In this document: piece after piece, positions 1-64,000 of the stretch
Layout: each line of letters opens with the position of its first letter
Position numbering within the stretch: the first letter of the stretch is position 1
NCBI GenBank assembly: GCA_016182085.1
Contig: JACOYB010000004.1
Location: forward strand, 275,923 to 339,922
Source: Candidatus Magasanikiibacteriota bacterium
GTDB lineage: Bacteria; Patescibacteriota; Patescibacteriia; Magasanikbacterales; GWA2-37-8
DNA: 64,000 nucleotides
Reading direction: 5' to 3'
The notes under the pieces: model-generated
The model's database searches: none
What the model was told of the DNA's origin: nothing
Seen by the model: only the letters and a program-made list of their open reading frames with translations
Translations under genes and position numbers: made by a program

Positions 1-877
1 CAATGTTGCTGAGATAATCTATAGCCGCGCCAAAGGCAATAACACCCGCAATATTTGGTGTGCCGGCTTCAAATTTCCAAGGGCCGCTGCGATAGGTGGC
101 AGATGTTGCTTTGACGGATTCTACCATTTCGCCGCCATACATAAACGGCGCCATCTCTTCCATAAGAGATTGTTTTACATATAGTACGCCAACACCTGTC
201 GGCCCAAGCATTTTGTGGGCGGAAAAAGCAAAAAAATCGCAATTTAAGTTATGGACATCGGTGGGTATATGTCCTACGCTTTGCGCCCCATCTATCATTA
301 CTTTAGCGCCTACGGCATGCGCCAAAGCCGTCATTTGTTTAACTGGCACAATGGTACCGGTAACATTTGATTCTACGGTAAGACAAACCAGTTTGGTTTT
401 TGGCGAAAGTAATTTTTTATACGCTTCCGCATCCAGGGTGTAATCATTTGTCAGAGGTATTATTTTGAGCGCCGCCTGTTTACTTTTTGCGAGTTCTTGC
501 CAGGGTACTAGGTTTGCGTGATGTTCCAGGCTGCTTACAACTATTTCATCTCCCTTTTTAATATTCTTTTCGCCCCAGGACACTCGCACGCAGTTTATAG
601 CTTCGGTGGTATTTTTGGTAAAAATTATTTCTTCTTCCGTACGCGCGCCAATAAATTTGGCAGCTTTTTTTCTCACCGCTTCATATTTATCCGTAGCTTC
701 TTCTGATAAGGTATAAATGCCGCGATGAATATTGGCGTTGGAAGTAAAATAAAAATTTTCTAAAACCTTGAGCATTACAATCGGTTTTTGGGTGGTGGAA
801 GCATTATCAAGATAGACAAGAGGTTTGCCGTTGATTGTGCGTTTGAAGATAGGGAAGTCTTTTTTAATTTGTTGCAT
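1..877 (-). CDS. sufS: cysteine desulfurase SufS, 5'-partial at window edge (N-terminus at 877; gene continues past position 1)
   Basis: Minus-strand ATG is the revcomp of cat at 875-877. Translation MQQIKKDFPIFKRTINGKPLVYLDNASTTQKP...LEHHANLVPWQ...FSAHKMLGPTGVGVLY shows class-V aminotransferase / SufS motifs. The frame stays open to position 1 and the gene adjoins sufD-sufB-sufC. It is absent from the ORF track because no stop lies inside the window. Confidence 0.85.
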   Translation of the reverse strand, partial: MQQIKKDFPIFKRTINGKPLVYLDNASTTQKPIVMLKVLENFYFTSNANIHRGIYTLSEEATDKYEAVRKKAAKFIGARTEEEIIFTKNTTEAINCVRVSWGEKNIKKGDEIVVSSLEHHANLVPWQELAKSKQAALKIIPLTNDYTLDAEAYKKLLSPKTKLVCLTVESNVTGTIVPVKQMTALAHAVGAKVMIDGAQSVGHIPTDVHNLNCDFFAFSAHKMLGPTGVGVLYVKQSLMEEMAPFMYGGEMVESVKATSATYRSGPWKFEAGTPNIAGVIAFGAAIDYLSNI

Positions 878-881
878 ACCT

Positions 882-1547
882 TTAACCAAGAAAATTATTA
901 ACCGCGGTACGAATAGCATCCTGAATCGTTGTGTCCGGTATATTTGCCAGTTCCGCTTCAAAAAATCCTTGCACTAAGAGGGATCTGGCATGTGCTTCGG
1001 ATAGGCCGCGAGAGCAAAGATAAAATATTGCGTCTTCGTCTATTTTCCCCACGCTGGCGCTATGCCCAGCTTTAACGTCATCTGTTTTTATTTCCAAATT
1101 GGGCGAGGTTTTTGCCTTTGCCTCATCAGATAGCAGTAGAGTGTGGTGAGAAAAATATGTACTGGCACCCCGTGCGTTTTTTTCAATCCGGCAGTCTCCT
1201 TCAATGTGGCAGCTTGCCCGATCTGTGAGGCCGGCTCGGACCATGATTCTAATTTTAGTATGAGGAGCGCTATGGCGAGCTTCTATCTTTGCTGAAAATG
1301 AATTGTTATTTTTTCCTAAGATGAAAAAAATACATTCGCATTTTGCTCCGCGTTCTTTGGCGTTAATAATAAAATTGTGCAGATCAGGCCAGCCTTCGGT
1401 GGCTAGACAAATCAAGGTTAAATCCGCATTTTTTTTCAAAGTAATCTGTCCGTGTGGAATTGTATTAAAAAAATACAAAGCCTGCTTGCCGCCGACAGTT
1501 AAAGATTTGGGAAATTTTGTAAAAGTTTTTAGTTGCATATTAACCAA
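882..1547 (-). CDS. sufD: Fe-S cluster assembly protein SufD (short form)
   Basis: 221-aa ORF between sufB and sufS. The C-terminal region ...[27 protein letters not shown] is paralogous to the SufB C-terminus ([21 protein letters not shown]). Its stop/start is tightly coupled to sufB (overlap 1540-1547). Confidence 0.75.
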
Positions 1548-2958
1548 CTGAACCGGTCATTTCCAAAGTAAGCAGCCTGTTAAGTTCAACCGCGTATTCC
1601 ATAGGAAGTTGCTTTACAATTGGGCTGGCAAATCCATTTACAATAAGCGTGGCCGCTTGTTCCTCCGAAAGTCCGCGGCTCATGAGATAAAATAACTCGT
1701 CTTCGCCAATGCTGGCTACAGTCGCTTCATGGGCAATGGTTACGTCTTTTTCTTTAATATCCATGGTTGGATAGGTATCTGAGCGAGAAGCCGGATCAAG
1801 CATGAGCGCATCACAAACCACGCGAGTTTTTACGTTTTGCGCGCCCTTTATTACTTTTACCAAACCGCGGTAGGTAGTACGACCGCCATTTTTACTGATA
1901 GATTTGGAAATAATTGTAGAACTGGTATCCGGAGCCAAATGAATTGCTTTGCCGCCCGCGTCTTGGTGTTGGCCCTTACCCGCAAAGGCCAGAGACTGAA
2001 TTTCTCCTTTAGCGCCTCGTTCACGCAAGATAACACTGGGATATTTCATAGTTGCTTTTGAGCCTAAATTACAATCCAACCAAAACATATGGCCGTTTTC
2101 ATAGACAGATGCTCGTTTGGTAACCAGGTTATATACGTTGCTGGACCAATTTTGAACCGTGGTATATTGCACGCGCGCGTCTTTTTTCACTATAATTTCT
2201 ACCACCGCTGAATGCAGGGAATCGCTGGAGTAGGTTGGGGCGGTACAGCCTTCCACATAATGTACCGAGCTGCCTTCGTCGGCAATAATGAGTGTTCTTT
2301 CAAATTGACCCATGTTTTTCATGTTGATGCGAAAATATGCTTGAAGGGGGAGTTCCACATGGACGCCTTTTGGTACGTAAATAAAACTTCCACCCGACCA
2401 CACGGCCGAATTTAAAGCTGAAAATTTATTATCATGCGTAGGCACAACGGTGCCAAAATGTTTTTTAAATAGTTCCGGATGGTTTTTGAGCGCGTCATCG
2501 GTGGATTCAAAAATTACTCCCTGTTTGGCTAGGTTTTCAGCCAGGGAATGATAAATCATCTCCGATTCAAATTGCGCGCCGGTGCCAGCCAAGAATTTAC
2601 GTTCAGCTTCCGGTATGCCCAGTTTGTCAAAGGTATTTTTAATTTCTGCCGGCACATCTTCCCAATTGCGTTTGGTTTTATCTTGAGGACGAACGTAATA
2701 ATGGATATTATCAAAGTCGATCTTGGACAGATCAGCCCCCCAGGTTGGCATATGTTTTTCCAAAAAAATTTCGTATGCTTTTAAACGAAATTCCAACATC
2801 CATTCGGGTTCGGATTTTTGACGTGAGAGTTCACGAATAATTTCTTGATTCAATCCTTTGCGAGCCGTAAAAATATTTTTAGTATTGGTGCGAAAATCAG
2901 CCGCAGATCTGCTGCCGGCTTTATTTATTATTTTTTTTGTTTTTGTGGGGATTGCCAT
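1540..2958 (-). CDS. sufB: Fe-S cluster assembly protein SufB
   Basis: Conserved SufB blocks (…[29 protein letters not shown]…, …[21 protein letters not shown]…). Start moved to the internal ATG at 2958 (MAIPTKTKK…, 473 aa). The 48 codons upstream in the track ORF overlap the palindromic element and are unlikely to be coding. Confidence 0.9.
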
Positions 2959-2970
2959 AGATAATTGTTT

Positions 2971-3140
2971 ATTGTCATTCCGAATCTCCCTTGTGGGGTG
3001 AGGAATCTCTGTCCGCTCAATTGTCATTCCCGCCACAGCGGGAATCCAGATAATTAAAACTGGATACTGGATTCCCGCTGTGGCGGGAATGACAACAGAC
3101 AAAGATCCCTCGTCGTCGCGAGACTCGCTCGGGATGACAA
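2971..3140. repeat. nested perfect palindromic element between the sufB start and the sufC stop (GTCATTCC(C/G) motif family)
   Basis: 3021-3049 ttgtcattcccgccacagcgggaatccag and 3067-3095 ctggattcccgctgtggcgggaatgacaa are exact 29-bp inverted repeats separated by a 17-nt spacer. Each arm is itself a hairpin (attcccg…cgggaat). Related gtcattccgaatc (2974-) and gggatgac (3131-) motifs flank them. Confidence 0.7.
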
Positions 3141-3155
3141 TGCGGTAAAGTAATT

Positions 3156-3917
3156 TTATTTCTTCTTTATAAAAGATTCAAACCCATTTTTTTCTATCTT
3201 TTTCAAAATTTCCGTGCCGCCTTGCGCGACAATTTTGCCTTTGGACATAATATGAATTTTGTCGGGTTTGATAAAATCTAAAATGCGAGGATTGTGACTG
3301 ACGATTACAAGACCCATTTTTTGTTTTTTATGAATCGTACTAATTTGTTTGCTTACAATTTTTAAAGCATCAACATCTAAACCCGAATCTATTTCATCTA
3401 AGAAAGCAAAAGCCGGTTCCAGGATTGCCATTTGCAGCACTTCGGATTTCTTTTTTTCTCCGCCGGAAAAACCGTCGTTTATGGAGCGAGACATAAACGC
3501 GGGGTCAATATTTAGCTTATTCATTTCTTCCCGCATCAGGCCGGCAAATTGAGCCGGAGCCATAGCTGGTTTTTTATTTTTTTGAGCGGAATGAATCGTG
3601 TTTTTTGCGAGGCGCAAAAAATTTCCCAAAGCTACTCCGGCTACGACTTGCGGATGTTGGAAAGCTAAAAACAATCCGGCCTGGGCGCGTTCGGATGGGG
3701 AAAGATCAAGAAGGTTTTTTTTATCCAGCTTGGCTGAACCCATAGTGACGGTATATTTAGGGCTACCCATCAGGACGGATAGTAGAGTGCTTTTTCCCGA
3801 CCCATTCTGGCCCATAATAATGTGAATTTCACCCGAAGATACGCTTAAAGAAACACCATTTAAAATTTTGGTGTTGCCAACCGTGGCATGGAGGTTTTTT
3901 ATCGTTAGATTAGGCAT
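3156..3917 (-). CDS. sufC: Fe-S cluster assembly ATPase SufC
   Basis: Walker [13 protein letters not shown] signature FSGGEKKK and Walker [15 protein letters not shown] confirmed as cat at 3915-3917. Confidence 0.9.
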
Positions 3918-3984
3918 ATTTGTATAAGTAATGCAGACCTTATAGTACCGCTAAAAAGGCCAGGCGTCAATGATAACAAAAACA

Positions 3985-4030
3985 AAAATCCCATCCGAGT
4001 TTTTGGCTACAAATGGGACTTTTTAGAAGT
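3985..4030 (-). terminator. probable intrinsic terminator downstream of the cupredoxin-like gene
   Basis: aaaatcccat…atgggacttttt hairpin, with a T-run on the minus strand. Confidence 0.4.
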
Positions 4031-4039
4031 GTAAAGGGG

Positions 4040-4444
4040 TTATTCGGTAACTTTCAAAGTACCCCATTGACCACCAGCTCTGTGGCCGGGTTTGGAGCAG
4101 TAGTAAACAAATTCTCCGGCTTTGTCGGCGGTAAATTCAACGACCGTTTCTTGATTAAGCGGTAATTCTTTGGCAACGGTAAATTCATCAATGACAAAGT
4201 CGTGCACGCCCAAAGTGTTGGTGATTTTAACTTTTACTTTGTCTCCTTTTTTTATATTCATTTCTGGAAGAGAGAAAATTGGTTTTTTGAGAGCCGGATC
4301 ATAATATGCGGTCATGGTGAATTCTTTAACCGATTCAACTTTTGCATTTTCTTGTGTTGGAGCGGAAACTTTTTTTGCTTTCCACATATATGCAACGCCG
4401 CCAACTAGGGCTATAGCCAAAATGAGAACCACTGCTTTTTTCAT
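4040..4444 (-). CDS. membrane-anchored cupredoxin-like (blue-copper-type) protein
   Basis: Start moved to ATG 4444 (MKKAVVLILAIALVGGVAYMW, an N-terminal TM anchor). The C-terminus GVHDF…YYCSKPGHRAGGQWGTLKV matches the His/Cys/His loop pattern of type-1 copper sites; the axial ligand may be Gln instead of Met. Confidence 0.55.
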   Translation of the reverse strand: MKKAVVLILAIALVGGVAYMWKAKKVSAPTQENAKVESVKEFTMTAYYDPALKKPIFSLPEMNIKKGDKVKVKITNTLGVHDFVIDEFTVAKELPLNQETVVEFTADKAGEFVYYCSKPGHRAGGQWGTLKVTE

Positions 4445-4577
4445 ATACGAAATGAGTGAGAGAACTAAATTAAATGTACTTAATTTAGTCCCGAACGAAT
4501 AAAATATAAAGCTATAGGTGAGATAATCAATGCTACATAAATGTATTATATCACTGCTCAAAACAATATTCTAGTTT

Positions 4578-4961
4578 TTATTTTTCATAAATTTCAATCG
4601 GCAACCCATCAGGATCTCTAAAGAACGTAAATTTTTTATTTGTAATCTCATCCACCCGCACTTCTTCGGCTTCAACACCTCTATCACTCAAATCCTTAAC
4701 CGTCTTTTCAATAGACTCTACTTCAAAAGCCAAATGCCGCAATCCGCAAGCTTCAGGGTTGGAAATTCTAGTTGGGGGATTGGGGAATGAAAAAAGTTCA
4801 ATTTGTGATCCGGCAATACTAATATCCAGTTTATACGAATTACGTTCGGCTCGGTATGTTTCTTTAATGATGCTGCCGCCTAATATATCCGTATAAAAAG
4901 ATTTTGATTTTTGGTAATCAGAGCAGATAATAGCAGTATGATGAACTTTATTAAATTTCAT
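4578..4961 (-). CDS. VOC / glyoxalase-family protein
   Basis: 127 aa. HHTAIICSDYQKSKSFYTDILG … GLRHLAFEV… is the glyoxalase/bleomycin-resistance fold pattern. Confidence 0.7.
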   Translation of the reverse strand: MKFNKVHHTAIICSDYQKSKSFYTDILGGSIIKETYRAERNSYKLDISIAGSQIELFSFPNPPTRISNPEACGLRHLAFEVESIEKTVKDLSDRGVEAEEVRVDEITNKKFTFFRDPDGLPIEIYEK

Positions 4962-4963
4962 AA

Positions 4964-7324
4964 TTATGGCGTTTTTATCACATGCCTAATCTTATACTGG
5001 CTCAGCGCTCCAATATGGCTCAAATCATCAATGCCAATCTTGCCAATATACAAGTACTTTATTTTTTCCACAGCATTGTCCTTTAAGTATTCTTCCACAG
5101 CTTGCAAACCTCTAAAATAAATCGTGTCGCGGGTAAACGCTATTTTTTTGCTTGTATCTGCCAGGCCGCGCTTAACTTTTACGCAGGTGCGCCAGGCCGA
5201 CTCGTCTCCCAACGCGTAATTACTTTTTACATAATGAAATAAATCTACAAATGACATTTCTTGCGCCAAATACGCGCCGATAGACCGCAGGGGCGCCCAA
5301 ATTGCTTTTTCTCCAAGCGGTACGCCCAAAGCGTGTTGATTGTATACAGCCAGCCCTTCTTCAGTAGCAATGTATCCGGCAGTGCCGACTTCAAACAGTT
5401 TATATTTTTGCAAACGGCTGTTTTCAGCCCTATAAATATGTGTTTCAATTTCGTGCGCAATCACTGCTTTAAGTCGGTTTTCGGTAAATATCACGCCTTC
5501 CCGTAGAAATATTGTGCCGTCCAGACTTATTGAAATATCATTTACACGGCCCGCGGCTATTTTTATATGCCAATTGGTTAGTTTGTGTTCTTCCAAAAAT
5601 AGCGTGAGCCGTTTTACAATTTGTTTGAAACTTAGTTTGGCGCTGTCATCGGGTTGAATCGGGTGTTCGTGAATATAGCGGACGGCTTGATCATATAGTA
5701 CGCGACTGGCTGGGCCATATAACTTTTCCGAAGCCTGCTGCAATTTTGGAGTATCCAATGATTCCAATAAATCTAATTTTGTCTCTATTTCAATTATTTT
5801 CTTTTTATATAGATTATATAACGGATGGTTAAGCGCCTCAGGCAGTGCTTTTAGGTCTTTTTTAATTTGAACAATAGGCAAAGAATGCGCGCGGTATAAA
5901 AATTGAGGCGAGCGAACGGGATTTTCTAGAAACGCTTGTTTTTCTTCATCGTGGTTTAATGGCCGCAGCAATCCGGCGATGGTAATTTTTTTATCTATTT
6001 CGTATAATTTTTTATCAATATTTTTTAGAATTTTTTCCGTTCGTTCACTATCAATTTTTGGACTTTGATAGGGCAGATGTTTGTTAAGCGCGCTATGAAT
6101 TGTAAAATGTTCAAGAAACTTGCCGCCAATAACCGCTTTATATGTTTGATTTTCCAAACTGCCAAAGGTGGCGGGAATGGTGAGCCGTTTGCCTTTTAAT
6201 TTAATATCAATAAAAGAATCTTCGGTTTCAATGTCGCTCAGACTGCGGTCAAGCAGAACGCCGTCATAATGCGGATCAATTTTTGCGAGGATGTGGTCGT
6301 ACTTGGTATTTAATAATTCTATATGTTCAAATAATCCGATTGCCGTACGGTTGGGAGCGCTTTCTTTTGTTTCTGCCGGCACATTAGAGCTGAAAAGCGC
6401 TTTGCATAGCTCAACACCCTTTTCAGGGCTTGGAACTTTCAGATCCGCCACTTTTTTTAATCGCGCGCGCAACGGAATTTGGCTGGCAATTTGAATAGAG
6501 AGGCCGGCTCGAGCATTAAGCTCCAATATTTTTATACCGTTTGTGGTAAGCGCCAAATCCGCGGCTAAAAATCCAATCTGACTGACTTTTTGCGCGTTAG
6601 CGGCAGCCAAAAGAATTTTGTCCCATTCAGGAATTTCTAAATCAGATAATTTTTCTCCGTTAGGCAAGGTGCGAATAAATTTTCCTTTGTGAACTGCATA
6701 GGCGGCGTTTCCAGTCGCAATATCAATACCTATGCCAACTGCCCCCAAATGTAAATTTGCTTTGCCCTGTGATTGTTCCGTAGGCAGGCGCAGCATGGCT
6801 AGGACTGGAATATAATTAAATACAATGATTCGGATATCGGGCAAACCTTGCTTAACGTATGGTTTAAAAAAATCATGAGCTATAAGCCGTTCTTCAATAA
6901 TTGCCTGATCGTATAAGCCTGATATGGCATATTCTCCGTCTAAGATAGAAGAGATATGCCGGCTAATATCTTGCCAGCTATGTTCCTGGCCGCTAATATC
7001 TATAAAATTTCCGCTTTTTTTTTCTACAAATACCACAATGCCTTCGCCGCCATACCCATGGTTTGGTTTGATGACAAAATTGTCCGGCAGGCTTTTGGGA
7101 TTAAAATGTTTGAGTTCGTTATAATTTTTAATTACGGTATATACTTTGGCCGCGCCCAGCCCTCGTGACTGCAAATAATTTTTGGTAAACATTTTATCAT
7201 CAGCAAAACTTTTATTGGCTTTGGAATTAAATCTGCTGATATACAAAAGATTGCGCGCGTTAATGCCGAGCACGCCGGATAATCGTTCAAAAAAAGATAA
7301 TTTGTACTGATGGGATAGCGCCAT
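4964..7324 (-). CDS. fusion protein: N-terminal ATP-grasp ligase (alpha-L-glutamate-ligase-like) plus C-terminal QEGLA/DUF1704 metallopeptidase-like domain
   Basis: 786 aa. The N-terminal roughly 300 aa carry ATP-grasp signatures (FVIKPNHGYGGEGIVV; LELNARAGLSIQIAS = E-x-N Mg site). The C-terminal roughly 300 aa carry HEIETHIYRAEN…GYIATEEGLAVYNQ, i.e. an HExxxH-like motif and the QEGLA-type EEGLA motif of 'flavohemoglobin expression-modulating QEGLA' proteins. ATG confirmed at 7322-7324. Confidence 0.7.
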   Translation of the reverse strand: MALSHQYKLSFFERLSGVLGINARNLLYISRFNSKANKSFADDKMFTKNYLQSRGLGAAKVYTVIKNYNELKHFNPKSLPDNFVIKPNHGYGGEGIVVFVEKKSGNFIDISGQEHSWQDISRHISSILDGEYAISGLYDQAIIEERLIAHDFFKPYVKQGLPDIRIIVFNYIPVLAMLRLPTEQSQGKANLHLGAVGIGIDIATGNAAYAVHKGKFIRTLPNGEKLSDLEIPEWDKILLAAANAQKVSQIGFLAADLALTTNGIKILELNARAGLSIQIASQIPLRARLKKVADLKVPSPEKGVELCKALFSSNVPAETKESAPNRTAIGLFEHIELLNTKYDHILAKIDPHYDGVLLDRSLSDIETEDSFIDIKLKGKRLTIPATFGSLENQTYKAVIGGKFLEHFTIHSALNKHLPYQSPKIDSERTEKILKNIDKKLYEIDKKITIAGLLRPLNHDEEKQAFLENPVRSPQFLYRAHSLPIVQIKKDLKALPEALNHPLYNLYKKKIIEIETKLDLLESLDTPKLQQASEKLYGPASRVLYDQAVRYIHEHPIQPDDSAKLSFKQIVKRLTLFLEEHKLTNWHIKIAAGRVNDISISLDGTIFLREGVIFTENRLKAVIAHEIETHIYRAENSRLQKYKLFEVGTAGYIATEEGLAVYNQHALGVPLGEKAIWAPLRSIGAYLAQEMSFVDLFHYVKSNYALGDESAWRTCVKVKRGLADTSKKIAFTRDTIYFRGLQAVEEYLKDNAVEKIKYLYIGKIGIDDLSHIGALSQYKIRHVIKTP

Positions 7325-7326
7325 AC

Positions 7327-8859
7327 CTATTCTTGATGTTCGGTAAGCAGGCTTCTAAATCGGAAATATTCGGCTATGCGTAAGCCGGTGAATTTGCCCA
7401 AGAGAAGTGTGGCTATAACCGGTACAAGCACCAGTTCGGGCCATGATAGTAATACGTTATTAAAGTAAGCCCAAGTAATAAAATAGTAGGAAGCAATAAC
7501 AATAAGAAGCGTGCCAGCTACGGCTACAATCGCATTGCGAACACCCTCTTCGTTTTGCGCGGCCATAAATTTTTCCGAAACGGTTGACATCACAAGCATT
7601 GGGAATATGGCCATAGAAAGCGGCACGGAGGTGCCATATTGCAAGGCCAGCCAAATTACAAATAAAAATGAGAGACTGATTAAAGCTAAATGGAGAGCCA
7701 TTTTTGGCAGGTACAATAATTCAAATTTGTTCAAAATAAATTTGGCAATATAGCCGATTACCACCGCGAAAATAAAGGTAAGAATGCCAAGCCCTAAACC
7801 GAGGATAAAGAATGAAATGGCAATGATGACCGGGGTATAGACGCCAAATGCGCTAATACCGATGACTTGTCTGGCAAACGAAGCAATGAAAGCCAGAAAT
7901 GGCACGATAAGAATGATATATACAATATTGGAAGAGACGCCTTTGGAAACCAAATCAGTCACAAAGTGAGAAAGAAGAAAGACTGATGATTTATCACCGC
8001 GCTGATCTATAATCCTATATTCAATACTCCGACTTTGGAGAGTACCGGTTATCTGGTCTGTTTCTTTGGTGATAAAAATAGGATTAATCGCTTCTTTGCG
8101 AGTGAGGAGAATATAACTTGGCTCCACCAAATTAAACGTTTGATAAGCTAGGTTGGAAATAGTGTTTAGGTCGCTGTCAGAGATAACGGCAAAAAATTTA
8201 TTTTTAATGATGGTTTTATCTTCCGGTTTTAAATCTTTCCAGTACAGATTAAACGCCTGCATGCCAAGCGGTGATTGGGTGTAAAAAATCAACACATTTG
8301 AATCTTTGATATAGTCTGTGTTTTCTTTTATTTTCTGTACCAGAGCATCTTCGGTAAGAAGCGCGCCTTCCTTTTCGGCTATAGGCAAAAGCTGCAAAGC
8401 TACGCCGTTTTCGGCGGCTTGGGTTTGTAAATTTTTAATTCCTTCTTGGTTTTTTTGATCAATAATAAGCAAGGCGCTATTGTTAAAAACAAAGATGTCT
8501 TTGCTTATGCTGGCGGTTGAGGTAGCTTGGCGAATGGTAAGCGTGATAGTTTTTTTTCCTACGGTTGAGAATTGCTGCACGATTTCTTTGCCCGTTACCT
8601 TGGGGCCGCTGCCAAAATCCCAAACATATTCCGCAGGGGTGGTAGAAGATAATAGAGTTGAATCAGAAGCGTCAAAGATAACTTTTTTATTTATCCGTAC
8701 CAGGTCATCGGAAGTAATTATAGCTTCAAGTTGTTTAGTTGGTTGCAGAGGCTGGGGAGCGGGGGAAGTTGCCACGGTTTGGGCATGTATAGAAGACGGG
8801 ATTGCAGTTGCCAGTAGAAAATAAAGAATAGAGTATAGTGATACTATTTTTTTCTTCAT
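7327..8859 (-). CDS. 7TM membrane protein with large N-terminal extracytoplasmic domain (inactive-transglutaminase-fused 7TM / UUP1-like)
   Basis: 510 aa with a signal peptide MKKKIVSLYSILYFLLATAIPSSIHAQ and a roughly 290-aa soluble domain. Seven hydrophobic helices fill the C-terminal 200 aa. It lies immediately downstream of the ATP-grasp/QEGLA fusion, 2-nt gap. Confidence 0.6.
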   Translation of the reverse strand: MKKKIVSLYSILYFLLATAIPSSIHAQTVATSPAPQPLQPTKQLEAIITSDDLVRINKKVIFDASDSTLLSSTTPAEYVWDFGSGPKVTGKEIVQQFSTVGKKTITLTIRQATSTASISKDIFVFNNSALLIIDQKNQEGIKNLQTQAAENGVALQLLPIAEKEGALLTEDALVQKIKENTDYIKDSNVLIFYTQSPLGMQAFNLYWKDLKPEDKTIIKNKFFAVISDSDLNTISNLAYQTFNLVEPSYILLTRKEAINPIFITKETDQITGTLQSRSIEYRIIDQRGDKSSVFLLSHFVTDLVSKGVSSNIVYIILIVPFLAFIASFARQVIGISAFGVYTPVIIAISFFILGLGLGILTFIFAVVIGYIAKFILNKFELLYLPKMALHLALISLSFLFVIWLALQYGTSVPLSMAIFPMLVMSTVSEKFMAAQNEEGVRNAIVAVAGTLLIVIASYYFITWAYFNNVLLSWPELVLVPVIATLLLGKFTGLRIAEYFRFRSLLTEHQE

Positions 8860-8991
8860 ATTATATAGTATTGATTTTAGAAACTTACTATATCATAGGA
8901 AAGCAGCCGAGACAATAAATACATTGACAAAATTATTCTGTAGGATTACTGTTATTACTGATTCTTTTTATGTTTTAAACAAGTAAAACGT

Positions 8992-9927
8992 ATGAAAAAA
9001 CTTGCTATATATTTTTCCGATCCCGAACCGATGGGCTACCCGTTTAATTCCAAGTATCCCTATTGGGAAATTTATCAAGGCATCATTAAAGATATAGAAG
9101 CGCAAGGGCATAGTGTGTATGTTGTTCGCGGTAATTCATATCTCGGCAAGGGCGTATTTTCACATGGCTGGCGAGTTATAGACGATAGGATGGCGCCGGT
9201 AGCTGAGCCGATTACCGTAGATTTAATTTTCAACCGTGATGACAAAAATACCATCCCCGCAATTTACGATTGTCCGATCATAAATCATCCGGATTTGGAT
9301 AGATTATGCGTAGACAAGGTTGAGACCGCAAAATTTTTTCCCGAGCTTTCGCCCAAAACTAAAGCCATTAATTCATACCAGGAATATTTGGGTGCAATTA
9401 AGGAATGGGGTTTTGGTCCGGAAGAAAAGATTGTTTTAAAAAAGAATTTTTTGTCCGGCGGCCGCGGCATTTATATTCGTCCTATAAAAGAGATTGCCGA
9501 ATCATTATATGATGACTGGAAAGATATTCTTGTTCAAGAATTTGTAGACAATTCCATTGGAATTCCGGAAATAATTGAAGGTTTGCACGATATTCGCGTA
9601 GTTACTATAAATGGCGAACCGGTATATACGTTTGTACGCGTACCCCCAGCCGGATCATTTTTAGCCAATGTTTCCCAGGGTGGCACCGAGATACCGTTAA
9701 GTTTAAGCAAGCTTCCGAACAATTTGTTGAAATTGGTTGAAGAAGTAAATAAAAAGCTGTCTCATTATAGGCCAAGCATGTTTGCTTCGGACTTTGTTAA
9801 TTCTAAAAATGGATTTAAGCTGGTAGAACTTAATTCTCGCCCAGCTGTCTGTATCCCTTCACTTTCTTCGGAAACCAAAAATTATATTGATAAGATTGTG
9901 CAGCTCCTTGTAAAAGAGCTGTCCTAA
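8992..9927 (+). CDS. RimK/GshB-like ATP-grasp ligase, paralog 1
   Basis: 311 aa. FLANVSQGGTE (N-x-SQGG loop) and VELNSRPA (Mg-binding E-x-N) are ATP-grasp hallmarks. Confidence 0.7.
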   Translation: MKKLAIYFSDPEPMGYPFNSKYPYWEIYQGIIKDIEAQGHSVYVVRGNSYLGKGVFSHGWRVIDDRMAPVAEPITVDLIFNRDDKNTIPAIYDCPIINHPDLDRLCVDKVETAKFFPELSPKTKAINSYQEYLGAIKEWGFGPEEKIVLKKNFLSGGRGIYIRPIKEIAESLYDDWKDILVQEFVDNSIGIPEIIEGLHDIRVVTINGEPVYTFVRVPPAGSFLANVSQGGTEIPLSLSKLPNNLLKLVEEVNKKLSHYRPSMFASDFVNSKNGFKLVELNSRPAVCIPSLSSETKNYIDKIVQLLVKELS

Positions 9928-9949
9928 AATTATTTGCCTGCTTAACCCT

Positions 9950-10912
9950 ATGAAAAAACTCGCTATTTATTTTTCCAATCCCAAACCAATGGGCGATCCG
10001 TTTGATTTGCGGTATCCATATTGGCAGATTTATAAAGAAATAATTAGAAACGTGGAAAAACAGGGGATAGATGTATATGTTACCAGAGCCAAAGATTCGT
10101 ATTTGGGTAAGGGTGTTTTTACCCATGGTTGGAAAGTAGATGGGAAACAATTGATAGAAATAAATGAGCAAATTACCGTAGATTTAATTTTTCATCGCGG
10201 CAGCCAAGCCACCATCCCCGCGACCTATGATTGTCCGATCATAAATCATCCGGATCTGGAACGATTTTGTGGAGATAAGATAAAAGTAAACCAAGTATTT
10301 GCCGATATTTCTCCCAAAACTAAAGCTATTAATTCATACCAAGAATACCGAGATACCATTAAAGAATGGAATTTTAATCCTGAAGACAAGATTGTCGTAA
10401 AGAAGAATTTTCTCTACGGCGGGCACGGAGTATATATTCGCCCGATAAAAGAAATTACCGAATCGCTTTATGAAAATTGGCGCGATATTTTAATGCAAGA
10501 ATTCGTTGATAGTTCGGGGGGTATTCCCGGGATTGTTGAAGGCTTGCATGATATACGCGTAGTAACTATTAACGGCGAGCCAGTATATTCGTTTGTGCGA
10601 ACTCCTCCCGTTGGATCGTTTTTAGCCAATGTTTCCCAAGGAGGCGCGGAAAAGGCAGTGCCACTTTCCCAATTACCTGCGGAATTATTACAATTAGTTG
10701 AAAGAGTAAATAAGGAATTAGCACAGTACAGGCCCAGCATCTTTGCTTCCGACTTTTTCAATTCCAAAAACGGTTTTAAATTGATTGAATTAAATTCCCG
10801 TCCGGCTGTGTGCGACCCGGCCCAATCTCCGGAAACCAGAAATTATATTGATAAGATTATCCAATTACTCGTCAATACCATCAATAATTCTTTTAAAATG
10901 GAGAAAAATTAA
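9950..10912 (+). CDS. RimK/GshB-like ATP-grasp ligase, paralog 2 (tandem duplicate of 8992-9927)
   Basis: 320 aa, roughly 65% identical to the upstream paralog along its whole length (MKKLAIYFS.P.PMG.PF…IINHPDL…FLANVSQGG…ELNSRPAVC). Confidence 0.7.
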   Translation: MKKLAIYFSNPKPMGDPFDLRYPYWQIYKEIIRNVEKQGIDVYVTRAKDSYLGKGVFTHGWKVDGKQLIEINEQITVDLIFHRGSQATIPATYDCPIINHPDLERFCGDKIKVNQVFADISPKTKAINSYQEYRDTIKEWNFNPEDKIVVKKNFLYGGHGVYIRPIKEITESLYENWRDILMQEFVDSSGGIPGIVEGLHDIRVVTINGEPVYSFVRTPPVGSFLANVSQGGAEKAVPLSQLPAELLQLVERVNKELAQYRPSIFASDFFNSKNGFKLIELNSRPAVCDPAQSPETRNYIDKIIQLLVNTINNSFKMEKN

Positions 10913-10938
10913 AACAGGCTATATTACTAGCCTGTTTT
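10911..10938 (+). terminator. intrinsic terminator after the ATP-grasp pair
   Basis: aaaacaggc-tatattacta-gcctgtttt is a perfect 9-bp stem followed by a T-run. Confidence 0.55.
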
Positions 10939-10967
10939 AATTTTTGTTGTTCTTAATTACTATTCGC

Positions 10968-10986
10968 TGGCGGAGAGGGAGGGATT
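10968..10986 (-). repeat. 19-nt direct repeat of the 3' end of tRNA-Ser(GCU) (partial tRNA copy, att-like)
   Basis: tggcggagagggagggatt is identical to 12119-12137, the 3' acceptor/T-stem of the tRNA at 12119-12206. No complete tRNA can be folded here. Confidence 0.6.
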
Positions 10987-11346
10987 TACCCCTTCACTTC
11001 GTTTCGGGGCATAAACTTCTTATCCCTTTATTATCTTATTCGCTACACTGCGTTGCGTTGCGGGGACGATTGCCGGAACTTTGAACCGATAAAACGGCTT
11101 AGTTATAGCAAGGTTGATAAAATTATACGAAAATTGAGGCAAATATACCAAGAAAGGCCGGATTCATTCGAGATTCCTACTTTTGCCCAAAAACAATATT
11201 AGCCACCTCCTCCACTCTCTTGTCGGAGAGCTTCGAACCTTCAAGACGGGTAGATGCCCCTGCAGAAGCTACGAGAGTAGCCCGACGAAGCTCCGCTAGT
11301 CGTTCTAGTGAGATACCAGGATTCTTTTTTGTGCGTTTAGACTTTG

Positions 11347-12105
11347 TCATAAAAATGAATAGGTTCCACCACAGAATTTCGTTATTAACTCACAAACTTC
11401 TTTTGCAGCATTTTCTACATATTTAGGCGATGTTTTTACATTACCCTCAATAATGACGAAAATATCTTTGCTATTAGTAGATACTTTGGTTGGCTCAACC
11501 TGTAATACTTCCAACCGACAAATTACATTGTTCTCATCATCAACATATCCGTACTCACCTGGAAATATTGTTGTTGGCTCGGTTTTACCAAGAGGAATAA
11601 AAACTTCATCACCTTTTGTAAGCCTGAGAGTGATATTGCCTTGTACTTTGTCGATGTCATGAGCACCAAGCGCCAGACCAGTCTTCAGTGAGATTAGATT
11701 ATAGATATCCACCAGAGTATTGATATGAGGAAAGCGACCTCGTTCAAGAAATGACCACCTCAAGCCTTCGGGAGAAGCGACATAGTCACGATTACTCCTG
11801 CCAACTTTTGTATGCAAATCCCTAAAACCTTCAAGTACAGGATCATCTTTATACTTTTTACCTTCCCAGTTCCCCTTGATTTTTTCTAGTTCCTCGTTTT
11901 TATATACTTCAAAATCTGAATTTAGGTCGATATTTTGAACATCAACAATTCTGGCCGTGATGATCTTCACGCCCAGATCCAAAACTTCCTTTGCAACTTC
12001 GAATTTTAAATCTCGCATATAAGTTCGAATCCCTTTAGGGTTCTTACATTTTATCATTTTTCGGTTTTGGAATGTAGCGTAAAATAAGGGAATTTTTGCT
12101 GCCAC
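11347..12105 (-). CDS. hypothetical protein (possibly a B3/4-like tRNA-binding fold; weak)
   Basis: 252-aa ORF lying between the tRNA-Ser partial repeat and the intact tRNA-Ser. No confident motif was found. Confidence 0.45.
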   Translation of the reverse strand: MAAKIPLFYATFQNRKMIKCKNPKGIRTYMRDLKFEVAKEVLDLGVKIITARIVDVQNIDLNSDFEVYKNEELEKIKGNWEGKKYKDDPVLEGFRDLHTKVGRSNRDYVASPEGLRWSFLERGRFPHINTLVDIYNLISLKTGLALGAHDIDKVQGNITLRLTKGDEVFIPLGKTEPTTIFPGEYGYVDDENNVICRLEVLQVEPTKVSTNSKDIFVIIEGNVKTSPKYVENAAKEVCELITKFCGGTYSFL

Positions 12106-12118
12106 TTTTCAAAACCAC

Positions 12119-12206
<88 letters not shown>

Positions 12207-12259
12207 AGGTGTTGTCGTTTAAATACCAAAGATTATATATTTTCGCTTAAAATAAGGAT

Positions 12260-12697
12260 TTAGTCAACAACCGCTTCATCTGGGAATGAATCAAAAATCT
12301 TTACCCTTATCGTTGGAGCTTTATCAAGAAAAGCCCGAGTAAGACGATGCATGCCATTAAACACTTGTCCATCTGCAGTTTTCCAGATTGGATTTGATAA
12401 ATCAGCATGTTGTATTGTTGCTACATGTTCAGCATATGCCTCGTTTTTTTGTGCGGCTTCCCAGTCTTGAAGAAGATTATACGGGCCTAACAAATTATTA
12501 TTTTTATCAGTCCAATAATAGTTTCCTTGAGAAACTGCATCAGTCAGTTCGTTAAGTGGCACTTCTTGCGTAGGAAGTTGTTCGGCAAAATGTTCTAAAA
12601 TTTCAACATTGTAGAGTTTTTTTCCTATAGTAGTGGTTTCAAAATCGTGGCCATGTAATCCGTCTTGGTATCCGTGCGGCAATTTTTCAGGTGTCAT
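12260..12697 (-). CDS. hypothetical protein (C-terminal NGMHRLTRAF resembles the DGxHR motif of ParB/Srx-like domains; weak)
   Basis: 145-aa ORF between two tRNA genes. Confidence 0.45.
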   Translation of the reverse strand: MTPEKLPHGYQDGLHGHDFETTTIGKKLYNVEILEHFAEQLPTQEVPLNELTDAVSQGNYYWTDKNNNLLGPYNLLQDWEAAQKNEAYAEHVATIQHADLSNPIWKTADGQVFNGMHRLTRAFLDKAPTIRVKIFDSFPDEAVVD

Positions 12698-12898
12698 ATA
12701 GTTTTATAAAACATTTCCTTTACATAGAGATAGAGATGCGGCTTCGACTAAAATTTTCTTCCGAAAATTTTGTCTAGCCACCGCCTCGCGGTTGTGTTCG
12801 CCCGCCTGCGTCACACAACATCGCTCCGGCGTTCGAATCTCTATGCGACCAAAGCAGTTTGGTCACATTTGTATCTTATTCGCTTCATTTCATTACGC

Positions 12899-12988
12899 TG
12901 GCGGAGAGATAGAGATTCGAACTCTAGAGGCCCTTGCGGGCCCGGCAGTTTAGTAAACTGCTGCCTTAAACCACTCGGCCATCTCTCC
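12899..12988 (-). tRNA. type II (Ser-like) tRNA with atypical anticodon loop TTACTAA (anticodon ACU as folded)
   Basis: Revcomp: acceptor GGAGAGA/TCTCTCC, D-stem GCC/GGC, anticodon stem GCAGT/ACTGC, long variable arm GGGCCC-GCAA-GGGCC, T-arm TAGAG-TTCGAAT-CTCTA, discriminator G, then CCA-like bases encoded. Confidence 0.7.
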
Positions 12989-13093
12989 TCATTATATATT
13001 TTTTAGTAGCGATAGTGTACCAAAAAATCAGATAAAGTCAATATTGGTCTGTCTGTAATTTTTTCCAATTTTGGTATATGATATTGTATAAAT

Positions 13094-14035
13094 ATGCATA
13101 AAGCTCTCAGGTTTCTTCTTAATACTATTTTAGCCATAATTGTAATCGGTGGTTTTGTTTATTTTTTCCGCGCGCCAATACGATATTCATTAACTCAAAT
13201 TCAAACGGAATATTTTTCTTGCCGCCAGCCGATTGCCTATAGCCTAGGCTCATTTGATGATGAGTTTGATGTTTCTAAAGAGGATTTCCTAAGCGCTATA
13301 AGTGCGGCCGAGGCTGTTTGGGAACAGCCCATTGCTAAAGATCTGTTTACATATAAAGAAAACGGATCTTTAAAAATAAACCTTATTTACGACAATCGTC
13401 AGGAAGCGACTGTAAAACTCCAGGAATTAGGTTTGAGCGTAAAAGATGATAAAGATTCGTATGAAGCTGTGAAGGCGAAATACGATGCCATGAAAGCAAG
13501 CTATCTTAAAGACAAGGCGGTGCTTGCTAACACAGTTGCGGAATTTGAAGTTATGAAACGCAAATATGAAGCAGATGTGGAATATTGGAACAGCCGAGGC
13601 GGCGCGCGCAAAGAAGCCTACGATAAATTGGAAGAAGACAGGCTAGCTTTAAACGCTAAAATTGATGAGATTAATAAAATGCAAGATAATTTGAATGCTA
13701 AGATAAATAATATAAACGCGCTTGTCACGGTGCTTAACCGGTTGGCAACTTCGCTCAATATTAACGTAGATAAATATAACCAAATTGGGGGAGAGTTGGG
13801 AGTAGAATTTGAAGAGGGTACATATCGCAGTGATCAAAGCGGTCAAGCTATAGATATTTATCAGTTTGATAATCGGGCCAAATTAATCCGAGTGCTAGCG
13901 CATGAACTTGGCCATGCGCTAGGTTTGGAACATGTGGAAGATACGAAGGCTATAATGTATAGCTTTAATAATGGAATTAATGATAAGCCTACAGACAGTG
14001 ATCTGTCAGCGCTTAAGATGCTTTGTAACATTTAG
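13094..14035 (+). CDS. membrane-anchored metzincin (matrixin-like) zinc metalloprotease
   Basis: N-terminal TM segment, a long coiled-coil region, then HELGHALGLEH (HExxHxxGxxH) followed by a Met-turn (AIMYS). Confidence 0.8.
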   Translation: MHKALRFLLNTILAIIVIGGFVYFFRAPIRYSLTQIQTEYFSCRQPIAYSLGSFDDEFDVSKEDFLSAISAAEAVWEQPIAKDLFTYKENGSLKINLIYDNRQEATVKLQELGLSVKDDKDSYEAVKAKYDAMKASYLKDKAVLANTVAEFEVMKRKYEADVEYWNSRGGARKEAYDKLEEDRLALNAKIDEINKMQDNLNAKINNINALVTVLNRLATSLNINVDKYNQIGGELGVEFEEGTYRSDQSGQAIDIYQFDNRAKLIRVLAHELGHALGLEHVEDTKAIMYSFNNGINDKPTDSDLSALKMLCNI

Positions 14036-14096
14036 TTTGTCCCCATTCTTTCTTGGGCGTTTTATCCAAGTATGGTAAACTACACACACTCGTTTG

Positions 14097-14105
14097 TGGT
14101 ATAAT
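14097..14105 (+). promoter_or_regulatory. extended -10 promoter (TGgTATAAT) upstream of ftsE
   Basis: tgtggtataat at 14095-14105, 42 nt upstream of the ftsE ATG. Confidence 0.45.
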
Positions 14106-14146
14106 CACTTTTATACTGAATAACTGTAGAAATTTCTCTTTACCGT

Positions 14147-14827
14147 ATGATAAAACTAAGCGGAGTTACTAAAATTTATTCTACCGGCACCCCGGCCGTA
14201 CGAAACCTAAACTTGCATATAGGTGCGGGGGATTTTGTGTCCATTGTCGGCCAGAGCGGTACGGGCAAAACAACGCTTGTAAAAATGCTGATTGCCGAAG
14301 AAAGACCCAATAAAGGCACGATAGAAATCGGCGATACGGATATTACCAAGATTAGTTCCAGCGATATTCCGTATTTGCGCCGCCAAATTGGCGTAGTTTT
14401 TCAGGATTATAAATTATTGCCAAAGAGAACCGTATACGAAAATGTGGCTTTTGCTTTGGAAGTGGCCGGAGAAAAAAGAGATCGTATCCACCAGGTGGTG
14501 CCCCAAGTGCTAGAAATTGTAAATTTATCTCATAAAGCCAGCAGCTATCCGCCGCAATTATCCGGTGGCGAACAGCAGCGCACGGCTATTGCCAGATCGC
14601 TCGTGCACCGCCCAAAAATTATGATTGCCGATGAGCCGACCGGAAACTTGGATTCCATCAATACCGAAGAAATTATTTCTATTTTAAAAAAAATAAATGA
14701 GTTTGGCACGACGATTATTTTGGTTACCCACAATCGCGAAGTGGTAAATCATTTGCGCCGACGCGTTGTTACCATGCATGGCGGAGAGATAATCAGCGAC
14801 GAACATGACGGTAAATACAAATTATAA
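14147..14827 (+). CDS. ftsE: cell-division ABC ATPase FtsE
   Basis: GQSGTGKTT Walker A, LSGGEQQR signature and a Walker B box. It is followed directly by ftsX. Confidence 0.9.
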   Translation: MIKLSGVTKIYSTGTPAVRNLNLHIGAGDFVSIVGQSGTGKTTLVKMLIAEERPNKGTIEIGDTDITKISSSDIPYLRRQIGVVFQDYKLLPKRTVYENVAFALEVAGEKRDRIHQVVPQVLEIVNLSHKASSYPPQLSGGEQQRTAIARSLVHRPKIMIADEPTGNLDSINTEEIISILKKINEFGTTIILVTHNREVVNHLRRRVVTMHGGEIISDEHDGKYKL

Positions 14828-14848
14828 GCAAAGCTTGAAATTATAATT

Positions 14849-15757
14849 ATGCTATCTTTTTTTAGAGTTTTAAAGTTTGCGCTCCAGGATTTGTGGCGAA
14901 ATATCAGCCTGTCTTTCATGACGGTTTTTATTTTGATTTTGATGCTGCTTTCCGTAAACACGCTGTGGTCTTTAGATGTACTGACCAAACAAGCCGTGGA
15001 AGCGGTAAAAAAACAAATTGATGTCAGTATATATTTTGTGCCGGAAGCCACGGAAAAAAACGTGACTGAAATTAAAAATTATGTCATGCTGTTTCCCGAA
15101 GTAACGGATGTGCGAGTGCAGACAAAGGAACAGGTGCTTGCCGATTTTCGTGAGAAACATAAAAATCAAAAAGAAGCCTTGGAAGCGTTGGATGAACTTG
15201 GCGCCAATCCGTTTGGCCCGACCATGATTATAAAAACTAAAGAACCGAAGGATTATAAAAAAATCATAGATGCTTTAAACGTGCCGGAATACGAAAGTAT
15301 TATTGAAGCCAAGAGTTTTGATAATCACGAAGAAGCCATTACGCGATTACAAAATATCACTAACCGTATTGAACGAGTTGGTTTTGGCCTAACCATTTTA
15401 TTTGCCTTGATTTCTTTCCTGATTATCTTTAATACTATTCGCGTGGCTATTGCTACTCAAAAGGTTGAAATTGGTATCAAGAGACTTGTGGGAGCCAGCA
15501 ATTGGTTTATTCGCGGGCCATATTTGGTTGAATCGGTGATTTTTACCATTATTAGCGTTTCCTGCACGATTGGACTTGTATACCTGGCTTTACGTTGGAT
15601 AGATCCGTATTTAGCGGTGATTTTGCCTAATGGATTCTCCTTGACAAATTACTTCTATTCTAATATGCTGATGCTGTTTGGAGCGCAAGCTCTGGCAGTT
15701 CTTCTTCTTACAGTGCTGTCCAGCCTTTTGGCTATGCGCAAACAGCTCAAAGTATAA
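14849..15757 (+). CDS. ftsX: cell-division permease-like protein FtsX
   Basis: 302 aa: N-terminal TM, a periplasmic domain, then three C-terminal TM helices (…KRLVGASNWFIRGPYL…). Positioned immediately after ftsE. Confidence 0.85.
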   Translation: MLSFFRVLKFALQDLWRNISLSFMTVFILILMLLSVNTLWSLDVLTKQAVEAVKKQIDVSIYFVPEATEKNVTEIKNYVMLFPEVTDVRVQTKEQVLADFREKHKNQKEALEALDELGANPFGPTMIIKTKEPKDYKKIIDALNVPEYESIIEAKSFDNHEEAITRLQNITNRIERVGFGLTILFALISFLIIFNTIRVAIATQKVEIGIKRLVGASNWFIRGPYLVESVIFTIISVSCTIGLVYLALRWIDPYLAVILPNGFSLTNYFYSNMLMLFGAQALAVLLLTVLSSLLAMRKQLKV

Positions 15758-15841
15758 GCGCCGTGGCAGCGCTTGAAATTCCGTCACTCGCCCTAGATGC
15801 AAGCAAGCTTGCGCCTGCGGGCTTGCTAGAAATTATAAGAC

Positions 15842-15912
15842 TCCGAGATCGTCTAATGGTAGGACAGCAGCCTTTGAAGCTGTTTATCCTGGTTCGAATC
15901 CAGGTCTCGGAA
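15842..15912 (+). tRNA. tRNA-Gln (anticodon UUG), no encoded CCA
   Basis: TCCGAGA-TC-GTCT-AATGGTA-GGAC-A-GCAGC-CTTTGAA-GCTGT-TTAT-CCTGG-TTCGAAT-CCAGG-TCTCGGA-A. Its 3' end abuts the stop codon of the minus-strand gene at 15913. Confidence 0.85.
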
Positions 15913-17148
15913 CTAATTTACGGTTACGATATAGACGATGCCCGATTTGTCATCGGAAATATACATCGTGCCATTTGGCAGGGTGAGAATATCTACGGGT
16001 CTGCCGTAGGTTTTATTTTTTTGTCCCAGCCAGCCAGAAATAAAATCTTCCATGCCGGTTATTTTTGGTTTATCACCGCTGTAATCAACAGTTAATTTTA
16101 CAATTTTATATCCTGTTGGCTTGGTTCGGTTCCAGGAACCGTGAAGTGCAACCAGTAAATTGCCTTTTAGGTTATCCGGCCAGCCGGAATTTGGAATAAA
16201 AGCCAGCCCCAGGGGAGCGGAGTGAGCCGGCAAGTCGTACAGACTGGGAGTTTCAAATGGTTCCATGCACGGGTTGCGAATGTACGTATTCTTATCAAAT
16301 TTAGTATCGTGGATATTTTGTCCGTAACAAATCGGCCAGCCATAATTTTTTTCGTTTTCCACAATATTAATTTCGTCCGGCGGCAGATCGTCTCCGAGGA
16401 AATCTCGTCCCATTTCGGTTGCCCATATCTTGCCGTTTTGCCAGGTAAAAAATACGGCATTGCGCAAGCCTTTGGCATACTGCTTAAAATCATTTCCATC
16501 TTTTTCCATGGAATAAATTGCCGCGCGACGAGTATCTTTTTCATGGCAAGTATCACAAGAAGATCCGATGGAAACGTATAATCTTTTATCCGGGCCAAAA
16601 CCGATGGTGCGAGTGAAGTGTGTGCCTCTGGTTGGCAAGTCAATTATTTTATGTAGGGTATCTTCCGAATATACGCGAACTTTTGATATGCGATGTTCTT
16701 CGGCAATGTAAAGCTCAAACGGATCGTCAGGGTTAAAGGCCAGTCCGTGCGGTTTGCGCAAGCCTTTAAAGACCGCGGTTTGCTTAACAGCTTTTCCACC
16801 CTTTATTTCTATAAGCATAACTTGTCCTTGTTTAGTTTGGCTGACCCATAGATTTCCCAGGCTATCTACAGCTAAAACTCTGGCTCCAGGTACTTTTGCC
16901 AAGGTGTTTATAGAAAAACCAGCCGGTAATTTTAAAGGAATGCCTGTATTGTTTACAGCCGGAGTAGATGTTTGGGAAGAAGATGTGGGGGGAGTGTTTG
17001 TATTTGTTTCAGTTGAGGTTGGGTTAATTTTTTCCGGAGGTTGTAAAGCTATCCATGCGCCGCGTAAATTTTGATAATAAAATATTCCCATGTAAACGAT
17101 GAGCGATAGCGCGATCAGAGTGCCGATAATAAGGATTATTTTTTTCAT
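15913..17148 (-). CDS. soluble quinoprotein glucose/sorbosone dehydrogenase-like beta-propeller protein (SGDH/YliI family), membrane-anchored
   Basis: Start moved to ATG 17148 (MKKIILIIGTLIALSLIVYM, a TM/signal segment), followed by a Thr/Ser/Pro-rich linker. The C-terminal 300 aa carry SGDH-like blocks (…HGLAF…, …GPDKRLYVSIGSSCD…, …NYGWP…). Confidence 0.7.
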   Translation of the reverse strand: MKKIILIIGTLIALSLIVYMGIFYYQNLRGAWIALQPPEKINPTSTETNTNTPPTSSSQTSTPAVNNTGIPLKLPAGFSINTLAKVPGARVLAVDSLGNLWVSQTKQGQVMLIEIKGGKAVKQTAVFKGLRKPHGLAFNPDDPFELYIAEEHRISKVRVYSEDTLHKIIDLPTRGTHFTRTIGFGPDKRLYVSIGSSCDTCHEKDTRRAAIYSMEKDGNDFKQYAKGLRNAVFFTWQNGKIWATEMGRDFLGDDLPPDEINIVENEKNYGWPICYGQNIHDTKFDKNTYIRNPCMEPFETPSLYDLPAHSAPLGLAFIPNSGWPDNLKGNLLVALHGSWNRTKPTGYKIVKLTVDYSGDKPKITGMEDFISGWLGQKNKTYGRPVDILTLPNGTMYISDDKSGIVYIVTVN

Positions 17149-17186
17149 ATTATATTCATCGTATCGCAAAGAGCGGTGCGGGTCAA

Positions 17187-17213
17187 TAAAAAAAACCACC
17201 ATAATATATGTGG
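17187..17213 (-). terminator. strong intrinsic terminator oriented for minus-strand transcription
   Basis: On the minus strand: accacatatattatggtgg hairpin followed by a run of 8 U (plus-strand a-run at 17187-17194). Confidence 0.6.
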
Positions 17214-17737
17214 TAAAAATAGAGCCCTCGGAAACGGAGATGCGCAGGCTACGGCAGGTTGCGTTTGGGGGTAGTTGCCATACAGACTTTGCAGAGGAGG
17301 GGGGAGGGTTGTCTGTACGCGTAACGCGCTGCGCTGCGGCCGCTGAGTCCGGTCGGCATCATCCAAATTGTCTTAGATTTGCTTTCGCTCATCTCGAAGC
17401 CCGCGGGCTCCATTTGGGCGATACCTGCTGAACTGCCTAATCTCCGTTTCCGAGTTCGCAATCATGGTATCAAATGCCTGTATCATTGTAAAGTTTGCAA
17501 AAACAAAAAACAACTTCTTGAGGAAGTGTTAAGAATAGCCGTCACCCAGAAGCCAGAGACGGGCCTTGCAAGGAGTAGAAAAGTCATTCGGGCCATCTCG
17601 GGGGTGAGTGGTCGCCAAACAAATTTTCTACCGCATCCAAGCCTGAGGGAGCTTGGTTGGCTTTAAATGTCGATTCTAGTTCTACACCGGCCTATTGTTG
17701 AATCAACACTTTCCTGCATCTCTGACCTCTGGGGACT
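17195..17737 (-). ncRNA. candidate large structured ncRNA of unassigned class (roughly 540 nt, GC-rich, ORF-free)
   Basis: The 17220-17700 block is much more GC-rich than the flanks. Only short mutually overlapping ORFs occur on both strands. Many local and long-range complementarities exist (ggaaacggagat 17229-17240 / atctccgtttcc 17439-17450; catacagac/gtctgtacg; gcccgcgggc; acttcttgaggaagt; ccaagc…gcttgg). A minus-strand promoter lies upstream at 17744-17772 and a terminator downstream at 17187-17213. Confidence 0.3.
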
Positions 17738-17743
17738 TAAGCT

Positions 17744-17772
17744 ACTTATACCACAAAGCCATACTTTTGTCA
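17744..17772 (-). promoter_or_regulatory. sigma70-like promoter on the minus strand (TTGACA-17-TATAAG) reading into the GC-rich structured region
   Basis: Revcomp of 17744-17772 is TTGACAaaagtatggctttgtggTATAAG. Confidence 0.4.
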
Positions 17773-17833
17773 ATATTCAATATAAAGAATAAGTTGTTTT
17801 TTCTTCTTTTTTTCGTTAAAATAATAGATAAAT

Positions 17834-18529
17834 ATGCCAAGGACAGCAGATCTAAAATTAAACGGAAATAATTGGCAGGTTCACTTACGTGACGAAGCGG
17901 ATGAGAGCGTGTTTAACGAAATATTTAAACTCCATGAGTACCGCCGTGCCGAAGAAGTAATAGAACATGCCAAATATCCAATCGTAGACGCGGGCGCTCA
18001 CGCCGGATTTTTTAGCATGTATTGCCGAAGTAAGAATAAAAAGGTCAATATTTTTGCGATTGAACCTGAGCCGAATAATATTAAATTGTTAAGGGAGCAT
18101 ATAAAGAAAAATAAGATTGCCGGAGTGGAAGTGGTAGAGGCAGCCCTCTCCGTATCAAGCAGTTTAAGAAGTTTATTGTTATCTGCGGATAGCCATAACC
18201 ATAAACTGGCTGAATCGGAAGATTTTGATAAAGTATTAGAAGTTCAAGCCTTTTCTTTTTTGGATTTTTGTAAAAAATACAAGATTAAAAAAATTTCTTT
18301 GTTAAAAATGGATATTGAGGGTGGCGAGTATGAGGTGTTTGATGGCATGTCGGAAGCCGATTTGTCGGTAGTAAATAATATAATTTTGGAGTATCATATA
18401 AGTAGAGAAAAATCCAAAGAAATTGAAGAAAAATTAAGAGCCAACGGTTTTGGCGTACAGATTTTTCCTTCCAAATTTGATAAAACTATGGGCTTTATCT
18501 TTGCCCGTAACAAAAGATTCAACGAGTAA
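17834..18529 (+). CDS. FkbM-family SAM-dependent methyltransferase
   Basis: IVDAGAHAGFFS (SAM-binding G-x-G), …NIFAIEPEPNN…, and …ISLLKMDIEGGEYEVF… is the FkbM-domain signature. Confidence 0.75.
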   Translation: MPRTADLKLNGNNWQVHLRDEADESVFNEIFKLHEYRRAEEVIEHAKYPIVDAGAHAGFFSMYCRSKNKKVNIFAIEPEPNNIKLLREHIKKNKIAGVEVVEAALSVSSSLRSLLLSADSHNHKLAESEDFDKVLEVQAFSFLDFCKKYKIKKISLLKMDIEGGEYEVFDGMSEADLSVVNNIILEYHISREKSKEIEEKLRANGFGVQIFPSKFDKTMGFIFARNKRFNE

Positions 18530-18535
18530 TTAATT

Positions 18536-27181: not shown

Positions 27182-27670
27182 CTAAGGCGCGAGATCTTCT
27201 TTAAAATCTTTCCATTTCTTTTTTATCTCGTCCATGAGGAGAGCTACTTCTTCCCTGGATATATGTTTGTTTCTTCCATATTCCAAAACAGTTTCATCTA
27301 CAGTGGTATTAAATTTGGTTCGCGAAACGTCAATAGTATGGCGTAGAGAATTTTTAATTTGGTTGTATAAATAATACAACTGAAACGTAAGCCATCTTTT
27401 CTGCAGCTCATGAGTCAAGTCCGCGGACACTTCGACAGCCAGCATTTTTTTCTGACTGTATTCCTTTACGAATAACTCCACGACTTCTTTGTATTTTTCC
27501 TCCGTAGCATCTCCGAGGTCTCGTAGTTTTTGTTCAACCCCTTGGTATAAATCATCAAGATTATGTTTTAATTCTTTGGTAACCTGCTGCCCCTTTTTAG
27601 TTTTTAAAAAGGCGAATAACGCAACTCCCATGACGCTTCCAGCTGTAGCTTTTCTCATAACGTTTAACAT
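27182..27670 (-). CDS. YtxH-like (DUF948-type) hypothetical protein
   Basis: N-terminal ATAGSVMGVALFAFLKTKKG glycine-zipper segment, then a helical remainder. Confidence 0.45.
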   Translation of the reverse strand: MLNVMRKATAGSVMGVALFAFLKTKKGQQVTKELKHNLDDLYQGVEQKLRDLGDATEEKYKEVVELFVKEYSQKKMLAVEVSADLTHELQKRWLTFQLYYLYNQIKNSLRHTIDVSRTKFNTTVDETVLEYGRNKHISREEVALLMDEIKKKWKDFKEDLAP

Positions 27671-27862
27671 ATGGGTATAAATTAAGAATTAAATAAAAAA
27701 GCCGGCCAAAGAAGAGCTCTGGCCAGCTTTTTTAAGGTTGTGATTTTGCGTGGGTATTTAAATTTTATGTTGGATTACCGTTTGAGCGGTAACGGGAAGT
27801 TAACAGGTAATAGTTGTGGCCAGACAACGCGCATACCCGCAGTATAAATGGGGAATCATTAA

Positions 27863-28039
27863 TTAGTCGCTATCGCCCTTTTCATCTTCATCATCCATGT
27901 CGTCATCATTCTTGTTTTGATTTTTGTTTGCGTCCCCGCCTTGATTATTTTGATTTTGCTGCTCACGATTACCGCCAGCTTTTTTGTCGTCGTCATTAGG
28001 ACGATTATTATTCTGCTGTGAATTTGGTGTGTTGTACAT
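27863..28039 (-). CDS. possible small disordered acidic protein (58 aa; below the track cutoff)
   Basis: The ATG at 28039 opens MYNTPNSQQNNNRPNDDDKKAGG…DDMDDEDEKGDSD. A hairpin terminator lies downstream at roughly 27690-27730. Confidence 0.25.
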   Translation of the reverse strand: MYNTPNSQQNNNRPNDDDKKAGGNREQQNQNNQGGDANKNQNKNDDDMDDEDEKGDSD

Positions 28040-28144
28040 ATACTTTGTGATTAGGAATTAAGTACTCTGTATTTTCACCAGGGTGTCGTGGCAGCGATCG
28101 ACCCTCCATGTAATCATGGCACTGCGCGCGATGTGTCAGTTCAA

Positions 28145-28187
28145 ACACAGAAGAAAATTAGCATCAGTGATTGTAATTTTCTTCTGT
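28145..28187. repeat. perfect 14-bp hairpin in a 380-bp ORF-free region
   Basis: cacagaagaaaatt (28145-28158), 15-nt loop, aattttcttctgtg (28174-28187). Confidence 0.6.
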
Positions 28188-28419
28188 GGTGAACCTTAAA
28201 CAATCTAAATTTTTTTATGAAAGAACGCTATATTAACTGTAGACCCATAAAAAAATGATGTCAACAAAAGAGTGGATACCAAGTGGATAACTAAAAAAAT
28301 TTATCTAACTGTAGGTAAATTTTCAACATGCGCAAAAAACTGAATGCGAAAATGAGCGCATAACATTTAAGATTGATAATCTCTTAGAGCAAATGGCCGG
28401 TACCGCCGAAAAGAAATAG

Positions 28420-29028
28420 TTACGGTTTGGTGGCATGTTTTATCTCTTCACAGGCAAGCATCATTTGTTTTTTCTCTACGCCCCAATGGTACTGGCCAAT
28501 TTCACCGGTTGATTTCAGGACCCGGTGGCAGGGAATAATATAGCTTGCCGGATTATTTCCCACAGCCGTACCGACCGCGCGCACGGCTTTTGGTTTTCCG
28601 ATTTGCCTGGCAATGTTGGCATAGGTAGTCGTTTTGCCCGGTGGAATGGAAAGCAATGCCTCCCAAACTTTGATTTGAAAATTAGTGCCTCGCACATGAA
28701 ATTTTATTTTTGATTTGGAGCGAATATTTAAAAAATATTTGTTGATAATGTCGTGCGACGGTTGATGTTGTTTAACAAGTTTGGCATTTGGCCAGCGTGA
28801 TTTTAGATCAGCGAGCGCGTCTTTGGTTTGATCAAAAAATAAAATATTGCAAACACCTTTGTTTGTTGCAGCCGTCAGACACTTGCCAAAACGCGTATCA
28901 AATATTGAATAAAAAATAATTAAATTTTTACCGCCGTATTTATATTCATCAGGCGTCATAGCTTCAATATCCTGCACGCGCTGCGCGGTATGTTTAATGA
29001 CCTGTTTTGTAGTTTGGTAATACTTCAT
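28420..29028 (-). CDS. ogt: methylated-DNA-protein-cysteine methyltransferase (Ogt/Ada C-domain) with N-terminal domain
   Basis: The active-site motif IIPCHRV and the helix-turn-helix TTTYANIARQIG are present. The NdeI-context ATG at 29028 was confirmed. Confidence 0.85.
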   Translation of the reverse strand: MKYYQTTKQVIKHTAQRVQDIEAMTPDEYKYGGKNLIIFYSIFDTRFGKCLTAATNKGVCNILFFDQTKDALADLKSRWPNAKLVKQHQPSHDIINKYFLNIRSKSKIKFHVRGTNFQIKVWEALLSIPPGKTTTYANIARQIGKPKAVRAVGTAVGNNPASYIIPCHRVLKSTGEIGQYHWGVEKKQMMLACEEIKHATKP

Positions 29029-29171
29029 ATGAAATCAAGATTACCCGATGGCGCAGGTGTCGTCAACCCGAAAATGATTATTATGATATAATAAATTTGG
29101 ATATGTAACATTTTGCGCCTTCTTAGTATTATCCATAAGAGGGCTAATAAAATTTAATTCATTCTTTAATT

Positions 29172-30224
29172 ATGTATATGCAATTTTTTAAGGATTTTGA
29201 TTTTAAAAAACCGTTGAATATTTTTAAAATAGGAGTTTTATCTTTGTTCGGTATTTCGGCATTGGTTTTTGTGGCGAGCCTTGTTAATTCTTCGGTGCGT
29301 CCGCTGCTGCGTGGCGGTATGGCAGAAAAATCGCAATCCGTGCCTCCAACATATAGCACGGGCATGGGTTATAGCGGCGAAGAGGCTGTTGATATGGCCT
29401 ATTACAAAGGCGCGCCAGCAGGTCTGTCTATCAGAAATATATTACCGCCAGAGCCGCCAAGCCCGGGAACTGTCGGAAATAATGCCGAAGACTTTGAGGT
29501 GACGGATTATGATGCGTATATAGAAACCAGAAAAAAACAAGAAGTCTGCGCCAGCATTACTGATTTGAAATCCTTAAAATACGTAATTTTTGAATTATCT
29601 CAAGAATCAGACAAGACTTGTATCTTTACCTTCAAGGTTGAGCACGCGCATGCTGCGGAAATTCTGGCGATAATTAAAGACCTTAAACCAAAGGATTTAT
29701 CCGAAAATACGCGTACCATAAAAACTCAATTAGATGATTTTACAAATCAAATAGAGATTTTGGAAAAGAAACGGGCTTCTATAGACGAAACACTCCGAAA
29801 TGCCATTAAAGCGTATGATGAAATAACTGCTTTGGCCGTAAGAACGCAAGACGCTGCGAGCCTTGCCAAAATTATTGATAGCAAGATCCAGGTGATTGAA
29901 CGTCTTACGCAAGAGAAAATTAATATAAATCAGCAATTGGATTATCTGGCCAGAGCCAAGGCCGACCAAATGGACAGGCTCAAATACACATATTTTAATA
30001 TCCGGGTATATGAGAATAAATATTTGGACGAAAAGACAATAAAGGATTCCTGGATTGCCGCTGTTCAAGATTTCTTCTTTACAATTAACGAAGCTTTGCA
30101 AAACGCGTCTATCAATTTGATTGCACTGCTTTTTGTCTTGATTCCGTATGTTATCTATGCGCTTATAATTTTGGTGGCAGCCAAATACGGTTGGAGACTG
30201 GCTAAGTATATTTGGAATAAATAA
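29172..30224 (+). CDS. membrane protein with N- and C-terminal TM segments flanking a coiled-coil domain (DUF4349-like architecture)
   Basis: 350 aa. Only the topology pattern supports the call. Confidence 0.45.
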   Translation: MYMQFFKDFDFKKPLNIFKIGVLSLFGISALVFVASLVNSSVRPLLRGGMAEKSQSVPPTYSTGMGYSGEEAVDMAYYKGAPAGLSIRNILPPEPPSPGTVGNNAEDFEVTDYDAYIETRKKQEVCASITDLKSLKYVIFELSQESDKTCIFTFKVEHAHAAEILAIIKDLKPKDLSENTRTIKTQLDDFTNQIEILEKKRASIDETLRNAIKAYDEITALAVRTQDAASLAKIIDSKIQVIERLTQEKININQQLDYLARAKADQMDRLKYTYFNIRVYENKYLDEKTIKDSWIAAVQDFFFTINEALQNASINLIALLFVLIPYVIYALIILVAAKYGWRLAKYIWNK

Positions 30225-30293
30225 AACTTTTGCGCGCCTGTTCTAGTTATTAATAGAACAGGCGCGGCGATTTTCAGGTTGGCGGGGTTATTT

Positions 30294-30656
30294 CTACGGA
30301 AAGACAAAGTAACCGCGGATGACCTGGCCTTTTTCCACCAGGACTTCATCAACAGGCCCGCCGATTTCTTTGTCGTCTACAACAAAAAACCAGAATTCTC
30401 GAGTCGCTTGGTTTTCGGTAGTTCCATCCACGGACGAAACCCAGCTTTTCCGGGTTCTTTGACCGTTCACCGTCAAATCCCGTGGAGCCATGGTCACTCT
30501 GTGGCCTGCTTCCCAGAGAGCGTTGCTAATTGTAGAATCCCGTTTGGCTTCTACCTCCACATATTCGGTGCCCATGCATCCGGGGATGCAAGCGGCAATA
30601 GCTCCGGTACCCAGGCACTTGAGAAGATTTCTTCGATTCATTGCGGCCTCTCTCAT
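30294..30656 (-). CDS. Tat-signal lipoprotein, hypothetical, roughly 53% GC
   Basis: MREAAMNRRNLLKCLGTGAIAACIPGC has a twin-arginine motif and a lipobox. Composition is atypical for the flanks. Confidence 0.45.
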   Translation of the reverse strand: MREAAMNRRNLLKCLGTGAIAACIPGCMGTEYVEVEAKRDSTISNALWEAGHRVTMAPRDLTVNGQRTRKSWVSSVDGTTENQATREFWFFVVDDKEIGGPVDEVLVEKGQVIRGYFVFP

Positions 30657-31216
30657 GGTTGAGGTGGAAAAACACAAACACCCGCTGGCAGGCGGGTGTC
30701 AACTGATAGATACTTTAGAGATGGTTAAAAATAATCATACCTAAGGTATCTATAAGCTTTATTACCCCTGCTCGGGAGTGTCTTGTAACCTGAAATTATT
30801 CCATAGATGCAGACCAGGCTTATTCCCAAATTGGGACTTTACTGTTGCGGCACAGCGAGGGAATTTAACCCCACTTCAACATATATATGGGCGTTGCCCA
30901 TATATACTCATTCGTTCGGAAATAGCCAGTATAAATATTTTTAGCTCACAAGCGATCAAAAATACTTTCCTGTCTATTTCTCTCACTCATTTCGTATATG
31001 GAATTTTTTGAAAGAACTAAGTATAAGTTTACCGAAGGTTAAAAATAATAGCAAGAGGTTTTAAATTAAAAAACCACTCCAATTGTATTGGGGTGGTTTT
31101 TATTTCAATGGGTACCATTATTTCTATGATCTTCATTGAAATGTACCAGCTGCGTACGGGCAGCTGGCGGGCTTACACATCGCTCTTCTCCGTACAGAAG
31201 AGTTGGTCGGGCTTGG

Positions 31217-31438
31217 CTAGCCCTGCGGCTGGTCGCTCGCGCCCGCGTGCTCGGGGCTCGTGGCCTCGGGTGGCGAGGTGGCGACCGCGGGCTTGGCGGT
31301 CTCGATCTGCTGCTCGGACGAGCGGTCGTAACCGCGACCCGCAGTCATGTTGAGCAGGTCGTCGAGACCGTGGCCACCGTCGAAATCGCCGGCGTTGTTG
31401 TCACGCAGGAAGGGTTCGTTGTGGAGTTTCTTCTGCAT
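31217..31438 (-). CDS. small hypothetical protein with roughly 65% GC and strong GC3 codon bias
   Basis: MQKKLHNEPFLRDNNAGDFDGGHGLDDLLNMTAG…, with GGAG 8 nt upstream of the ATG. The plus-strand ORFs here are Arg-rich antisense artefacts. Confidence 0.5.
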   Translation of the reverse strand: MQKKLHNEPFLRDNNAGDFDGGHGLDDLLNMTAGRGYDRSSEQQIETAKPAVATSPPEATSPEHAGASDQPQG

Positions 31439-31650
31439 CTGCTTTTCTCCAGAGTCAGCACCCGTTCTTGCGAACGCCCCTTAGTGCGCTGCTCAAAGTT
31501 GTTGTTATGTCGGGGAAGAAACACTTTTTAAGTAAAGTAGTTTTTTTCCATACACAACCTGTATATTTGTTTATAAAAATACAAACGTCTTTGCGACGTG
31601 TCATTATGGTATAATTTTTTTGTTTTGTCAAGATGCCAGTATAGCTGATT

Positions 31651-32106
31651 TTATTCTATTTTAATTATTTTATATACAGTTTCGTTGTTAGAGATTTTTA
31701 CTGAATCGCCAATTTTGTGTCCTAATAAAGCCGCGCCCAGAGGGGAGTTGTGAGAAATGATTCCTTGTTGCGGATTGGTTTCAGAAGAGCCAAGAATTAA
31801 GTATGCTTTTTCGGTTTTGCCGTTTGTTATGGTTACGGTATGGCCTATACCAACCGTATCCGTCTGTTTTTGCGAAGGTATGAGTACGGCATGTTTTAAT
31901 TGATTTTCTAATCGTAAAATACCCTCATTAATACCGCGAAGACGCCCTTTAGCTAGCTGGTATTCCATGTTTTCCGAAAAATCCCCCAGTTCGGCTAGTC
32001 TTTTTACTTCTTCGGCAGCCCTTGGTCGGCTGAAGTTTTTTAACCTTTCTAATTTATCTTGCAGCTCCTTTGCTTTTTCGGACGTAAGCATAGGATCGGA
32101 TTTCAT
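31651..32106 (-). CDS. greA: transcription elongation factor GreA
   Basis: Start moved to ATG 32106 (MKSDPMLTSEKAKELQDKLERLK…), which aligns with the GreA N-terminus. The FKBP-like C-domain is also present. Confidence 0.85.
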   Translation of the reverse strand: MKSDPMLTSEKAKELQDKLERLKNFSRPRAAEEVKRLAELGDFSENMEYQLAKGRLRGINEGILRLENQLKHAVLIPSQKQTDTVGIGHTVTITNGKTEKAYLILGSSETNPQQGIISHNSPLGAALLGHKIGDSVKISNNETVYKIIKIE

Positions 32107-32265
32107 CTGGCTATATTTACCTGGTTTTCTATAGGGTACGCGCATAGTGATGAAATAGTATCATGTATTTAGGAATTTAAAAACTACCCGGTACACGCGT
32201 GTTGTTTTTTATTGTAAGCCGTGGTAGACTTGGATTCTACAGCTTAATTTTTTAATGCAGTATAT

Positions 32266-32793
32266 ATGGGTAATTTTAACCGAGATAATAGATCCGGCGG
32301 AGACAGAGGCGGCAACAGATTTGGAAAGAGAGATTTTGGGGGCAAAAGTTTTGGCGATAGAAAATTCGGCGACCGTAAATTTGGCGGCGGCGGTTTCGGC
32401 AAGCCTCAAATGCACGATGCTATCTGCAGCCAGTGCGGCAAGCCATGCCAAGTACCGTTTAGACCAACAGGAGACAGGGAAGTTTTTTGCAGCAATTGTT
32501 TTAAAGACAAAAAACACGACGGTCCGATGAGGCCGTCCGGAAATAATTTTGGCAAACCAAGCTTTGGCAGCCGGCCTAGTTTTGATAAAAAACCGGCGTT
32601 TGGCGGCGGCAGCGATAATAATCAGCAATTTAAACAGCAGCTTGAACTATTAAATTCTAAACTGGATAAAATTCTTGACGCCTTAACTTCCAGAGCCGTT
32701 GAAATAAAAGCGGAAGCAGAGGAAAAACCAAAGGCAGAAGCTAAAAAAGCAAAGTCGGCGGTAAAAAAATTGGCAACAAAAAAGAAAAAATAA
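32266..32793 (+). CDS. Gly/Arg-rich (RGG/FG-repeat) protein with a central CxxC…CxxC zinc ribbon and a Lys/Ala-rich tail
   Basis: CSQCGKPCQVPF…FCSNCF. Repetitive GGN/RFG/KFG units at the N-terminus. The overlapping ORFs at 32209-32628 (-) and 32255-32530 (+) are treated as artefacts of the repeats. Confidence 0.45.
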   Translation: MGNFNRDNRSGGDRGGNRFGKRDFGGKSFGDRKFGDRKFGGGGFGKPQMHDAICSQCGKPCQVPFRPTGDREVFCSNCFKDKKHDGPMRPSGNNFGKPSFGSRPSFDKKPAFGGGSDNNQQFKQQLELLNSKLDKILDALTSRAVEIKAEAEEKPKAEAKKAKSAVKKLATKKKK

Positions 32794-32853
32794 TTTTTTT
32801 AAAAAACATCCTGGTAAAATGGGATGTTTTTTGTTAAGATTAATTATATTTCT

Positions 32854-34239
32854 ATGCTACCTAATCATTCTCCGTGGATAAAAGAACTTAAACGCACGCG
32901 GCCGGTTGTACCGCTGGACAAAGATTTGCAAACCGACGTTGCGATTGTAGGAGGGGGGATAGCGGGCGTAACAACCGCATTTTTTACGTTACGTGATACA
33001 AATAAAAAAGTTGTGCTGCTAGAGGCGGATAAAATCGCGCACGGAGCTACCGGCCACAATGCCGGACAAATTACCAGTTATTTTGAACGAGGATTTGTAA
33101 ATATGGCGGAAGAATTTGGGTTAGAGATGGCTGCTAGCGGTCAGCGGGCAGTTGAATCTGCCTGGATACTGATAGATGAAATTATGATACAGGCCCAGCT
33201 GCAAACGCCGCTGTACCGTTTTACCGGTTACGCCGGACTCTCAAGCATAAACCAAATACTAAATCATTTAAAAAATAATTATTACCGTGTTAAGGGAGGG
33301 TTGCCTGCCGAGACAATAGTGATTGCCAAGGAATGGGATGATATTAAAAAAATTCCAAAGGAATATGATAATTTATATTCGCTTGTCAGTCATAAAGACC
33401 TGTTGGATTTGCTGGAAACAAACAATCAGGATTATATTGCCGCGCTTTCATATGAGAAAGGCTGTACCAATAGCGCTTTATTTTCCGAAGAATTACTTGG
33501 TTATTTGATAGCTAATTATAAAGATAGGTTTTCTTTTCACGAAGGCAGTCCGGTTAGTACCGTTATGCTTAACGATAAAAACGGAATCTTAAGCGTATTG
33601 AATTATACAGTTACGGCCGAAAAAATAATTTTATGCACCAACGGATTTGAAAGTTTTACGATTATCAATAATGCGGGGCCGGAAATAGATACTAAATTCC
33701 ACGCATCCGTGGCCGGACGCATCGGTTATATGTCCGGATATGTTGAGCCGCTCAGTAATCCGCCTACCGCCATCAGCTATTTCCCCAAAAGAAAAGACGG
33801 CTTAAACGATCCGACCGGAGAAAGTTATTTTTACCTGACTCGTCGGCCGCATGAGCATGAAGGTAAAAAATCGTATAATTTGGTGTGTACCGGCGGGCCG
33901 GAAAAAGTATTACCCAATGGCGCGCAGTATAATCGCGCCGATTCCTGTCCGGAAGATGTAAAGATTTTAATAGATGATTTTTTATACAGTAATCACAATA
34001 AATTTAGGGAAGAATCGGATTTTTCATTTTGTTGGCATGGGCTAATGGGTTATACGCCCAACGGTATTCGTCGGATTGGTCCGGAACCAATAAATCCTGT
34101 TTTGTTATATAATTTAGGATGCAATGGCGTGGGAATACTGCCATCAATATATGGAGGCAAGAAAATTTCCGGTTTTATAAATAAAGAAAAAATGCTTAAA
34201 TCAATTTTTGATCCCACCGATCAGCGATGGGAAGATTAG
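32854..34239 (+). CDS. FAD-dependent oxidoreductase (DAO family)
   Basis: Start at ATG 32854. DVAIVGGGIAGVTTAF is a Rossmann dinucleotide motif, and the C-terminal …YNLGCNGVGI… is typical of DAO-family enzymes. Confidence 0.75.
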   Translation: MLPNHSPWIKELKRTRPVVPLDKDLQTDVAIVGGGIAGVTTAFFTLRDTNKKVVLLEADKIAHGATGHNAGQITSYFERGFVNMAEEFGLEMAASGQRAVESAWILIDEIMIQAQLQTPLYRFTGYAGLSSINQILNHLKNNYYRVKGGLPAETIVIAKEWDDIKKIPKEYDNLYSLVSHKDLLDLLETNNQDYIAALSYEKGCTNSALFSEELLGYLIANYKDRFSFHEGSPVSTVMLNDKNGILSVLNYTVTAEKIILCTNGFESFTIINNAGPEIDTKFHASVAGRIGYMSGYVEPLSNPPTAISYFPKRKDGLNDPTGESYFYLTRRPHEHEGKKSYNLVCTGGPEKVLPNGAQYNRADSCPEDVKILIDDFLYSNHNKFREESDFSFCWHGLMGYTPNGIRRIGPEPINPVLLYNLGCNGVGILPSIYGGKKISGFINKEKMLKSIFDPTDQRWED

Positions 34240-34245
34240 CTGTCT

Positions 34246-35175
34246 ATGCTGCAAAATATTTTTATTTTTGCCTGTTCGCTGGCGCTGGTAATTAAAGGGG
34301 CGACGTTTGCAACCAAGTATGCGTCCAGGCTGGCCAAAAGTTTTCATTTATCCAAATATACCGTGGGTTTTATTGTCGTGGCAATTATTTCCATTCTGCC
34401 TGAAACATTTATTGCCATAAATTCGGCGCTTACGGGTATGCCGTCGTTTGGTTTGGGAGTGCTATTCGGGTCAAACATTGCCGACCTTACGCTTGTCTTT
34501 ACAGTTATACTTTTATTTGCCGGTCGGAGAATAAAAATTGAAAGCAAAGTTATTGATAGAAATAAAGTATACTCATTTTTTTTGCTCTTGCCGGTTATAT
34601 TGGGGCTAGACGGATATTTTTCCAGGCTAGAAGGCTTGGCGCTCATTATTGTCGGTGCGGTATTTTATTATATGGTCTTTAGAAATGACGCGAGCACAGC
34701 CGTGGCCGGTAACAGCGATCATAGTTGGTATAAAAGTTTAATATTGCTTGTTGTGGGCATGGCCGTTCTTCTTATTGGCTCGTATTTTACGGTTATATCC
34801 GCCTTAGCGCTGGCGCAGGCATTCAATATAAATCCGATTTTGATTGGGATGCTTGTGGTTGGTCTTGGCACGACTATACCTGAATTATTTTTTGCCTTAA
34901 AGGCGGTACGAAAAAAAGACGATTCGCTCGCTGTAGGCGATGTGCTTGGCACGGTGCTTGCGGATGCGACGATTGTGGTTGGGATTCTGGCGCTTCTTAA
35001 TCCATTTTCCTTTCCTCAAAAAATTATTTATATTACCGGTGTATTTATGGTTTTAGCTTCGGCTATCCTGCTTATTTTCATGCGTTCCGGTAAAGTGCTA
35101 TCTAGGAAAGAGGGGATTGGACTTCTGTTTTTCTGGTTAGCTTTTGTCTTTATAGAATTTTGGTTTAATAAATAA
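34246..35175 (+). CDS. CaCA-family cation/calcium antiporter (YrbG-like)
   Basis: Two alpha-repeat signatures (…ILPETFIAINSALTG… and …GLGTTIPELFFAL…), roughly 10 TM helices. Confidence 0.7.
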   Translation: MLQNIFIFACSLALVIKGATFATKYASRLAKSFHLSKYTVGFIVVAIISILPETFIAINSALTGMPSFGLGVLFGSNIADLTLVFTVILLFAGRRIKIESKVIDRNKVYSFFLLLPVILGLDGYFSRLEGLALIIVGAVFYYMVFRNDASTAVAGNSDHSWYKSLILLVVGMAVLLIGSYFTVISALALAQAFNINPILIGMLVVGLGTTIPELFFALKAVRKKDDSLAVGDVLGTVLADATIVVGILALLNPFSFPQKIIYITGVFMVLASAILLIFMRSGKVLSRKEGIGLLFFWLAFVFIEFWFNK

Positions 35176-35255
35176 AAAAACAAGCCACCCGTCATTAAAC
35201 TTCCAAGATTTGAAAATATAGTGACGATCGGGATGGCTTGTTTCTCCTTCTGTTA

Positions 35256-35474
35256 TTAACGTCGGCTGTTTTTGAAGACCGGCGGCGGTTCTAAGAGAAG
35301 GAGCAGAGTGCTCCAGCAGGCAGCGGAGATCAGAAAGCTCTTGAACCCATCGGTGCCAGTGAGTTCTACTACAACTGGTCGAGTGAGGCCTCCGAACATG
35401 AGGCCAAACACCACTAGAATCAGTATGTAGACGAGAATAATCACGATTGCTCCAAACTTTCCATCGCCGCTCAT
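35256..35474 (-). CDS. small hydrophobic protein, GC-rich (roughly 50%)
   Basis: The ATG at 35474 opens MSGDGKFGAIVIILVYILILVVFGLMFGG… with two predicted TM helices. Composition is atypical. Confidence 0.3.
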   Translation of the reverse strand: MSGDGKFGAIVIILVYILILVVFGLMFGGLTRPVVVELTGTDGFKSFLISAACWSTLLLLLEPPPVFKNSRR

Positions 35475-35662
35475 GGCTTTCCTTTCGGCGGGAGAATGTA
35501 AGCAGGTGGTAATTTCCTTGCTCACGTTTTTACCTCGTTTTAGAACGAGGTTTACTATACGCTAAATTTAGCCTTTTGTCAAGATAAAACAGGCAGTAAT
35601 ACTTGTTAAATTCTGTCCGGCTGTTATACTATTATGAGTTTTAATGCTTTAATTTTTCTATT

Positions 35663-36583
35663 ATGGATGCTCAAACCGGTCTGTGGATTCTGTTTGGAGT
35701 TATAATTACGGGTTTTTTGGCTCTTGATCTGGGTTATTTTAACCGTAAAGTTCATAAGGTAGAGTTAAAATCAGCCGTCAACCAATCCCTGTTTTGGATC
35801 GGTATTGCTTTTTGTTTCGGGCTCTTGATTTTTATATTCCTGGATAGAAAAATGGCCGCGGATTTTTTTAGCGCGTACGTGACGGAAAAGATGCTTTCGG
35901 TAGATAATCTATTTGTTATCATGCTTATTTTTAGTTATTTCAAGCTTGAAGAACAATATCATCACAGGGTGTTGTTTTGGGGTATTATGGGAGCGATAGT
36001 TTTTCGCGCCATATTTATTGGCGCCGGGTCAGTAATTATCAGTCAGTTCCACTGGGTCTTATATATTTTCGGAGCAATTTTACTCTATACGGGCGTTAAA
36101 TTGCTGCGGGATAAAAAAGAAGAACACGTTGATTTTGAGAAAAACCGCATTATCAAGTGGGCGAGGAAGCTGTTGCCGTTTTCGCCCAATCATCATAACG
36201 GCAAGTTTTTTGTCAGAGAACACGGTAAATTTGTCTTTACTTCGTTATTTTTAATCATGCTCTTAGTGGAAGGCAGCGATATTATTTTTGCCGTAGATTC
36301 AATCCCGGCTGTATTTCTTATTTCTCGAAACCCGTTCATCGTCTTTACCTCAAATATATTTGCCATTATGGGTTTGCGAGCATTATTTTTCCTTATTGAA
36401 AATATCTTGCATAAGTTTCACCATTTGCAAAAAGGCCTCGCGTTTATCCTGCTTTTTATCGGTCTAAAAATGTTTTCCGGCATATTCGACCTCCATCTGT
36501 CCTCGTATGTGGCTTTTGCAATTATTATCCTGGCGCTCGCCACATCCGTGATTCTTTCGGTAATTTTTCCAAAGAAAATATAG
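35663..36583 (+). CDS. TerC-family membrane protein
   Basis: SVDNLFVIMLIF and other TerC blocks; 306 aa with roughly 9 TM helices. Confidence 0.8.
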   Translation: MDAQTGLWILFGVIITGFLALDLGYFNRKVHKVELKSAVNQSLFWIGIAFCFGLLIFIFLDRKMAADFFSAYVTEKMLSVDNLFVIMLIFSYFKLEEQYHHRVLFWGIMGAIVFRAIFIGAGSVIISQFHWVLYIFGAILLYTGVKLLRDKKEEHVDFEKNRIIKWARKLLPFSPNHHNGKFFVREHGKFVFTSLFLIMLLVEGSDIIFAVDSIPAVFLISRNPFIVFTSNIFAIMGLRALFFLIENILHKFHHLQKGLAFILLFIGLKMFSGIFDLHLSSYVAFAIIILALATSVILSVIFPKKI

Positions 36584-36710
36584 TTCCACCCCCGCTTTTT
36601 CTAAAGAAAACCATGGGGGATAAAAAAGTGGACAACTTAAATTTTCCTATTGACTTTTATTGGAAATAGGAGTATACTATTATCTAGTTTTTCAAACATA
36701 ATTTTTACAT

Positions 36711-36914
36711 ATGTCAGAAGTAAGAAGGCCAGGACACGAAGAAATGTCCGAGGATGAAAGCAGTGAAAGTTTGGTTTTACATGAACATGTAGACCTAGAT
36801 TCACCTGAAAATGACACAGATAAGATAATCCTACCGCTTGATTCGGATGATGAGGTTTTTAACCAAGACGGTCTTGAAACTGAAGACGGTGCAGAGGTTA
36901 AGGAAGACGAGTAG
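36711..36914 (+). CDS. small acidic hypothetical protein
   Basis: 67 aa, extremely acidic and D/E/S-rich. Coding status is uncertain. Confidence 0.3.
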   Translation: MSEVRRPGHEEMSEDESSESLVLHEHVDLDSPENDTDKIILPLDSDDEVFNQDGLETEDGAEVKEDE

Positions 36915-36991
36915 GAATTAATTTACAAATATCCAGGTGGAAAATTAGTCGGTTTTTACCCGCGATTAATTTATTCATAATTTCAAAAAAT

Positions 36992-37192
36992 ATGACAGGT
37001 ACAATTAAAACTTTAGTTGTAGACAAAAATTTTGGATTCATTACTCCAGACGATGGCTCAAAAGATATTTTCTTTCACGCCTCTGCCTTGAGTGGTCTCC
37101 AGTTTTCTGAACTACAAAAAGGTGATAAGGTTTCCTTTGATGTAGAACAATCTGACAAAGGACCTCGCGCTGCTAACGTAGTTCGCGCTTAA
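36992..37192 (+). CDS. cspA: cold-shock protein (CspA family)
   Basis: MTGTIKTLVVDKNFGFITPDDGSKDIFFHASAL… carries the RNP1/RNP2 motifs of cold-shock domains. Confidence 0.9.
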   Translation: MTGTIKTLVVDKNFGFITPDDGSKDIFFHASALSGLQFSELQKGDKVSFDVEQSDKGPRAANVVRA

Positions 37193-37211
37193 TCTAACCC
37201 ACTAAACAAAA

Positions 37212-37236
37212 AGCCGCCTCTAGGGCGGTTTTTTGT
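37212..37236. terminator. bidirectional intrinsic terminator between csp and znuB
   Basis: ccgcc-tctag-ggcgg hairpin flanked by an A-run and a T-run. Confidence 0.55.
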
Positions 37237-37261
37237 TTTTTTCCTTAACCTTATTTCACTT

Positions 37262-38062
37262 CTAAGTTTTTTTATTTATTATTAAACTTAAGACAAACAG
37301 CAGCAGCGCCGAGATAACAATTGCCGCGCCGCTGGGCAAATTCAGATAAAATGAGGCAAAAAGTCCGATAATCACCGAAAGTAAAGAAATACCAATACCG
37401 TAGAGAAAAGTTTTTAGGAAACTTTTGCTAAATTGCGTGGCTGTCAAAACCGGAATTACCATCAACGCTCCCACTAGTAACGCGCCCACGATGCGCATGC
37501 TGATAGATATGGTAATAGCCGCCAAGATCATAAGTGTTATGTTTAACAGTTTTATTGGCAGTCCGTTGGCTTGAGCCAGCTCTTCGTCATAGGCGGTAAT
37601 AAAAAATCGTTTAAATAAAAAGTAGATTATAAGCAGGATAAATAATCCAAATCCGGCCATCATTTTCAGGTCATTTTCTGAAACCGTGGCAATACTGCCA
37701 AAGAGATAACTAAAAATATTTACGTTTAAGCCTTTGCTGGCGCTAAAGATAATAAGGGATAGAGCTAAGCCGCCGGACAAAAACAGTGTTAATACGGATT
37801 CGCCGAATATTTTTTTGGCATGGCGTAATTTTTCCATGCCTAACGCCGCAATTATGGATACGGCAATGGCGGTTAAAACCGGATTTATTCCCGATAACAG
37901 ACCGAGCGCCACGCCCACAAGCGACACATGCGACAAGGTGTCCGTAAGCAATGAATAACGCTTTACCACCAAAAAAATACCAATAGACGGCGCCAAAACG
38001 GCAATAATAAGCCCGGCAATAAACGCGCGGATCATGAAATCGTATTGAAAAATTTCTAACAT
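37262..38062 (-). CDS. znuB: metal (Zn/Mn) ABC transporter permease
   Basis: 266 aa with 8 TM helices; the typical ZnuB/MntB family sequence. Confidence 0.8.
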   Translation of the reverse strand: MLEIFQYDFMIRAFIAGLIIAVLAPSIGIFLVVKRYSLLTDTLSHVSLVGVALGLLSGINPVLTAIAVSIIAALGMEKLRHAKKIFGESVLTLFLSGGLALSLIIFSASKGLNVNIFSYLFGSIATVSENDLKMMAGFGLFILLIIYFLFKRFFITAYDEELAQANGLPIKLLNITLMILAAITISISMRIVGALLVGALMVIPVLTATQFSKSFLKTFLYGIGISLLSVIIGLFASFYLNLPSGAAIVISALLLFVLSLIINKKT

Positions 38063-38063
38063 A

Positions 38064-38816
38064 TTATTTAGAGTGGTGAATATGCGTTATATTTTTTCCA
38101 TATAATTCTTCAATCGTATTTTCTTTATGGATGATATCCTTGGAGCCAAAACAGAACATACCGCGATTTAAGCATAGTACGGTTTTTATCTCTTCGGTGA
38201 TCGTATCTATGTCGTGTGATACAAACAGAATGGTTAGGTGTTCGCGGATGTTTAAATTTTTTAAGAAAGAATAGAAGTCTTTTTGCGAAATAATGTCTAC
38301 GCCTGTAAACGGCTCATCCAGGATTAAAATTTTTGGATCATTTACCAGAGCTCGCGTAACATATACGCGCTGTCTTTGGCCCCCGGAAAGGCTGCTCATC
38401 AGACGATCTTTCAAATTGATGATGTTAGCCATTTTCAAGGCCTGATTTATTTTTTCCTTATCTGCGCTGCTGATATTCCCAACCAGCCCTTTTTTGGTTA
38501 TTAGACCGCTTTCCACGATCTCGTATACGGTAGCTGGAAATTCCACGCTTTCTTGGGCTATGCGTTGCGGCACATACCCAATTTCCGATCGGTTTTTTAA
38601 TTTTTGAAAATCCGTGCCAAAGATTTTTATGGTCCCGGATTGCGGTTTAAGCAGGCCAACCAAAATTTTAAGCAAGGTGGTTTTGCCGCCGCCGTTGGGG
38701 CCGATAATTCCCACATAATCTCCTTTTTCCACGCTAAACGTAAGATTGTCCAGGACAGGCAGATTATTATATGAGAAATTCAAGTTTTGTACTTCAATAA
38801 TATGGTTTACGGACAT
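38064..38816 (-). CDS. znuC: metal ABC transporter ATP-binding protein
   Basis: GPNGGGKTT, LSGGQRQR and ILDEP motifs. Confidence 0.85.
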   Translation of the reverse strand: MSVNHIIEVQNLNFSYNNLPVLDNLTFSVEKGDYVGIIGPNGGGKTTLLKILVGLLKPQSGTIKIFGTDFQKLKNRSEIGYVPQRIAQESVEFPATVYEIVESGLITKKGLVGNISSADKEKINQALKMANIINLKDRLMSSLSGGQRQRVYVTRALVNDPKILILDEPFTGVDIISQKDFYSFLKNLNIREHLTILFVSHDIDTITEEIKTVLCLNRGMFCFGSKDIIHKENTIEELYGKNITHIHHSK

Positions 38817-39742
38817 ACGAGCGCGGTCTTTAAGTTTTGTAAGTTATCTTTCATAACCTGAATATAATTTTTACCGGCCCGCAGTTCTTCGTCTGTCAGT
38901 CCCTCTATAGGATTAAGCACAAGGGTTTGTGCGCCAATTTCATCTGCAATCGTGCGTGATAACTTTTGATCTATAATTGTTTCAAAGAAAATATATTTAA
39001 TATTTTTTTGTTTGGCCATGCTGGCGATCTCGGCTATTTTTTGCGGACTTGGCTCTTCGTCTGGAGATAGGCCCAAGATATAAAAGTTCGTTAAATTATA
39101 CCGCTTGGTCAAATAGCCAAACGCATTATGAGCGGTAATAATTTCTTTGGAGTCGCATGCTGCCAGGCCCGTTCGGTAATCAGTATCCAGTTGTTGTAGC
39201 TGCTTTTTAAATGCGGCCCTATTGTTATTATAATCCACAGCGCGGGCATTATCAATTTGTACCAGCGTCTCGGCAATAACATCGGTTTCTGTACTAACAT
39301 TTATCGGGTCTAGCCAAAAATGAGGGTCGTACAGCTTAGGTTCGGATTCCGCGTTGGTATCCTGTATCTTTTCCAGATGTTCGCTCATGTTTATAACTGT
39401 TATATTTTTTGCCTTAAGTTCCGGAATGATTTTTTCGGCCCAGGCATCTATATCTCCGCCGTTTAAAATAAATAATTTTGCCCGATAAATTTTAGCCAGG
39501 TCTTGCGGTGTTGGTTCAAAGTCATGAGGTTCAACGCCAGCCGGAGTGATATTAATAACTTCCATATGTTTGCGGCTTACATTTTGGGCTATATCAGCCA
39601 GTGGGTAGAAAGTTGTAACAATCGTCGGTTTGCCTGGCGTAGTTACTACCGGCGGGCGCAAGGCGCTCATGGTAAAGATAGCCGCCATAGTTCCAAGCAG
39701 CGCCAAGGTAAGTAATAAATATTTTGATTTCATAGGGAACAT
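38807..39742 (-). CDS. znuA: metal ABC transporter substrate-binding protein (ZnuA/TroA family)
   Basis: Signal peptide, then periplasmic-binding-protein cluster-9 blocks with a His-rich patch. The gene overlaps znuC by 10 nt. Confidence 0.8.
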   Translation of the reverse strand: MFPMKSKYLLLTLALLGTMAAIFTMSALRPPVVTTPGKPTIVTTFYPLADIAQNVSRKHMEVINITPAGVEPHDFEPTPQDLAKIYRAKLFILNGGDIDAWAEKIIPELKAKNITVINMSEHLEKIQDTNAESEPKLYDPHFWLDPINVSTETDVIAETLVQIDNARAVDYNNNRAAFKKQLQQLDTDYRTGLAACDSKEIITAHNAFGYLTKRYNLTNFYILGLSPDEEPSPQKIAEIASMAKQKNIKYIFFETIIDQKLSRTIADEIGAQTLVLNPIEGLTDEELRAGKNYIQVMKDNLQNLKTALVCP

Positions 39743-39806
39743 ATATGGGCTTTAGCTTATATAATGAATAATAATTTTACTTAGATACCCTAACACATAA
39801 TCTAAA

Positions 39807-39818
39807 TACTTGCAAGTA
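39807..39818. promoter_or_regulatory. perfect 12-bp palindrome TACTTGCAAGTA in the znuA-zur divergent intergenic region (candidate Zur/Fur-type operator)
   Basis: The palindrome lies 30 nt upstream of the zur ATG and next to a TATGCTAT -10-like box. Confidence 0.4.
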
Positions 39819-39847
39819 AGTTGCATTTGTGTTATGCTATCTTCCGT

Positions 39848-40282
39848 ATGAAATGGGACAAACATACCAAACAATCTATAGAAGTTTTGCAGGAAAATCA
39901 GCTTAAGGCCACTTCGGCACGGGTGGAACTGTTGGATATTTTCAAGCATACCCAAAAACCTCTTAGTGTGACGGATATTTTTAAGATGTTCCAAAAAATC
40001 GGAGTGGATAAAGTTACTTTATATAGAAATATGGATTCACTGGTGAATCTTGGAATTATCAGGCAGGTACGCCTTAAAGACAGACAGGCCTATTACGAAC
40101 TGGCCTCTCACGGGCATCATCATCATGTAGTTTGCAGCCAGTGCGGCAGGATCAAAGACATGTCCGGCTGCGGTATTAATTTTGTGAGTAAAAAATTTTT
40201 AAAACTATCCGGTTTTGCCAAGATAACCGAGCACTCGTTGGAATTTTTCGGCGTCTGCGCTTCCTGTATGAAAAAAAGATAG
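39848..40282 (+). CDS. zur: Fur-family transcriptional regulator (Zur-like)
   Basis: Start at ATG 39848. The DNA-binding helix, HGHHHH, and the CSQCG / CASC zinc sites are present. It is divergent from znuABC. Confidence 0.8.
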   Translation: MKWDKHTKQSIEVLQENQLKATSARVELLDIFKHTQKPLSVTDIFKMFQKIGVDKVTLYRNMDSLVNLGIIRQVRLKDRQAYYELASHGHHHHVVCSQCGRIKDMSGCGINFVSKKFLKLSGFAKITEHSLEFFGVCASCMKKR

Positions 40283-40327
40283 GGCTGAAAAAGAAAAGGT
40301 GTGGTACAATAGTTGTGCCAGCATAGT

Positions 40328-41473
40328 ATGAAATTTCCCGGAAAATTAATTCTTCCAAGTATATTTTTAGTGGTTATAGCCGCTCTTTTTGGTTTTGGCG
40401 GCAGCGTTGCTCAAGCTCAAACCACCCCAGATTTATCCGATAAGTATTATCGGGCCAAAGTAGTTAAAATTTTAGAAACCGGTGAAAAAGCAGTTGAAGA
40501 TAGCCAAACGCTCAAATATCAAAAATTGGAACTTCAAATATTAAATGGTGATGAAAAAGGCAAGCGGGTCATTATAGATCATGGCGCCACGTTTGTGGTG
40601 TCCGATAGTCAGATGGCGCAAGAAGGCGAGCAGGTGATAATTGCTAAAACTCCGGAATTACCCGGTGGCAAATCCGTATATTATATTACGGATAAATATA
40701 GACTCAATAATCTAATTGCCATCGTTCTTATATTTTTTGCGACCGCGATTTATTTTGCCCGCAAGCGCGGCGTTACTTCCATTATCGGCATGCTATTTAG
40801 CGTGTTCATAATTTTTTACTATATTATTCCATCAATTTCAAAAGGCGCAAATCCGTTTTGGGTTTGCCTTGGCGGGTCAGTAGTCATACTTCTTGTATCT
40901 TTATACTTTTCACACGGGTTTAATAAACGCACAAGTTTGGCGCTCGTAAGCAGTTTTATTTCGCTTGGTTTGGCTGCTATTATTAATATACTTTTTGTAA
41001 GTATTGCCAAGTTGTCCGGTAATGGCACGGAAGAAGTTTTTTATCTGCAATTTGCAAATTCCAGTATTGATATGCGCGGGCTGCTGCTGGGGGGAATTAT
41101 TATTGGGGTTTTAGGCGTATTAGATGATGTAACTACGGCGCAGACGGCCGTAGTGGAAGAAATTTCTTTGGCCAATAACAGCTTTGGGTTTCAAGAGCTT
41201 TATAAAAGGGGATTGTCTGTCGGCAGAGAACATATTTCTTCGCTTGTAAATACACTCGTGCTTGCGTATGCCGGTATATCATTGCCGCTGCTGCTTTTAT
41301 ACAGCAGTCAAAAATCACAGCCAATTTGGATGGCGGTAAATAGCGCTTTTATTGCCGAAGAAATTGTGCGAACACTGGTGGGCAGTACGGTTTTGGTGCT
41401 CGCCGTACCCATTACTACGATTTTAGCCGCTTGGGCATATTCACGAAAAAATTCTCTTTTATTAAATAGATAA
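40328..41473 (+). CDS. YibE/F-family membrane protein
   Basis: Signal/TM segment, an extracytoplasmic domain, six TM helices, and the GVLDDVTTAQ motif. Confidence 0.6.
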   Translation: MKFPGKLILPSIFLVVIAALFGFGGSVAQAQTTPDLSDKYYRAKVVKILETGEKAVEDSQTLKYQKLELQILNGDEKGKRVIIDHGATFVVSDSQMAQEGEQVIIAKTPELPGGKSVYYITDKYRLNNLIAIVLIFFATAIYFARKRGVTSIIGMLFSVFIIFYYIIPSISKGANPFWVCLGGSVVILLVSLYFSHGFNKRTSLALVSSFISLGLAAIINILFVSIAKLSGNGTEEVFYLQFANSSIDMRGLLLGGIIIGVLGVLDDVTTAQTAVVEEISLANNSFGFQELYKRGLSVGREHISSLVNTLVLAYAGISLPLLLLYSSQKSQPIWMAVNSAFIAEEIVRTLVGSTVLVLAVPITTILAAWAYSRKNSLLLNR

Positions 41474-41495
41474 CAAATATAGTATAATAAATTCC

Positions 41496-42173
41496 ATGCC
41501 AAACCATGTAAGCGAATCGGCGCTCACAGATACATTAACGCCTCTGGAAGAAGTGCGCGGACAAATTCCCGCTTTGAAAGCCGGTGATATTATTTTGATA
41601 CATATAAAACGTTCTCTGCTGCGAAGCTTAATTCGCCGCGTGACCAAAAGTTATTGGGATCATGTGACAGCTATAGTGTATCCTAAAGATAATGACAAAT
41701 TACAGCAGAGCATTATTATTGAAAATATCAATCCCGGGTTAAGCGTTGATTATTATTTTTTAAGATCAGCTCTTCGAGGCACGGAAATACACCACTTAAA
41801 TAAATATTTGAATAATCCAAAAAAATACGATATCGGAATTAAGCGTGTTTCTTGGCTGACCGATGCGCATCGTAAGCGCCTCTCTTCTTTTTTGGTTACA
41901 ACTATTGATACGCCGTATTGGCCGATGCCGTATTGGAAATTTTTTTTAGCCTCAATTTGGCCAAAATTTCGCCGTTGGTTTTTACATCAACAAAGATGGA
42001 GCTGTTCAACTTTAGTGCAAATGGCATATTACGAGTCCGCGGCCAATTGGGAGGAGCGTTTAAAATTAATTTTTAAAGAAGGGGATCTATCGCCGCTTGA
42101 AATGCAAAGTATCGTATCTCCGGCTGAAATAGCGAATTCTGATAAGTCCCAGTGGATTTTTAACGAACATTAA
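41496..42173 (+). CDS. permuted papain-like amidase (YaeF/YiiX-like, His-before-Cys), paralog 1
   Basis: …SYWDHVTAIVYP… (His) precedes …RWSCSTLVQMAY… (Cys). Confidence 0.5.
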   Translation: MPNHVSESALTDTLTPLEEVRGQIPALKAGDIILIHIKRSLLRSLIRRVTKSYWDHVTAIVYPKDNDKLQQSIIIENINPGLSVDYYFLRSALRGTEIHHLNKYLNNPKKYDIGIKRVSWLTDAHRKRLSSFLVTTIDTPYWPMPYWKFFLASIWPKFRRWFLHQQRWSCSTLVQMAYYESAANWEERLKLIFKEGDLSPLEMQSIVSPAEIANSDKSQWIFNEH

Positions 42174-42212
42174 ATTTATTATATTGGCTTCACCACGTAT
42201 ATTTTCATTTGT

Positions 42213-42848
42213 ATGGAGTTATCAGAAAAAATGCAACAATGGCATTCTGTGGAAAGCCAGTTAAAATTAGCTGATATTATTCTTGTGCACGGGGAAACTC
42301 CTATTCGCCGCGCAATTCAGAAACGAACAGGTAGTTACTGGAATCATGTGGCTTTGGTGCTGCAGCCACCCCAATTGTCTTTGGGTATGCGCGGAGCCTT
42401 TATCATTGGCGCTATCAACAAAGGCATTGAAGTGCATCGGCTCCGAAAATATTCCGAGGAAAGGGGTAAATTTGATATTGGCGTTAAACGCCTGCCTTGG
42501 CTAACGGATGAAATGCGAGAAAATATTCTTTTGTTTATGTTAAACAAGATTGATTCCCCGTATGATTATACGCGGCTATTTGGCTATATTTTTGAAGGCA
42601 TGTTAAAATTTATTCTGCCAAAAGAAGCGTTTAAAAAAGTGCGCCGATCCATTGTGGTTTCTGAGCCCAACTCATTTGTGTGCAGCACGTTTATTCAACA
42701 CGCTTTTCTTGAATCTGTGCCCCGCAAAATGCAGGCCAAGACATTTGCTCGCGACCACTTGCGTTCACTGCTTGAAATAGAAGAGATGACGCCGGCAGAT
42801 TTTGCTCATTCGCAAAATTATGAATGGATTTTTAACCCTCATGTATGA
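42213..42848 (+). CDS. permuted papain-like amidase (YaeF/YiiX-like), paralog 2
   Basis: …SYWNHVALVLQP… and …FVCSTFIQHAF…; roughly 35-40% identical to paralog 1 in the same motif order. Confidence 0.5.
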   Translation: MELSEKMQQWHSVESQLKLADIILVHGETPIRRAIQKRTGSYWNHVALVLQPPQLSLGMRGAFIIGAINKGIEVHRLRKYSEERGKFDIGVKRLPWLTDEMRENILLFMLNKIDSPYDYTRLFGYIFEGMLKFILPKEAFKKVRRSIVVSEPNSFVCSTFIQHAFLESVPRKMQAKTFARDHLRSLLEIEEMTPADFAHSQNYEWIFNPHV

Positions 42849-43276
42849 AAAAAATTTTTCTGTCCATACTTACAATCTCTGCCTTTGCATTTTATGTAGC
42901 GTATCAGCGTATGGGCTGGGGATCTTCCACGCTTCCGCAGCTGCCTGGTCAGAATCCGGCTTTCACTTTTCCCGCATTCAGTAATGTGTTTGGAAATTAT
43001 AAAGACGGCAGATACCAAGGAATAAGCGTGGATGCGTATTATGGCCGAGTAGAAGTTTTAGCCATCATAGAAGGCGGCAGGATTGTTGATATAGAATTTT
43101 TAGATTATCCGCACGAGCAGCCAACCTCCAAACAAATAAATGCCGAGGCCGTGCCAATGCTTGAGATCGAAGCAATTGTCGCGCAAAGCGCTGAGGTGGA
43201 TATTGTATCCGGAGCTACCCAAACAAGCAGGGCATTTAAAGAATCGCTCGCCTCGGCGCTGGCTAAAGCCAAATAG
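42845..43276 (+). CDS. membrane-anchored FMN-binding domain protein (NqrC/RnfG-like)
   Basis: N-terminal TM segment. DIVSGATQTS is the S/T-G-A-T flavinylation motif of FMN_bind domains. Confidence 0.7.
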   Translation: MKKIFLSILTISAFAFYVAYQRMGWGSSTLPQLPGQNPAFTFPAFSNVFGNYKDGRYQGISVDAYYGRVEVLAIIEGGRIVDIEFLDYPHEQPTSKQINAEAVPMLEIEAIVAQSAEVDIVSGATQTSRAFKESLASALAKAK

Positions 43277-43277
43277 C

Positions 43278-44021
43278 ATGCGGGATACGAGAATTTTAAT
43301 GGGCATGCCTATTACGGTTGAAATCGCCGATCCGGCTGGCGCTCAAGAATCAATCAATCAAGTGTTTAACTACTTTGATTATGTAGATAAAAAGTTCAGC
43401 ACATATAAAGATAATAGTGAAATAAGCAGAATAAATAGGTATGAAATTGATGAAGCGGATTATACTAGTGACATGAAAGAAGTGTTGCGACTGTCCGAAG
43501 ATACGAAAAATAAGACAAGTGGATATTTTAATATTAAAGATAGAAACGGCAACCTTGATCCGTCAGGGCTGGTAAAAGGATGGGCAATTCATAAGGCCGC
43601 GGAAATGCTTTTCAAAGCCGGGTATAAAAATTTTTACGTGGAGGCTGGCGGCGATATTCAGGCTTCCGGTAAAAATAATTCTGGCCAAGATTGGCGGGTG
43701 GGGATACGTAATCCGTTTAATCAAGAAGAAATTGTAAAAGTAGTTCAGATCAGCAATATGGGCGTGGCCACTTCCGGCAATTATATTCGCGGTCAGCACA
43801 TCTACAATCCGCATAATATGGCAAACAATATTACGGAAATTACAAGTTTAACCGTGATCGGCGCCAGTGTTTATGAAGCTGACCGATTTGCCACGGCTGC
43901 CTTTGCCATGGGGCAGCAGGGGATTAATTTTATTGAAAATACGCCAGGGCTAGAAGGGTATATGATAAATGTAAATGGCGTGGCAACCATGACCGGTGGT
44001 TTTAAAAAGTATGTTGTATAA
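43278..44021 (+). CDS. apbE: FAD:protein FMN transferase ApbE
   Basis: ATG confirmed at 43278. ApbE blocks …GYFNIKDRNG…DPSGLVKGWA…EAGGDI…GVATSGNY… are present. The track ORF at 43140 is an out-of-context 5' extension. Confidence 0.8.
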   Translation: MRDTRILMGMPITVEIADPAGAQESINQVFNYFDYVDKKFSTYKDNSEISRINRYEIDEADYTSDMKEVLRLSEDTKNKTSGYFNIKDRNGNLDPSGLVKGWAIHKAAEMLFKAGYKNFYVEAGGDIQASGKNNSGQDWRVGIRNPFNQEEIVKVVQISNMGVATSGNYIRGQHIYNPHNMANNITEITSLTVIGASVYEADRFATAAFAMGQQGINFIENTPGLEGYMINVNGVATMTGGFKKYVV

Positions 44022-44027
44022 AAAAGT

Positions 44028-45542
44028 ATGTTGAAATATATTGATGATTTGCTTAATCGCGTGACAATGTATCGGCTGGTGCTCTATTATGTAACCGGCC
44101 TGTGGTTGGCAGCGTTTATCTTAAGTTTTTTTAAATTACTTCCATATACCCCGCTTGAATTTTTTATTTCGGCGGCGCTTATCGTGGGGGTCTGTTTATC
44201 GGTAAACTCAATTTTCGCGCGCGTGTTTGGCGCGCCGACCAACCTTGAATCTGTCTATGCCACGGCGTTTATTTTGATCCTGATAGTTCCGCCCATGAGG
44301 TCTAGCGGCCTTTTGCCGTTTTTGGTCTGGGCTGCGCTTTGGGCCATGGCTTCAAAATATATTTTTGCTATTTTTAAAAAACATATTTTTAACCCAGCGG
44401 CGTTTGCCGTGGGATTAACCGCTCTTACGCTTAACCGCTCCGCCAACTGGTGGGTGAGCAGTGTGTATTTATTGCCGTTTGTGGTAATTGGCGGACTGCT
44501 CGTAGTACGAAAGATCCAACGATTTGATTTGGTGATTAGTTTTTTGGTGGTGGCCTTTTTTTCTATTTCCGGTTTTAGTTTTCTAAAAGGCGCCGATCCG
44601 CTGTCTGTGGTAGAAAAAATTATGCTTTATTCGCCGCTGTTATTTTTTGGTTTTGCCATGCTTACCGAACCGTCCGGCACGCCGCCTACCCGCAATTTAC
44701 GCATCATGTACGGAGCTTTGGTCGGTCTTTTATTTAATCCCAATGTCCATGTTGGATCTTTTTACTTTACGCCTGAATTCGCATTGCTTACCGGTAATAT
44801 TTTTTCCTATTTAGTCAGTCCTAAACAAAAATTAGTTTTGCGGTTAAGAGAAAAAATTTTTTCGGCCAAGGATGTGTATGATTTTTGGTTTGCGTCTGAT
44901 AAAAAAATGAATTTTAAAGCCGGACAGTATATGGAATGGACCTTAGGGCACGAGTCTCAAGACAGGCGCGGTATCAGGCGCTATCTAACGATTTGTTCGT
45001 CTCCAACGGAAAAGGATATTATGGTTGGCGTAAAGTTCCCTCCCAATTCCAGCAGTTTCAAGCAATCAATGATTTCTTTAAAGAAGGGAGACACGATCGT
45101 GGTTTCTCAACTGGCCGGAGAATTTGTCTTGCCTCGTGACGCAAGCAAAAAACTGGTTTTTATCGCCGGCGGGATTGGGGTGACGCCGTTTAGAAGCATG
45201 GTAAAATATTTGTTGGATAAAAAGGAGCGGCGAGATATAGTTTTACTCTACTGTAATCATACGCCGGATGATGTTGCTTATAAAGACATTTTTGACGAGG
45301 CCAAAGCAACATTAGGAATGAAAACCGTCTACACGATTACCGATGAGCCGTTTCCAAAAAATTGGAAAGGAGCCACCGGATTTGTGGATGAAGCAATGAT
45401 TAAAAAGGCCGTGCCGGATTATAAGGAAAGGATGTTTTATATTTCCGGTACGCATGCCATGGTGGCGGCGTTTGTAGAGATTTTACAGAAAATGGGAGTG
45501 CGAAAAAAACAGATCGTCCAGGATTTTTTTCCCGGCTTTTAA
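44028..45542 (+). CDS. fusion: N-terminal polytopic membrane domain plus C-terminal ferredoxin-NADP-reductase-type FAD/NAD(P)-binding domain
   Basis: Roughly 270 aa with at least 7 TM helices, including FNPAAF and FNPNVH. Then RRYLTICS (an RxY[ST]…S FAD motif) and FIAGGIGVTPF (NAD-binding). The gene is operonic with FMN_bind and apbE. Confidence 0.6.
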   Translation: MLKYIDDLLNRVTMYRLVLYYVTGLWLAAFILSFFKLLPYTPLEFFISAALIVGVCLSVNSIFARVFGAPTNLESVYATAFILILIVPPMRSSGLLPFLVWAALWAMASKYIFAIFKKHIFNPAAFAVGLTALTLNRSANWWVSSVYLLPFVVIGGLLVVRKIQRFDLVISFLVVAFFSISGFSFLKGADPLSVVEKIMLYSPLLFFGFAMLTEPSGTPPTRNLRIMYGALVGLLFNPNVHVGSFYFTPEFALLTGNIFSYLVSPKQKLVLRLREKIFSAKDVYDFWFASDKKMNFKAGQYMEWTLGHESQDRRGIRRYLTICSSPTEKDIMVGVKFPPNSSSFKQSMISLKKGDTIVVSQLAGEFVLPRDASKKLVFIAGGIGVTPFRSMVKYLLDKKERRDIVLLYCNHTPDDVAYKDIFDEAKATLGMKTVYTITDEPFPKNWKGATGFVDEAMIKKAVPDYKERMFYISGTHAMVAAFVEILQKMGVRKKQIVQDFFPGF

Positions 45543-45571
45543 TTTTCGTCTGCCGGCTGATAATTATATAT

Positions 45572-46063
45572 ATGCAATCTGATACTGAAGCAATAATTCT
45601 ACGGCCTTCTCTGCAAGATATTTTTTCTTTGCCGCCCCTATTTACCCAGGCGGTTCATACGGATTTTTCTTTTTATAATGAACCGGTAAAACAGCGCATC
45701 ATGAAAAAAAATTCCCTGCTGCGATTATTTTTTGCCCGCCTGAGAAAGAGAAGAGTGCTGCTCGTTGCAAAAATTAGCGACAAATGCGTGGGCGTGGTTA
45801 TCGGAAGCCATACGGCGAGTATCGGTAATATTCATTGGTTGTTTGTGCTGCCTGAGTATCGGGGAAATAAAATCGGTTCGGCGCTACTGGCGCGCGCCGA
45901 AGCGGCTTTGGAAAAATTTGGCTGCCACAAGGTGGCATTGACCACGGAAATCGCCCCGGAATTTTATAAAAAATTAGGATATACGGTTGAAGGATTTTTA
46001 AAAAAACATTGGTGGAAAAAAGACTTCACGATTTTGAGTAAGAGTTTTGAGAAAATTGGGTAA
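45572..46063 (+). CDS. GNAT-family N-acetyltransferase
   Basis: …LFVLPEYRGNKIGSALLARAEAALEKFGCHKVALTT… is the acetyl-CoA-binding motif A. Confidence 0.8.
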   Translation: MQSDTEAIILRPSLQDIFSLPPLFTQAVHTDFSFYNEPVKQRIMKKNSLLRLFFARLRKRRVLLVAKISDKCVGVVIGSHTASIGNIHWLFVLPEYRGNKIGSALLARAEAALEKFGCHKVALTTEIAPEFYKKLGYTVEGFLKKHWWKKDFTILSKSFEKIG

Positions 46064-46159
46064 AAAAATAGAGCCTATTTTAGACCCGGCTCACAACGAG
46101 GGTCCGCTGGGTGTGCTCTCCTAGACTTTGGCGAAAGTATTAGGAGTGTTGCGGTGGGG

Positions 46160-46438
46160 TTACCGCGGGCAGAAACAGCAAGTGCCTCGTCGGCAGTTGG
46201 TGCAGCCGTTGTGCGCCCGCATACGCCGATCGGCGCAATATGTGCATCCGTTTGTGCAGTAGCCGCAACCCCGCCCCTGCTTGTCGCTCACAGGTTGCTG
46301 AGCTAGCTGTTTGGGCAGGCCTTTGGCTGCGAAGTGGCGAAGCAGGAATATAGTGCAGACGAAGACGGTCACCCCCACAATCAGAAGCAGTACCAGAACC
46401 GGGGTTCCGAGGCCGCTAAACGGGTTGTCTGGACTCAT
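46160..46438 (-). CDS. small membrane-anchored Cys-rich protein, roughly 58% GC
   Basis: One TM helix (VLVLLLIVGVTVFVCTIFLL), then 13 Cys in the last 35 aa (CGYCTNGCTYCADRRMRAHNGCTNCRRGTCCFCP). Composition is atypical. Confidence 0.4.
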   Translation of the reverse strand: MSPDNPFSGLGTPVLVLLLIVGVTVFVCTIFLLRHFAAKGLPKQLAQQPVSDKQGRGCGYCTNGCTYCADRRMRAHNGCTNCRRGTCCFCPR

Positions 46439-46600
46439 CTTTTCTATACCTTTTTTGCTAGACCCCTATTGATTATAGGGGTATTTCTAGTGAAGAAAAC
46501 CAAGATAATCTATATCATTTTTAGCCATTTTTGTCAACCTTAAAGGTAGGGTAATTGCGAAATTTTGTTAGGTGTGCTACCATACTTTTTATATAAAAAT

Positions 46601-46891
46601 ATGCCGTTAGATGAAAAAAAGCTAAGTAAAATAATGGAGCGGATAATGTTTGAGTCTGTGGAACAAGGGGTTGATATGTCCGATCCAAAAGAGATGCGGG
46701 ATTTTGTCAATCAAATCGTGGAAAAAATATTGGGGTCAAATCATCCACAGCAGCAAGAATACGAGGAAACCATCGTTTCCGATATGTATAGGGAAGAAAC
46801 GTTAGATAAGACGGGTAGTGAAGGTTATCATGAAAGGATGAGAGGCGCGCGAGCCAATGAATACAAAAATTCAGATATAACAAAAAGATAG
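46601..46891 (+). CDS. hypothetical acidic protein
   Basis: Start moved to ATG 46601, since the track start is TTG. No motifs. Confidence 0.35.
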   Translation: MPLDEKKLSKIMERIMFESVEQGVDMSDPKEMRDFVNQIVEKILGSNHPQQQEYEETIVSDMYREETLDKTGSEGYHERMRGARANEYKNSDITKR

Positions 46892-46914
46892 TTTTTAATT
46901 CATTTAACCCCAGT

Positions 46915-47454
46915 ATGCAAGATCTACAACAAAAGGTAAAAAGTGTCCCAAAAAAATATATTTATGGCGGCTTGGCTGTCCTGTTATTTATAATCGTTCT
47001 TGCCTTTGCCCTTAAAGACAAAAATGGCTCTGAAGATCAAGTCAATCCGGATGATTTACCTGCCCAAGAAGATTTAACCTTAACTGAATCTACAACATCC
47101 ACTACTTCTACGACGAGTGCTACAAAAAAACCTGCCACCCCAGTTAAAACACCTCTGGCTCCGCTTTCCGCCACCCAACGATATTTAGATGCCATTAAGA
47201 TTTATAAAACTTCGGGATATTATTTTCAATTTGTTGATTGTCATGGGTTGCCAGGCAGCTTAACCCTTAAAAAAGGTAAAAAATTCATGCTTGATAACCG
47301 AGATGCCAAATCCAGAAAGATTGCTATCCAAGGCGGTCAGAGCTTTACGATTGGCGCGTATAATTTTGCCATTGCCACGGCCCCAACCAAGCCAGGTGTT
47401 CACTATATTACCTGTGACGGCGGCGGCGCGGCTTCTATTCTAGTGCAGCAATAA
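46915..47454 (+). CDS. hypothetical membrane-anchored protein with a Thr/Ser-rich linker
   Basis: TM anchor, a TTSTTSTTSAT linker, and a C-terminal roughly 90-aa domain. Confidence 0.45.
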   Translation: MQDLQQKVKSVPKKYIYGGLAVLLFIIVLAFALKDKNGSEDQVNPDDLPAQEDLTLTESTTSTTSTTSATKKPATPVKTPLAPLSATQRYLDAIKIYKTSGYYFQFVDCHGLPGSLTLKKGKKFMLDNRDAKSRKIAIQGGQSFTIGAYNFAIATAPTKPGVHYITCDGGGAASILVQQ

Positions 47455-47474
47455 TTTTCAAAATGTTAAACATC

Positions 47475-47505
47475 AAAAAACAGCCTTCTCAAGAGGCTGT
47501 TTTTG
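47475..47505 (+). terminator. intrinsic terminator
   Basis: cagcct-tctcaag-aggctg hairpin followed by ttttt. Confidence 0.6.
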
Positions 47506-47539
47506 ATTGACAGGGCAAGGCTTTCTCGGTAGGCTTATG

Positions 47540-47731
47540 TTTAGTCGGAGAAAAGGCCTTCGGGCTGAAAGAGGGTTGGGTAGCAGGGGCAGCAAACCAG
47601 CAGACCTGCTCGGTAACAATCTGTGGTTTGTGGAAACACAAATCGGCTCAATCAATCGTTGCCTATATCCCAAAAGGTGAGGCACGGTTATCCGGCTTAT
47701 AGCAAGGGAGTCGCTCCCGGTGGTTCTTTTT
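47540..47731 (+). ncRNA. candidate small RNA (roughly 190 nt) with its own promoter and terminator; RNase-P-like sequence patches, class unassigned
   Basis: The TTGACA -35 box at 47507-47512 sits 17 nt from TAGGCT. The terminator is GGGAG-tcg-CTCCC plus a T-run at 47706-47731. No ORF was found. It contains GGAGAAAAGGCCUUCGGGCU (compare the RNase P GGAGGAAAGUCCGGGCUCC block) and ACGGUUAUCCGGCUUAUAGC (compare ACAGAACCCGGCUUAUCGG). It is too short for a canonical RNase P RNA. Confidence 0.35.
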
Positions 47732-47935
47732 AATACGCAGAGATAGTTTTGGTGTCGCGGGGCGATGCCAGGATAAAGGCTGTGATATTAAAAGGGTGTA
47801 AAATTTGCGCTCCCCAGTGATTGGGGAGTACTTCATACCTTGTCCACCGCAAGATCCCACCCTGTAAGAATGCTGGTATTCTTACAGGTCTTTTTAATTT
47901 GCCAATAACCCTTGTTTTTAGTAGAATTACCATAT

Positions 47936-48238
47936 ATGCCACTCTCCACTCAAGAAGTAAAAAAAATTGCTCAGCTCGCGCGAATCAAACTAACGTCCGA
48001 AGAAGAAGCCAGACATGCCGAAACTATTTCGGCCGTTTTAGATTACATGAATATTTTAAATGAAGTAGATACAAGCGGGGTGGAACCAACCTTTCAGGTA
48101 ACCGGACTGGAAGATGTAACCCGAATAGATGAACCAAGAGACTGTAAAATAACAAAAGAATTAATGGCCCAAATGCCGGAAGTGGAAAATGCCGAGCTGG
48201 TCGTGCCGGGCGTATTTGCCGGAACCGAAGAAGAATAA
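47936..48238 (+). CDS. gatC: Asp/Glu-tRNA amidotransferase subunit C
   Basis: Start at ATG 47936 (MPLSTQEVKKIAQLARIKLTSEEE…, the canonical GatC N-terminus). The track start is TTG. Confidence 0.85.
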   Translation: MPLSTQEVKKIAQLARIKLTSEEEARHAETISAVLDYMNILNEVDTSGVEPTFQVTGLEDVTRIDEPRDCKITKELMAQMPEVENAELVVPGVFAGTEEE

Positions 48239-48240
48239 GT

Positions 48241-49701
48241 ATGTCAAAATTAAACGAATTAACAATCAAAGAAGCGCAGGAAGGATTGCGAAGCAAAAAA
48301 TTTACCGCCGTGGAATTAACGCAGGCTTGTTTGGATAGAATAAAAGAAAGAAACAAAGATATAAATGCGTTTATTACGGTATGTGAAGAATCGGCTTTGG
48401 AAGAAGCCCGTATTGCCGATGGACTATTGAATTCAGGCCAAGATGCGCCGCTAACCGGTATTCCGTTTTCCGTAAAAGATGCAATTTGCACAGCCGGTGT
48501 GCGTTCTACCGGTTCGGCCAAAATTTTGGATAATTATATCCCGCCGTTTGACGCAACGGTGATTGGCAAAATTAGAAAACAAGGCGGAGTACTTCTTGGT
48601 AAAAATAATTGCGATGCTTTTGGCCATGGCGCCAGCAACGAAAATAGTATGTACGGCCCGGTGCGCAACCCGTATGATTTATCTAAAGTTGCGGGTGGAT
48701 CATCCGGCGGTTCGGCCGCGGCGGTTGCCGATAATATGTCTATTTTTTCAATTGCCGAAGATACGGGCGGCTCTATTCGTCAGCCTGCCAGTTTTTGTGG
48801 TATGGCCGGTTTTCGTCCAACCTATGGCCGCAATTCCCGTTTTGGTATTATGCCTATGGCTTCATCGCTTGATACGGTGGGTCCGATAACCAAAACTGTC
48901 TATGACAGCGCGCTTATAATGCAGCAAATCGCCGGCGCTGATTCACTAGATGCCACTACTATTGTTGACTCAGCACCGGATTATTTAAAAAATTTTGAAC
49001 AAGATTTAAAAGGCATGCGTGTCGGTATTCCCAAAGAATATTTTTCCGCCCTAGGCGGACCCGCCTCGGGCGGGGAGTTTAAACTAGATGATGAAGTAAA
49101 AGAAATTACTGCTAAGCAAATTGATAAGTTAAAAGAGTTAGGTTGCACAATTGAAGAAATCAGTTTGCCGCATACCAAATACGCGATTGCGGTTTACTAT
49201 ATTTTAGTTCCCAGTGAAGATAGTTCAAATTTGGGTCGGCTTGACGGTATTCGGTACGGCTCCAGACAAAAAGGAAAAGACTTGTATGATTTATATGCCA
49301 CCTCTCGCGCTGAAGGTTTTCCTGAAGAAGTGAAACGCCGAATACTTATTGGCACCTATGCGCTTTCGGCCGGATATTACGATGCCTATTACAAAAAAGC
49401 GCAAACCGTCCGTACTTTAATTAAAAAAGATTTTGATGAAGCATTTAAAAAAGTAGATGTGCTGATTACGCCGACATCGCCATTTGCCGCTTTCGGTGTG
49501 GGAGAAAAGAAAGACGATCCGCTGGCCATGTATTTGGCCGATGTGATGGTTTCTCCGGCGGCGATTGCGGGTGTGCCGGCACTGTCGGTTCCATCCGGCA
49601 AAAATGCCGCCGGTCTGCCGATTGGCGTGCAGATTATCGGTTCACGAAAAAATGAAGAAGCAATTTTCAGAGTAGGAAATAAAATTGAAATAAGAGGGTA
49701 A
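48241..49701 (+). CDS. gatA: Asp/Glu-tRNA amidotransferase subunit A (amidase signature family)
   Basis: The amidase signature GGSSGGSAAAVA and Ser-cisSer-Lys triad blocks are present. 486 aa. Confidence 0.9.
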   Translation: MSKLNELTIKEAQEGLRSKKFTAVELTQACLDRIKERNKDINAFITVCEESALEEARIADGLLNSGQDAPLTGIPFSVKDAICTAGVRSTGSAKILDNYIPPFDATVIGKIRKQGGVLLGKNNCDAFGHGASNENSMYGPVRNPYDLSKVAGGSSGGSAAAVADNMSIFSIAEDTGGSIRQPASFCGMAGFRPTYGRNSRFGIMPMASSLDTVGPITKTVYDSALIMQQIAGADSLDATTIVDSAPDYLKNFEQDLKGMRVGIPKEYFSALGGPASGGEFKLDDEVKEITAKQIDKLKELGCTIEEISLPHTKYAIAVYYILVPSEDSSNLGRLDGIRYGSRQKGKDLYDLYATSRAEGFPEEVKRRILIGTYALSAGYYDAYYKKAQTVRTLIKKDFDEAFKKVDVLITPTSPFAAFGVGEKKDDPLAMYLADVMVSPAAIAGVPALSVPSGKNAAGLPIGVQIIGSRKNEEAIFRVGNKIEIRG

Positions 49702-49730
49702 ATTATTTACATATAATTTAAATTCAACAT

Positions 49731-51098
49731 ATGCCTAAATCTGATTTGATCAAAGAAGCAATGCCGGTTACCAAAGCCTCGGTAAAACCAGATTTAACCG
49801 TTGCCGCCCACACCTCCGGTGAAATGATAAACTACCGAGACAGCTGGCGCATTTTTAGAGTTGTGTCCGAATTTGTGGAGGGATATCAGCTTTTGGGGGA
49901 ATTAACCAAAGAAGTAACCATTATGGGTTCGGCGCGATTGCCTGCCAATAGTAAATATTATCACATCGCTGAAGAACTAGGCTATTTGCTGGGAAAGAAT
50001 GGTTTTACCACCATCACCGGCGGCGGCCCGGGTATTATGGAAGCGGCCAATAAAGGGGCCTTTGAAGCAGGCGGAGAATCTGTAGGCATAAACATCCAAT
50101 TGCCCATGGAGCAGCGCATTAATCCGTATGTAAAAAAATCAGCGGCATTTTTCTATTTCTTTTCCCGCAAAGTAATGTTAACGGCTCCGGCCAATGCCTT
50201 TGTGTTTTTTCCCGGCGGTTTCGGCACGTTAGACGAATTTTTTGAAGTTGTAGACTATATTGAAATGGGGCACATGCCAAAAGTGCCGATTATTATGGTG
50301 GGCAAAGAATTTTGGGAGCCGATTATAAATTTTTTGCGCGCCAAATCCGCTCGCGAAGTCAATTCCATAAACGAAGCCGATTTAAATCAGTGGCATGTGG
50401 TAGATACAGCCAAAGAAGCTTTTGAATTTATAAAAGATACTGAAGATCGCCCCAATCCATGGGTAAAAGATCCGAGTAGTCCGTTTTACCAAGGTGATTT
50501 GAACTGGAGAATTTTTAGAATCATGGCGGAAATGGTAGACGGTTTTGAGTTTCTTACCAAGATTCAGCGTGATGTGACCGTGCTTGGTACGAGCAGCATC
50601 CTGCAAGGCAGCCCGTATTATCAAGCAGCCTACGAACTTGGTAAAATTTTGGCAGACCAGCAATACGCCACCATCACCGGCGGCGGCCCGGGTATTATGG
50701 AAGCGGCCAATAAAGGGGCCTTTGAACGCGGCGGGCAAAGTTTGGGTATCAATATGCGTACTGAACGGGGAGAGCGCATAAACAATTATGTTACCCAGTC
50801 AATTGGTTTTTTCTTCCCATATATTCGCAAACTTATAATTACCGCGCCTTCGGAAGCATTTGTATTTTTCCCCGGTGGTTTCGGCACCTTGCATCAGCTA
50901 TTTGAAATTTTAACGTTGCAGGAAACAAATAAAATAAAACCGATCCCGACGCTTCTCTATGGCCGTGAATTTTGGCAGCCGCTGTTGGATATTGTTCACA
51001 ACTTGCATGATGAATTTAAAACTATTACCAGAATTGACGAAGACTTTTTGAAACTGATGGATTCGCCCCAAGATATTCTTCAGCATCTAAAAAAATAA
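49731..51098 (+). CDS. tandem-duplicated LOG-family (TIGR00730 Rossmann) protein, two full domains in one 455-aa chain
   Basis: TITGGGPGIMEAANKGAFE…GG.S.GIN…PGGFGTL..F..L.. occurs twice (residues roughly 90-210 and roughly 300-420). Confidence 0.75.
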   Translation: MPKSDLIKEAMPVTKASVKPDLTVAAHTSGEMINYRDSWRIFRVVSEFVEGYQLLGELTKEVTIMGSARLPANSKYYHIAEELGYLLGKNGFTTITGGGPGIMEAANKGAFEAGGESVGINIQLPMEQRINPYVKKSAAFFYFFSRKVMLTAPANAFVFFPGGFGTLDEFFEVVDYIEMGHMPKVPIIMVGKEFWEPIINFLRAKSAREVNSINEADLNQWHVVDTAKEAFEFIKDTEDRPNPWVKDPSSPFYQGDLNWRIFRIMAEMVDGFEFLTKIQRDVTVLGTSSILQGSPYYQAAYELGKILADQQYATITGGGPGIMEAANKGAFERGGQSLGINMRTERGERINNYVTQSIGFFFPYIRKLIITAPSEAFVFFPGGFGTLHQLFEILTLQETNKIKPIPTLLYGREFWQPLLDIVHNLHDEFKTITRIDEDFLKLMDSPQDILQHLKK

Positions 51099-51105
51099 AG
51101 ATAGC

Positions 51106-51903
51106 ATGATTCCATATTTTGAATTCCAAAACATTCCGCTTGGCCCGATTGTCATTCAAGTTTGGGGTTTTTTTGTGGCGCTTGGCATTATCGCGGCCAT
51201 TACGTTTGCTTATTTTTTGTGCAAAAAATATTTGCTGTCCGGCGAAGTAATTTTGGATATGGCTATTTGGGTGCTGGTCGGCGCTTTTGTCATGGCGCGC
51301 GTATTTCATATTATTTTTTACAATCCAGCGTATTACATGGATAGTCCAGCTGAGATAATCAAATTTTGGCACGGCGGCGCGTCATCGCTGGGCGGGTTTG
51401 TGGGTGCGAGCGTAAGCGCGTGGTTATTTGCCAAAAAAAGAAGATTTACATTGCGGGAGCTGTTGCCGTATATTGATATCGCAGCTTTGGGTTTGTGGTT
51501 GGGGTGGGGAATAGGCAGGATCGGTTGTTTTTTAATCCACGATCATCCGGGGACGCTTACCAGTTTTGTGTTGGGAGTAAAATATCCGGATGGCGCCAGA
51601 TTTGATCTGGGACTTATGGAATCAATTTTGGGATTTGTATTATTTATAATTTTTTATCTCTTATTTAAAAAATTAATTAAAATTCACTGGGGATTAGTGA
51701 GTATATTTTCTTTTGGGGCGTATGCGGTAGCCAGGTTTTTTTTGGATTTCTTGCGAGTGCCGCCGGATTTTCCGGGTGGAGACGCGCGGTTTGGATTTTT
51801 AACCCCGGCGCAGTGGGGGATGGTAGTGGTTCTCGTTGGGTTAACTTTATTAAATATTTTTCTCTTTAAGAAAAAAATATTGCGACATAATAGTGAAGTA
51901 TGA
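51106..51903 (+). CDS. lgt: prolipoprotein diacylglyceryl transferase
   Basis: 265 aa with seven TM helices and Lgt blocks (…HGGASSLGGFVGA…, …GRIGCFLIHDHPG…). Confidence 0.7.
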   Translation: MIPYFEFQNIPLGPIVIQVWGFFVALGIIAAITFAYFLCKKYLLSGEVILDMAIWVLVGAFVMARVFHIIFYNPAYYMDSPAEIIKFWHGGASSLGGFVGASVSAWLFAKKRRFTLRELLPYIDIAALGLWLGWGIGRIGCFLIHDHPGTLTSFVLGVKYPDGARFDLGLMESILGFVLFIIFYLLFKKLIKIHWGLVSIFSFGAYAVARFFLDFLRVPPDFPGGDARFGFLTPAQWGMVVVLVGLTLLNIFLFKKKILRHNSEV

Positions 51904-52538
51904 ACCTGCCCATGTTGGTCGTTTGGATCATCGCGTTTTCGGTAACTCTTATCGTCATGGGGGCTGCGTTTTCTTATCGTATCAAAGGTGAATCGATGGG
52001 CATGGCACTACTAACGGTTGCAGCTATTACATTCTGGATGACCGGTTTAGTATTAGGGTTTTTTGTCACGCTGTTTTCTTCTCCTACGCCCGAGACTTGG
52101 TGGTGGGCGCTCGCTATTCGTGTGGTCTGGCAAATTGGTGGCGCAGCTTTTTTTGGGCTGGCAATTTTATTTGATAGTTCTTTAATTAGAAAAGAAGATC
52201 GCAAAAAAATAGGGGGTTGGATTTTTGTGGCCGTTTGCGTAGCGATTGGTGTTTTGGTAAGTCTTAATCCTTTGCGCGATCTTGTCCAGGGTCCGGTAAC
52301 TATACATGGCACTATAAATCTTGAAATTTTACGCCAGATGCGTCCCAAATATGGTCCTAGTATAAGAGGTGCATTAGAGATCGCCACTCCCGAGGGCACT
52401 CATTATGGAGTTAATATGTTTGGCTGGCCTGTCCAAAAAGCAGAAGAAATTTTGGAACAATGTGATAATACAGGTGAGATAGCAATAATTGTCATGTTAC
52501 AGAGGATGAACAGGCTGCTTGATGCGTGGTGCCGGTAG
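51900..52538 (+). CDS. hypothetical membrane protein (4 TM plus a soluble C-domain)
   Basis: 212 aa. It overlaps the lgt stop by 4 nt. Confidence 0.4.
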   Translation: MNLPMLVVWIIAFSVTLIVMGAAFSYRIKGESMGMALLTVAAITFWMTGLVLGFFVTLFSSPTPETWWWALAIRVVWQIGGAAFFGLAILFDSSLIRKEDRKKIGGWIFVAVCVAIGVLVSLNPLRDLVQGPVTIHGTINLEILRQMRPKYGPSIRGALEIATPEGTHYGVNMFGWPVQKAEEILEQCDNTGEIAIIVMLQRMNRLLDAWCR

Positions 52539-52544
52539 TTACAT

Positions 52545-52573
52545 TGACTTTATATCTGTTTTTATATAGAATG
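52545..52573 (+). promoter_or_regulatory. sigma70-like promoter TTGACT-17-TAGAAT driving tRNA-Ser(GGA)
   Basis: ttgactttatatctgtttttatatagaat lies 19 nt upstream of the tRNA 5' end. Confidence 0.5.
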
Positions 52574-52591
52574 AAACGGCATATATTCTCA

Positions 52592-52676
52592 GGAGAGGTC
52601 GCATAGTGGCCTAGTGCGCACGCTTGGAAAGCGTGTATACAGAAATGTATCGAGGGTTCAAATCCCTCCCTCTCCG
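52592..52676 (+). tRNA. tRNA-Ser (anticodon GGA), type II, no encoded CCA
   Basis: Acceptor GGAGAGG/CCTCTCC, anticodon stem CACGC/GCGTG, loop TTGGAAA, variable arm ATACA-GAA-TGTAT, T-arm GAGGG-TTCAAAT-CCCTC, discriminator G. Confidence 0.85.
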
Positions 52677-52768
52677 CAGCGAAACGAAGCCAATAAAAGC
52701 TTTGTTTTATTTTGCAACATTATCACATTCTGATAAAATATGAATATAATATAAATTATAGCTTTTTT

Positions 52769-53239
52769 ATGCCCCATATCCATGATAAAATTGATTTCTG
52801 TTCGGAAACTTTCATTGTTTTTGATAATAAGGTGCTCTTGCGAAAACATGATAAATTTAAAATATGGTTGAGTGTGGGCGGGCATATTGAGCTTGATGAA
52901 GATCCCGGCTTGGCCGCAGTAAGAGAAGCAAAAGAAGAGGTTGGTTTAGATATTGTGTTATACCAAGAAGAAGGAAAGCAGCCAGAGTTTCATGATGGTA
53001 AAAATATATCACTCATCCCGCCTCAATACCTCAATAGGCATCAAGTAACGGAAAATCACGAGCATATTGTATTTATATATTTCGGCAGGTCTCAAACAGA
53101 TATATTGGAGCTTTCGGAAACTGAGGTGACAGAAGATTGTCGGTGGTTTACCAAAGAAGAGATCCAAAACAATGATCTTGGCATATCGGACATGGTTCAA
53201 TTTTACGCCCTGCAAGCGTTAGAAAAATTATCTGTGTAA
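52769..53239 (+). CDS. NUDIX hydrolase
   Basis: Start at ATG 52769. The Nudix box is GGHIELDEDPGLAAVREAKEEVGL. Confidence 0.7.
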   Translation: MPHIHDKIDFCSETFIVFDNKVLLRKHDKFKIWLSVGGHIELDEDPGLAAVREAKEEVGLDIVLYQEEGKQPEFHDGKNISLIPPQYLNRHQVTENHEHIVFIYFGRSQTDILELSETEVTEDCRWFTKEEIQNNDLGISDMVQFYALQALEKLSV

Positions 53240-53345
53240 AAAATATATAAACAAAAACTTCCGCTCAAGAATCTGGGCGGAAGTTTTTTGTCCACAGGCT
53301 GAAAAGCGGGTAAAATAAGGGATTTTGTGGTAAAATTAAATATAT

Positions 53346-53921
53346 ATGTCCGACCAAACAAGCGTAACCGTCATAGATAGATTTTTGGCAAAAGTCTTTC
53401 TCCCTGTGTTTCCTCATTGGGTGCTGCCAAATCATTTAACGGCCCTGCGTTTGTTTTTGACCCCTTTTGTGATTTGGTTATTTTGGAAAGAACAGTATTT
53501 AGTTGGGGGAATATTGTTTTTGCTCACATCTTTTACCGACGCGCTAGACGGCGCCATGGCCAGAACCAGAAATCAAGTAACCGGCTTTGGCAAATTGTTT
53601 GATCCTTTGGCCGACAAAATTCTTATTTCCACGGTCGTTTATATTTTAGTTCTCAAATACGTAAATGTTTATGCGGCTTGGATAATTATTATTCTGGAAT
53701 TTATCATTATCTCGGCCGCCTTTATTAAAAAAACCAACGGTGGCCAAAATATCCAGTCCAACATTTGGGGCAAGATAAAAATGAACTTACAGGTATGGGG
53801 AGTGGTAATTCTCGTGCTTTCCGTGGTCTTTAATATTGAACAGCTGTTAGCCGTGTCGCAAGGCACATTTTATCTGGCGATCGCGTTTGCGATCATGAGT
53901 TTATTTACGTATGGTATTTAA
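53346..53921 (+). CDS. CDP-alcohol phosphatidyltransferase (PgsA-like)
   Basis: DGAMARTRNQVTGFGKLFDPLADK matches D-G-x2-A-R-x8-G-x3-D-x3-D. Confidence 0.8.
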   Translation: MSDQTSVTVIDRFLAKVFLPVFPHWVLPNHLTALRLFLTPFVIWLFWKEQYLVGGILFLLTSFTDALDGAMARTRNQVTGFGKLFDPLADKILISTVVYILVLKYVNVYAAWIIIILEFIIISAAFIKKTNGGQNIQSNIWGKIKMNLQVWGVVILVLSVVFNIEQLLAVSQGTFYLAIAFAIMSLFTYGI

Positions 53922-54034
53922 GGGTAAATTAAAGCCCATTTTTTAATTTTTAATATGTCAAAAATACTTGGGGATTGGAAAAATGGTGTTCAAACTTGCC
54001 CATTTGTTCCAAATATCCAAAATTAAGAGTTTGG

Positions 54035-54484
54035 TTAGGCTAAAGAGATTTTTCTCTGGTTTGAGTTTGGTTGATGTTCAATGGAAATTGAGATGATTTT
54101 ATTTTTCTTAACATTCGTGTTTTGTAGCAGCTTGCTAATTTTTTCCGGCCATTCAATAATACAAACAGTATTGTCTTTGCCCAGGTAATCTTCTGCGCCA
54201 ATTTCTATCAACTCTTTTTCATCTTTGAGCCTGTAGGTGTCAATGTGCACCAAGGTTTTTATCTGGGATGTTTTTTTGTTGATTTGGTATACGTTCATTA
54301 AGGTAAACGTAGGGCTGGTGATTTCGTTTTTGATGCCAAAACCCTTGGCGATGCCTTTGGTAAGAGCGGTTTTGCCTGCGCCCAAGTCTCCGGAGAGCAA
54401 CACAATCGTACCGCCCGTAAGTTTAGCGGTTAGTTCCTTGCCAAAGGCTGCAGTTTCCTTAAAGGAATTGGTAATTTTTTTCAT
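54035..54484 (-). CDS. tsaE: tRNA threonylcarbamoyladenosine biosynthesis protein TsaE
   Basis: GDLGAGKT P-loop, 149 aa; the typical YjeE size and motifs. Confidence 0.8.
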   Translation of the reverse strand: MKKITNSFKETAAFGKELTAKLTGGTIVLLSGDLGAGKTALTKGIAKGFGIKNEITSPTFTLMNVYQINKKTSQIKTLVHIDTYRLKDEKELIEIGAEDYLGKDNTVCIIEWPEKISKLLQNTNVKKNKIISISIEHQPNSNQRKISLA

Positions 54485-54549
54485 ATATACATTTGTTATG
54501 GGGGAATTCGTGGCCGATTTTGGCCGGCCGAACCGAACGTATCGTTATG

Positions 54550-54622
54550 TCGGGCTAGTGGGACTTGAACCCACGGCCTCAGCGTCCCGAACGCTGCGCG
54601 CTACCAACTGCGCTATAGCCCG
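54550..54622 (-). tRNA. tRNA-Pro (anticodon CGG), no encoded CCA
   Basis: Revcomp: CGGGCTA-TA-GCGC-AGTTGGTA-GCGC-G-CAGCG-TTCGGGA-CGCTG-AGGCC-GTGGG-TTCAAGT-CCCAC-TAGCCCG-A. Confidence 0.85.
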
Positions 54623-54777
54623 ATTGAGTGAGAGAAGAGAAAATTTATTTTCTCTTCCGAGCGAGAATGGGCTATATCCTAAGATATAACCATTTGAACG
54701 AGAAAACACTAAAAACATGCTAACATGTCAAAATAACCTTTTCAAGGGGCTGTTTTGTTGCTGCCAGCTTAAATAGT

Positions 54778-55425
54778 TTATATTTTTTGTTTGGGAGATA
54801 GAATAGCTGCCATTTTTAACAGCAAGACTACCAGAATGATACTCGCAGCCACCAGACTGATTGGCAGCAATCCGCCCGGCCAGCCACTTGGTTTTAACCA
54901 ACCTTCAAAGCCCATAACAAATACGTGCGCTAAAACAGCGACAAGTCCGAGATAGCCCAAACGTTGGATTGCGAACCACTTTTCTTGTTCAGTCGGTTGG
55001 ATTACTCCCGGAATTGAAGAGATCGCGACGCATGTAAAAAGAAAAAAAGATAATACGCCAAAGAGCGTTGATAACCCGCCCGTAAGATTAAGTCTGCCGT
55101 TGCCCAAAAAGAATTTAGAATAGTAAGTCGGACTAAAAATAAGCAGAGATAATATGCCGTGAAAAGCGGATAAGCAAAACCCGGCCAGGCCAAAGAATTT
55201 GCGCGTGCCTAGAGCCGGAACAAAAATTTTTGGCCAAAATCTGGCTAAAGAGCCAAGGGCGTATGAAATGGCGATAAATATAACTGCCGCCAGCGCGATG
55301 GCCTTATTGGAAATAAAAAGCGGCAGATCAATCCAGGATACACCTTTGATGACATTGTATCTAATGATCGCGTACCCGAAAGCAATAAATAGAATTATCG
55401 TTGAGGACAGGACGTATTTTTTCAT
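54778..55425 (-). CDS. ferric-reductase-like / MsrQ(YedZ)-like heme-b membrane protein (tentative)
   Basis: Six TM helices with His residues in TM helices (FHGILS, LAHVFV) at the spacing expected for bis-His heme sites. Confidence 0.45.
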   Translation of the reverse strand: MKKYVLSSTIILFIAFGYAIIRYNVIKGVSWIDLPLFISNKAIALAAVIFIAISYALGSLARFWPKIFVPALGTRKFFGLAGFCLSAFHGILSLLIFSPTYYSKFFLGNGRLNLTGGLSTLFGVLSFFLFTCVAISSIPGVIQPTEQEKWFAIQRLGYLGLVAVLAHVFVMGFEGWLKPSGWPGGLLPISLVAASIILVVLLLKMAAILSPKQKI

Positions 55426-55543
55426 ATAGAAAAAATAGAAGTTAATAAATGCAGGGCTATTTTATCATAGCTCAAACTCCTTTTCAATAGGGGTAATCCG
55501 TGGTATAATTTAAAACATAAGTCAAAATCACTTTTTAAATTTT

Positions 55544-56578
55544 ATGCTAAAGTTGAGCGCGTATTTTAAGGAAGCTATCAAGCAAGAAGCTTCAGATTTG
55601 CATTTGGTAGGCGGGGAATTGCCAATGCTTCGGGTGGAAGGAGAGTTAAAACAGCTTGACGACAAGCCGCTTAATAATAAGGAGTTGCTAGCTGAGATAA
55701 ACGAACTGCTTACCAAAGAACAGCAGGAAAAATATCAGCAAGATAAGGATTTGGATATCAGTTATGCCGATGGGGATATTCGTTTTAGAGTAAATCTGCA
55801 TCAGCAAGTTGAAAACGTTGGGCTCACAGCTCGTGTGGTGCCGGCTGAAATTCCGTCTCCGGAAGATTTGCATTTTGAACCGACGCTGTTGGAAATGACA
55901 AATCTGCTGGACGGCTTAGTGCTTGTTACCGGTCCAACTGGCTGCGGAAAAACCACTACCATTGCCGCTATGATTGAGGAAATAAATAAAACTCGCAAAA
56001 GTCACATTATTACGATTGAAGATCCGATTGAATTTGTGTTTAAAGATAAGCAAAGTTTGATAGAGCAGCGCGAAGTGGGGATGGACACGAATTCTTTTGC
56101 CAGTGCTTTAAAATATGTATTGCGTCAAGATCCAAACGTAATTTTTGTGGGGGAAATGCGCGATCCGGAAACAATCGCCACCGTACTTACGGCCGCTGAA
56201 ACCGGGCATTTGGTATTTTCCACGCTGCATACGCCAACGGCTGCCGAAGCTGTAGAGCGTATCGTGGATGTCTTTGAGGGCGCGAAACAAAAACAAGTGC
56301 TTATTCAGCTGTCTTCCGTATTGCGCGGCGTGGTAGCCCAACAACTGCTGCCAGCTAAAGACGGCGGTCGTGTACCGGCCAGAGAAATTTTGATTAATAC
56401 TCCGGCTGTGGCCAATCTGATTAGAAATAACGAAGTTGGTCAAATAAAATCCGCCATTCAAACGAGCGCCAAAGACGGTATGGAAACTATGGAAAATTCA
56501 GTTAAAAGACTGCTTAAGGAAGGCTGGATAACCGAAGAGGTGGCGGAAAACAGGGTGGGCCGAAGTAAAAAAGCTTAG
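55544..56578 (+). CDS. pilT: type IV pilus retraction ATPase PilT
   Basis: GPTGCGKTTT Walker A, the Asp box, Walker B and His box of the PilT/GspE family. 344 aa. Confidence 0.85.
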   Translation: MLKLSAYFKEAIKQEASDLHLVGGELPMLRVEGELKQLDDKPLNNKELLAEINELLTKEQQEKYQQDKDLDISYADGDIRFRVNLHQQVENVGLTARVVPAEIPSPEDLHFEPTLLEMTNLLDGLVLVTGPTGCGKTTTIAAMIEEINKTRKSHIITIEDPIEFVFKDKQSLIEQREVGMDTNSFASALKYVLRQDPNVIFVGEMRDPETIATVLTAAETGHLVFSTLHTPTAAEAVERIVDVFEGAKQKQVLIQLSSVLRGVVAQQLLPAKDGGRVPAREILINTPAVANLIRNNEVGQIKSAIQTSAKDGMETMENSVKRLLKEGWITEEVAENRVGRSKKA

Positions 56579-56601
56579 CTAGGAATCGCAACCCTTAACC
56601 T

Positions 56602-58077
56602 ATGAATTCACTGAACAGAATATTTAAGCAAGTAGAGTCCGTATCGCAAAAAACAAAAACCCCCGCCTATGTGGTGGGTGGTTTTATTCGTGATTTTTTG
56701 TTAGGTAGGGAATTGAAAAAAGATATAGATTTTGTGGTAGTAGGCAGCGGCTTGGAATTTGCCAAACAATTCGATGAGTTATTAAGACAGACCGGCAGTT
56801 TAGTTGAGTTTCCGGATTTTGATACTGCCAGATATATCATGAAATTGGATAATGATACCGAACACGGTGAAGATATTGTGCTTGAATTTGCGGGCGCCAG
56901 GACAGAAAAGTATGATCCCGGTTCACGCAAACCGAAGGTAGAGCAAACAACCCTGGAAGAAGATCTTGCTCGGCGTGATTTTACGGTCAATGCGATGGCC
57001 GTGCCAGTCGCGGTTTTTGCGAGCGCTGCTTCCATAACACTGGCAAAATTAAAAAAAGAAATCAAGGATCCTTTTGAGGGACAAAAAGATTTAAAAAATA
57101 AAATTCTGCGCACGCCGCTTGATCCGAATAAAACATTTATAGATGATCCGCTGCGTATGATGCGGGCAATGCGATTTGCGGCGCAGCTTGATTTTGCCAT
57201 TGACGCAAAAACTTTGGAATCTATCCATGCTAACCGCGAGCGGCTCAAGATTATTTCCGCGGAAAGAATTCAGGAAGAACTGTTTAAAATGATGGCTTGT
57301 CCCAAGCCGTCTATCGCGCTAGTGCTTATGTGGCAGACCCATGTTATGGATCTGGTGTTGCCGGAAGTTTCAAAATTGGAAGGAGTGGAAGATGTGTATG
57401 GTCATCAGCATAAAGATAATTTAGTGCATACGTTTAAAGTAGTAGATAATGTGGCCCAGCGTTCGCAAAAGAGCTTGTTGCGTTTAGCCGGGCTATTTCA
57501 TGATATTGGCAAGCCAGCCACCAAAAAATTAATGCCCAAGATCGGTTGGACATTTCATCAGCATGAGCATGTAGGAAAAAAAATGGTCTATGGCATTTGT
57601 CGTCGGTTGCGTTTCTCAAAACACGATACCGACTATTTGGCAAAATTGGTGCGCTGGCATATGCAGCCGATTAGTTTAATGGATGATGGAATTACCGATT
57701 CGGCCGTGCGGCGGCTTGTTGTAAATTTGGGAGAAGAACTAGAGGACTTATTGATTTTAGGGCGAAGCGATATTACGAGCGGCAATCCCTATAAGAAAGA
57801 AAAACGATTAAAAAATTATGATCACTTGGAAAGAAAAATTGTCGAAGTGCTAGAGAAAGATAAGCTAAAGGCTTTTCAATCTCCGGTTAGAGGCGAAGAA
57901 ATCATGAAGCTTGCGGGATTAAGGCCGGGTCCAACCGTAGGAGAGATAAAAGAAGCGATTGAAGAAGCTATTTTAGACGGTGTTATCCCCAACGATTACG
58001 AGGCTGCCAAAACATATTTCTTTACGATAAAAGACAAGTATTTAAACAACGCTTCGGATTGGGAGAAAACAAAATAA
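56602..58077 (+). CDS. cca: CCA-adding tRNA nucleotidyltransferase with C-terminal HD domain
   Basis: The N-terminal GGFIRDFLLGRELKKDIDFVV polymerase-beta head, and the HD motif (…HDIGK…) are present. Consistent with all five tRNAs lacking an encoded CCA. Confidence 0.8.
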   Translation: MNSLNRIFKQVESVSQKTKTPAYVVGGFIRDFLLGRELKKDIDFVVVGSGLEFAKQFDELLRQTGSLVEFPDFDTARYIMKLDNDTEHGEDIVLEFAGARTEKYDPGSRKPKVEQTTLEEDLARRDFTVNAMAVPVAVFASAASITLAKLKKEIKDPFEGQKDLKNKILRTPLDPNKTFIDDPLRMMRAMRFAAQLDFAIDAKTLESIHANRERLKIISAERIQEELFKMMACPKPSIALVLMWQTHVMDLVLPEVSKLEGVEDVYGHQHKDNLVHTFKVVDNVAQRSQKSLLRLAGLFHDIGKPATKKLMPKIGWTFHQHEHVGKKMVYGICRRLRFSKHDTDYLAKLVRWHMQPISLMDDGITDSAVRRLVVNLGEELEDLLILGRSDITSGNPYKKEKRLKNYDHLERKIVEVLEKDKLKAFQSPVRGEEIMKLAGLRPGPTVGEIKEAIEEAILDGVIPNDYEAAKTYFFTIKDKYLNNASDWEKTK

Positions 58078-58146
58078 AACAAGGTTTGACGAAGGCTGCA
58101 AAAAGGCGTAGTATGATAAATATGAATAATCATATTTATTAATATT

Positions 58147-58374
58147 ATGTCAAAAGCCAAGCCCGATTTTTTTGGTAAAAATAGCATGCGCGTTTGCGGT
58201 ACCGCTATCTTGGGAGAGCGCGGACAGATTGTCGTGCCCAAAGAAGCGCGCAATCGCTTAAAATTAAAAAACGGCGATCAGTTTTTGGTCGTGGAACATT
58301 TCGGTAAATTAATACTTGTTCCGCAAAAAATGATGCGTGATTTGCTTGCTATGTTAAATAAACATCTAAAATAA
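58147..58374 (+). CDS. AbrB/MazE/SpoVT-family swapped-hairpin DNA-binding protein
   Basis: ERGQIVVPKEARNRLKLKNGDQFLV matches the AbrB-domain consensus. The start may be the internal ATG at 58186. Confidence 0.55.
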   Translation: MSKAKPDFFGKNSMRVCGTAILGERGQIVVPKEARNRLKLKNGDQFLVVEHFGKLILVPQKMMRDLLAMLNKHLK

Positions 58375-58378
58375 TTTT

Positions 58379-59941
58379 ATGAGCTTTTTTAAAACAAAGA
58401 AATTTTTTATTATCCTGGGTATCGCGGCGGTGGGCGGTTTGATTGCGTATAGCCAAGTTAAAAAAGCTAATAAACCGCCGGAATATGAAACCGTTAAAGT
58501 TCAAAAGGGGGATTTAACTCAAACCGTGGAAGCAACCGGAAAGGTAGAGTCGCAAAGCGATTTATCTTTGCGTTTTGAAGTGCCGGGCGTGGTAGAGCGA
58601 GTAAATGTCGCGGCTGGAGCCAAAGTAAAAGCCGGAGATATCTTGGCCAGCTTGAAACTGTCTGAATTAAATGCGGCCGTGGCCCAGGCGCAAGCCAACC
58701 TAAACCAAAAAATTGCCGGAGCCACGCAGGCGGAAAAGGATTATTATAAAGCCGTCCTAGATCAGGCCGCGGCTGATTTGGAAAATAGCCAGGTAGTGGT
58801 TAATGCGTATGAAGATGCGGTTGTGGTGCTGCAAGCTTCAATAATTAAGTTAGATGACGGGCTGGTACAGGCCGATAATATTTTGGGTATAGACAATGCG
58901 AGCGCTAACGATCAATTTCAATCCTTATTATCCGTATCCGATTTAAATAAATTAAATATTGCTAATTCGCAATATTTAATTGTTAAAAATTTAGTGGTTC
59001 AAGCTAAACTTAAAATCGTGCCGCTTACCGGTTTAAGCGCTTCTGTCGATATTGACGCAGCGTTGCTTGCGGCAATTGATGCGCTTGTGCAAATGAACCA
59101 ATTGTTAATTACAGTTGGAGATGCGCTGGGCGCTTCGCAAACAGGCATTAATTTATCTCAAACCGAATTAGCTGCCAAAAAAACTACTATAGATACGACC
59201 AGAACTTCGGTAAACACACAATTTGTGGCTGTAACCAATGCCAAGCAAACAATCGCGGATGCCAAGGTATCGCTTAAAGTAAAAGAAGCCGTATATAACC
59301 AAGCGTTGGCTAATTATAAAAATAAGAGCAATCCGGTTCGTGAAGTGGATGTGGCTGCTCTGAGAGCGGCTTTATCTCAAGCTGTGGCCAATCGTAATAA
59401 AGCGATCATTAGAGCGCCGATAGCCGGCGTGGTTACTTCTATAAGCAAGAAAGCTGGTGAATTCGCCGTTTCCAGCGAAGAAATGGTGCGAATGTTTGTG
59501 CCGCACTATGAAGTAAAAGTAGATATCCCGGAAACAGACATCTCAAAATTAAAGATGGGTGATACCGTTGAAATCACGCTTGACGCGTTTGGCGATGAAA
59601 CAAAATTTTCCGGCAAAGTAATAAATATGGAGCCTGGCTCCACCGATATTTCCGATGTCGTGTATTATAAAGTTACGATTACTATTAACGATTCTGATAA
59701 AGATATTAAGCCTGGTATGACCGCCAATGTAAAAATAAACACCGATTCTCGTCCCGCGGCTTTATTCATCCCGCTGAGATCTGTGCGTACAAATGATGAT
59801 AGCGGCAAATTCGTGAAAGTTCTTAAAAACGGACAATCGGTTGATGTAAACGTAAAACTTGGCATTCGCGCCGATAATGGACAAGTTGAAATTTTAGAAG
59901 GGCTCAGCGAAAATGATGAAGTAATTCTCAGCGTGAAATAA
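58379..59941 (+). CDS. HlyD/MacA-family periplasmic adaptor with an extended coiled coil
   Basis: N-terminal TM, biotinyl-lipoyl-like hairpin halves (…VKAGDILASL… / …RAPIAGVVTSI…), a long alpha-helical hairpin, and a beta-barrel C-terminus. Confidence 0.8.
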   Translation: MSFFKTKKFFIILGIAAVGGLIAYSQVKKANKPPEYETVKVQKGDLTQTVEATGKVESQSDLSLRFEVPGVVERVNVAAGAKVKAGDILASLKLSELNAAVAQAQANLNQKIAGATQAEKDYYKAVLDQAAADLENSQVVVNAYEDAVVVLQASIIKLDDGLVQADNILGIDNASANDQFQSLLSVSDLNKLNIANSQYLIVKNLVVQAKLKIVPLTGLSASVDIDAALLAAIDALVQMNQLLITVGDALGASQTGINLSQTELAAKKTTIDTTRTSVNTQFVAVTNAKQTIADAKVSLKVKEAVYNQALANYKNKSNPVREVDVAALRAALSQAVANRNKAIIRAPIAGVVTSISKKAGEFAVSSEEMVRMFVPHYEVKVDIPETDISKLKMGDTVEITLDAFGDETKFSGKVINMEPGSTDISDVVYYKVTITINDSDKDIKPGMTANVKINTDSRPAALFIPLRSVRTNDDSGKFVKVLKNGQSVDVNVKLGIRADNGQVEILEGLSENDEVILSVK

Positions 59942-59948
59942 ATTCCGT

Positions 59949-60671
59949 ATGGCGCTAATTGAAATAAAAGATCTAAAGAAAAACTACGAAAATGACGGGG
60001 TGTCTACTTCTGTGCTGCACGGCTTAAATTTTACGATTGAAAAAGGCGAGTTTGTGGCCATTATGGGGCCAAGCGGATCGGGGAAATCCACTCTTATGCA
60101 TATCCTTGGTTTTTTGGATAAGTTAAGTTCGGGCTCATATATTTTTGGCGGCCAGGACGTCAGCGCTTTAAGTGATAATGAACTCGCCGATATGCGCAGC
60201 CATCAGGTGGGGTTTATTTTTCAGGCATTTAACCTGCTTCCTCGCACTACGGTCGTGGAAAATGTGATGTTGCCGCTTACTTATGTCAAAATGGATCAAA
60301 CCGAGCGGATAAAAAAATCCAAAGAAGCGCTTATATCGGTTGGCTTAGGGCATCGATTGGATTATTTTTCCAACCAGCTGTCCGGCGGAGAAAAGCAGCG
60401 CGTAGCCATCGCTCGGTCGCTGGTAAATAATCCGTCCGTTATTTTTGCGGATGAGCCGACCGGCAATCTTGATTCAAAATCCGGTTTGCAGGTAATGAGA
60501 ATTCTGCAAAATTTAAATGAACAGGGCCATACAATTATTTTGGTGACCCATGAGAAATATACGGCCGATCACGCACGTCGTATTTTGCGTATTAAGGACG
60601 GTCTTATCGTAGAGGATGTTCCGGTATCAAACAGATTATTGGCAAAAGACGTGGAAGAGTTGAAAAAATAA
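59949..60671 (+). CDS. MacB/LolD-type ABC transporter ATP-binding protein
   Basis: [17 protein letters not shown] and [10 protein letters not shown] motifs. Confidence 0.9.
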
Positions 60672-60775
60672 TATTCATATATTCTCACTCATTTATTATA
60701 TGGGCTAAAGCCCATATAAACTCACTCACTCTGAAATAAATTAGCAAGCTATTTATTTCCTCATTCGTTTCGATT

Positions 60776-62014
60776 ATGAATATCTTTAAAGAGATTCACA
60801 GCGTCTGGAATATTATTGGTCGTAACAAGGTGCGATCTTTTTTAACCATGCTTGGAATTATTATCGGTATCATGTCCGTAATTGTGGTGATGTCGGTTGG
60901 CGCCGGCGCGCAAAGTTTGATTTTAAATCAAGTTACAAGCCTGGGTTCAAATTTAATCGGCGTGCTTCCGGGAAAATCTGAAGATGACGGTCCGCCAGCG
61001 GCAGCTATGGGGATTGTGGTTACAACCTTAAAATACGACGATATAAAAGCGTTAACCGGACCGGAATTTCCCAGTATCATTGCTGCCACCGCCTATGTGC
61101 GAGGCGCCGATACTATAAATTGGGGTGAAAATAAAACCGACACTAGTTTTGTCGGTGTTTCAGCGGATCTGCCAAATGTTGAGGATACAAAAATAGCCAA
61201 AGGCAGGTTTTTTTCAGAAGAGGAAGAAAAGAGTTTGGCTAGAGTGGTTGTACTCGGCAGCCAAACAGCCGCAGATTTATTTGATGACATAAATCCAATA
61301 GGAAAACAAATTAGAATTAAAAAAACTTCTTTTACGGTCATTGGGGTCATGACCGAACGAGGAGTGAGCGGTTTTCAAAATCAGGATAATCAGATATATG
61401 TGCCGATTACCACGGCTCAAAAATTGCTTCTAGGTATAAATTATGTAAGTTTTGGACGTCTCAAAGTAGACAAAGCCGAGAATGTGGATAAGGGTGTAGA
61501 GTATATTAAGCAAGTTTTAAGAGAACGACATAAAATAACCAATCCGGAAGAGGATGATTTTTCTGTACGAACCACGGCTCAAGGTTTGACAACTTTAACC
61601 AATATTACGAACGCGCTTAAAATCTTTTTGTCTGCAGTCGCAGCCATATCTTTGATCGTGGGCGGTATTGGCATCATGAATATTATGCTTGCGGCCGTGC
61701 AAGAAAGAACCAGAGAAATCGGGCTGCGCAAAGCTGTGGGCGCGAAAAATTCCAATATTATCTCTCAGTTTTTAATTGAAACCGTAATGATTACCTTTTT
61801 GGGCGCGGCCATTGGCATACTTTTGGGCGCTTTGATTTCTTTCGCAGCCGGTACAATTGCCCAAAGCATGGGTTACCACTGGGATATCGTCGTATCTCTT
61901 TCTTCTATTTTGGCTGCCTGTGCCGTGGGAGTTGGTATTGGTTTGGTGTTTGGCATTGTGCCAGCCCGTCGAGCAAGCAAGCTTAACCCAATTGAAGCGC
62001 TACGGTATGAATAA
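60776..62014 (+). CDS. MacB/FtsX-type ABC permease 1
   Basis: 412 aa: N-terminal TM, a large periplasmic domain, and three C-terminal TM helices with the FtsX-fold motif …ERTREIGLRKAVGA…. Confidence 0.8.
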   Translation: MNIFKEIHSVWNIIGRNKVRSFLTMLGIIIGIMSVIVVMSVGAGAQSLILNQVTSLGSNLIGVLPGKSEDDGPPAAAMGIVVTTLKYDDIKALTGPEFPSIIAATAYVRGADTINWGENKTDTSFVGVSADLPNVEDTKIAKGRFFSEEEEKSLARVVVLGSQTAADLFDDINPIGKQIRIKKTSFTVIGVMTERGVSGFQNQDNQIYVPITTAQKLLLGINYVSFGRLKVDKAENVDKGVEYIKQVLRERHKITNPEEDDFSVRTTAQGLTTLTNITNALKIFLSAVAAISLIVGGIGIMNIMLAAVQERTREIGLRKAVGAKNSNIISQFLIETVMITFLGAAIGILLGALISFAAGTIAQSMGYHWDIVVSLSSILAACAVGVGIGLVFGIVPARRASKLNPIEALRYE

Positions 62015-63272
62015 ATATTTCTTTGATACAATTAAAGGCAATATCAAATTGGCAGGGCAAGCGCTGCGCGCGCAAAAGACTCGTTCCGTGTTGACCATTT
62101 TAGGTATTAGTATTGGCGTGGCCGTAGTTATAACTATTTTGGCGGCTGGGCGCGGCTTGGATAGATTTATCATGGCTCAGCTTGAGACGTTTGGTTCGGA
62201 TACGATAAACATTGAAGTAAAAATTCCCAGTGTGGGCGCGACTTCGGCGGAAAACGCATTTGGTCAGGCTGAAGGGGTGACTATCACGACTTTAAAAGAT
62301 AGAGATATCTCGGACGTAATCAAGCATCCAAATATTGCCGCTGCCTATGGCTGGGTGATAGGTCAAGCTGTGGTTTCGTATCAAGGCCAAATTAAGACCG
62401 TTTCTTTGTTTGGTCAGGGGTACAAAACGCCGGAAGTGGAAAAATTTATTTTAGCCGAAGGTAGAATGTACACCGAAGAAGAAGAGAATTCATTATCTCA
62501 AGTAGCCATTCTTGGTCCAACCGTCAAAGATGAGTTGTTTGGCGATGATACGGCTTCGGGAAAAACGATATATATAAAAGGTAAACCGTTTAGAGTGCTG
62601 GGCGCGCTGGAAAAAAGAGGCGCGGTGTTTGGTATGGATTTAGACAATATTATCATTGTGCCTACCAAAACCATGCAGAAAAGAATTCTAGGCATTGACT
62701 ACGTTCGCAGCATTATAGCTAAAATGAAGGATTCAAGTTTATCAAAACAAACAGTAGATGATTTGAGTTATATAATTCGGGCAAACCATGATATCACAGA
62801 TCCAAATAGAGATGATTTTGCCATACATACCATGACCGAAGCCATCTCAATTTTGGGCAGCGTGGTAAGCGGCATTACCTTTTTGCTCATTGCGCTTGTG
62901 TGTATTTCTTTAATTGTCGGCGGCGTGGGAATTATGAATATTATGTATGTGTCAGTATCGGAACGGGTTTTTGAGATTGGCTTGCGCAAAGCGCTGGGAG
63001 CAAAGAACGATGATATTTTATGGCAATTTTTGTTAGAATCAATTTTATTCACCTCAATTGGCGGGGTGGTGGGTATTATGCTGGGCGCGCTTCTGGCGCT
63101 TTTAGTGTATGTTATAGCCACAGCCAATAATTTTAATTGGGTATATAGCATTCCTGTTTCTTCAATAATTTTATCCGTTGGTTTCTCGGCCTTTATCGGC
63201 GTATTATTTGGCATTTATCCGGCTAGAAAAGCGTCGCGGCTAAACCCGATTGAAGCGCTTCGCAAAGAATAG
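62007..63272 (+). CDS. MacB/FtsX-type ABC permease 2
   Basis: Start at ATG 62007, overlapping the stop of permease 1 (tATGAATAA). The C-terminal …ERVFEIGLRKALGA… motif is present. The track ORF at 61857 is an upstream artefact. Confidence 0.8.
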   Translation: MNKYFFDTIKGNIKLAGQALRAQKTRSVLTILGISIGVAVVITILAAGRGLDRFIMAQLETFGSDTINIEVKIPSVGATSAENAFGQAEGVTITTLKDRDISDVIKHPNIAAAYGWVIGQAVVSYQGQIKTVSLFGQGYKTPEVEKFILAEGRMYTEEEENSLSQVAILGPTVKDELFGDDTASGKTIYIKGKPFRVLGALEKRGAVFGMDLDNIIIVPTKTMQKRILGIDYVRSIIAKMKDSSLSKQTVDDLSYIIRANHDITDPNRDDFAIHTMTEAISILGSVVSGITFLLIALVCISLIVGGVGIMNIMYVSVSERVFEIGLRKALGAKNDDILWQFLLESILFTSIGGVVGIMLGALLALLVYVIATANNFNWVYSIPVSSIILSVGFSAFIGVLFGIYPARKASRLNPIEALRKE

Positions 63273-63317
63273 GCAGTAGTTGTGTTTTTTCGCTTAACTA
63301 TGATAAAGTTACGACGT

Positions 63318-64000
63318 ATGACCGATACCCAAGCTATAAAAGATCGGTTGGACATTGTGCAGATAATCGGAGAATATGTGCGCCTGAAAAAGGCGGGCAT
63401 AAATTGGAAAGCCAATTGTCCGTTCCATAACGAAAAATCACCTTCGTTTATGGTGCAGCCGGAAAAACAGTTCTGGCATTGTTTTGGTTGCGGTAAAGGC
63501 GGGGATATTTTTTCTTTTATCCAGGAAATGGAAGGGCTGGACTTTCCCGAAGCTTTAAAAATTTTGGCAAACCGAGCCGGAGTAAAGTTGGACAGCTATG
63601 CCAGTGAAGTAAATAAAAGCCAAAAAAACAGAATTATAGAAATAAATACTAAGGCCGCGTATTTTTTTCAGCATTTTTTATCAGAGATGCCGGTGGCTCA
63701 AGGCGCTCGGGACTACTTGCAAAGACGACAGTTAAAATCAGAAACAATGAGCGACTGGCAAGTTGGTTTTATTCCCGATCAGTGGGATTTGCTGACCAAA
63801 TATTTATTACAAAAAGGCAATAGCATTGACGACTTGATTGCTTCGGGTTTGACCATAAAAAAAGACGGCGGCGGTTTTTACGATCGCTTTCGCGGCCGAA
63901 TTATGTTTCCAATTTGGGATGCGCATGGCAATGCGGTTGGGTTTACGGGCAGGGTACTTGTGGAAACAGAGAAATCCGGCGGGAAATATGTAAATACGCC
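63318..64000 (+). CDS. dnaG: DNA primase DnaG, 5' partial (continues past the window end)
   Basis: CPFHNEKSPSFMV…FWHCFGCGKGGD is the zinc-ribbon motif, and the TOPRIM lead-in follows. No stop lies inside the window. Confidence 0.85.
   Translation, partial: MTDTQAIKDRLDIVQIIGEYVRLKKAGINWKANCPFHNEKSPSFMVQPEKQFWHCFGCGKGGDIFSFIQEMEGLDFPEALKILANRAGVKLDSYASEVNKSQKNRIIEINTKAAYFFQHFLSEMPVAQGARDYLQRRQLKSETMSDWQVGFIPDQWDLLTKYLLQKGNSIDDLIASGLTIKKDGGGFYDRFRGRIMFPIWDAHGNAVGFTGRVLVETEKSGGKYVNT

Follow-up and report, generated by a model that had tools for sequence, protein, structure and literature searches.

What does a single polypeptide that joins an ATP-grasp ligase to a QEGLA/DUF1704 domain do beside a seven-transmembrane (7TM) protein? 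The question is raised by a locus of Candidatus Magasanikiibacteriota bacterium (GCA_016182085.1 JACOYB010000004.1:275923-339922), which we analysed within a window of 64,000 nt. Translating the ORFs of this 64-kb window recovered all four predicted genes at their coordinates: on the minus strand the 7TM gene (7327..8859, 510 aa) and the fusion gene (4964..7324, 786 aa), the latter encoding a three-domain cytoplasmic enzyme, and on the plus strand agA (8992..9927), a stand-alone GshB/RimK-like ATP-grasp paralog, followed by its tandem duplicate agB (9950..10912). The 2-nt gap between the 7TM stop and the fusion start (TAG gt ATG) was correctly predicted, but the 7TM gene, previously placed downstream, lies upstream on the coding strand: it is the first gene of the cassette and the fusion gene, predicted to be translationally coupled to it, is the second. 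As anticipated, agA and agB run divergently from the 7TM gene, across an intergenic region of 132 bp (8860..8991). Consensus promoter matches are no more numerous in this spacer than in shuffled sequence, so TTGTCT-17-TATAGT (8915..8887, minus strand) counts as a plausible promoter position and nothing firmer. A hairpin with a perfect 18-bp stem (10904-10945) overlaps the agB stop codon.

The N-terminal part of the fusion protein is a RloC/TIGR02291-like ATP-grasp domain (6389..7261, minus strand; aa ~22-312). Pfam ATPgrasp_ST (PF14397) matches aa 24-292 (E 2e-57, 194.8 bits against a cut-off of 31.4), whereas the NCBIfam model TIGR02291 scores below its equivalog cut-off (E 2e-77, 260.2 versus 314.2 bits). 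The domain is 38% identical to Aeromonas RloC (299 aa, E 4e-61), with which it has an N-terminal GILGxNxRN motif in common. Among solved ATP-grasp structures, Foldseek ranks RimK (also in complex with RpsF, 5zk6), ArgX/LysX and PsnB as the best matches. Across 89 fusion homologs at 43-84% identity, from which all invariance counts given here derive, K86, E144, E145, D256, E268, N270 and R272 are invariant; the catalytic residues, namely the ATP-binding Lys, the Mg-binding D/E-x-N and the Arg (K86, D256, E268, N270, R272), are thus intact.

At the C-terminus (4967..6049, minus strand; aa ~426-786) lies a MATCAP/TMCP-type metallocarboxypeptidase domain, formerly DUF1704/QEGLA. Its assignment to this family, and with it the presence of ligase and QEGLA/DUF1704 domain in one 786-aa polypeptide, holds: Pfam MATCAP (PF08014, the renamed DUF1704) covers aa 471-777 (E 1e-39, 137 bits against a gathering cut-off of 27), and TIGR02421 (QEGLA) matches at E 5e-47, albeit with 160.8 bits below its NCBIfam cut-off of 338.65. 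By sequence, the fusion is therefore a family relative of TIGR02421 rather than an equivalog, and its motif reads EEGLA, not QEGLA. Both previously noted motifs, HEIETH (5438-5455) and EEGLA (5348-5362; both minus strand), are present, and H624, E625, H629, E655, E656 and G657 are invariant across the 89 homologs. In a phmmer comparison with human MATCAP (7z5g; E 2e-9), HEIETH aligns with HEIGTH and TEEGLA with TEEGLA, and MATCAP structures (7z5g, 7z6s) are the top Foldseek matches of the domain (E 1e-11 to 1e-10, TM 0.61-0.67). With both the HExxxH and the downstream EEG motif, which supplies the third metal ligand in MATCAP, the metal site is intact, and carboxypeptidase activity on acidic tails is predicted. 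An AF2 model of the fusion reaches a pLDDT of 88.3 (>90 across most of the MATCAP domain); its pTM of 0.53 does not fix the placement of the domains relative to each other.

Two features had no place in the original prediction, a degenerate retropepsin domain in the fusion and a conserved Glu tail on its 7TM partner. The former, a beta-rich domain between the two enzymes (6077..6364, minus strand; aa ~321-416), has no match in Pfam alone, yet aligns with the RimB-like domain of short CPR fusions at an hhalign probability of 98.8% (E 6e-17, 96 columns). It carries AKIDPH (6269-6286, minus strand) in place of AK[VI]D[TS]GA, and the DPH columns are well kept (D in 79/89, P in 77/89, H in 76/89 homologs). 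We thus regard it as a RimB/RloA-type retropepsin-like domain that, to judge by the loss of the DTG signature to DPH, is catalytically degenerate.

How widespread is this arrangement? Full-length fusion homologs (760-810 aa) form at least 120 clusters at 90% identity, with identities as low as 43%; clustered at 50%, there are dozens of groups, the most divergent at 28%. Among the 553 species genomes with a match, each of the best 80 encodes the full-length fusion and belongs to the Patescibacteria (CPR), as do all named matches. The fusion is therefore typical of CPR, and the earlier view that it would be unexpected in a CPR-like genome does not stand. A few database entries are shorter (e.g. 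P0124, 450 aa; P0162, 372 aa), perhaps because the gene is split or the contig ends within it. In 76 of the 80 CPR loci, at 35-98% identity, a 7TM gene directly precedes the fusion on the same strand, while in the other four no recognisable 7TM gene adjoins it; the conserved unit is the 7TM gene followed by the fusion. This near-universal adjacency argues, as proposed, that ligase, peptidase and 7TM protein are functionally linked. The supposed habitual neighbourhood of QEGLA proteins, TIGR02291-type ligases and 7TM proteins, by contrast, did not show up in any example read. Three proteobacterial QEGLA loci resemble the CPR cassette in that a MATCAP/QEGLA domain is genetically linked to an ATP-grasp ligase, but their ligase is of the GshB kind, they also have an N-formylglutamate-amidohydrolase-like (FGase) gene or domain, and none of the three showed a 7TM gene. 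Aeromonas rloABC, the single TIGR02291-plus-7TM locus read, has a retropepsin as its third gene product.

The 7TM protein comprises a signal peptide, a PKD domain (also found by Pfam), a flavodoxin-like alpha/beta ectodomain, a PF14402 7TM domain and a cytoplasmic tail. That it matches PF14402 (7TM_transglut; aa 308-504, E 1e-32, 113.6 bits against a cut-off of 25) agrees with the original prediction, and its 7TM domain is 26% identical to that of Aeromonas RloB. The predicted fusion to an inactive transglutaminase-like domain was not recovered: no such domain is present at the N-terminus, its place being taken by the PKD and flavodoxin-like domains, and the protein falls outside the full-length NF052267 family. 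Nor could the name 'UUP1' be traced for it. Signal peptide, seven helices and the positive-inside rule together predict an N-out/C-in topology with a cytoplasmic tail.

This tail, GLRIAEYFRFRSLLTEHQE (7330..7386, minus strand), consists of a conserved juxtamembrane amphipathic helix and then terminal Glu. Among 7TM orthologs in cassette loci, 75 of 75 end in Glu and 67 of 75 in -EE, with up to five terminal Glu, compared to 7.5% (E) and 0.74% (EE) for the C-termini of 810 other ORFs; one to four terminal Glu are likewise found in 85 of 90 database homologs. The 4-6 residues preceding the terminal Glu are variable, and the last codons show synonymous GAA/GAG variation. With two more distant proteins included, terminal Glu, mostly as -EE, occurs in 77/77 partners of MATCAP fusions but in 0/5 partners of fusions of the ATP-grasp–RimB(DTGA) type, a correlation that covers few independent lineages, as the five RimB-type examples may represent a single clade. 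All five related 7TM proteins without terminal Glu thus have partner fusions without MATCAP, whereas two equally distant 7TM proteins with -EE are paired with MATCAP fusions. GatC is the only other ORF of the window to end in EE, and the 7TM partner is the only Glu-terminated conserved protein tied to the fusion enzyme by synteny. Because a Glu-ended tail is here paired with a RimK-like ligase and a tubulin-detyrosinase-like carboxypeptidase, we consider it, by analogy, a candidate acceptor for reversible end-modification.

To which known systems does the locus belong? It is best read as a variant of the rloBC/RimK–RimB ligase–peptidase systems, the rloB-rloC type being itself related to RimK-RimB. 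In Pseudomonas aeruginosa and further Gammaproteobacteria, the rloABC operon encodes a secreted retropepsin (RloA), an inactive-transglutaminase 7TM protein (RloB) and an ATP-grasp protein (RloC)(PMC12239564). Both systems share homologous ligase (RloC) and 7TM (PF14402) domains, a 7TM gene ahead of the ligase gene, and a retropepsin-type domain. In contrast to rloABC, no separate secreted retropepsin gene with a DTG site exists in the CPR locus; rather, the retropepsin domain forms part of the cytoplasmic ligase polypeptide and no longer carries DTG, a MATCAP carboxypeptidase domain has been added, PKD and flavodoxin-like domains stand where RloB has its transglutaminase-like ectodomain, and the 7TM tail ends in -E/-EE rather than in the ...PGKDK of Aeromonas RloB. 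Comparable, too, are CPR ATP-grasp–RimB-like fusions of 420-500 aa (e.g. L082 7530-8876, L084 3540-4865, L088 2175-3443), which have the same ligase, a homologous retropepsin domain and a PKD-7TM gene directly upstream, but keep the DTGA active-site signature, lack MATCAP and have 7TM partners with unconserved, Glu-free tail ends.

With RimK–RimB, the cassette has in common an ATP-grasp ligase opposed by a peptidase, a putative acceptor with a Glu-Glu C-terminus and a ligase whose best solved structural match is RimK itself. With its RimK family score well short of the cut-off, the CPR ligase nevertheless sits on a TIGR02291-like branch, the putative acceptor is the tail of a membrane protein rather than S6 (RpsF), the peptidase is a zinc carboxypeptidase instead of an active aspartic peptidase, and the two enzymes are covalently fused. 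RimK is known to lengthen S6 at its -EE C-terminus, and LysW is acylated on its C-terminal Glu by LysX/ArgX. A further parallel is the tail cycle of tubulin, in which TTL/TTLL ATP-grasp ligases are countered by MATCAP/TMCP carboxypeptidases (PDB 7z5g, 7z6s; PMC10499314). The latter remove Tyr, then Glu, and also polyglutamate from acidic tails via their HExxxH/EEG site, E281A being catalytically dead (PMC10499314). As a true MATCAP-family homolog, the CPR domain has the same fold and HExxxH...EEG(LA) site and would likewise oppose an ATP-grasp ligase on an acidic -EE tail. Sequence identity, though, is only ~20%, the CPR ligase is RimK/RloC-like and not TTL-like, both enzymes form one polypeptide, and with a 7TM protein as candidate substrate, microtubule-binding elements are not expected.

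Together, these comparisons suggest, with a probability somewhat short of even, that the locus is the Patescibacteria version of an rloB-rloC type system endowed with reversible extension and trimming of an -EE tail. The more specific proposal of a tubulin-like 'tail code', wherein the fused ligase–carboxypeptidase reversibly adds amino acids to and removes them from the 7TM -EE C-terminus, is more tentative still. If so, the ligase would use ATP to extend the tail at its C-terminal carboxylate by at least one amino acid, most likely glutamate by analogy with RimK, possibly a Tyr/Phe-like residue by analogy with TTL. The fused carboxypeptidase would take them off again, restoring the encoded -EE, while the probable role of the degenerate retropepsin domain would be to hold the acidic tail or to link ligase and carboxypeptidase. 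This would result in a reversible, ATP- and amino-acid-dependent mark that tunes an envelope-related activity of the 7TM protein, comparable, in a prokaryote, to what TTL(L)/MATCAP do to tubulin tails and RimK/RimB to ribosomal protein S6. In line with such a mechanism, the catalytic residues of both enzyme domains are invariant across the 89 homologs, and the Glu tail tracks MATCAP.

Alternatively, the Glu tail might not be the substrate. RimK also makes free poly-alpha-glutamate, and the ATP-grasp domain could similarly polymerise Glu or another amino acid, with the 7TM protein exporting the chain or anchoring it at the envelope, MATCAP and the retropepsin remnant limiting its length or recycling it in the cytoplasm, and the Glu tail merely docking the enzyme as a product or primer mimic. 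We consider this rather unlikely overall, yet it is the strongest competitor. RloBC-type and RimB-type cassettes have 7TM partners devoid of a Glu tail, so ligase and 7TM protein can work together without one; the ancestral function may differ from tail ligation, free poly-Glu synthesis and export being one option, and terminal Glu might serve for docking or mimic a product. The PKD and alpha/beta ectodomains point to an extracellular role, and envelope phenotypes are reported for RloB homologs (PMC12239564, PMC12096838). Moreover, secreted RloA cleaves polyglutamate (polyE of at least 8 residues), and deletions of rloB or rloC suppress the defects of an rloA triple mutant (PMC12239564). Ligase, 7TM protein and peptidase therefore act in one pathway, which also counts for tail modification, and the rescue fits a ligase product that crosses the membrane and is toxic unless degraded (PMC12239564). 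Against this, in CPR both peptidase domains share a polypeptide with the cytoplasmic ligase, which would rule out extracellular degradation, the 7TM domain bears no recognisable homology to transporters, and free-peptide synthesis does not predict why terminal Glu is invariant only where the carboxypeptidase is present.

Markedly less probable is that the enzyme acts on some other cytoplasmic protein whose C-terminus is acidic, perhaps S6, as RimK does, and that the 7TM protein is a regulator or a sensor of an extracellular signal, for which its PKD and flavodoxin-like domains could be suited. The structural likeness to RimK, including the RimK-RpsF complex, would fit, as would the induction of rimK and a QEGLA gene at low salinity in Photobacterium (PMC10308900). 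The lack of any other syntenic, conserved Glu-terminated protein, or of any EE-ending ORF besides GatC in the window, outside which the S6 gene lies, speaks for the 7TM tail instead.

We assign a similarly low probability to the stepwise ligation inferred earlier from three ATP-grasp domains in one locus, whereby the fused ligase, agA and agB would act in turn to build a multi-residue peptide tag. AgA and AgB are 69% identical, both keep the ELNSRP ATP-grasp motif and both show weak RimK/GSH-S_ATP matches: at the domain level they exceed the 21-bit cut-off of PF08443 (agA, E 2e-7, 31.6 bits, in addition to PF02955 at E 2e-7; agB, E 5e-10, 39.7 bits), while their scores of 39.5 and 41.3 bits for the RimK family TIGR00768 stay below its subfamily cut-off of 143.4. 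A homolog adjoins the cassette in 11 of 80 loci, either divergently (L001, L003, L004) or directly upstream on the same strand (L013, L016, L017, L019, L025, L027, L028, L029). Proteobacterial MATCAP genes have a GshB-like ATP-grasp gene and FGase as partners, and in one CPR locus two agB-like genes follow FGase. Yet similarity to the proteobacterial QEGLA-linked ligase amounts to only E 1e-4, no homolog lies beside 69 of the 80 cassettes, and divergent transcription places agA and agB outside the cassette operon. The agB family counts ~100 clusters, nearly all from Patescibacteria where a source is named, and the three distant homologs whose contexts were read lie in unrelated surroundings, away from any cassette. 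AgA and agB are an accessory or independent module outside the cassette core. Finally, an artefact in which two genes were merged into the 786-aa ORF by misassembly or a frameshift can be rejected with near certainty, because 120 or more sequence clusters and no fewer than 80 genomes, each assembled independently, show the same full-length architecture with a conserved linker and middle domain.

Reversible modification of the 7TM tail is thus the reading we favour. If true, it would name the kind of substrate long sought for bacterial MATCAP homologs and RloC-type ligases, and the 7TM protein would be the first prokaryotic membrane protein known to undergo reversible amino-acid ligation at its C-terminus.

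The fusion gene occupies positions 4964–7324 of the minus strand, and the ORF coordinates of the original prediction proved exact on checking. As had been proposed, its 786-aa product combines an ATP-grasp and a DUF1704 domain in a single polypeptide: Pfam recognizes ATPgrasp_ST at residues 24–292 (E = 2e-57) and, at residues 471–777 (E = 1e-39), PF08014, formerly DUF1704 and nowadays named MATCAP. The Pfam models reportedly go back to Iyer et al. 2009. Of the NCBIfam models, TIGR02291 (‘alpha-L-glutamate ligase-like’) matches with E = 2e-77 and TIGR02421 (‘QEGLA motif protein’) with E = 5e-47, each scoring under its equivalog cut-off; the cassette likewise stays below that of NF052267 and, judged by score, is outside these curated equivalogs. 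The partner gene (7327–8859, minus strand, 510 aa) encodes a PKD domain and a 7TM_transglut domain (PF14402, residues 308–504). Predicted to be a UUP1-like 7TM protein with an inactive transglutaminase-like domain, it has the former domain but lacks the latter. Similarly, the anticipated 2-nt gap is real but the direction was not: the junction reads ...GAA CAT CAA GAA TAG gt ATG on the coding strand, which places the 7TM gene upstream of the fusion. Since neither promoter nor terminator scans returned counts exceeding shuffled expectation, co-transcription of the two genes is argued from the 2-nt gap and conserved synteny. Starting 2 nt past the fusion stop codon is a gene for a VOC (glyoxalase-like) protein of the YaeR/SMU1112c type (4578–4961, minus strand), followed by one for a cupredoxin-like membrane-anchored protein (4040–4561, minus strand). 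Among the related loci compared, this pair recurs beside the cassette in the closest relative only, and is thus probably not part of the system.

Is the fusion genuine? A homolog search covering 5.8 billion proteins turned up an identical NCBI entry, located on a 410-kb contig (‘MAG: DUF1704 domain-containing protein [Candidatus Magasanikbacteria bacterium]’). In the same search, at least 120 clusters contain fusion homologs of 760–811 aa, down to 43% identity, each with the ATP-grasp and MATCAP Pfam domains; where taxa are given, these are Magasanik-, Kerfeld-, Buchanan-, Parcu- or Peregrinibacteria, or the Patescibacteria group. Scanned exhaustively with HMMER, the 50%-identity representatives yielded 466 proteins at E < 1e-30, including dozens of full-length fusions down to 28% identity. 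When each species was represented by a single genome, 553 genomes had a relative, and the best 80 of these all carry the fusion at full length (35–98% identity). This recurrence of full-length fusions across clusters and species genomes excludes an assembly merger of two genes. Those best 80 genomes are Patescibacteria throughout, some unspecific or doubtful record labels aside. Together with the cluster taxa, this reverses the expectation that such a gene would be surprising in a minimal, CPR-like genome: the architecture is a CPR hallmark. As to the labels, TPA_asm MAG records named ‘uncultured Gammaproteobacteria bacterium’ (loci L001, L002, L003, L005, L007, L009 and others) hold cassettes 57–98% identical to the Magasanikbacteria one; several of these contigs are near-identical CPR contigs, and their taxonomic labels look wrong.

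An AlphaFold2 model of the fusion (pLDDT 88.3, pTM 0.53) comprises an ATP-grasp fold (~22–312), a disordered linker (314–324), a beta-rich region (~325–410) and a helical region (~426–786). When this model was compared to the PDB using Foldseek, human MATCAP ranked first (7z5g, 7z6s; E ~1e-11), followed by RimK (including the RimK-RpsF complex 5zk6), ArgX/LysX and PsnB; the matches include the LysX/ArgX structures 3vpb and 5k2m. In phmmer alignments, HEIETH of the fusion pairs with HEIGTH of MATCAP, whose Glu carries the inactivating E-to-Q change in 7z6s, and TEEGLA pairs with TEEGLA. Both enzyme domains would be expected to be active, because their catalytic residues are invariant in 89 homologs: K86, E144, E145, D256, E268, N270 and R272 in the ATP-grasp domain, and H624, E625, H629, E655, E656 and G657 in the MATCAP domain. 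The middle domain, searched alone, matched nothing in Pfam. Local profile-profile comparison, however, aligned it over 96 columns (probability 98.8%, E = 6e-17) with the C-terminal domain of short CPR fusions, i.e., proteins of 420–500 aa with Pfam ATPgrasp_ST and RimB-like (PF05618) domains. The retropepsin signature of these short fusions, AK[VI]D[TS]GA, is replaced by AKIDPH in the MATCAP fusions (D in 79/89, P in 77/89, H in 76/89), which also lack a ~55-residue insert present in the short counterpart. We read the middle domain as a catalytically degenerate RimB/RloA-type domain, retained as a structural or binding module once the MATCAP domain was added.

The 7TM gene is the fusion's usual companion: in 76 of 80 related loci, the fusion is immediately preceded by a same-strand homolog of this gene, and no other neighbor is conserved beyond lineage-level synteny in this set. 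For the four loci without a recognizable 7TM gene, applying genetic code 25 did not recover one. Two of them have a large secreted protein upstream of the fusion, encoded by very large signal-peptide ORFs (L031, 1812–4973, 1054 aa; L035, 2995–9891, 2299 aa; locus coordinates) that might contain a divergent membrane partner. The AlphaFold2 model of the 7TM partner (pLDDT 85.8, pTM 0.74) runs from a signal helix through a PKD beta-sandwich (~45–125), an alpha/beta region (127–290) and seven transmembrane helices (310–489) to an amphipathic C-terminal helix (495–507). Given the signal peptide, a count of seven helices, and loops and a tail rich in K/R, we infer an N-out/C-in topology.

Every cassette-linked 7TM ORF ends in Glu (75/75), 67 of the 75 in Glu-Glu and some in EEE to EEEEE, following a conserved GLRxxEYxRFR helix and 4–6 variable residues, as compared to 7.5% ending in E and 0.74% in EE among 810 other ORFs of the same loci. 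The last two codons show synonymous GAA/GAG variation. Within the window, the sole other ORF ending in EE encodes a GatC homolog (47909–48235, plus strand; …AGTEEE; PF02686, E = 4e-14), which we rejected as a further Glu-tailed substrate. Database homologs of the 7TM protein end in one to four Glu in 85 of 90 cases. Each of the remaining five (27–30% identity) precedes an ATP-grasp–RimB-like fusion without MATCAP, and MATCAP fusions come after two equally distant homologs that do have the EE ending. A second type of CPR cassette, in which a PKD-7TM gene precedes an ATP-grasp + RimB-like fusion of roughly 420–470 aa, was found at five loci: L082 (7530–8876), L083 (2890–4173), L084 (3540–4865) and L088 (2175–3443), identified by Pfam RimB-like matches, and L089 (1857–3263), the one of the five in which an intact DTGA was read directly. 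The D[TS]GA signature is present in 18 of 34 representative short fusions. These RimB-type cassettes often sit between ruvC and a class A PBP gene, and their 7TM tails lack the terminal Glu. A fixed Glu at the terminus thus accompanies the carboxypeptidase domain (77/77 MATCAP-linked partners, as opposed to 0/5 RimB-type partners and 0/1 RloB), although few independent lineages underlie these counts.

How might the parts work together? RimK lengthens S6 at its -EE C-terminus and also synthesizes poly-alpha-glutamate, with RimB doing the trimming; LysX and ArgX target the Glu at the C-terminus of LysW; and on tubulin, a MATCAP reaction has -EE as its product state. In a manner resembling RimK/RimB and TTL(L)/MATCAP, the RloC-like ligase domain would lengthen its 7TM partner, with the cytoplasmic -EE terminus as acceptor, and the fused MATCAP domain would cut the tail back to the encoded -EE, while the degenerate retropepsin domain may hold the acidic tail. 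We put this cycle forward tentatively, as a real possibility that falls somewhat short of probable. MATCAP/TMCP enzymes are HExxxH/EEG zinc carboxypeptidases that take Tyr, then Glu, and also polyglutamate chains off acidic tubulin tails (PMC10499314). RloA cleaves polyglutamate, and deletion of rloB or rloC suppresses the defects of an rloA triple mutant, which assigns all three components, the ligase, the 7TM protein and the peptidase, to a single pathway (PMC12239564). These genetics fit the main rival, wherein the ligase product is a free peptide, exported or anchored by the 7TM protein, the Glu tail serving for docking only. Tail-less 7TM relatives fit this alternative as well, but it does not predict the correlation between tail and carboxypeptidase, and we consider it rather unlikely. 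As for the output of the proposed tail cycle, relatives point to envelope and osmotic adaptation: rlo mutants are sensitive to hypo-osmotic conditions (PMC12239564), a Shewanella RloB-homolog mutant overproduces vesicles (PMC12096838), and a Photobacterium QEGLA gene is induced 27-fold at low salinity (PMC10308900).

The cassette is homologous to rloB-rloC. The fusion's ligase domain shares 38% identity with RloC of an Aeromonas rloABC locus (E = 4e-61), whereas homology to RloB is limited to the 7TM domain (26% identity, E = 3e-20). Unlike the 7TM partner with its terminal Glu, Aeromonas RloB ends in ...SGATPGKDK, and the cassette lacks a secreted RloA. The Aeromonas locus (L081, rloABC-like; RloA-like 4282–5070, RloB 5074–6612, RloC 6616–7581) comes from NZ_AP026896.1, listed in PLSDB as Aeromonas caviae ‘plasmid pKAM479_3’; at 4.94 Mb with 18 annotated features, this record is chromosome-sized. 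The supposedly usual triad of ligase, 7TM protein and QEGLA protein was not seen in the proteobacterial QEGLA loci examined, none of which has a 7TM gene. Instead, Aminobacter (pAA02; L092, 3448–7192) and Roseateles (L093, 3460–7222) have operons of an N-formylglutamate amidohydrolase (FGase), a QEGLA and a GshB-like ATP-grasp gene, in this order, and Photobacterium sp. DA100 (L094, 4104–7098) has a 662-aa FGase::MATCAP fusion beside a GshB-like ATP-grasp. Counting the CPR cassette, there are thereby at least two unrelated bacterial settings in which MATCAP and ATP-grasp ligases are linked.

The tandem ligases agA (8992–9927, plus strand) and agB (9950–10912, plus strand) are 69% identical duplicates with weak RimK/GshB-type ATP-grasp matches. 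They do diverge from the 7TM gene, across a 132-bp spacer. Similar genes adjoin 11 of 80 cassettes, divergently in three close relatives and as the immediately preceding same-strand gene in eight loci (45–48% identity), and three more distant homologs were located in unrelated contexts, one after an FGase gene. agA and agB are therefore facultative neighbors, and the notion of stepwise ligation by three ATP-grasp domains finds little support. Their family is small (~100 clusters) and bears no functional name; the few taxon-bearing source names are Patescibacteria, except for one Paucibacter entry. The FGase gene just mentioned, at the CPR locus L086 (6211–8862), has two tandem agB-like genes behind it; this echoes the proteobacterial FGase/ligase/MATCAP grouping and hints at an FGase-linked pathway for agA/agB. 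Equating them with the QEGLA-linked proteobacterial GshB-like ligase is no more than a weak lead, pairwise similarity being only E = 1e-4. A perfect 18-bp-stem palindrome (AAAAATTAAAACAGGCTA…TAGCCTGTTTTAATTTTT, 10904–10945) overlaps the agB stop codon and is plausibly a bidirectional terminator.

Elsewhere in the window, Rfam matches a group I catalytic intron (RF00028) at 22743–23019 (plus strand) over the full model length, with 73.9 bits against a gathering threshold of 50. It lies between or overlaps small ORFs at 22505–22831 (no Pfam match) and 23132–23458 (DsrE-like); a ResIII/DEAD helicase gene (23592–25748) follows downstream. No host gene is evident: ARAGORN found no tRNA and Rfam no rRNA in the window. 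The stretch 20001–22000 is strongly skewed in composition (GC 0.358, GC skew +0.325, AT skew +0.197) and coincides with a 727-aa ORF without Pfam match (20205–22388, plus strand).

Homologs of the fusion are already in public databases, though uninformatively named, as ‘DUF1704 domain-containing protein’, ‘tyrosine/phenylalanine carboxypeptidase domain-containing protein’ or ‘alpha-L-glutamate ligase-like protein/uncharacterized protein (TIGR02421 family)’, and in our literature search, no paper was found to describe the fusion, its retropepsin remnant or the partner's Glu tail. We know of no physiological substrate for RloC-type ATP-grasp ligases or any bacterial MATCAP/DUF1704 protein. The CPR cassette puts ligase and peptidase in one chain and singles out one cheaply testable candidate substrate, namely the Glu that invariably ends the membrane protein encoded alongside. 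If true, the tubulin-type opposition of ligase and MATCAP on acidic -EE tails would have its counterpart in prokaryotes and might even have originated there, and a way would open into a regulatory system, associated with the envelope, that is widespread among CPR genomes otherwise poor in genes.

Follow-up and report, generated by a model that had tools for sequence, protein, structure and literature searches.

The intergenic stretch between a dehydrogenase (GSDH) gene and an FkbM operon in the genome of an uncultured member of Candidatus Magasanikbacteria (CPR) most likely carries two tandem small RNA genes, i.e. RNA-A (~240 nt) and RNA-B (~270 nt), which would be transcribed separately from the minus strand. 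Their non-coding nature, strand, two-unit layout, conserved helices and conserved C-rich loop are established at the level of sequence and comparison. The best reading of RNA-A and RNA-B, by analogy, is that they are new trans-acting sRNAs that would function like 6C, sX13 or RsaE; for the overall account, namely new trans-acting C-rich-loop small RNAs encoded by two separately transcribed tandem genes, our confidence is about even. Positions refer to the window, that is the complete stretch of 64,000 nucleotides that was analyzed, and L-numbers denote the related loci.

A non-coding, structured region with two units

The jump in GC content that had been described in an earlier note on this DNA is real and modest (0.54 at 17200-17500 versus roughly 0.38-0.42 in the flanks). 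Further GC islands are present elsewhere in the window. The open reading frames in the region are indeed short and overlapping (41-110 aa), and none of the five has a Pfam match. Relative to the locus of a close relative (L002, 95% identity) the region contains indels of 1, 1 and 2 nt, by which each of the short reading frames is shifted; a coding reading is thereby ruled out and the region must be considered non-coding. The description as highly structured was borne out by the fold of the minus strand (559 nt, -194.7 kcal/mol), which is far more stable than that of shuffled sequences (z = -5.39, 0/100 shuffles as good), the plus strand reaching z = -2.0. Taken separately, RNA-A folds at z = -6.0 (antisense -1.9) and RNA-B at z = -3.5. 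Promoter-like boxes and U-runs are found on the minus strand only, and G-U pairs are conserved in the helices P1, P3 and P4 of RNA-A; judged from these sequences, the minus strand is the transcribed strand.

The comparison with L002 also bears on selection: the RNAs differ by ~5-7%, the third codon positions of the flanking genes by 17% and 9%, and the substitutions cluster at unpaired positions (Fisher p = 0.004). Five of the nine substitutions in RNA-A lie in the unpaired loop of hairpin P1a, and a sixth (G>A) turns a G-U pair in the P1a stem into A-U.

The elements of the region, all on the minus strand, are the following.

17188-17773: structured GC-enriched stretch as a whole
17745..17773: RNA-A promoter-like site, TTGACA (17773..17768), 17-nt spacer, TATAAG (17750..17745), read from sequence
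17498..17744: putative RNA-A (~240 nt), with conserved 5' UAGCUUAA, P1, hairpins P1a and P3, P4 arm and 3' hairpin with U-run
17713..17734: RNA-A P1, 5' strand CCCCAGAGGUCAGAGAUGCAGG, partner 17573..17545
17666..17710: RNA-A hairpin P1a, holding an RNase P-like AGGAAAGU..AAUAGG patch, lineage-specific
17637..17656: RNA-A hairpin P3, CCAAGCU-CCCUCA-GGCUUGG, C-rich loop, stem conserved in L033
17574..17632: RNA-A P4 arm, GGUAGAAAA ... UUUUCUACU, end hairpin with ACCCCC loop
17545..17573: RNA-A P1 and junction, 3' strand, with invariant GCAAGGCCCGUCU
17498..17527: RNA-A 3' end, weak hairpin ACUUC-CUCAA-GAAGU followed by UGUUUUUUGUUUUUG, read from sequence, identical in L002
17464..17492: promoter-like site of RNA-B, listed by the promoter scanner, TTTACA-17-TACCAT, extended -10 type (TGA precedes the -10 box)
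17188..17457: putative RNA-B (~270 nt), with 15-bp closing helix P1, P2, C-rich-loop hairpin and terminator
17454..17440: RNA-B P1, 5' strand CUCGGAAACGGAGAU, partner 17241..17227
17358..17422: RNA-B P2 domain, AUCGCCCAAAU ... AUUUGGAUGAU, enclosing the hairpin GAGCCC/GGGCUU, from MFE folds
17282..17316: RNA-B hairpin ACAGAC/GUCUGU with 23-nt loop AACCCUCCCCCCUCCUCUGCAAA
17261..17275: RNA-B second C-rich single-stranded tract ACUACCCCCAAACGC
17241..17227: RNA-B P1, 3' strand AUCUCCGUUUCCGAG, partner 17454..17440
17188..17214: RNA-B putative intrinsic terminator, ACCAC-loop-GGUGG and 8 U, read from sequence
17158..17186: promoter-like site of the dehydrogenase gene, TTGACC-17-TACGAT, gene ATG at 17148 (context only)

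All features that had been listed earlier were found, several of them shifted by one base. The TTGACA-17-TATAAG promoter lies at 17773..17745, one base from its reported place, and had escaped the consensus scanner since TATAAG lacks the final T. The terminator, ACCACAUAUAUUAUGGUGG followed by 8 U, lies at 17214..17188; with its 5-bp stem and 9-nt loop it falls outside the scanner's rule. The 12-bp long-range pair, again off by one base, is in fact a helix of 15 bp, i.e. P1 of RNA-B. The description as a non-coding, structured, unclassified minus-strand RNA locus between this promoter and this terminator is therefore supported. The suggestion of a single large RNA of the OLE/GOLLD/ROOL size class did not hold up: the MFE fold of the whole stretch consists of two independent domains with zero pairing between them, these are separated by a hairpin and U-run (17527..17498) and then by the second promoter-like site (17492..17464), and the units occur alone in relatives. 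Each unit thus has a promoter-like site of its own, a long helix by which the 5' end is joined to the 3' end, and a hairpin with a U-run behind it. Transcription itself and the exact transcript ends are what we infer from these signals.

Homologues, covariation and genomic position

A query of genome and metagenome contigs with the dehydrogenase protein returned few close relatives. In the relatives examined the RNA locus is always located divergently upstream of the FkbM operon, and this includes L034 and L037, in which the RNA is kept and the dehydrogenase gene is absent. When RNA-A and RNA-B were compared by blastn with all fetched loci the only match was to L002; homologues in the range of 69-75% protein identity came to light only once the intergenic regions in synteny had been read. 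The units can not be aligned between genomes of which the dehydrogenase proteins are 75% identical, the scaffolds turn over fast between lineages, and relatives differ in how many units the locus holds and of which type. The units tested (17/17) fold at z = -2.6 to -9.2. Across the 64-kb window and ~240 kb of related loci, each unit was found as a single copy.

Covariation, which had been proposed as a check, was found in the related loci: compensatory changes are present in both closing helices and in several inner helices, on a base of only 2-3 independent lineages per family. RNA-A has homologues in L002 and at L033:280-440 (covariance model R1, 117.5 bits). Over its 57 pairs 96% of cells are paired, with 6 compensatory pairs, against 33-46% in slid controls; P1 (17 pairs) is 100% paired in the 3 sequences, with 1 compensatory and 2 one-sided changes. 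The base of the P4 arm is invariant and its distal helix is rebuilt in L033 by 5 compensatory pairs, the loop there being GUCCCCCCUCCUCA, while P1a is missing. The L033 homologue is preceded by TTGACA-17-TAGACT, and its U-run directly follows P1 on the 3' side. The second unit of L003 contains a CCAAGC hairpin similar to P3, and its assignment to the A family was made by eye and is unproven; model R1 did not detect it, nor any further copy of RNA-A, in the window and ~248 kb of loci. A conserved RNA-A pattern gave 0 matches in a viral contig collection.

RNA-B has homologues in L002, at L010:2641-2869 and at L032:887-1133 (alignment A4; model R2, 195-222 bits). All 13 aligned pairs of its P1 (13/13) are kept in the 4 sequences, 4 of them by compensatory double changes, against 43-60% in slid controls. 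P2 was left out of these counts as its 3' strand is misaligned by MAFFT; compared by eye, L010 and L032 carry AUCCAAG...CUUGGAU around GCUGGC/GCCAGC at the same position. The two also share the promoter-like CTTTACA-17-TACTAT, with the same 9-nt gap from the -10 box to P1. An orthologous terminator (CCAC..GGUGG and U-run) is found in L003, L008 and L037. Model R2 recovered no further copies, the L037 unit being a marginal full-length match (10.9 bits, E ~0.04). The units at the locus in L005, L034 and L036 provide another 51 pairs, with 3 compensatory and 8 one-sided changes.

Two explanations that concern the extent and the independence of the units can be weighed on this basis. The entire region could represent one large structured ncRNA of ~545 nt, in which case transcription would start from the promoter at 17773 and stop at the terminator at 17188, and A and B would be domains of a single functional molecule. 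The region is indeed bracketed by the outer promoter and by the strongest of the terminators, and RNA-A and RNA-B are adjacent and have the same orientation in both the window and L002. Moreover, the hairpin that follows RNA-A is weak (5 bp, 2 of them G-C), because of which a read-through transcript from A into B is possible. Against a single RNA stand, apart from the lack of A-B pairing in the MFE fold, the internal promoter that is shared with genomes having only B, the occurrence of A alone in L033 and of B alone in L010 and L032, and the variation in unit number and type among relatives; we consider it unlikely. A cis-acting element, which would either serve the downstream dehydrogenase gene as its leader or attenuator or regulate the FkbM operon divergently, would fit the position of RNA-B directly upstream of the dehydrogenase gene on the same strand, the fact that the second unit in L005 and L036 abuts the dehydrogenase ATG, and the constant adjacency of the FkbM gene. 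However, a terminator and a separate TTGACC-17-TACGAT promoter, of which the TTGACC box is conserved in L002, L003, L008, L010 and L032, part RNA-B from the gene, and L034 and L037 keep their RNAs after its loss; because of this the RNA locus would appear to be independent of the dehydrogenase gene, and a riboswitch or cis leader, which should be coupled to its gene with no promoter in between, does not match the arrangement. The locus neither overlaps the FkbM transcript nor shows conserved complementarity to the operon, and a role in cis is quite unlikely.

C-rich loops and their putative targets

What the scaffolds at the locus do share is an unpaired UCCCCCCUCC-like loop, which is present in nearly all of them; in six lineages besides the window, the motif lies in the apical loop although the scaffolds around it can not be aligned. 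Unpaired C outnumbers unpaired G by 35:13 in RNA-B, 19:0 in L037 and 27:3 in L008, and the C-tract has an unpaired probability of 0.8-1.0 in the RNA-B of the window and in L033, L003_2, L010, L032 and L037. The clustering of C is moderately significant when tested against the composition of the unit itself (p = 0.006-0.04 for the RNA-B of the window, L010, L037 and L003_2), and not significant for the RNA-A of the window (p = 0.21). The main loop of RNA-B reads CCCUCCCCCCUCCUC; the C-tract of this hairpin (17282..17316) has a mean unpaired probability of 0.98, its C positions are invariant in alignment A4, and the loop corresponds to the strongest G-rich tract on the plus strand of the window. 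Within the second C-rich tract of RNA-B, L010 and L032 retain AACG(Y)(R)ACCU. The stable stems with unpaired C-rich apical loops that characterize C-rich-loop sRNAs are thus found here, less clearly so for the RNA-A of the window, and the same holds, at the sequence level, for a gene that stands alone, equipped with a promoter and an intrinsic terminator of its own; the boxes are conserved in relatives.

In the mechanism that we propose, each RNA would be clamped by the long helix in which its 5' end pairs with its 3' end, and GC-rich hairpins in both RNAs would expose C-rich, G-poor apical loops that are kept single-stranded by the stable scaffold. These loops could form kissing contacts, rich in G-C pairs, with the rare G-rich sites that other RNAs contain, and such pairing may alter the translation or stability of the target, as in the chaperone-independent 6C, sX13 and RsaE/RoxS. 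Trans action and the existence of targets are, again, what we infer. The usual target of C-rich loops should be largely missing, because the genome makes almost no use of Shine-Dalgarno sequences (1/61 ORFs). Four C-rich loops were compared by RNAduplex with 53 start regions, the whole window and the FkbM operon in 8 lineages, which yielded zero conserved or significant sites; none of the start regions stood out. A 10-nt perfect match to a loop at 32949-32958 was rejected as a target, being located in glycine codons and not significant. Two apparent other C-rich-loop RNAs in the window were discarded as well: the one at 46090-46440 is actually a minus-strand ORF for a Cys-rich protein of 92 aa, and the one at 31150-31480 a 73-aa ORF.

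Known RNA families and remaining explanations

Searches with known models left the region unassigned to rnpB, ssrA, SRP or 6S. Rfam 15 cmscan gave no match in the region at gathering thresholds (whole window) or at E <= 10 (17000-18000), and none in nine related loci (E <= 1 or gathering threshold); ARAGORN found 5 tRNAs and no tmRNA in the window. The patch of RNA-A that had been likened to P4 of RNase P (AGGAAAGU...AAUAGG) is present, but it is not a conserved core element, since it sits in P1a and is absent from L033. The likeness to RNase P RNA also extends to a terminal helix that joins the 5' and 3' ends; nevertheless, the patch belongs to a lineage-specific hairpin, a P4-type conserved core (CR-I GAGGAAAGUCC, CR-V) is absent, and no bacterial model (type A/B) matches at E <= 10. 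A tmRNA, with its tRNA-like domain and tag-peptide frame, is rejected by both ARAGORN and Rfam, and 6S RNA, a rod-like helix with a large central bubble, by Rfam and by the multibranched nature of the predicted and covarying structures. Like OLE, GOLLD, ROOL and HEARO, the units are unclassified and, against the background of an AT-rich genome, GC-rich and highly structured, but they measure ~250 nt and lack the deep sequence conservation of those classes. No model of OLE, GOLLD, ROOL or another large Rfam RNA matched (gathering threshold, E <= 10), and rather than a single conserved unit of more than about 400 nt there are two domains, A or B occurring alone in relatives. Y RNA/Ro and CsrB-like sponges were rejected for lack of an Rfam match, of a Ro-type gene among the neighbours tested and of repeated GGA motifs.

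The closest parallels are functional. In RsaE/RoxS and RNAIII of Staphylococcus/Bacillus unpaired UCCC/CCCC loop motifs act as seeds, and RNAIII combines several C-rich loops with long-range helices that join its ends; these RNAs belong to the Firmicutes, target Shine-Dalgarno sequences and are well conserved in sequence. The RNAs described here resemble them in their C-rich hairpin loops and, for RNAIII, in the end-joining helices, but have no Rfam match and scaffolds that turn over rapidly. 6C is a short stem-loop RNA. In Actinobacteria, its stable GC-rich stem-loop carries apical C-rich loops that pair directly with mRNAs, by multiple G-C pairs and without Hfq or ProQ (PMC6486639). A GC-rich stable scaffold with apical C-rich loops is found here too, as far as sequence can tell, but there is no sequence or model similarity, the RNAs are 240-270 nt long and multibranched with a terminal helix of 15-22 bp, and the host is AT-rich and without Shine-Dalgarno use. 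The sX13 RNA of Xanthomonas has three stems with C-rich (4C) apical loops and represses mRNAs with G-rich motifs near their ribosome-binding sites, Hfq being dispensable (PMC3771888). Stems with C-rich apical loops are shared with sX13, but homology is not, and such a G-rich motif is present in almost no gene of this genome. Homology to 6C, sX13 or RsaE/RoxS is rejected (no Rfam match at E <= 10), and the relationship is one of functional analogy only.

Apart from trans-acting sRNAs, the same loops could be sites for an RNA-binding protein (e.g. a poly(C)-binding KH-domain protein), that is the RNAs could be protein-binding or sponge RNAs. This would agree with the recurrence of one loop motif on unrelated scaffolds, the failure of the scans to find an RNA target and the lack of SD-type G-rich sites in the genome; yet the neighbours (an FkbM methyltransferase, a DUF6938 protein with a glycosyltransferase-like match, and unknowns) include no candidate protein tied to the locus, and each RNA has one or two motifs whereas CsrB-type sponges are multi-site, and we regard this as a somewhat unlikely option. 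Non-functional GC-rich palindromic DNA, either a MITE-like element bounded by terminal inverted repeats or foreign DNA in decay, would account for the perfect inverted repeats of 15-22 bp around 150-200 nt and for the fast sequence change between lineages, but is very improbable given units that are single-copy, a position that is fixed in all related lineages examined, helices that are kept through compensatory changes, a divergence slower than at the third codon positions of the flanking genes, and conserved promoters and terminators. More improbable still is that covariance models have missed a housekeeping RNA (RNase P RNA, 6S, SRP RNA or tmRNA) because it diverged strongly. RNAs of the CPR are often atypical, and RNase P and 6S, too, have their 5' and 3' ends joined by a helix like P1; on the other hand, the models were negative here and in the relatives, ARAGORN was negative, the turnover is far too fast for such an RNA (unalignable at 75% dehydrogenase identity), the copy number varies at the locus and the RNase P-like patch is not conserved. 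A further option takes up the CCUCC in the UCCCCCCUCC loops, which is also the core of the anti-Shine-Dalgarno sequence of 16S rRNA and is carried here by hyper-stable RNAs of a bacterium with almost no Shine-Dalgarno use: the RNAs might be decoys that sequester Shine-Dalgarno sequences and to which the producer is immune, aimed at the few such sequences in foreign or phage transcripts within the cell, or even at the mRNAs of the host bacterium. We regard this as a highly speculative long shot; if true, the fast scaffold turnover around a fixed loop motif would reflect an arms race. The producer is presumed to be an episymbiont attached to a host bacterium.

Trans-acting C-rich-loop sRNAs, encoded in tandem, thus remain our preferred reading. 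RNA-based regulation in the Candidate Phyla Radiation is almost entirely uncharted, and a full-text search of the literature returned no paper on non-coding RNAs of Magasanikbacteria or small RNAs of Patescibacteria. The two covariation-supported sRNA families and their several positional relatives are candidates for inclusion in Rfam, and the result sets right a reading of the region that was tempting but went too far, namely that of a large RNA of the OLE/GOLLD class. Moreover, it raises the question which G-rich partner would select the same C-rich loop on unrelated scaffolds in the absence of Shine-Dalgarno sites.

Two probable small RNA genes between the dehydrogenase gene and the FkbM operon

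The earlier note had proposed a single structured RNA of about 540 nt on the minus strand. The observation is confirmed and its interpretation partly supported: the region represents a genuine, unclassified structured ncRNA locus, yet it is better read as two tandem sRNA genes (i.e. RNA-A upstream and RNA-B downstream); a large ornate RNA it is not. The window comes from Candidatus Magasanikbacteria (CPR/Patescibacteria), and its FkbM protein is 100% identical to an NCBI entry under that name. The GC content indeed rises (0.54 at 17200-17500 vs ~0.40 in the flanks), only short overlapping ORFs lacking a Pfam match are present, and for the minus strand at 17187-17745 the folding energy is -194.7 kcal/mol (z = -5.39, against z = -2.0 for the plus strand). 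Promoter, terminator and long-range helix were all recovered one base away from their original positions, the helix with 15 bp instead of 12.

Features of the RNA locus and its flanks
15913..17148, -, PQQ/GSDH-type sugar dehydrogenase gene (Pfam GSDH), on one flank
17214..17188, -, terminator: hairpin ACCAC..GGUGG followed by 8 U
17457..17188, -, RNA-B, ~270 nt
17454..17440 with 17241..17227, -, long-range helix
17492..17464, -, second promoter-like site TTTACA-17-TACCAT, TGA ahead of the -10 box, between the two domains
17527..17498, -, small hairpin followed by UGUUUUUUGUUUUUG, between the two domains
17744..17498, -, RNA-A, ~240 nt
17773..17745, -, promoter-like site TTGACA-17-TATAAG
17834..18529, +, FkbM methyltransferase gene, first of the operon on the other flank

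Folded as a whole, the stretch gives an MFE structure of two self-contained domains. Homologues of both flanking proteins, the dehydrogenase and FkbM, gave access to syntenic loci of related lineages, and at the sequence level we consider this comparison decisive for the two-gene reading. Both units occur in the 95% relative L002 (~94-95% nucleotide identity). Locus L033 (dehydrogenase 69% identical) holds a clear homologue of RNA-A only (117.5 bits with its covariance model R1), and L010 and L032 (dehydrogenase ~75%) hold homologues of RNA-B only (195-222 bits with model R2), their CTTTACA-17-TACTAT promoters lying 9 nt ahead of P1, the helix that closes the RNA ends, at the same distance as in the window. 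Since relatives thus carry either one or the other, RNA-A and RNA-B are very probably separable genes; read-through from the first into the second is possible because the terminator hairpin of RNA-A is weak.

In most relatives, at about 70-76% protein identity, the intergenic sequence can not be aligned to that of the window, and still each such locus contains one unit (L037) or two (L003, L008 and the L005/L034/L036 trio) built to one plan, in which a sigma-70-like promoter and a U-run accompany GC-rich inner hairpins and a 10-22 bp helix that pairs the 5' end with the 3' end. Folding z-scores range from -2.6 to -9.2 over all 17 units, and the trio retains 51 pairs (3 compensatory changes, 8 one-sided).

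Structural conservation and alternative identities

For RNA-A (window, L002 and L033 compared) 57 pairs were predicted, with 96% of cells paired and both-side changes in 6 pairs (slid controls 33-46%). The core comprises P1, a three-pair GCC/GGC helix, the P3 hairpin CCAAGCU/GGCUUGG and the P4 arm GGUAGAAAA/UUUUCUAC, of which the distal helix is wholly rebuilt in L033. Directly 5' of P1 the A-type RNAs have an invariant UAGCUUAA (window 17744..17737; L033:280-287), whose distance to the predicted -10 box differs between the two genomes; it may be either a 5' tail of the RNA or an operator in the DNA. The P1 of RNA-B (window, L002, L010 and L032) has 13 aligned pairs, paired in 4/4 sequences and 4 of them with compensatory double changes (slid controls 43-60%). 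Its P2 helix (AUCGCCCAAAU/AUUUGGAUGAU vs AUCCAAG/CUUGGAU) and the enclosed hairpin also look compensated, as compared by eye from single-sequence folds, MAFFT having misaligned the 3' strand.

Between the window and L002, 4.9% of positions differ in RNA-A and about 6.8% in RNA-B; the corresponding values at third codon positions are 17% for the dehydrogenase gene and 9% for FkbM. The substitutions favour unpaired positions (14/145, against 8/296 paired; Fisher p = 0.004) and the indels within the RNAs (1, 1 and 2 nt) all lie in loops, a pattern that excludes a coding function and argues for purifying selection on RNA structure.

Other identities fare no better. That the region matches no known family holds: a cmscan against Rfam 15 gave 0 matches there, at gathering thresholds and at E <= 10, so that RNase P, tmRNA, 6S, SRP, OLE/GOLLD/ROOL, 6C, sX13 and RsaE were not recovered, and ARAGORN detected no tmRNA in the region. 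The RNase P-like patch AGGAAAGU..AAUAGG falls in P1a, a 45-nt hairpin of RNA-A that is missing from L033, and the resemblance is therefore incidental. A repeat or MITE is disfavoured because neither RNA has a further copy in the 64-kb window or in ~245 kb of related loci. A leader or riboswitch role for RNA-B, which the adjacent dehydrogenase gene would invite, is unlikely because in the window a terminator and a conserved TTGACC-17-TACGAT promoter separate the two. Across lineages, moreover, the constant neighbour is not this gene but the divergent plus-strand operon (FkbM methyltransferase, DUF6938, a 107-aa ORF and a 727-aa ORF); the RNA is kept where the dehydrogenase gene is lost (L034) or replaced by a helicase gene (L037). 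In the former lineage (L034:2330-3010 and L035) the loss lies between FtsX/tRNA-Gln and FkbM, with both sRNA units retained; at L005 and L036 the second unit adjoins the dehydrogenase ATG with no terminator between.

Other features of the window

A group I intron of ~540 nt (Rfam Intron_gpI, 22743-23019, 73.9 bits) with a 108-aa ORF (22505..22831; weak HNH match, CxxCH motif) splits the anticodon loop of the tRNA-Asn(GUU) gene at 22455-23075 (+), which ARAGORN misses; in L002 the gene is uninterrupted (L002:504-576). Directly downstream, a raised-GC block (23592-26800), with a ResIII/DEAD helicase gene (~0.51 GC) and an ORF without Pfam match (25851..26702, 0.59-0.66 GC), may be an element integrated at the tRNA. 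The 70% GC island at 31150-31480 (genome ~41%) looks horizontally acquired; its minus-strand 73-aa ORF (31217..31438, no Pfam match) has, unlike native genes, an SD-like site (GGAGAAAAGCAG) in front of it. The GC-rich patch at 46160-46438 (-) was rejected as a further structured RNA, being a 92-aa ORF for a small protein with a hydrophobic segment at its N-terminus and CxxC repeats in a Cys-rich C-terminus.

C-rich loops and a possible mode of action

In the predicted folds, unpaired positions are C- and A-rich and G-poor (C:G = 35:13 in RNA-B, 21:7 in RNA-A, 19:0 in L037 and 27:3 in L008), and different scaffolds present a near-identical C-rich tract in an apical loop, with an unpaired probability of 0.8-1.0.

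C-rich loop tracts
Window RNA-B: CCCUCCCCCCUCCUC
L033 (A-type): UCCCCCCUCCUC
L037: AUCCCCCCCCCUCC
L003 unit 2: UCCCCCCAUCC
L010: CUCCCCCUCCCC
L032: CUCCCUCCCCCUC

The C positions of the tract are invariant in the RNA-B alignment, and comparable tracts elsewhere in the loci compared lie within coding sequence, outside predicted loops. Relative to each unit's own composition, C clustering is moderately significant in B-type and related units (p = 0.006-0.04) and not significant in RNA-A of the window (p = 0.21). A second element of this type occurs in L037: just past the helicase stop codon, and not on the strand of the sRNA there, lies a GC-rich hairpin (L037:2440-2500, +) with the C-rich loop AAUUCCUCCCCCAACCCCUCCUU.

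In RsaE/RoxS and RNAIII, C-rich loops on stable scaffolds contact G-rich sites of mRNAs independently of Hfq. The same has been described for 6C (PMC6486639) and sX13 (PMC3771888). By analogy, RNA-A and RNA-B may be trans-acting base-pairing sRNAs of the 6C/sX13 functional kind, a mechanism that we propose only tentatively. It is weakened by the near absence of Shine-Dalgarno use (an SD-like motif in 1/61 window ORFs of at least 100 aa), which leaves the classic target of C-rich loops missing, and by duplex scans of the window and the neighbouring operon, in which no target stood out as convincing or conserved. The chief alternative is that the RNAs bind a protein. A TAAAAT box lies ~10 nt ahead of the ATG in FkbM and its orthologues, a sign that their mRNAs may be leaderless or nearly so.

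Literature searches returned nothing on sRNAs of Magasanikbacteria or Patescibacteria. We would class the locus as new sRNA families within a functional kind already known; it is unusual in the quick turnover of the scaffold around a fixed C-rich loop and in a host that does without SD sequences.

Follow-up and report, generated by a model that had tools for sequence, protein, structure and literature searches.

The three-gene locus and its neighbors

Within the window, the 64,000-nucleotide stretch of a Candidatus Magasanikiibacteriota contig that was analyzed as a whole, three co-oriented genes abut one another at 42845–45542 on the forward strand. The first (42845..43276) encodes a 143-residue FMN_bind protein and ends in a TAG stop at 43276; the second (43278..44021) encodes a 247-residue ApbE flavin transferase; and the third (44028..45542) encodes a 504-residue fusion protein, in which a 10-segment membrane domain is followed by an FNR-type FAD/NAD(P)H reductase. 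Spacers of 1 nt and 6 nt separate the first gene from the second and the second from the third, and the reading frames have exactly the boundaries (43276/43278 and 44021/44028) given in the initial annotation. The ATG at 43278 is the likely ApbE start, since extending the frame upstream to 43140 would run into the FMN_bind gene without gaining a hydrophobic segment; ApbE homologues begin at the same point. A promoter and terminator scan of 39600–46700 returned counts no higher than the shuffled expectation and therefore does not delimit the operon, and Rfam identified no riboswitch (e.g., for FMN) near the module.

All 17 full-length related loci, drawn from numerous Patescibacteria lineages plus one Ktedonobacteraceae genome, show the FMN_bind, ApbE, and fusion genes in this order, and the arrangement is not a chance juxtaposition. 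Such modules are widespread: the membrane domain by itself accounts for at least 334 clusters at 50% identity (E <= 1e-30). The flanks of these loci vary. Immediately upstream in the window (39821..42848, forward strand), Pfam identifies genes for a Fur-family regulator, for a YibE/F membrane protein, and for a tandem pair of C92 (YaeF/YiiX) amidase paralogues. The FMN_bind ATG overlaps the stop codon of the second amidase gene, and these upstream genes are probably co-transcribed with the module. They are not, however, a conserved part of it: the amidase pair recurs only in the near-identical locus L001, YibE/F and Fur recur in L002 as well, and a Magasanikbacteria relative carries DsrE and a hypothetical gene at the upstream site instead. 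On the downstream side, a GNAT acetyltransferase gene (45572..46063, forward strand; Pfam) follows the module after 29 nt; it is found in the closest relatives only (L001 and L021–L023) and is absent from the other loci. When a conserved acceptor gene was sought, the only recurring neighbors were an HlyD/ABC/MacB-FtsX/DUF5666 block in 5 of the 17 loci and, in about 6, an ECF sigma factor. The window has HlyD/ABC/MacB genes of this block 13 kb from the module, and no sigma factor or DUF5666 homologue was found. The block and the sigma factor were taken to reflect lineage synteny rather than membership in the module.

The FMN-binding protein and the membrane reductase

The domain assignments of the initial annotation were all borne out: an SGAT-bearing FMN_bind protein, an ApbE, and a fusion of an FNR-type reductase to a polytopic membrane domain that carries an FNPA-type motif. 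The FMN_bind protein begins with MKK and a hydrophobic segment, a putative anchor or signal peptide (residues ~4–20; a 17-residue stretch with a maximum 10-residue KD of 2.34), followed by a short linker and the FMN_bind domain (residues ~62–142; PF04205, E 3.8e-9). Its best PDB matches, 8p2a and 8p2b (E 3.9e-12; 40–50% similar), are single FMN-binding domains of multi-flavinylated proteins, and flavinylation of these domains by ApbE has been demonstrated experimentally (PMC10339131). The motif S122-G-A-T125 (43208..43219, forward strand; context DIVSGATQTS) marks Thr125 as the predicted site of FMN attachment. When the flavinylation motif was sought as [ST]G[AS][ST], it matched at this site in every FMN_bind orthologue (17/17 loci) and nowhere in ApbE or in the membrane domain of any of these loci. 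The putative N-terminal anchor is kept in all related loci together with the motif; their FMN_bind proteins have two Lys/Arg, a hydrophobic segment of ~17 residues, and often a Thr/Pro/Ser-rich linker of up to ~200 aa. The FMN_bind domain is predicted to face outward.

The membrane domain of the fusion protein (44028..44831, forward strand; residues 1–268) is a trimmed homologue of RnfD and NqrB. Single-sequence phmmer and a full-length fusion profile retrieved only FNR-family matches from the PDB, whereas a profile of the membrane domain alone matched RnfD (8ahx_D, E 1.3e-4) and NqrB and nothing else. FNR folds likewise prevailed among the Foldseek matches of the full-length model, and a separate AlphaFold model of the membrane domain (pLDDT 87.4) was used for this part; its best 15 PDB matches are all RnfD or NqrB (E 9e-7 to 7e-4, TM 0.57–0.73), with urea transporters next. 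Pfam NQR2_RnfD_RnfE (PF03116) covers residues 151–263 at an E of 6.9e-5, a match that does not reach the gathering score here, and is precomputed in most of the 120 homologues. Residues N72, S75, K110, H119-x-F-N-P123, W141-W142, and E214-P215 are invariant, the histidine belonging to an HIFNPA motif (residues 119–124) that is itself invariant across homologues. The membrane domain has no conserved pairs of heme-ligand histidines.

With loops taken from the AlphaFold helices, the mean number of Lys and Arg over 17 sequences is 7.3 inside versus 1.2 outside. The domain has 10 membrane segments with both termini inside, and this positive-inside count assigns the FNR domain to the cytoplasmic side and the WW loop to the outer one. 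The outside loop, NRSANWWVSSVYL (44433..44471, forward strand; residues 136–148), stands in place of the ~70-residue loop that bears the covalently flavinylated Thr in RnfD and NqrB. HMM alignment pairs RnfD 121–142 with residues 122–142 of the fusion protein and RnfD 220 onward with residue 150 onward; NqrB 204 falls on residue 124 and NqrB 273 on residue 145, and the segment around NqrB T236 is therefore absent. The membrane domains of 118 of the 120 homologues, like those of all 17 loci, lack the flavinylation motif.

The remainder of the fusion (44832..45542, forward strand; residues ~269–504) is the FNR-type reductase. NAD_binding_1 (PF00175) matches residues 378–482 (E 4.1e-20), NCBIfam FNR-family models span the entire FAD and NAD module (residues ~272–501), Foldseek returns an FNR fold, and the best PDB sequence matches are the FAD/NAD domains of NqrF (E ~5e-15). 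Characteristic motifs are R317-R-Y-x-T321, which reads RRYLT with Leu at the usual Ser/Thr position, G381-G-I-G-V-T-P387, and a C-terminal FPGF; in 33–40 homologues R317-R318, T321, G381-G-I-G-x-T-P387, S473-G474, and F501 are invariant or nearly so. The initial annotation had allowed that the membrane domain might belong to an unrelated transporter family and the FNR-like motifs be unconserved; instead, the former is an RnfD/NqrB homologue, and GGIGVTP, RRY.T, and the C-terminal aromatic residue are all conserved. The fusion protein contains no ferredoxin or Fe-S domain. Any transfer from FAD to a membrane flavin must be direct.

An ApbE protein that lacks an export signal

The ApbE protein matches PF02424 (E 3.9e-44) and has the ApbE fold with its catalytic histidine and Mg2+/FAD-binding motifs. 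Aligned to Vibrio cholerae ApbE (6nxi), it retains KGW, GGD, ATSGNY, the His of QHIYNP (the residue replaced in the variant entry 6nxj), and ADxxAT; ATSG.Y and AD..AT are among the catalytic motifs kept. Compared with canonical ApbE, about 48 residues are missing from the N-terminal half. The 247-residue protein has no signal peptide or lipobox, and a signal peptide is likewise absent from its counterparts in all 17 loci and from every one of the 120 closest homologues (238–269 aa). Only about 4 residues precede the first domain motif, and the motif [ILVM]M[GA][MT], where matched among the 120 homologues, falls within the first 13 residues with a single exception. Moreover, the ApbE stop-to-stop frames of L002, L004, L008, L010, and L016 are only ~250 codons long and therefore leave no room for a signal. 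The initial annotation had overlooked this feature, and the available portions of PMC8238504 and PMC10979944 do not mention a signal-less ApbE for systems of this kind. A programmed frameshift or readthrough that would export ApbE as a fusion to the FMN_bind protein was rejected, because the frame and overlap at the junction differ among loci and because each of the 120 ApbE homologues, with the lengths given above, stands alone as a separate protein.

The FMN_bind protein is the sole plausible ApbE substrate. Although ApbE carries no signal for export, the domain that it would modify is predicted to lie outside. This topology problem would disappear if all three proteins worked on the cytoplasmic side, with FMN_bind serving as a membrane-tethered cytoplasmic relay and no electrons crossing the membrane, an arrangement that would agree with the uniform lack of an ApbE signal peptide in the window, the 17 loci, and the 120 homologues. 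Cytoplasmic ApbE proteins with cytoplasmic targets do exist, as for the fumarate reductase of Klebsiella (PMC12052999). We nevertheless consider such an arrangement improbable. The Lys/Arg residues, hydrophobic segment, and Thr/Pro/Ser linker of the FMN_bind protein are typical of exported, tethered proteins; the vacated flavin site of RnfD/NqrB faces outward, as the matching loop here is predicted to do; and a polytopic RnfD-like domain would be purposeless. In addition, the AlphaFold-multimer model published for K. racemifer (PMC10979944) docks the FMN_bind domain extracytosolically, with its flavin adjoining the flavin site left empty in the RnfD-like subunit.

For an outward-facing FMN_bind protein, a tentative possibility is that a cytoplasmic ApbE, made by coupled translation, modifies the C-terminal SGAT with FMN either ahead of Sec translocation or in its course, and that the flavinylated chain is then exported. 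If this is the case, it would constitute a new maturation route for extracytoplasmic flavoproteins, one in which FAD export is not needed, and it would explain why flavinylation is under-represented in the candidate phyla radiation in surveys that require signal peptides.

Proposed electron path and relation to known systems

We assign the module, with a probability of roughly 70%, to the “NQR/RNF-like” flavinylation-associated transmembrane electron-transfer systems, which were defined by Meheust et al. (2021, eLife, PMC8238504) and modeled by Huang et al. (2024, PMC10979944), both studies being computational. As in the published definition, an NqrB/RnfD-like N-terminal membrane domain and PF00175 occur on one polypeptide with apbE and/or an FMN_bind gene within five genes of it (here both, immediately upstream, in all 17 loci); as in Huang et al., the membrane subunit has lost the Thr that is flavinylated in NqrB/RnfD, here through deletion of the loop. 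Points that weigh against this assignment are the missing export signal of ApbE, the lack of an Fe-S relay in the FNR domain, the absence of a conserved acceptor gene next to the module, and the sub-threshold PF03116 score. The minimal NAD(P)H-to-extracytoplasmic-flavin conduit proposed in the initial annotation is supported and equals the published hypothesis.

In such a conduit, the cytoplasmic FNR domain would oxidize NADH or NADPH and reduce its own FAD, and electrons would pass to the fused membrane domain, where the counterparts of the RnfD/NqrB riboflavin and FMN sites are presumably occupied by one or two non-covalent flavins. At the outer face, the electrons would reach FMN joined to Thr125 of the anchored FMN_bind protein through a phosphoester bond made by ApbE, and the tethered flavoprotein would hand them to a putative extracytoplasmic acceptor. 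The module is the counterpart of the NADH-side half of Rnf (RnfC-RnfD-RnfG), with the fused FNR domain replacing RnfC.

The Rnf branch operates in both directions, and RnfD and NqrB are parts of ion-translocating complexes with a fold akin to that of channel proteins, the urea transporters being next in Foldseek. Electrons might accordingly flow inward, from an external low-potential donor to NAD(P)+ as in the route RnfG to RnfD to RnfC of Rnf, or be coupled to Na+ or H+ movement through the NqrB-like domain. This is very improbable, given that neither the cluster nor its flanks encode RnfA/E or NqrD/E, the Fe-S subunits to which the gating of ion coupling is attributed, that no conserved donor protein lies nearby, and that the published interpretation (PMC8238504) is one-way outward flow.

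Outward transfer through the same architecture could also serve assimilatory metal reduction at the cell surface rather than redox balancing or respiration, so that Fe(III) or some other metal, once reduced by the tethered FMN, could be taken up. The window and its closest relatives have the Fur-family regulator and a divergent operon for metal uptake (ZnuA/ABC-3/ABC) ahead of the module, and, according to Meheust et al. (PMC8238504), VIT1 iron transporters occur in 6 of 127 NQR/RNF-like clusters. This role is nonetheless unlikely: the Fur/Znu context is confined to the Magasanikbacteria-like loci L001, L002, and L021–23 and is absent from the other 15; the substrate-binding protein and ABC-3 set resembles a Zn/Mn-type system and not a ferrous iron importer; and no conserved iron transporter stands beside the module. 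Nor was any conserved acceptor gene found beside it across the loci.

Bacteria of the candidate phyla radiation generally lack respiratory chains. For them, a self-contained NAD(P)H-to-surface conduit is one of a small number of candidate ways to shed reductant, reduce metals, or exchange electrons with a host. Since the arrangement was already described in the genome surveys of 2021 and 2024, the locus is not new and reveals no new kind of system; it is one more example, clean and compact, that sharpens the question of how an outward-facing flavoprotein is matured by a signal-less ApbE.

Compared with Rnf (PDB 9eri, 8ahx, 7zc6), the membrane domain is homologous to RnfD in sequence and in structure, a protein with covalent FMN would likewise sit on the outer face like RnfG, and NADH is the cytoplasmic partner. 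However, RnfA, RnfB, RnfE, and RnfC are lacking, and a fused FNR domain takes the place of RnfC with its FMN and 4Fe-4S centers; the RnfD-like domain is ~70 residues shorter and itself unflavinylated, and the FMN_bind protein is a minimal ~80-residue domain that is not RnfG-like by sequence. Na+-NQR shares an FNR domain (best matched by NqrF), a membrane domain (matched by NqrB), and a C-terminal SGAT-type motif for ApbE-dependent FMN as in NqrC, but the module has no 2Fe-2S ferredoxin domain, NqrA/D/E, evidence of a quinone site, or semicircular electron path. No Rnf or Nqr subunits, and no six-subunit RnfABCDGE or NqrABCDEF operon with Fe-S subunits, were found among the flanking genes (Fur, YibE/F, two C92 amidases, GNAT, and hypotheticals) or the larger reading frames scanned in the window.

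The initial annotation had also likened the module to flavin-based extracellular electron transfer. The functional likeness to the Listeria system (Ndh2, DmkA/B, EetA/B, PplA, FmnB, FmnA/RibU) holds, in that electrons would pass from cytoplasmic NADH to an ApbE-flavinylated, surface-tethered FMN_bind protein in a single-membrane cell. The likeness does not extend to components: no Ndh2, DmkA/B, EetA/B, or PplA domains were found in the cluster and scanned flanks, and neither demethylmenaquinone nor a lipoprotein FmnB has a counterpart there. In Listeria, the membrane step is Ndh2 plus demethylmenaquinone, unrelated to an RnfD-like flavin conduit, and FmnB is an exported lipoprotein for which FAD is exported, whereas the ApbE here has no export signal. 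FNR-fused heme reductases (MsrQ-like/NOX, e.g., Streptococcus pneumoniae NOX, 8qt6) also combine a membrane domain with a cytoplasmic FAD/NAD(P)H domain on one polypeptide that sends electrons outward, and both types occur among flavinylation-associated clusters; their bis-heme ferric-reductase domains, however, differ from the RnfD/NqrB (urea-transporter-like) fold. From the NQR/RNF-like systems there is no difference in kind. Although PF03116 falls just below the Pfam threshold here and Fur, YibE/F, the two C92 amidases, and GNAT are lineage-specific neighbors, both share the same fused architecture beside apbE and FMN_bind, the same loss of the NqrB/RnfD Thr, and the same taxa of the candidate phyla radiation, with a Ktedonobacteraceae member among the homologues.

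The three-gene module and its membrane domain

Same-strand (+) window ORFs with very short spacers run from 39821 to 46063, and within them lie the three genes (42845–45542) that the initial annotation, made from raw sequence, had described as overlapping or abutting. The ORF coordinates match that description exactly, and its three domain assignments stand. The first gene (42845–43276, +) encodes a 143-aa FMN_bind protein (Pfam, E 3.8e-9) in which a motif search places the flavinylation motif SGAT at residues 122–125; the second (43278–44021, +) encodes a 247-aa ApbE flavin transferase (Pfam, E 3.9e-44); and the third (44028–45542, +) encodes a 504-aa membrane–FNR fusion protein (Pfam NAD_binding_1, E 4.1e-20). 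Read in the sequence, the junctions are TAG 43274–43276 followed by ATG 43278, and TAA 44019–44021 followed by ATG 44028. In the fusion protein, HIFNPA occupies residues 119–124, a sub-threshold Pfam match to NQR2_RnfD_RnfE (E 6.9e-5) covers residues 151–263, and FNR-family NCBIfam models span residues ~272–501, so the whole FAD- and NAD-binding module is present.

The FMN_bind protein begins with MKK and a hydrophobic stretch of ~17 residues, a start kept in its orthologues. In many orthologues a linker rich in Thr, Pro and Ser, as long as ~200 residues in some, precedes the ~80-residue FMN_bind domain, an architecture that fits a tethered, exported domain. The closest solved relatives in a PDB search, 8p2a (E 3.9e-12) and 8p2b (E 6e-7), are single domains from bacterial multi-flavinylated proteins, for which covalent FMN is reported in the source (PMC10339131).

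The initial annotation had allowed that the membrane domain might instead belong to an unrelated transporter family. A single-sequence PDB search with the fusion protein returned matches to the FNR part alone. A membrane-domain profile built from 17 related loci retrieved just two kinds of PDB protein, RnfD (8ahx_D, E 1.3e-4) and NqrB (E 0.03–0.04). For an AlphaFold model of residues 1–268 (pLDDT 87.4, pTM 0.84), the top 15 Foldseek matches in the PDB were all RnfD or NqrB chains (E 9e-7 to 7e-4, query TM-score 0.57–0.73), followed by urea transporters at E > 0.3. Given these profile and structural matches, the membrane domain is an RnfD/NqrB homologue, not an unrelated transporter.

HMM alignments reveal one marked difference from these relatives: from the FNPA motif to the next aligned helix, RnfD and NqrB are ~70 residues longer than the window protein, which has at this position just a 13-residue loop, NRSANWWVSSVYL (residues 136–148; the WW loop, after W141-W142). 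In NqrB the longer segment holds T236, the covalent FMN site. A search of the membrane domains for [ST]G[AS][ST] found the motif in 0 of 17 loci, and it is absent from 118 of 120 homologues. Topology, which the initial annotation had proposed determining, was derived by taking the ten helical segments of the AlphaFold model as membrane spans. Mean Lys+Arg is 7.3 on the side with the N terminus, the KKHIFNP loop and the FNR junction, versus 1.2 on the opposite side, and all 17 sequences agree. This imbalance predicts a cytoplasmic FNR domain and an outward-facing WW loop in place of the flavinylation loop.

Conservation and genomic surroundings

Searches with the fusion protein retrieved well over 100 full-length homologues (55–97% identity), nearly all from Patescibacteria metagenome-assembled genomes (MAGs); those named include Magasanikbacteria (72% identity). 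The membrane domain alone is found in at least 334 clusters (50% identity, E <= 1e-30), and since their full-length members are mostly 490–515 aa, the domain normally occurs fused. When one genome per species was scanned, 17 full-length loci emerged, from Staskawicz-, Doudna-, Nomura-, Adler- and Falkowbacteria, Paceibacterota, Saccharibacteria and one Ktedonobacteraceae genome, and the order FMN_bind–ApbE–fusion holds in all of them. In two Saccharibacteria loci whose first gene phmmer missed, an FMN_bind gene with a TK[VI]SGSS motif is present. Flanking genes vary from locus to locus. A YibE/F gene was found in the window and in the near-identical relative L001, and a Magasanikbacteria genome shares ZnuABC-Fur upstream and GNAT-GatC-GatA-LOG-Lgt downstream with the window, with different genes in between.

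Immediately upstream of the module are two tandem paralogous genes for C92 (YaeF/YiiX permuted papain-like) amidases (41496–42173 and 42213–42848, +), the second overlapping the FMN_bind ATG by 4 nt. The pair occurs only in the window and the 97%-identical MAG L001, and is thus a recent insertion into the operon. At 5 of the 17 loci the module adjoins a block with an ECF-type sigma factor, small DUF5666-like proteins, an HlyD-like protein, an ABC ATPase and a MacB/FtsX permease (7497–13435 in L002, with equivalents in L003, L007, L011 and L015). Saccharibacteria loci L013 and L014 have an ECF sigma factor and a membrane protein upstream of the module. The window's HlyD/ABC/MacB part (58379–62014) lies 13 kb downstream of the module, without a sigma or DUF5666 homologue. 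The title 'uncultured Gammaproteobacteria bacterium' is attached to the MAGs nearest the window, at 97% and 66% protein identity (L001, CAZUFD010000001.1; L002; L017); because their gene content is that of Patescibacteria, as are all other relatives, these automated labels look wrong.

Several further features of the window were recorded. A full-model group I intron match (Rfam RF00028, 73.9 bits) at 22743–23019 (+) covers the last part of a 108-aa ORF with a weak HNH match (22505–22831) and precedes a DsrE-like ORF (23132–23458); the match lies inside no tRNA (ARAGORN found none), and Rfam found no rRNA anywhere in the window. A 727-aa ORF (20205–22388, +) without a Pfam match sits in a region of unusual composition, with a GC content of 0.358, versus ~0.42 elsewhere, a GC skew of 0.325 and an AT skew of 0.197. 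In an ATP-grasp protein cluster (4964–10912), one 786-aa protein joins a sugar-transfer-type ATP-grasp domain to a MATCAP-like (tyrosine carboxypeptidase) domain, and beside it lie genes for a PKD + 7TM_transglut membrane protein and two RimK-like ATP-grasp proteins; the cluster might serve to ligate or modify peptides. A 455-aa protein (49731–51098, +) joins two tandem LOG/Lysine_decarbox (TIGR00730-like) domains, a fusion kept in the Magasanikbacteria relative L021 (451 aa).

ApbE and its route to the substrate

Aligned to Vibrio cholerae ApbE, the window enzyme keeps KGW, GGD, ATSG.Y, AD..AT and the His of 'HIYNP', the residue changed in variant entry 6nxj, and lacks roughly 48 residues in its N-terminal half. 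About four residues precede the first domain motif; upstream of them the reading frame extends into the FMN_bind gene and encodes a hydrophilic stretch. In 5 loci the frame measures ~250 codons from stop to stop, which leaves no space for a signal peptide. The closest 120 ApbE homologues are all 238–269 aa, and [ILVM]M[GA][MT] matched in 89 of them, at position 13 or earlier in all but one, where it lies at residue 29 behind a likewise hydrophilic leader.

ApbEs that act on extracytoplasmic targets are normally exported lipoproteins, and the module's sole protein with a flavinylation motif, the FMN_bind protein, is predicted to face outward. Cytoplasmic ApbEs so far known act on cytoplasmic targets (PMC12052999). 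Three explanations of the mismatch between signal-less enzyme and outward substrate are possible: the C-terminal motif may be flavinylated before or during Sec export, ApbE may be exported by an unrecognised route, or the FMN_bind topology prediction may be wrong. Flavinylation is described as under-represented in the candidate phyla radiation by Meheust et al. 2021 (PMC8238504), and we infer that the signal-peptide filter used there may be one reason.

Electron path and relation to known systems

Meheust et al. 2021 (PMC8238504) defined the NQR/RNF-like system by a PF03116+PF00175 fusion encoded within a flavinylation-associated cluster, and counted 127 such clusters, mainly from Actinobacteria and the candidate phyla radiation. 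Huang et al. 2024 (PMC10979944) modelled the Ktedonobacter racemifer complex, reported that the flavinylation Thr of NqrB/RnfD is not conserved, and suggested that the site thus vacated is visited by the flavin that the NqrC/RnfG-like subunit carries. Every testable defining feature of this system was found in the window module, which therefore belongs to an already known, computationally described system and is not a new kind. The electron conduit proposed in the initial annotation is likewise supported, and is in substance the published hypothesis. A literature search found no experimental study of the NQR/RNF-like system. The value of the window locus lies in providing a clean example and in the question of its signal-less ApbE.

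The most likely path, to which we assign a probability of roughly 70%, would begin with reduction of the FNR-domain FAD by NAD(P)H. Non-covalent flavin(s) of the RnfD-like domain would then carry the electrons across the membrane to the FMN held covalently on Thr125 of the FMN_bind protein, and this tethered protein would reduce an external acceptor; cofactor content, direction of flow and acceptor are those that we infer. In the NAD domain, the sequence 'YCNHTPDD' behind the second strand resembles the NADH-specific cytochrome b5 reductase pattern, a weak hint. In terms of the established structures of Rnf and Nqr, the proposed path corresponds to the RnfC–RnfD–RnfG branch of Rnf, with a fused FNR domain in place of RnfC.
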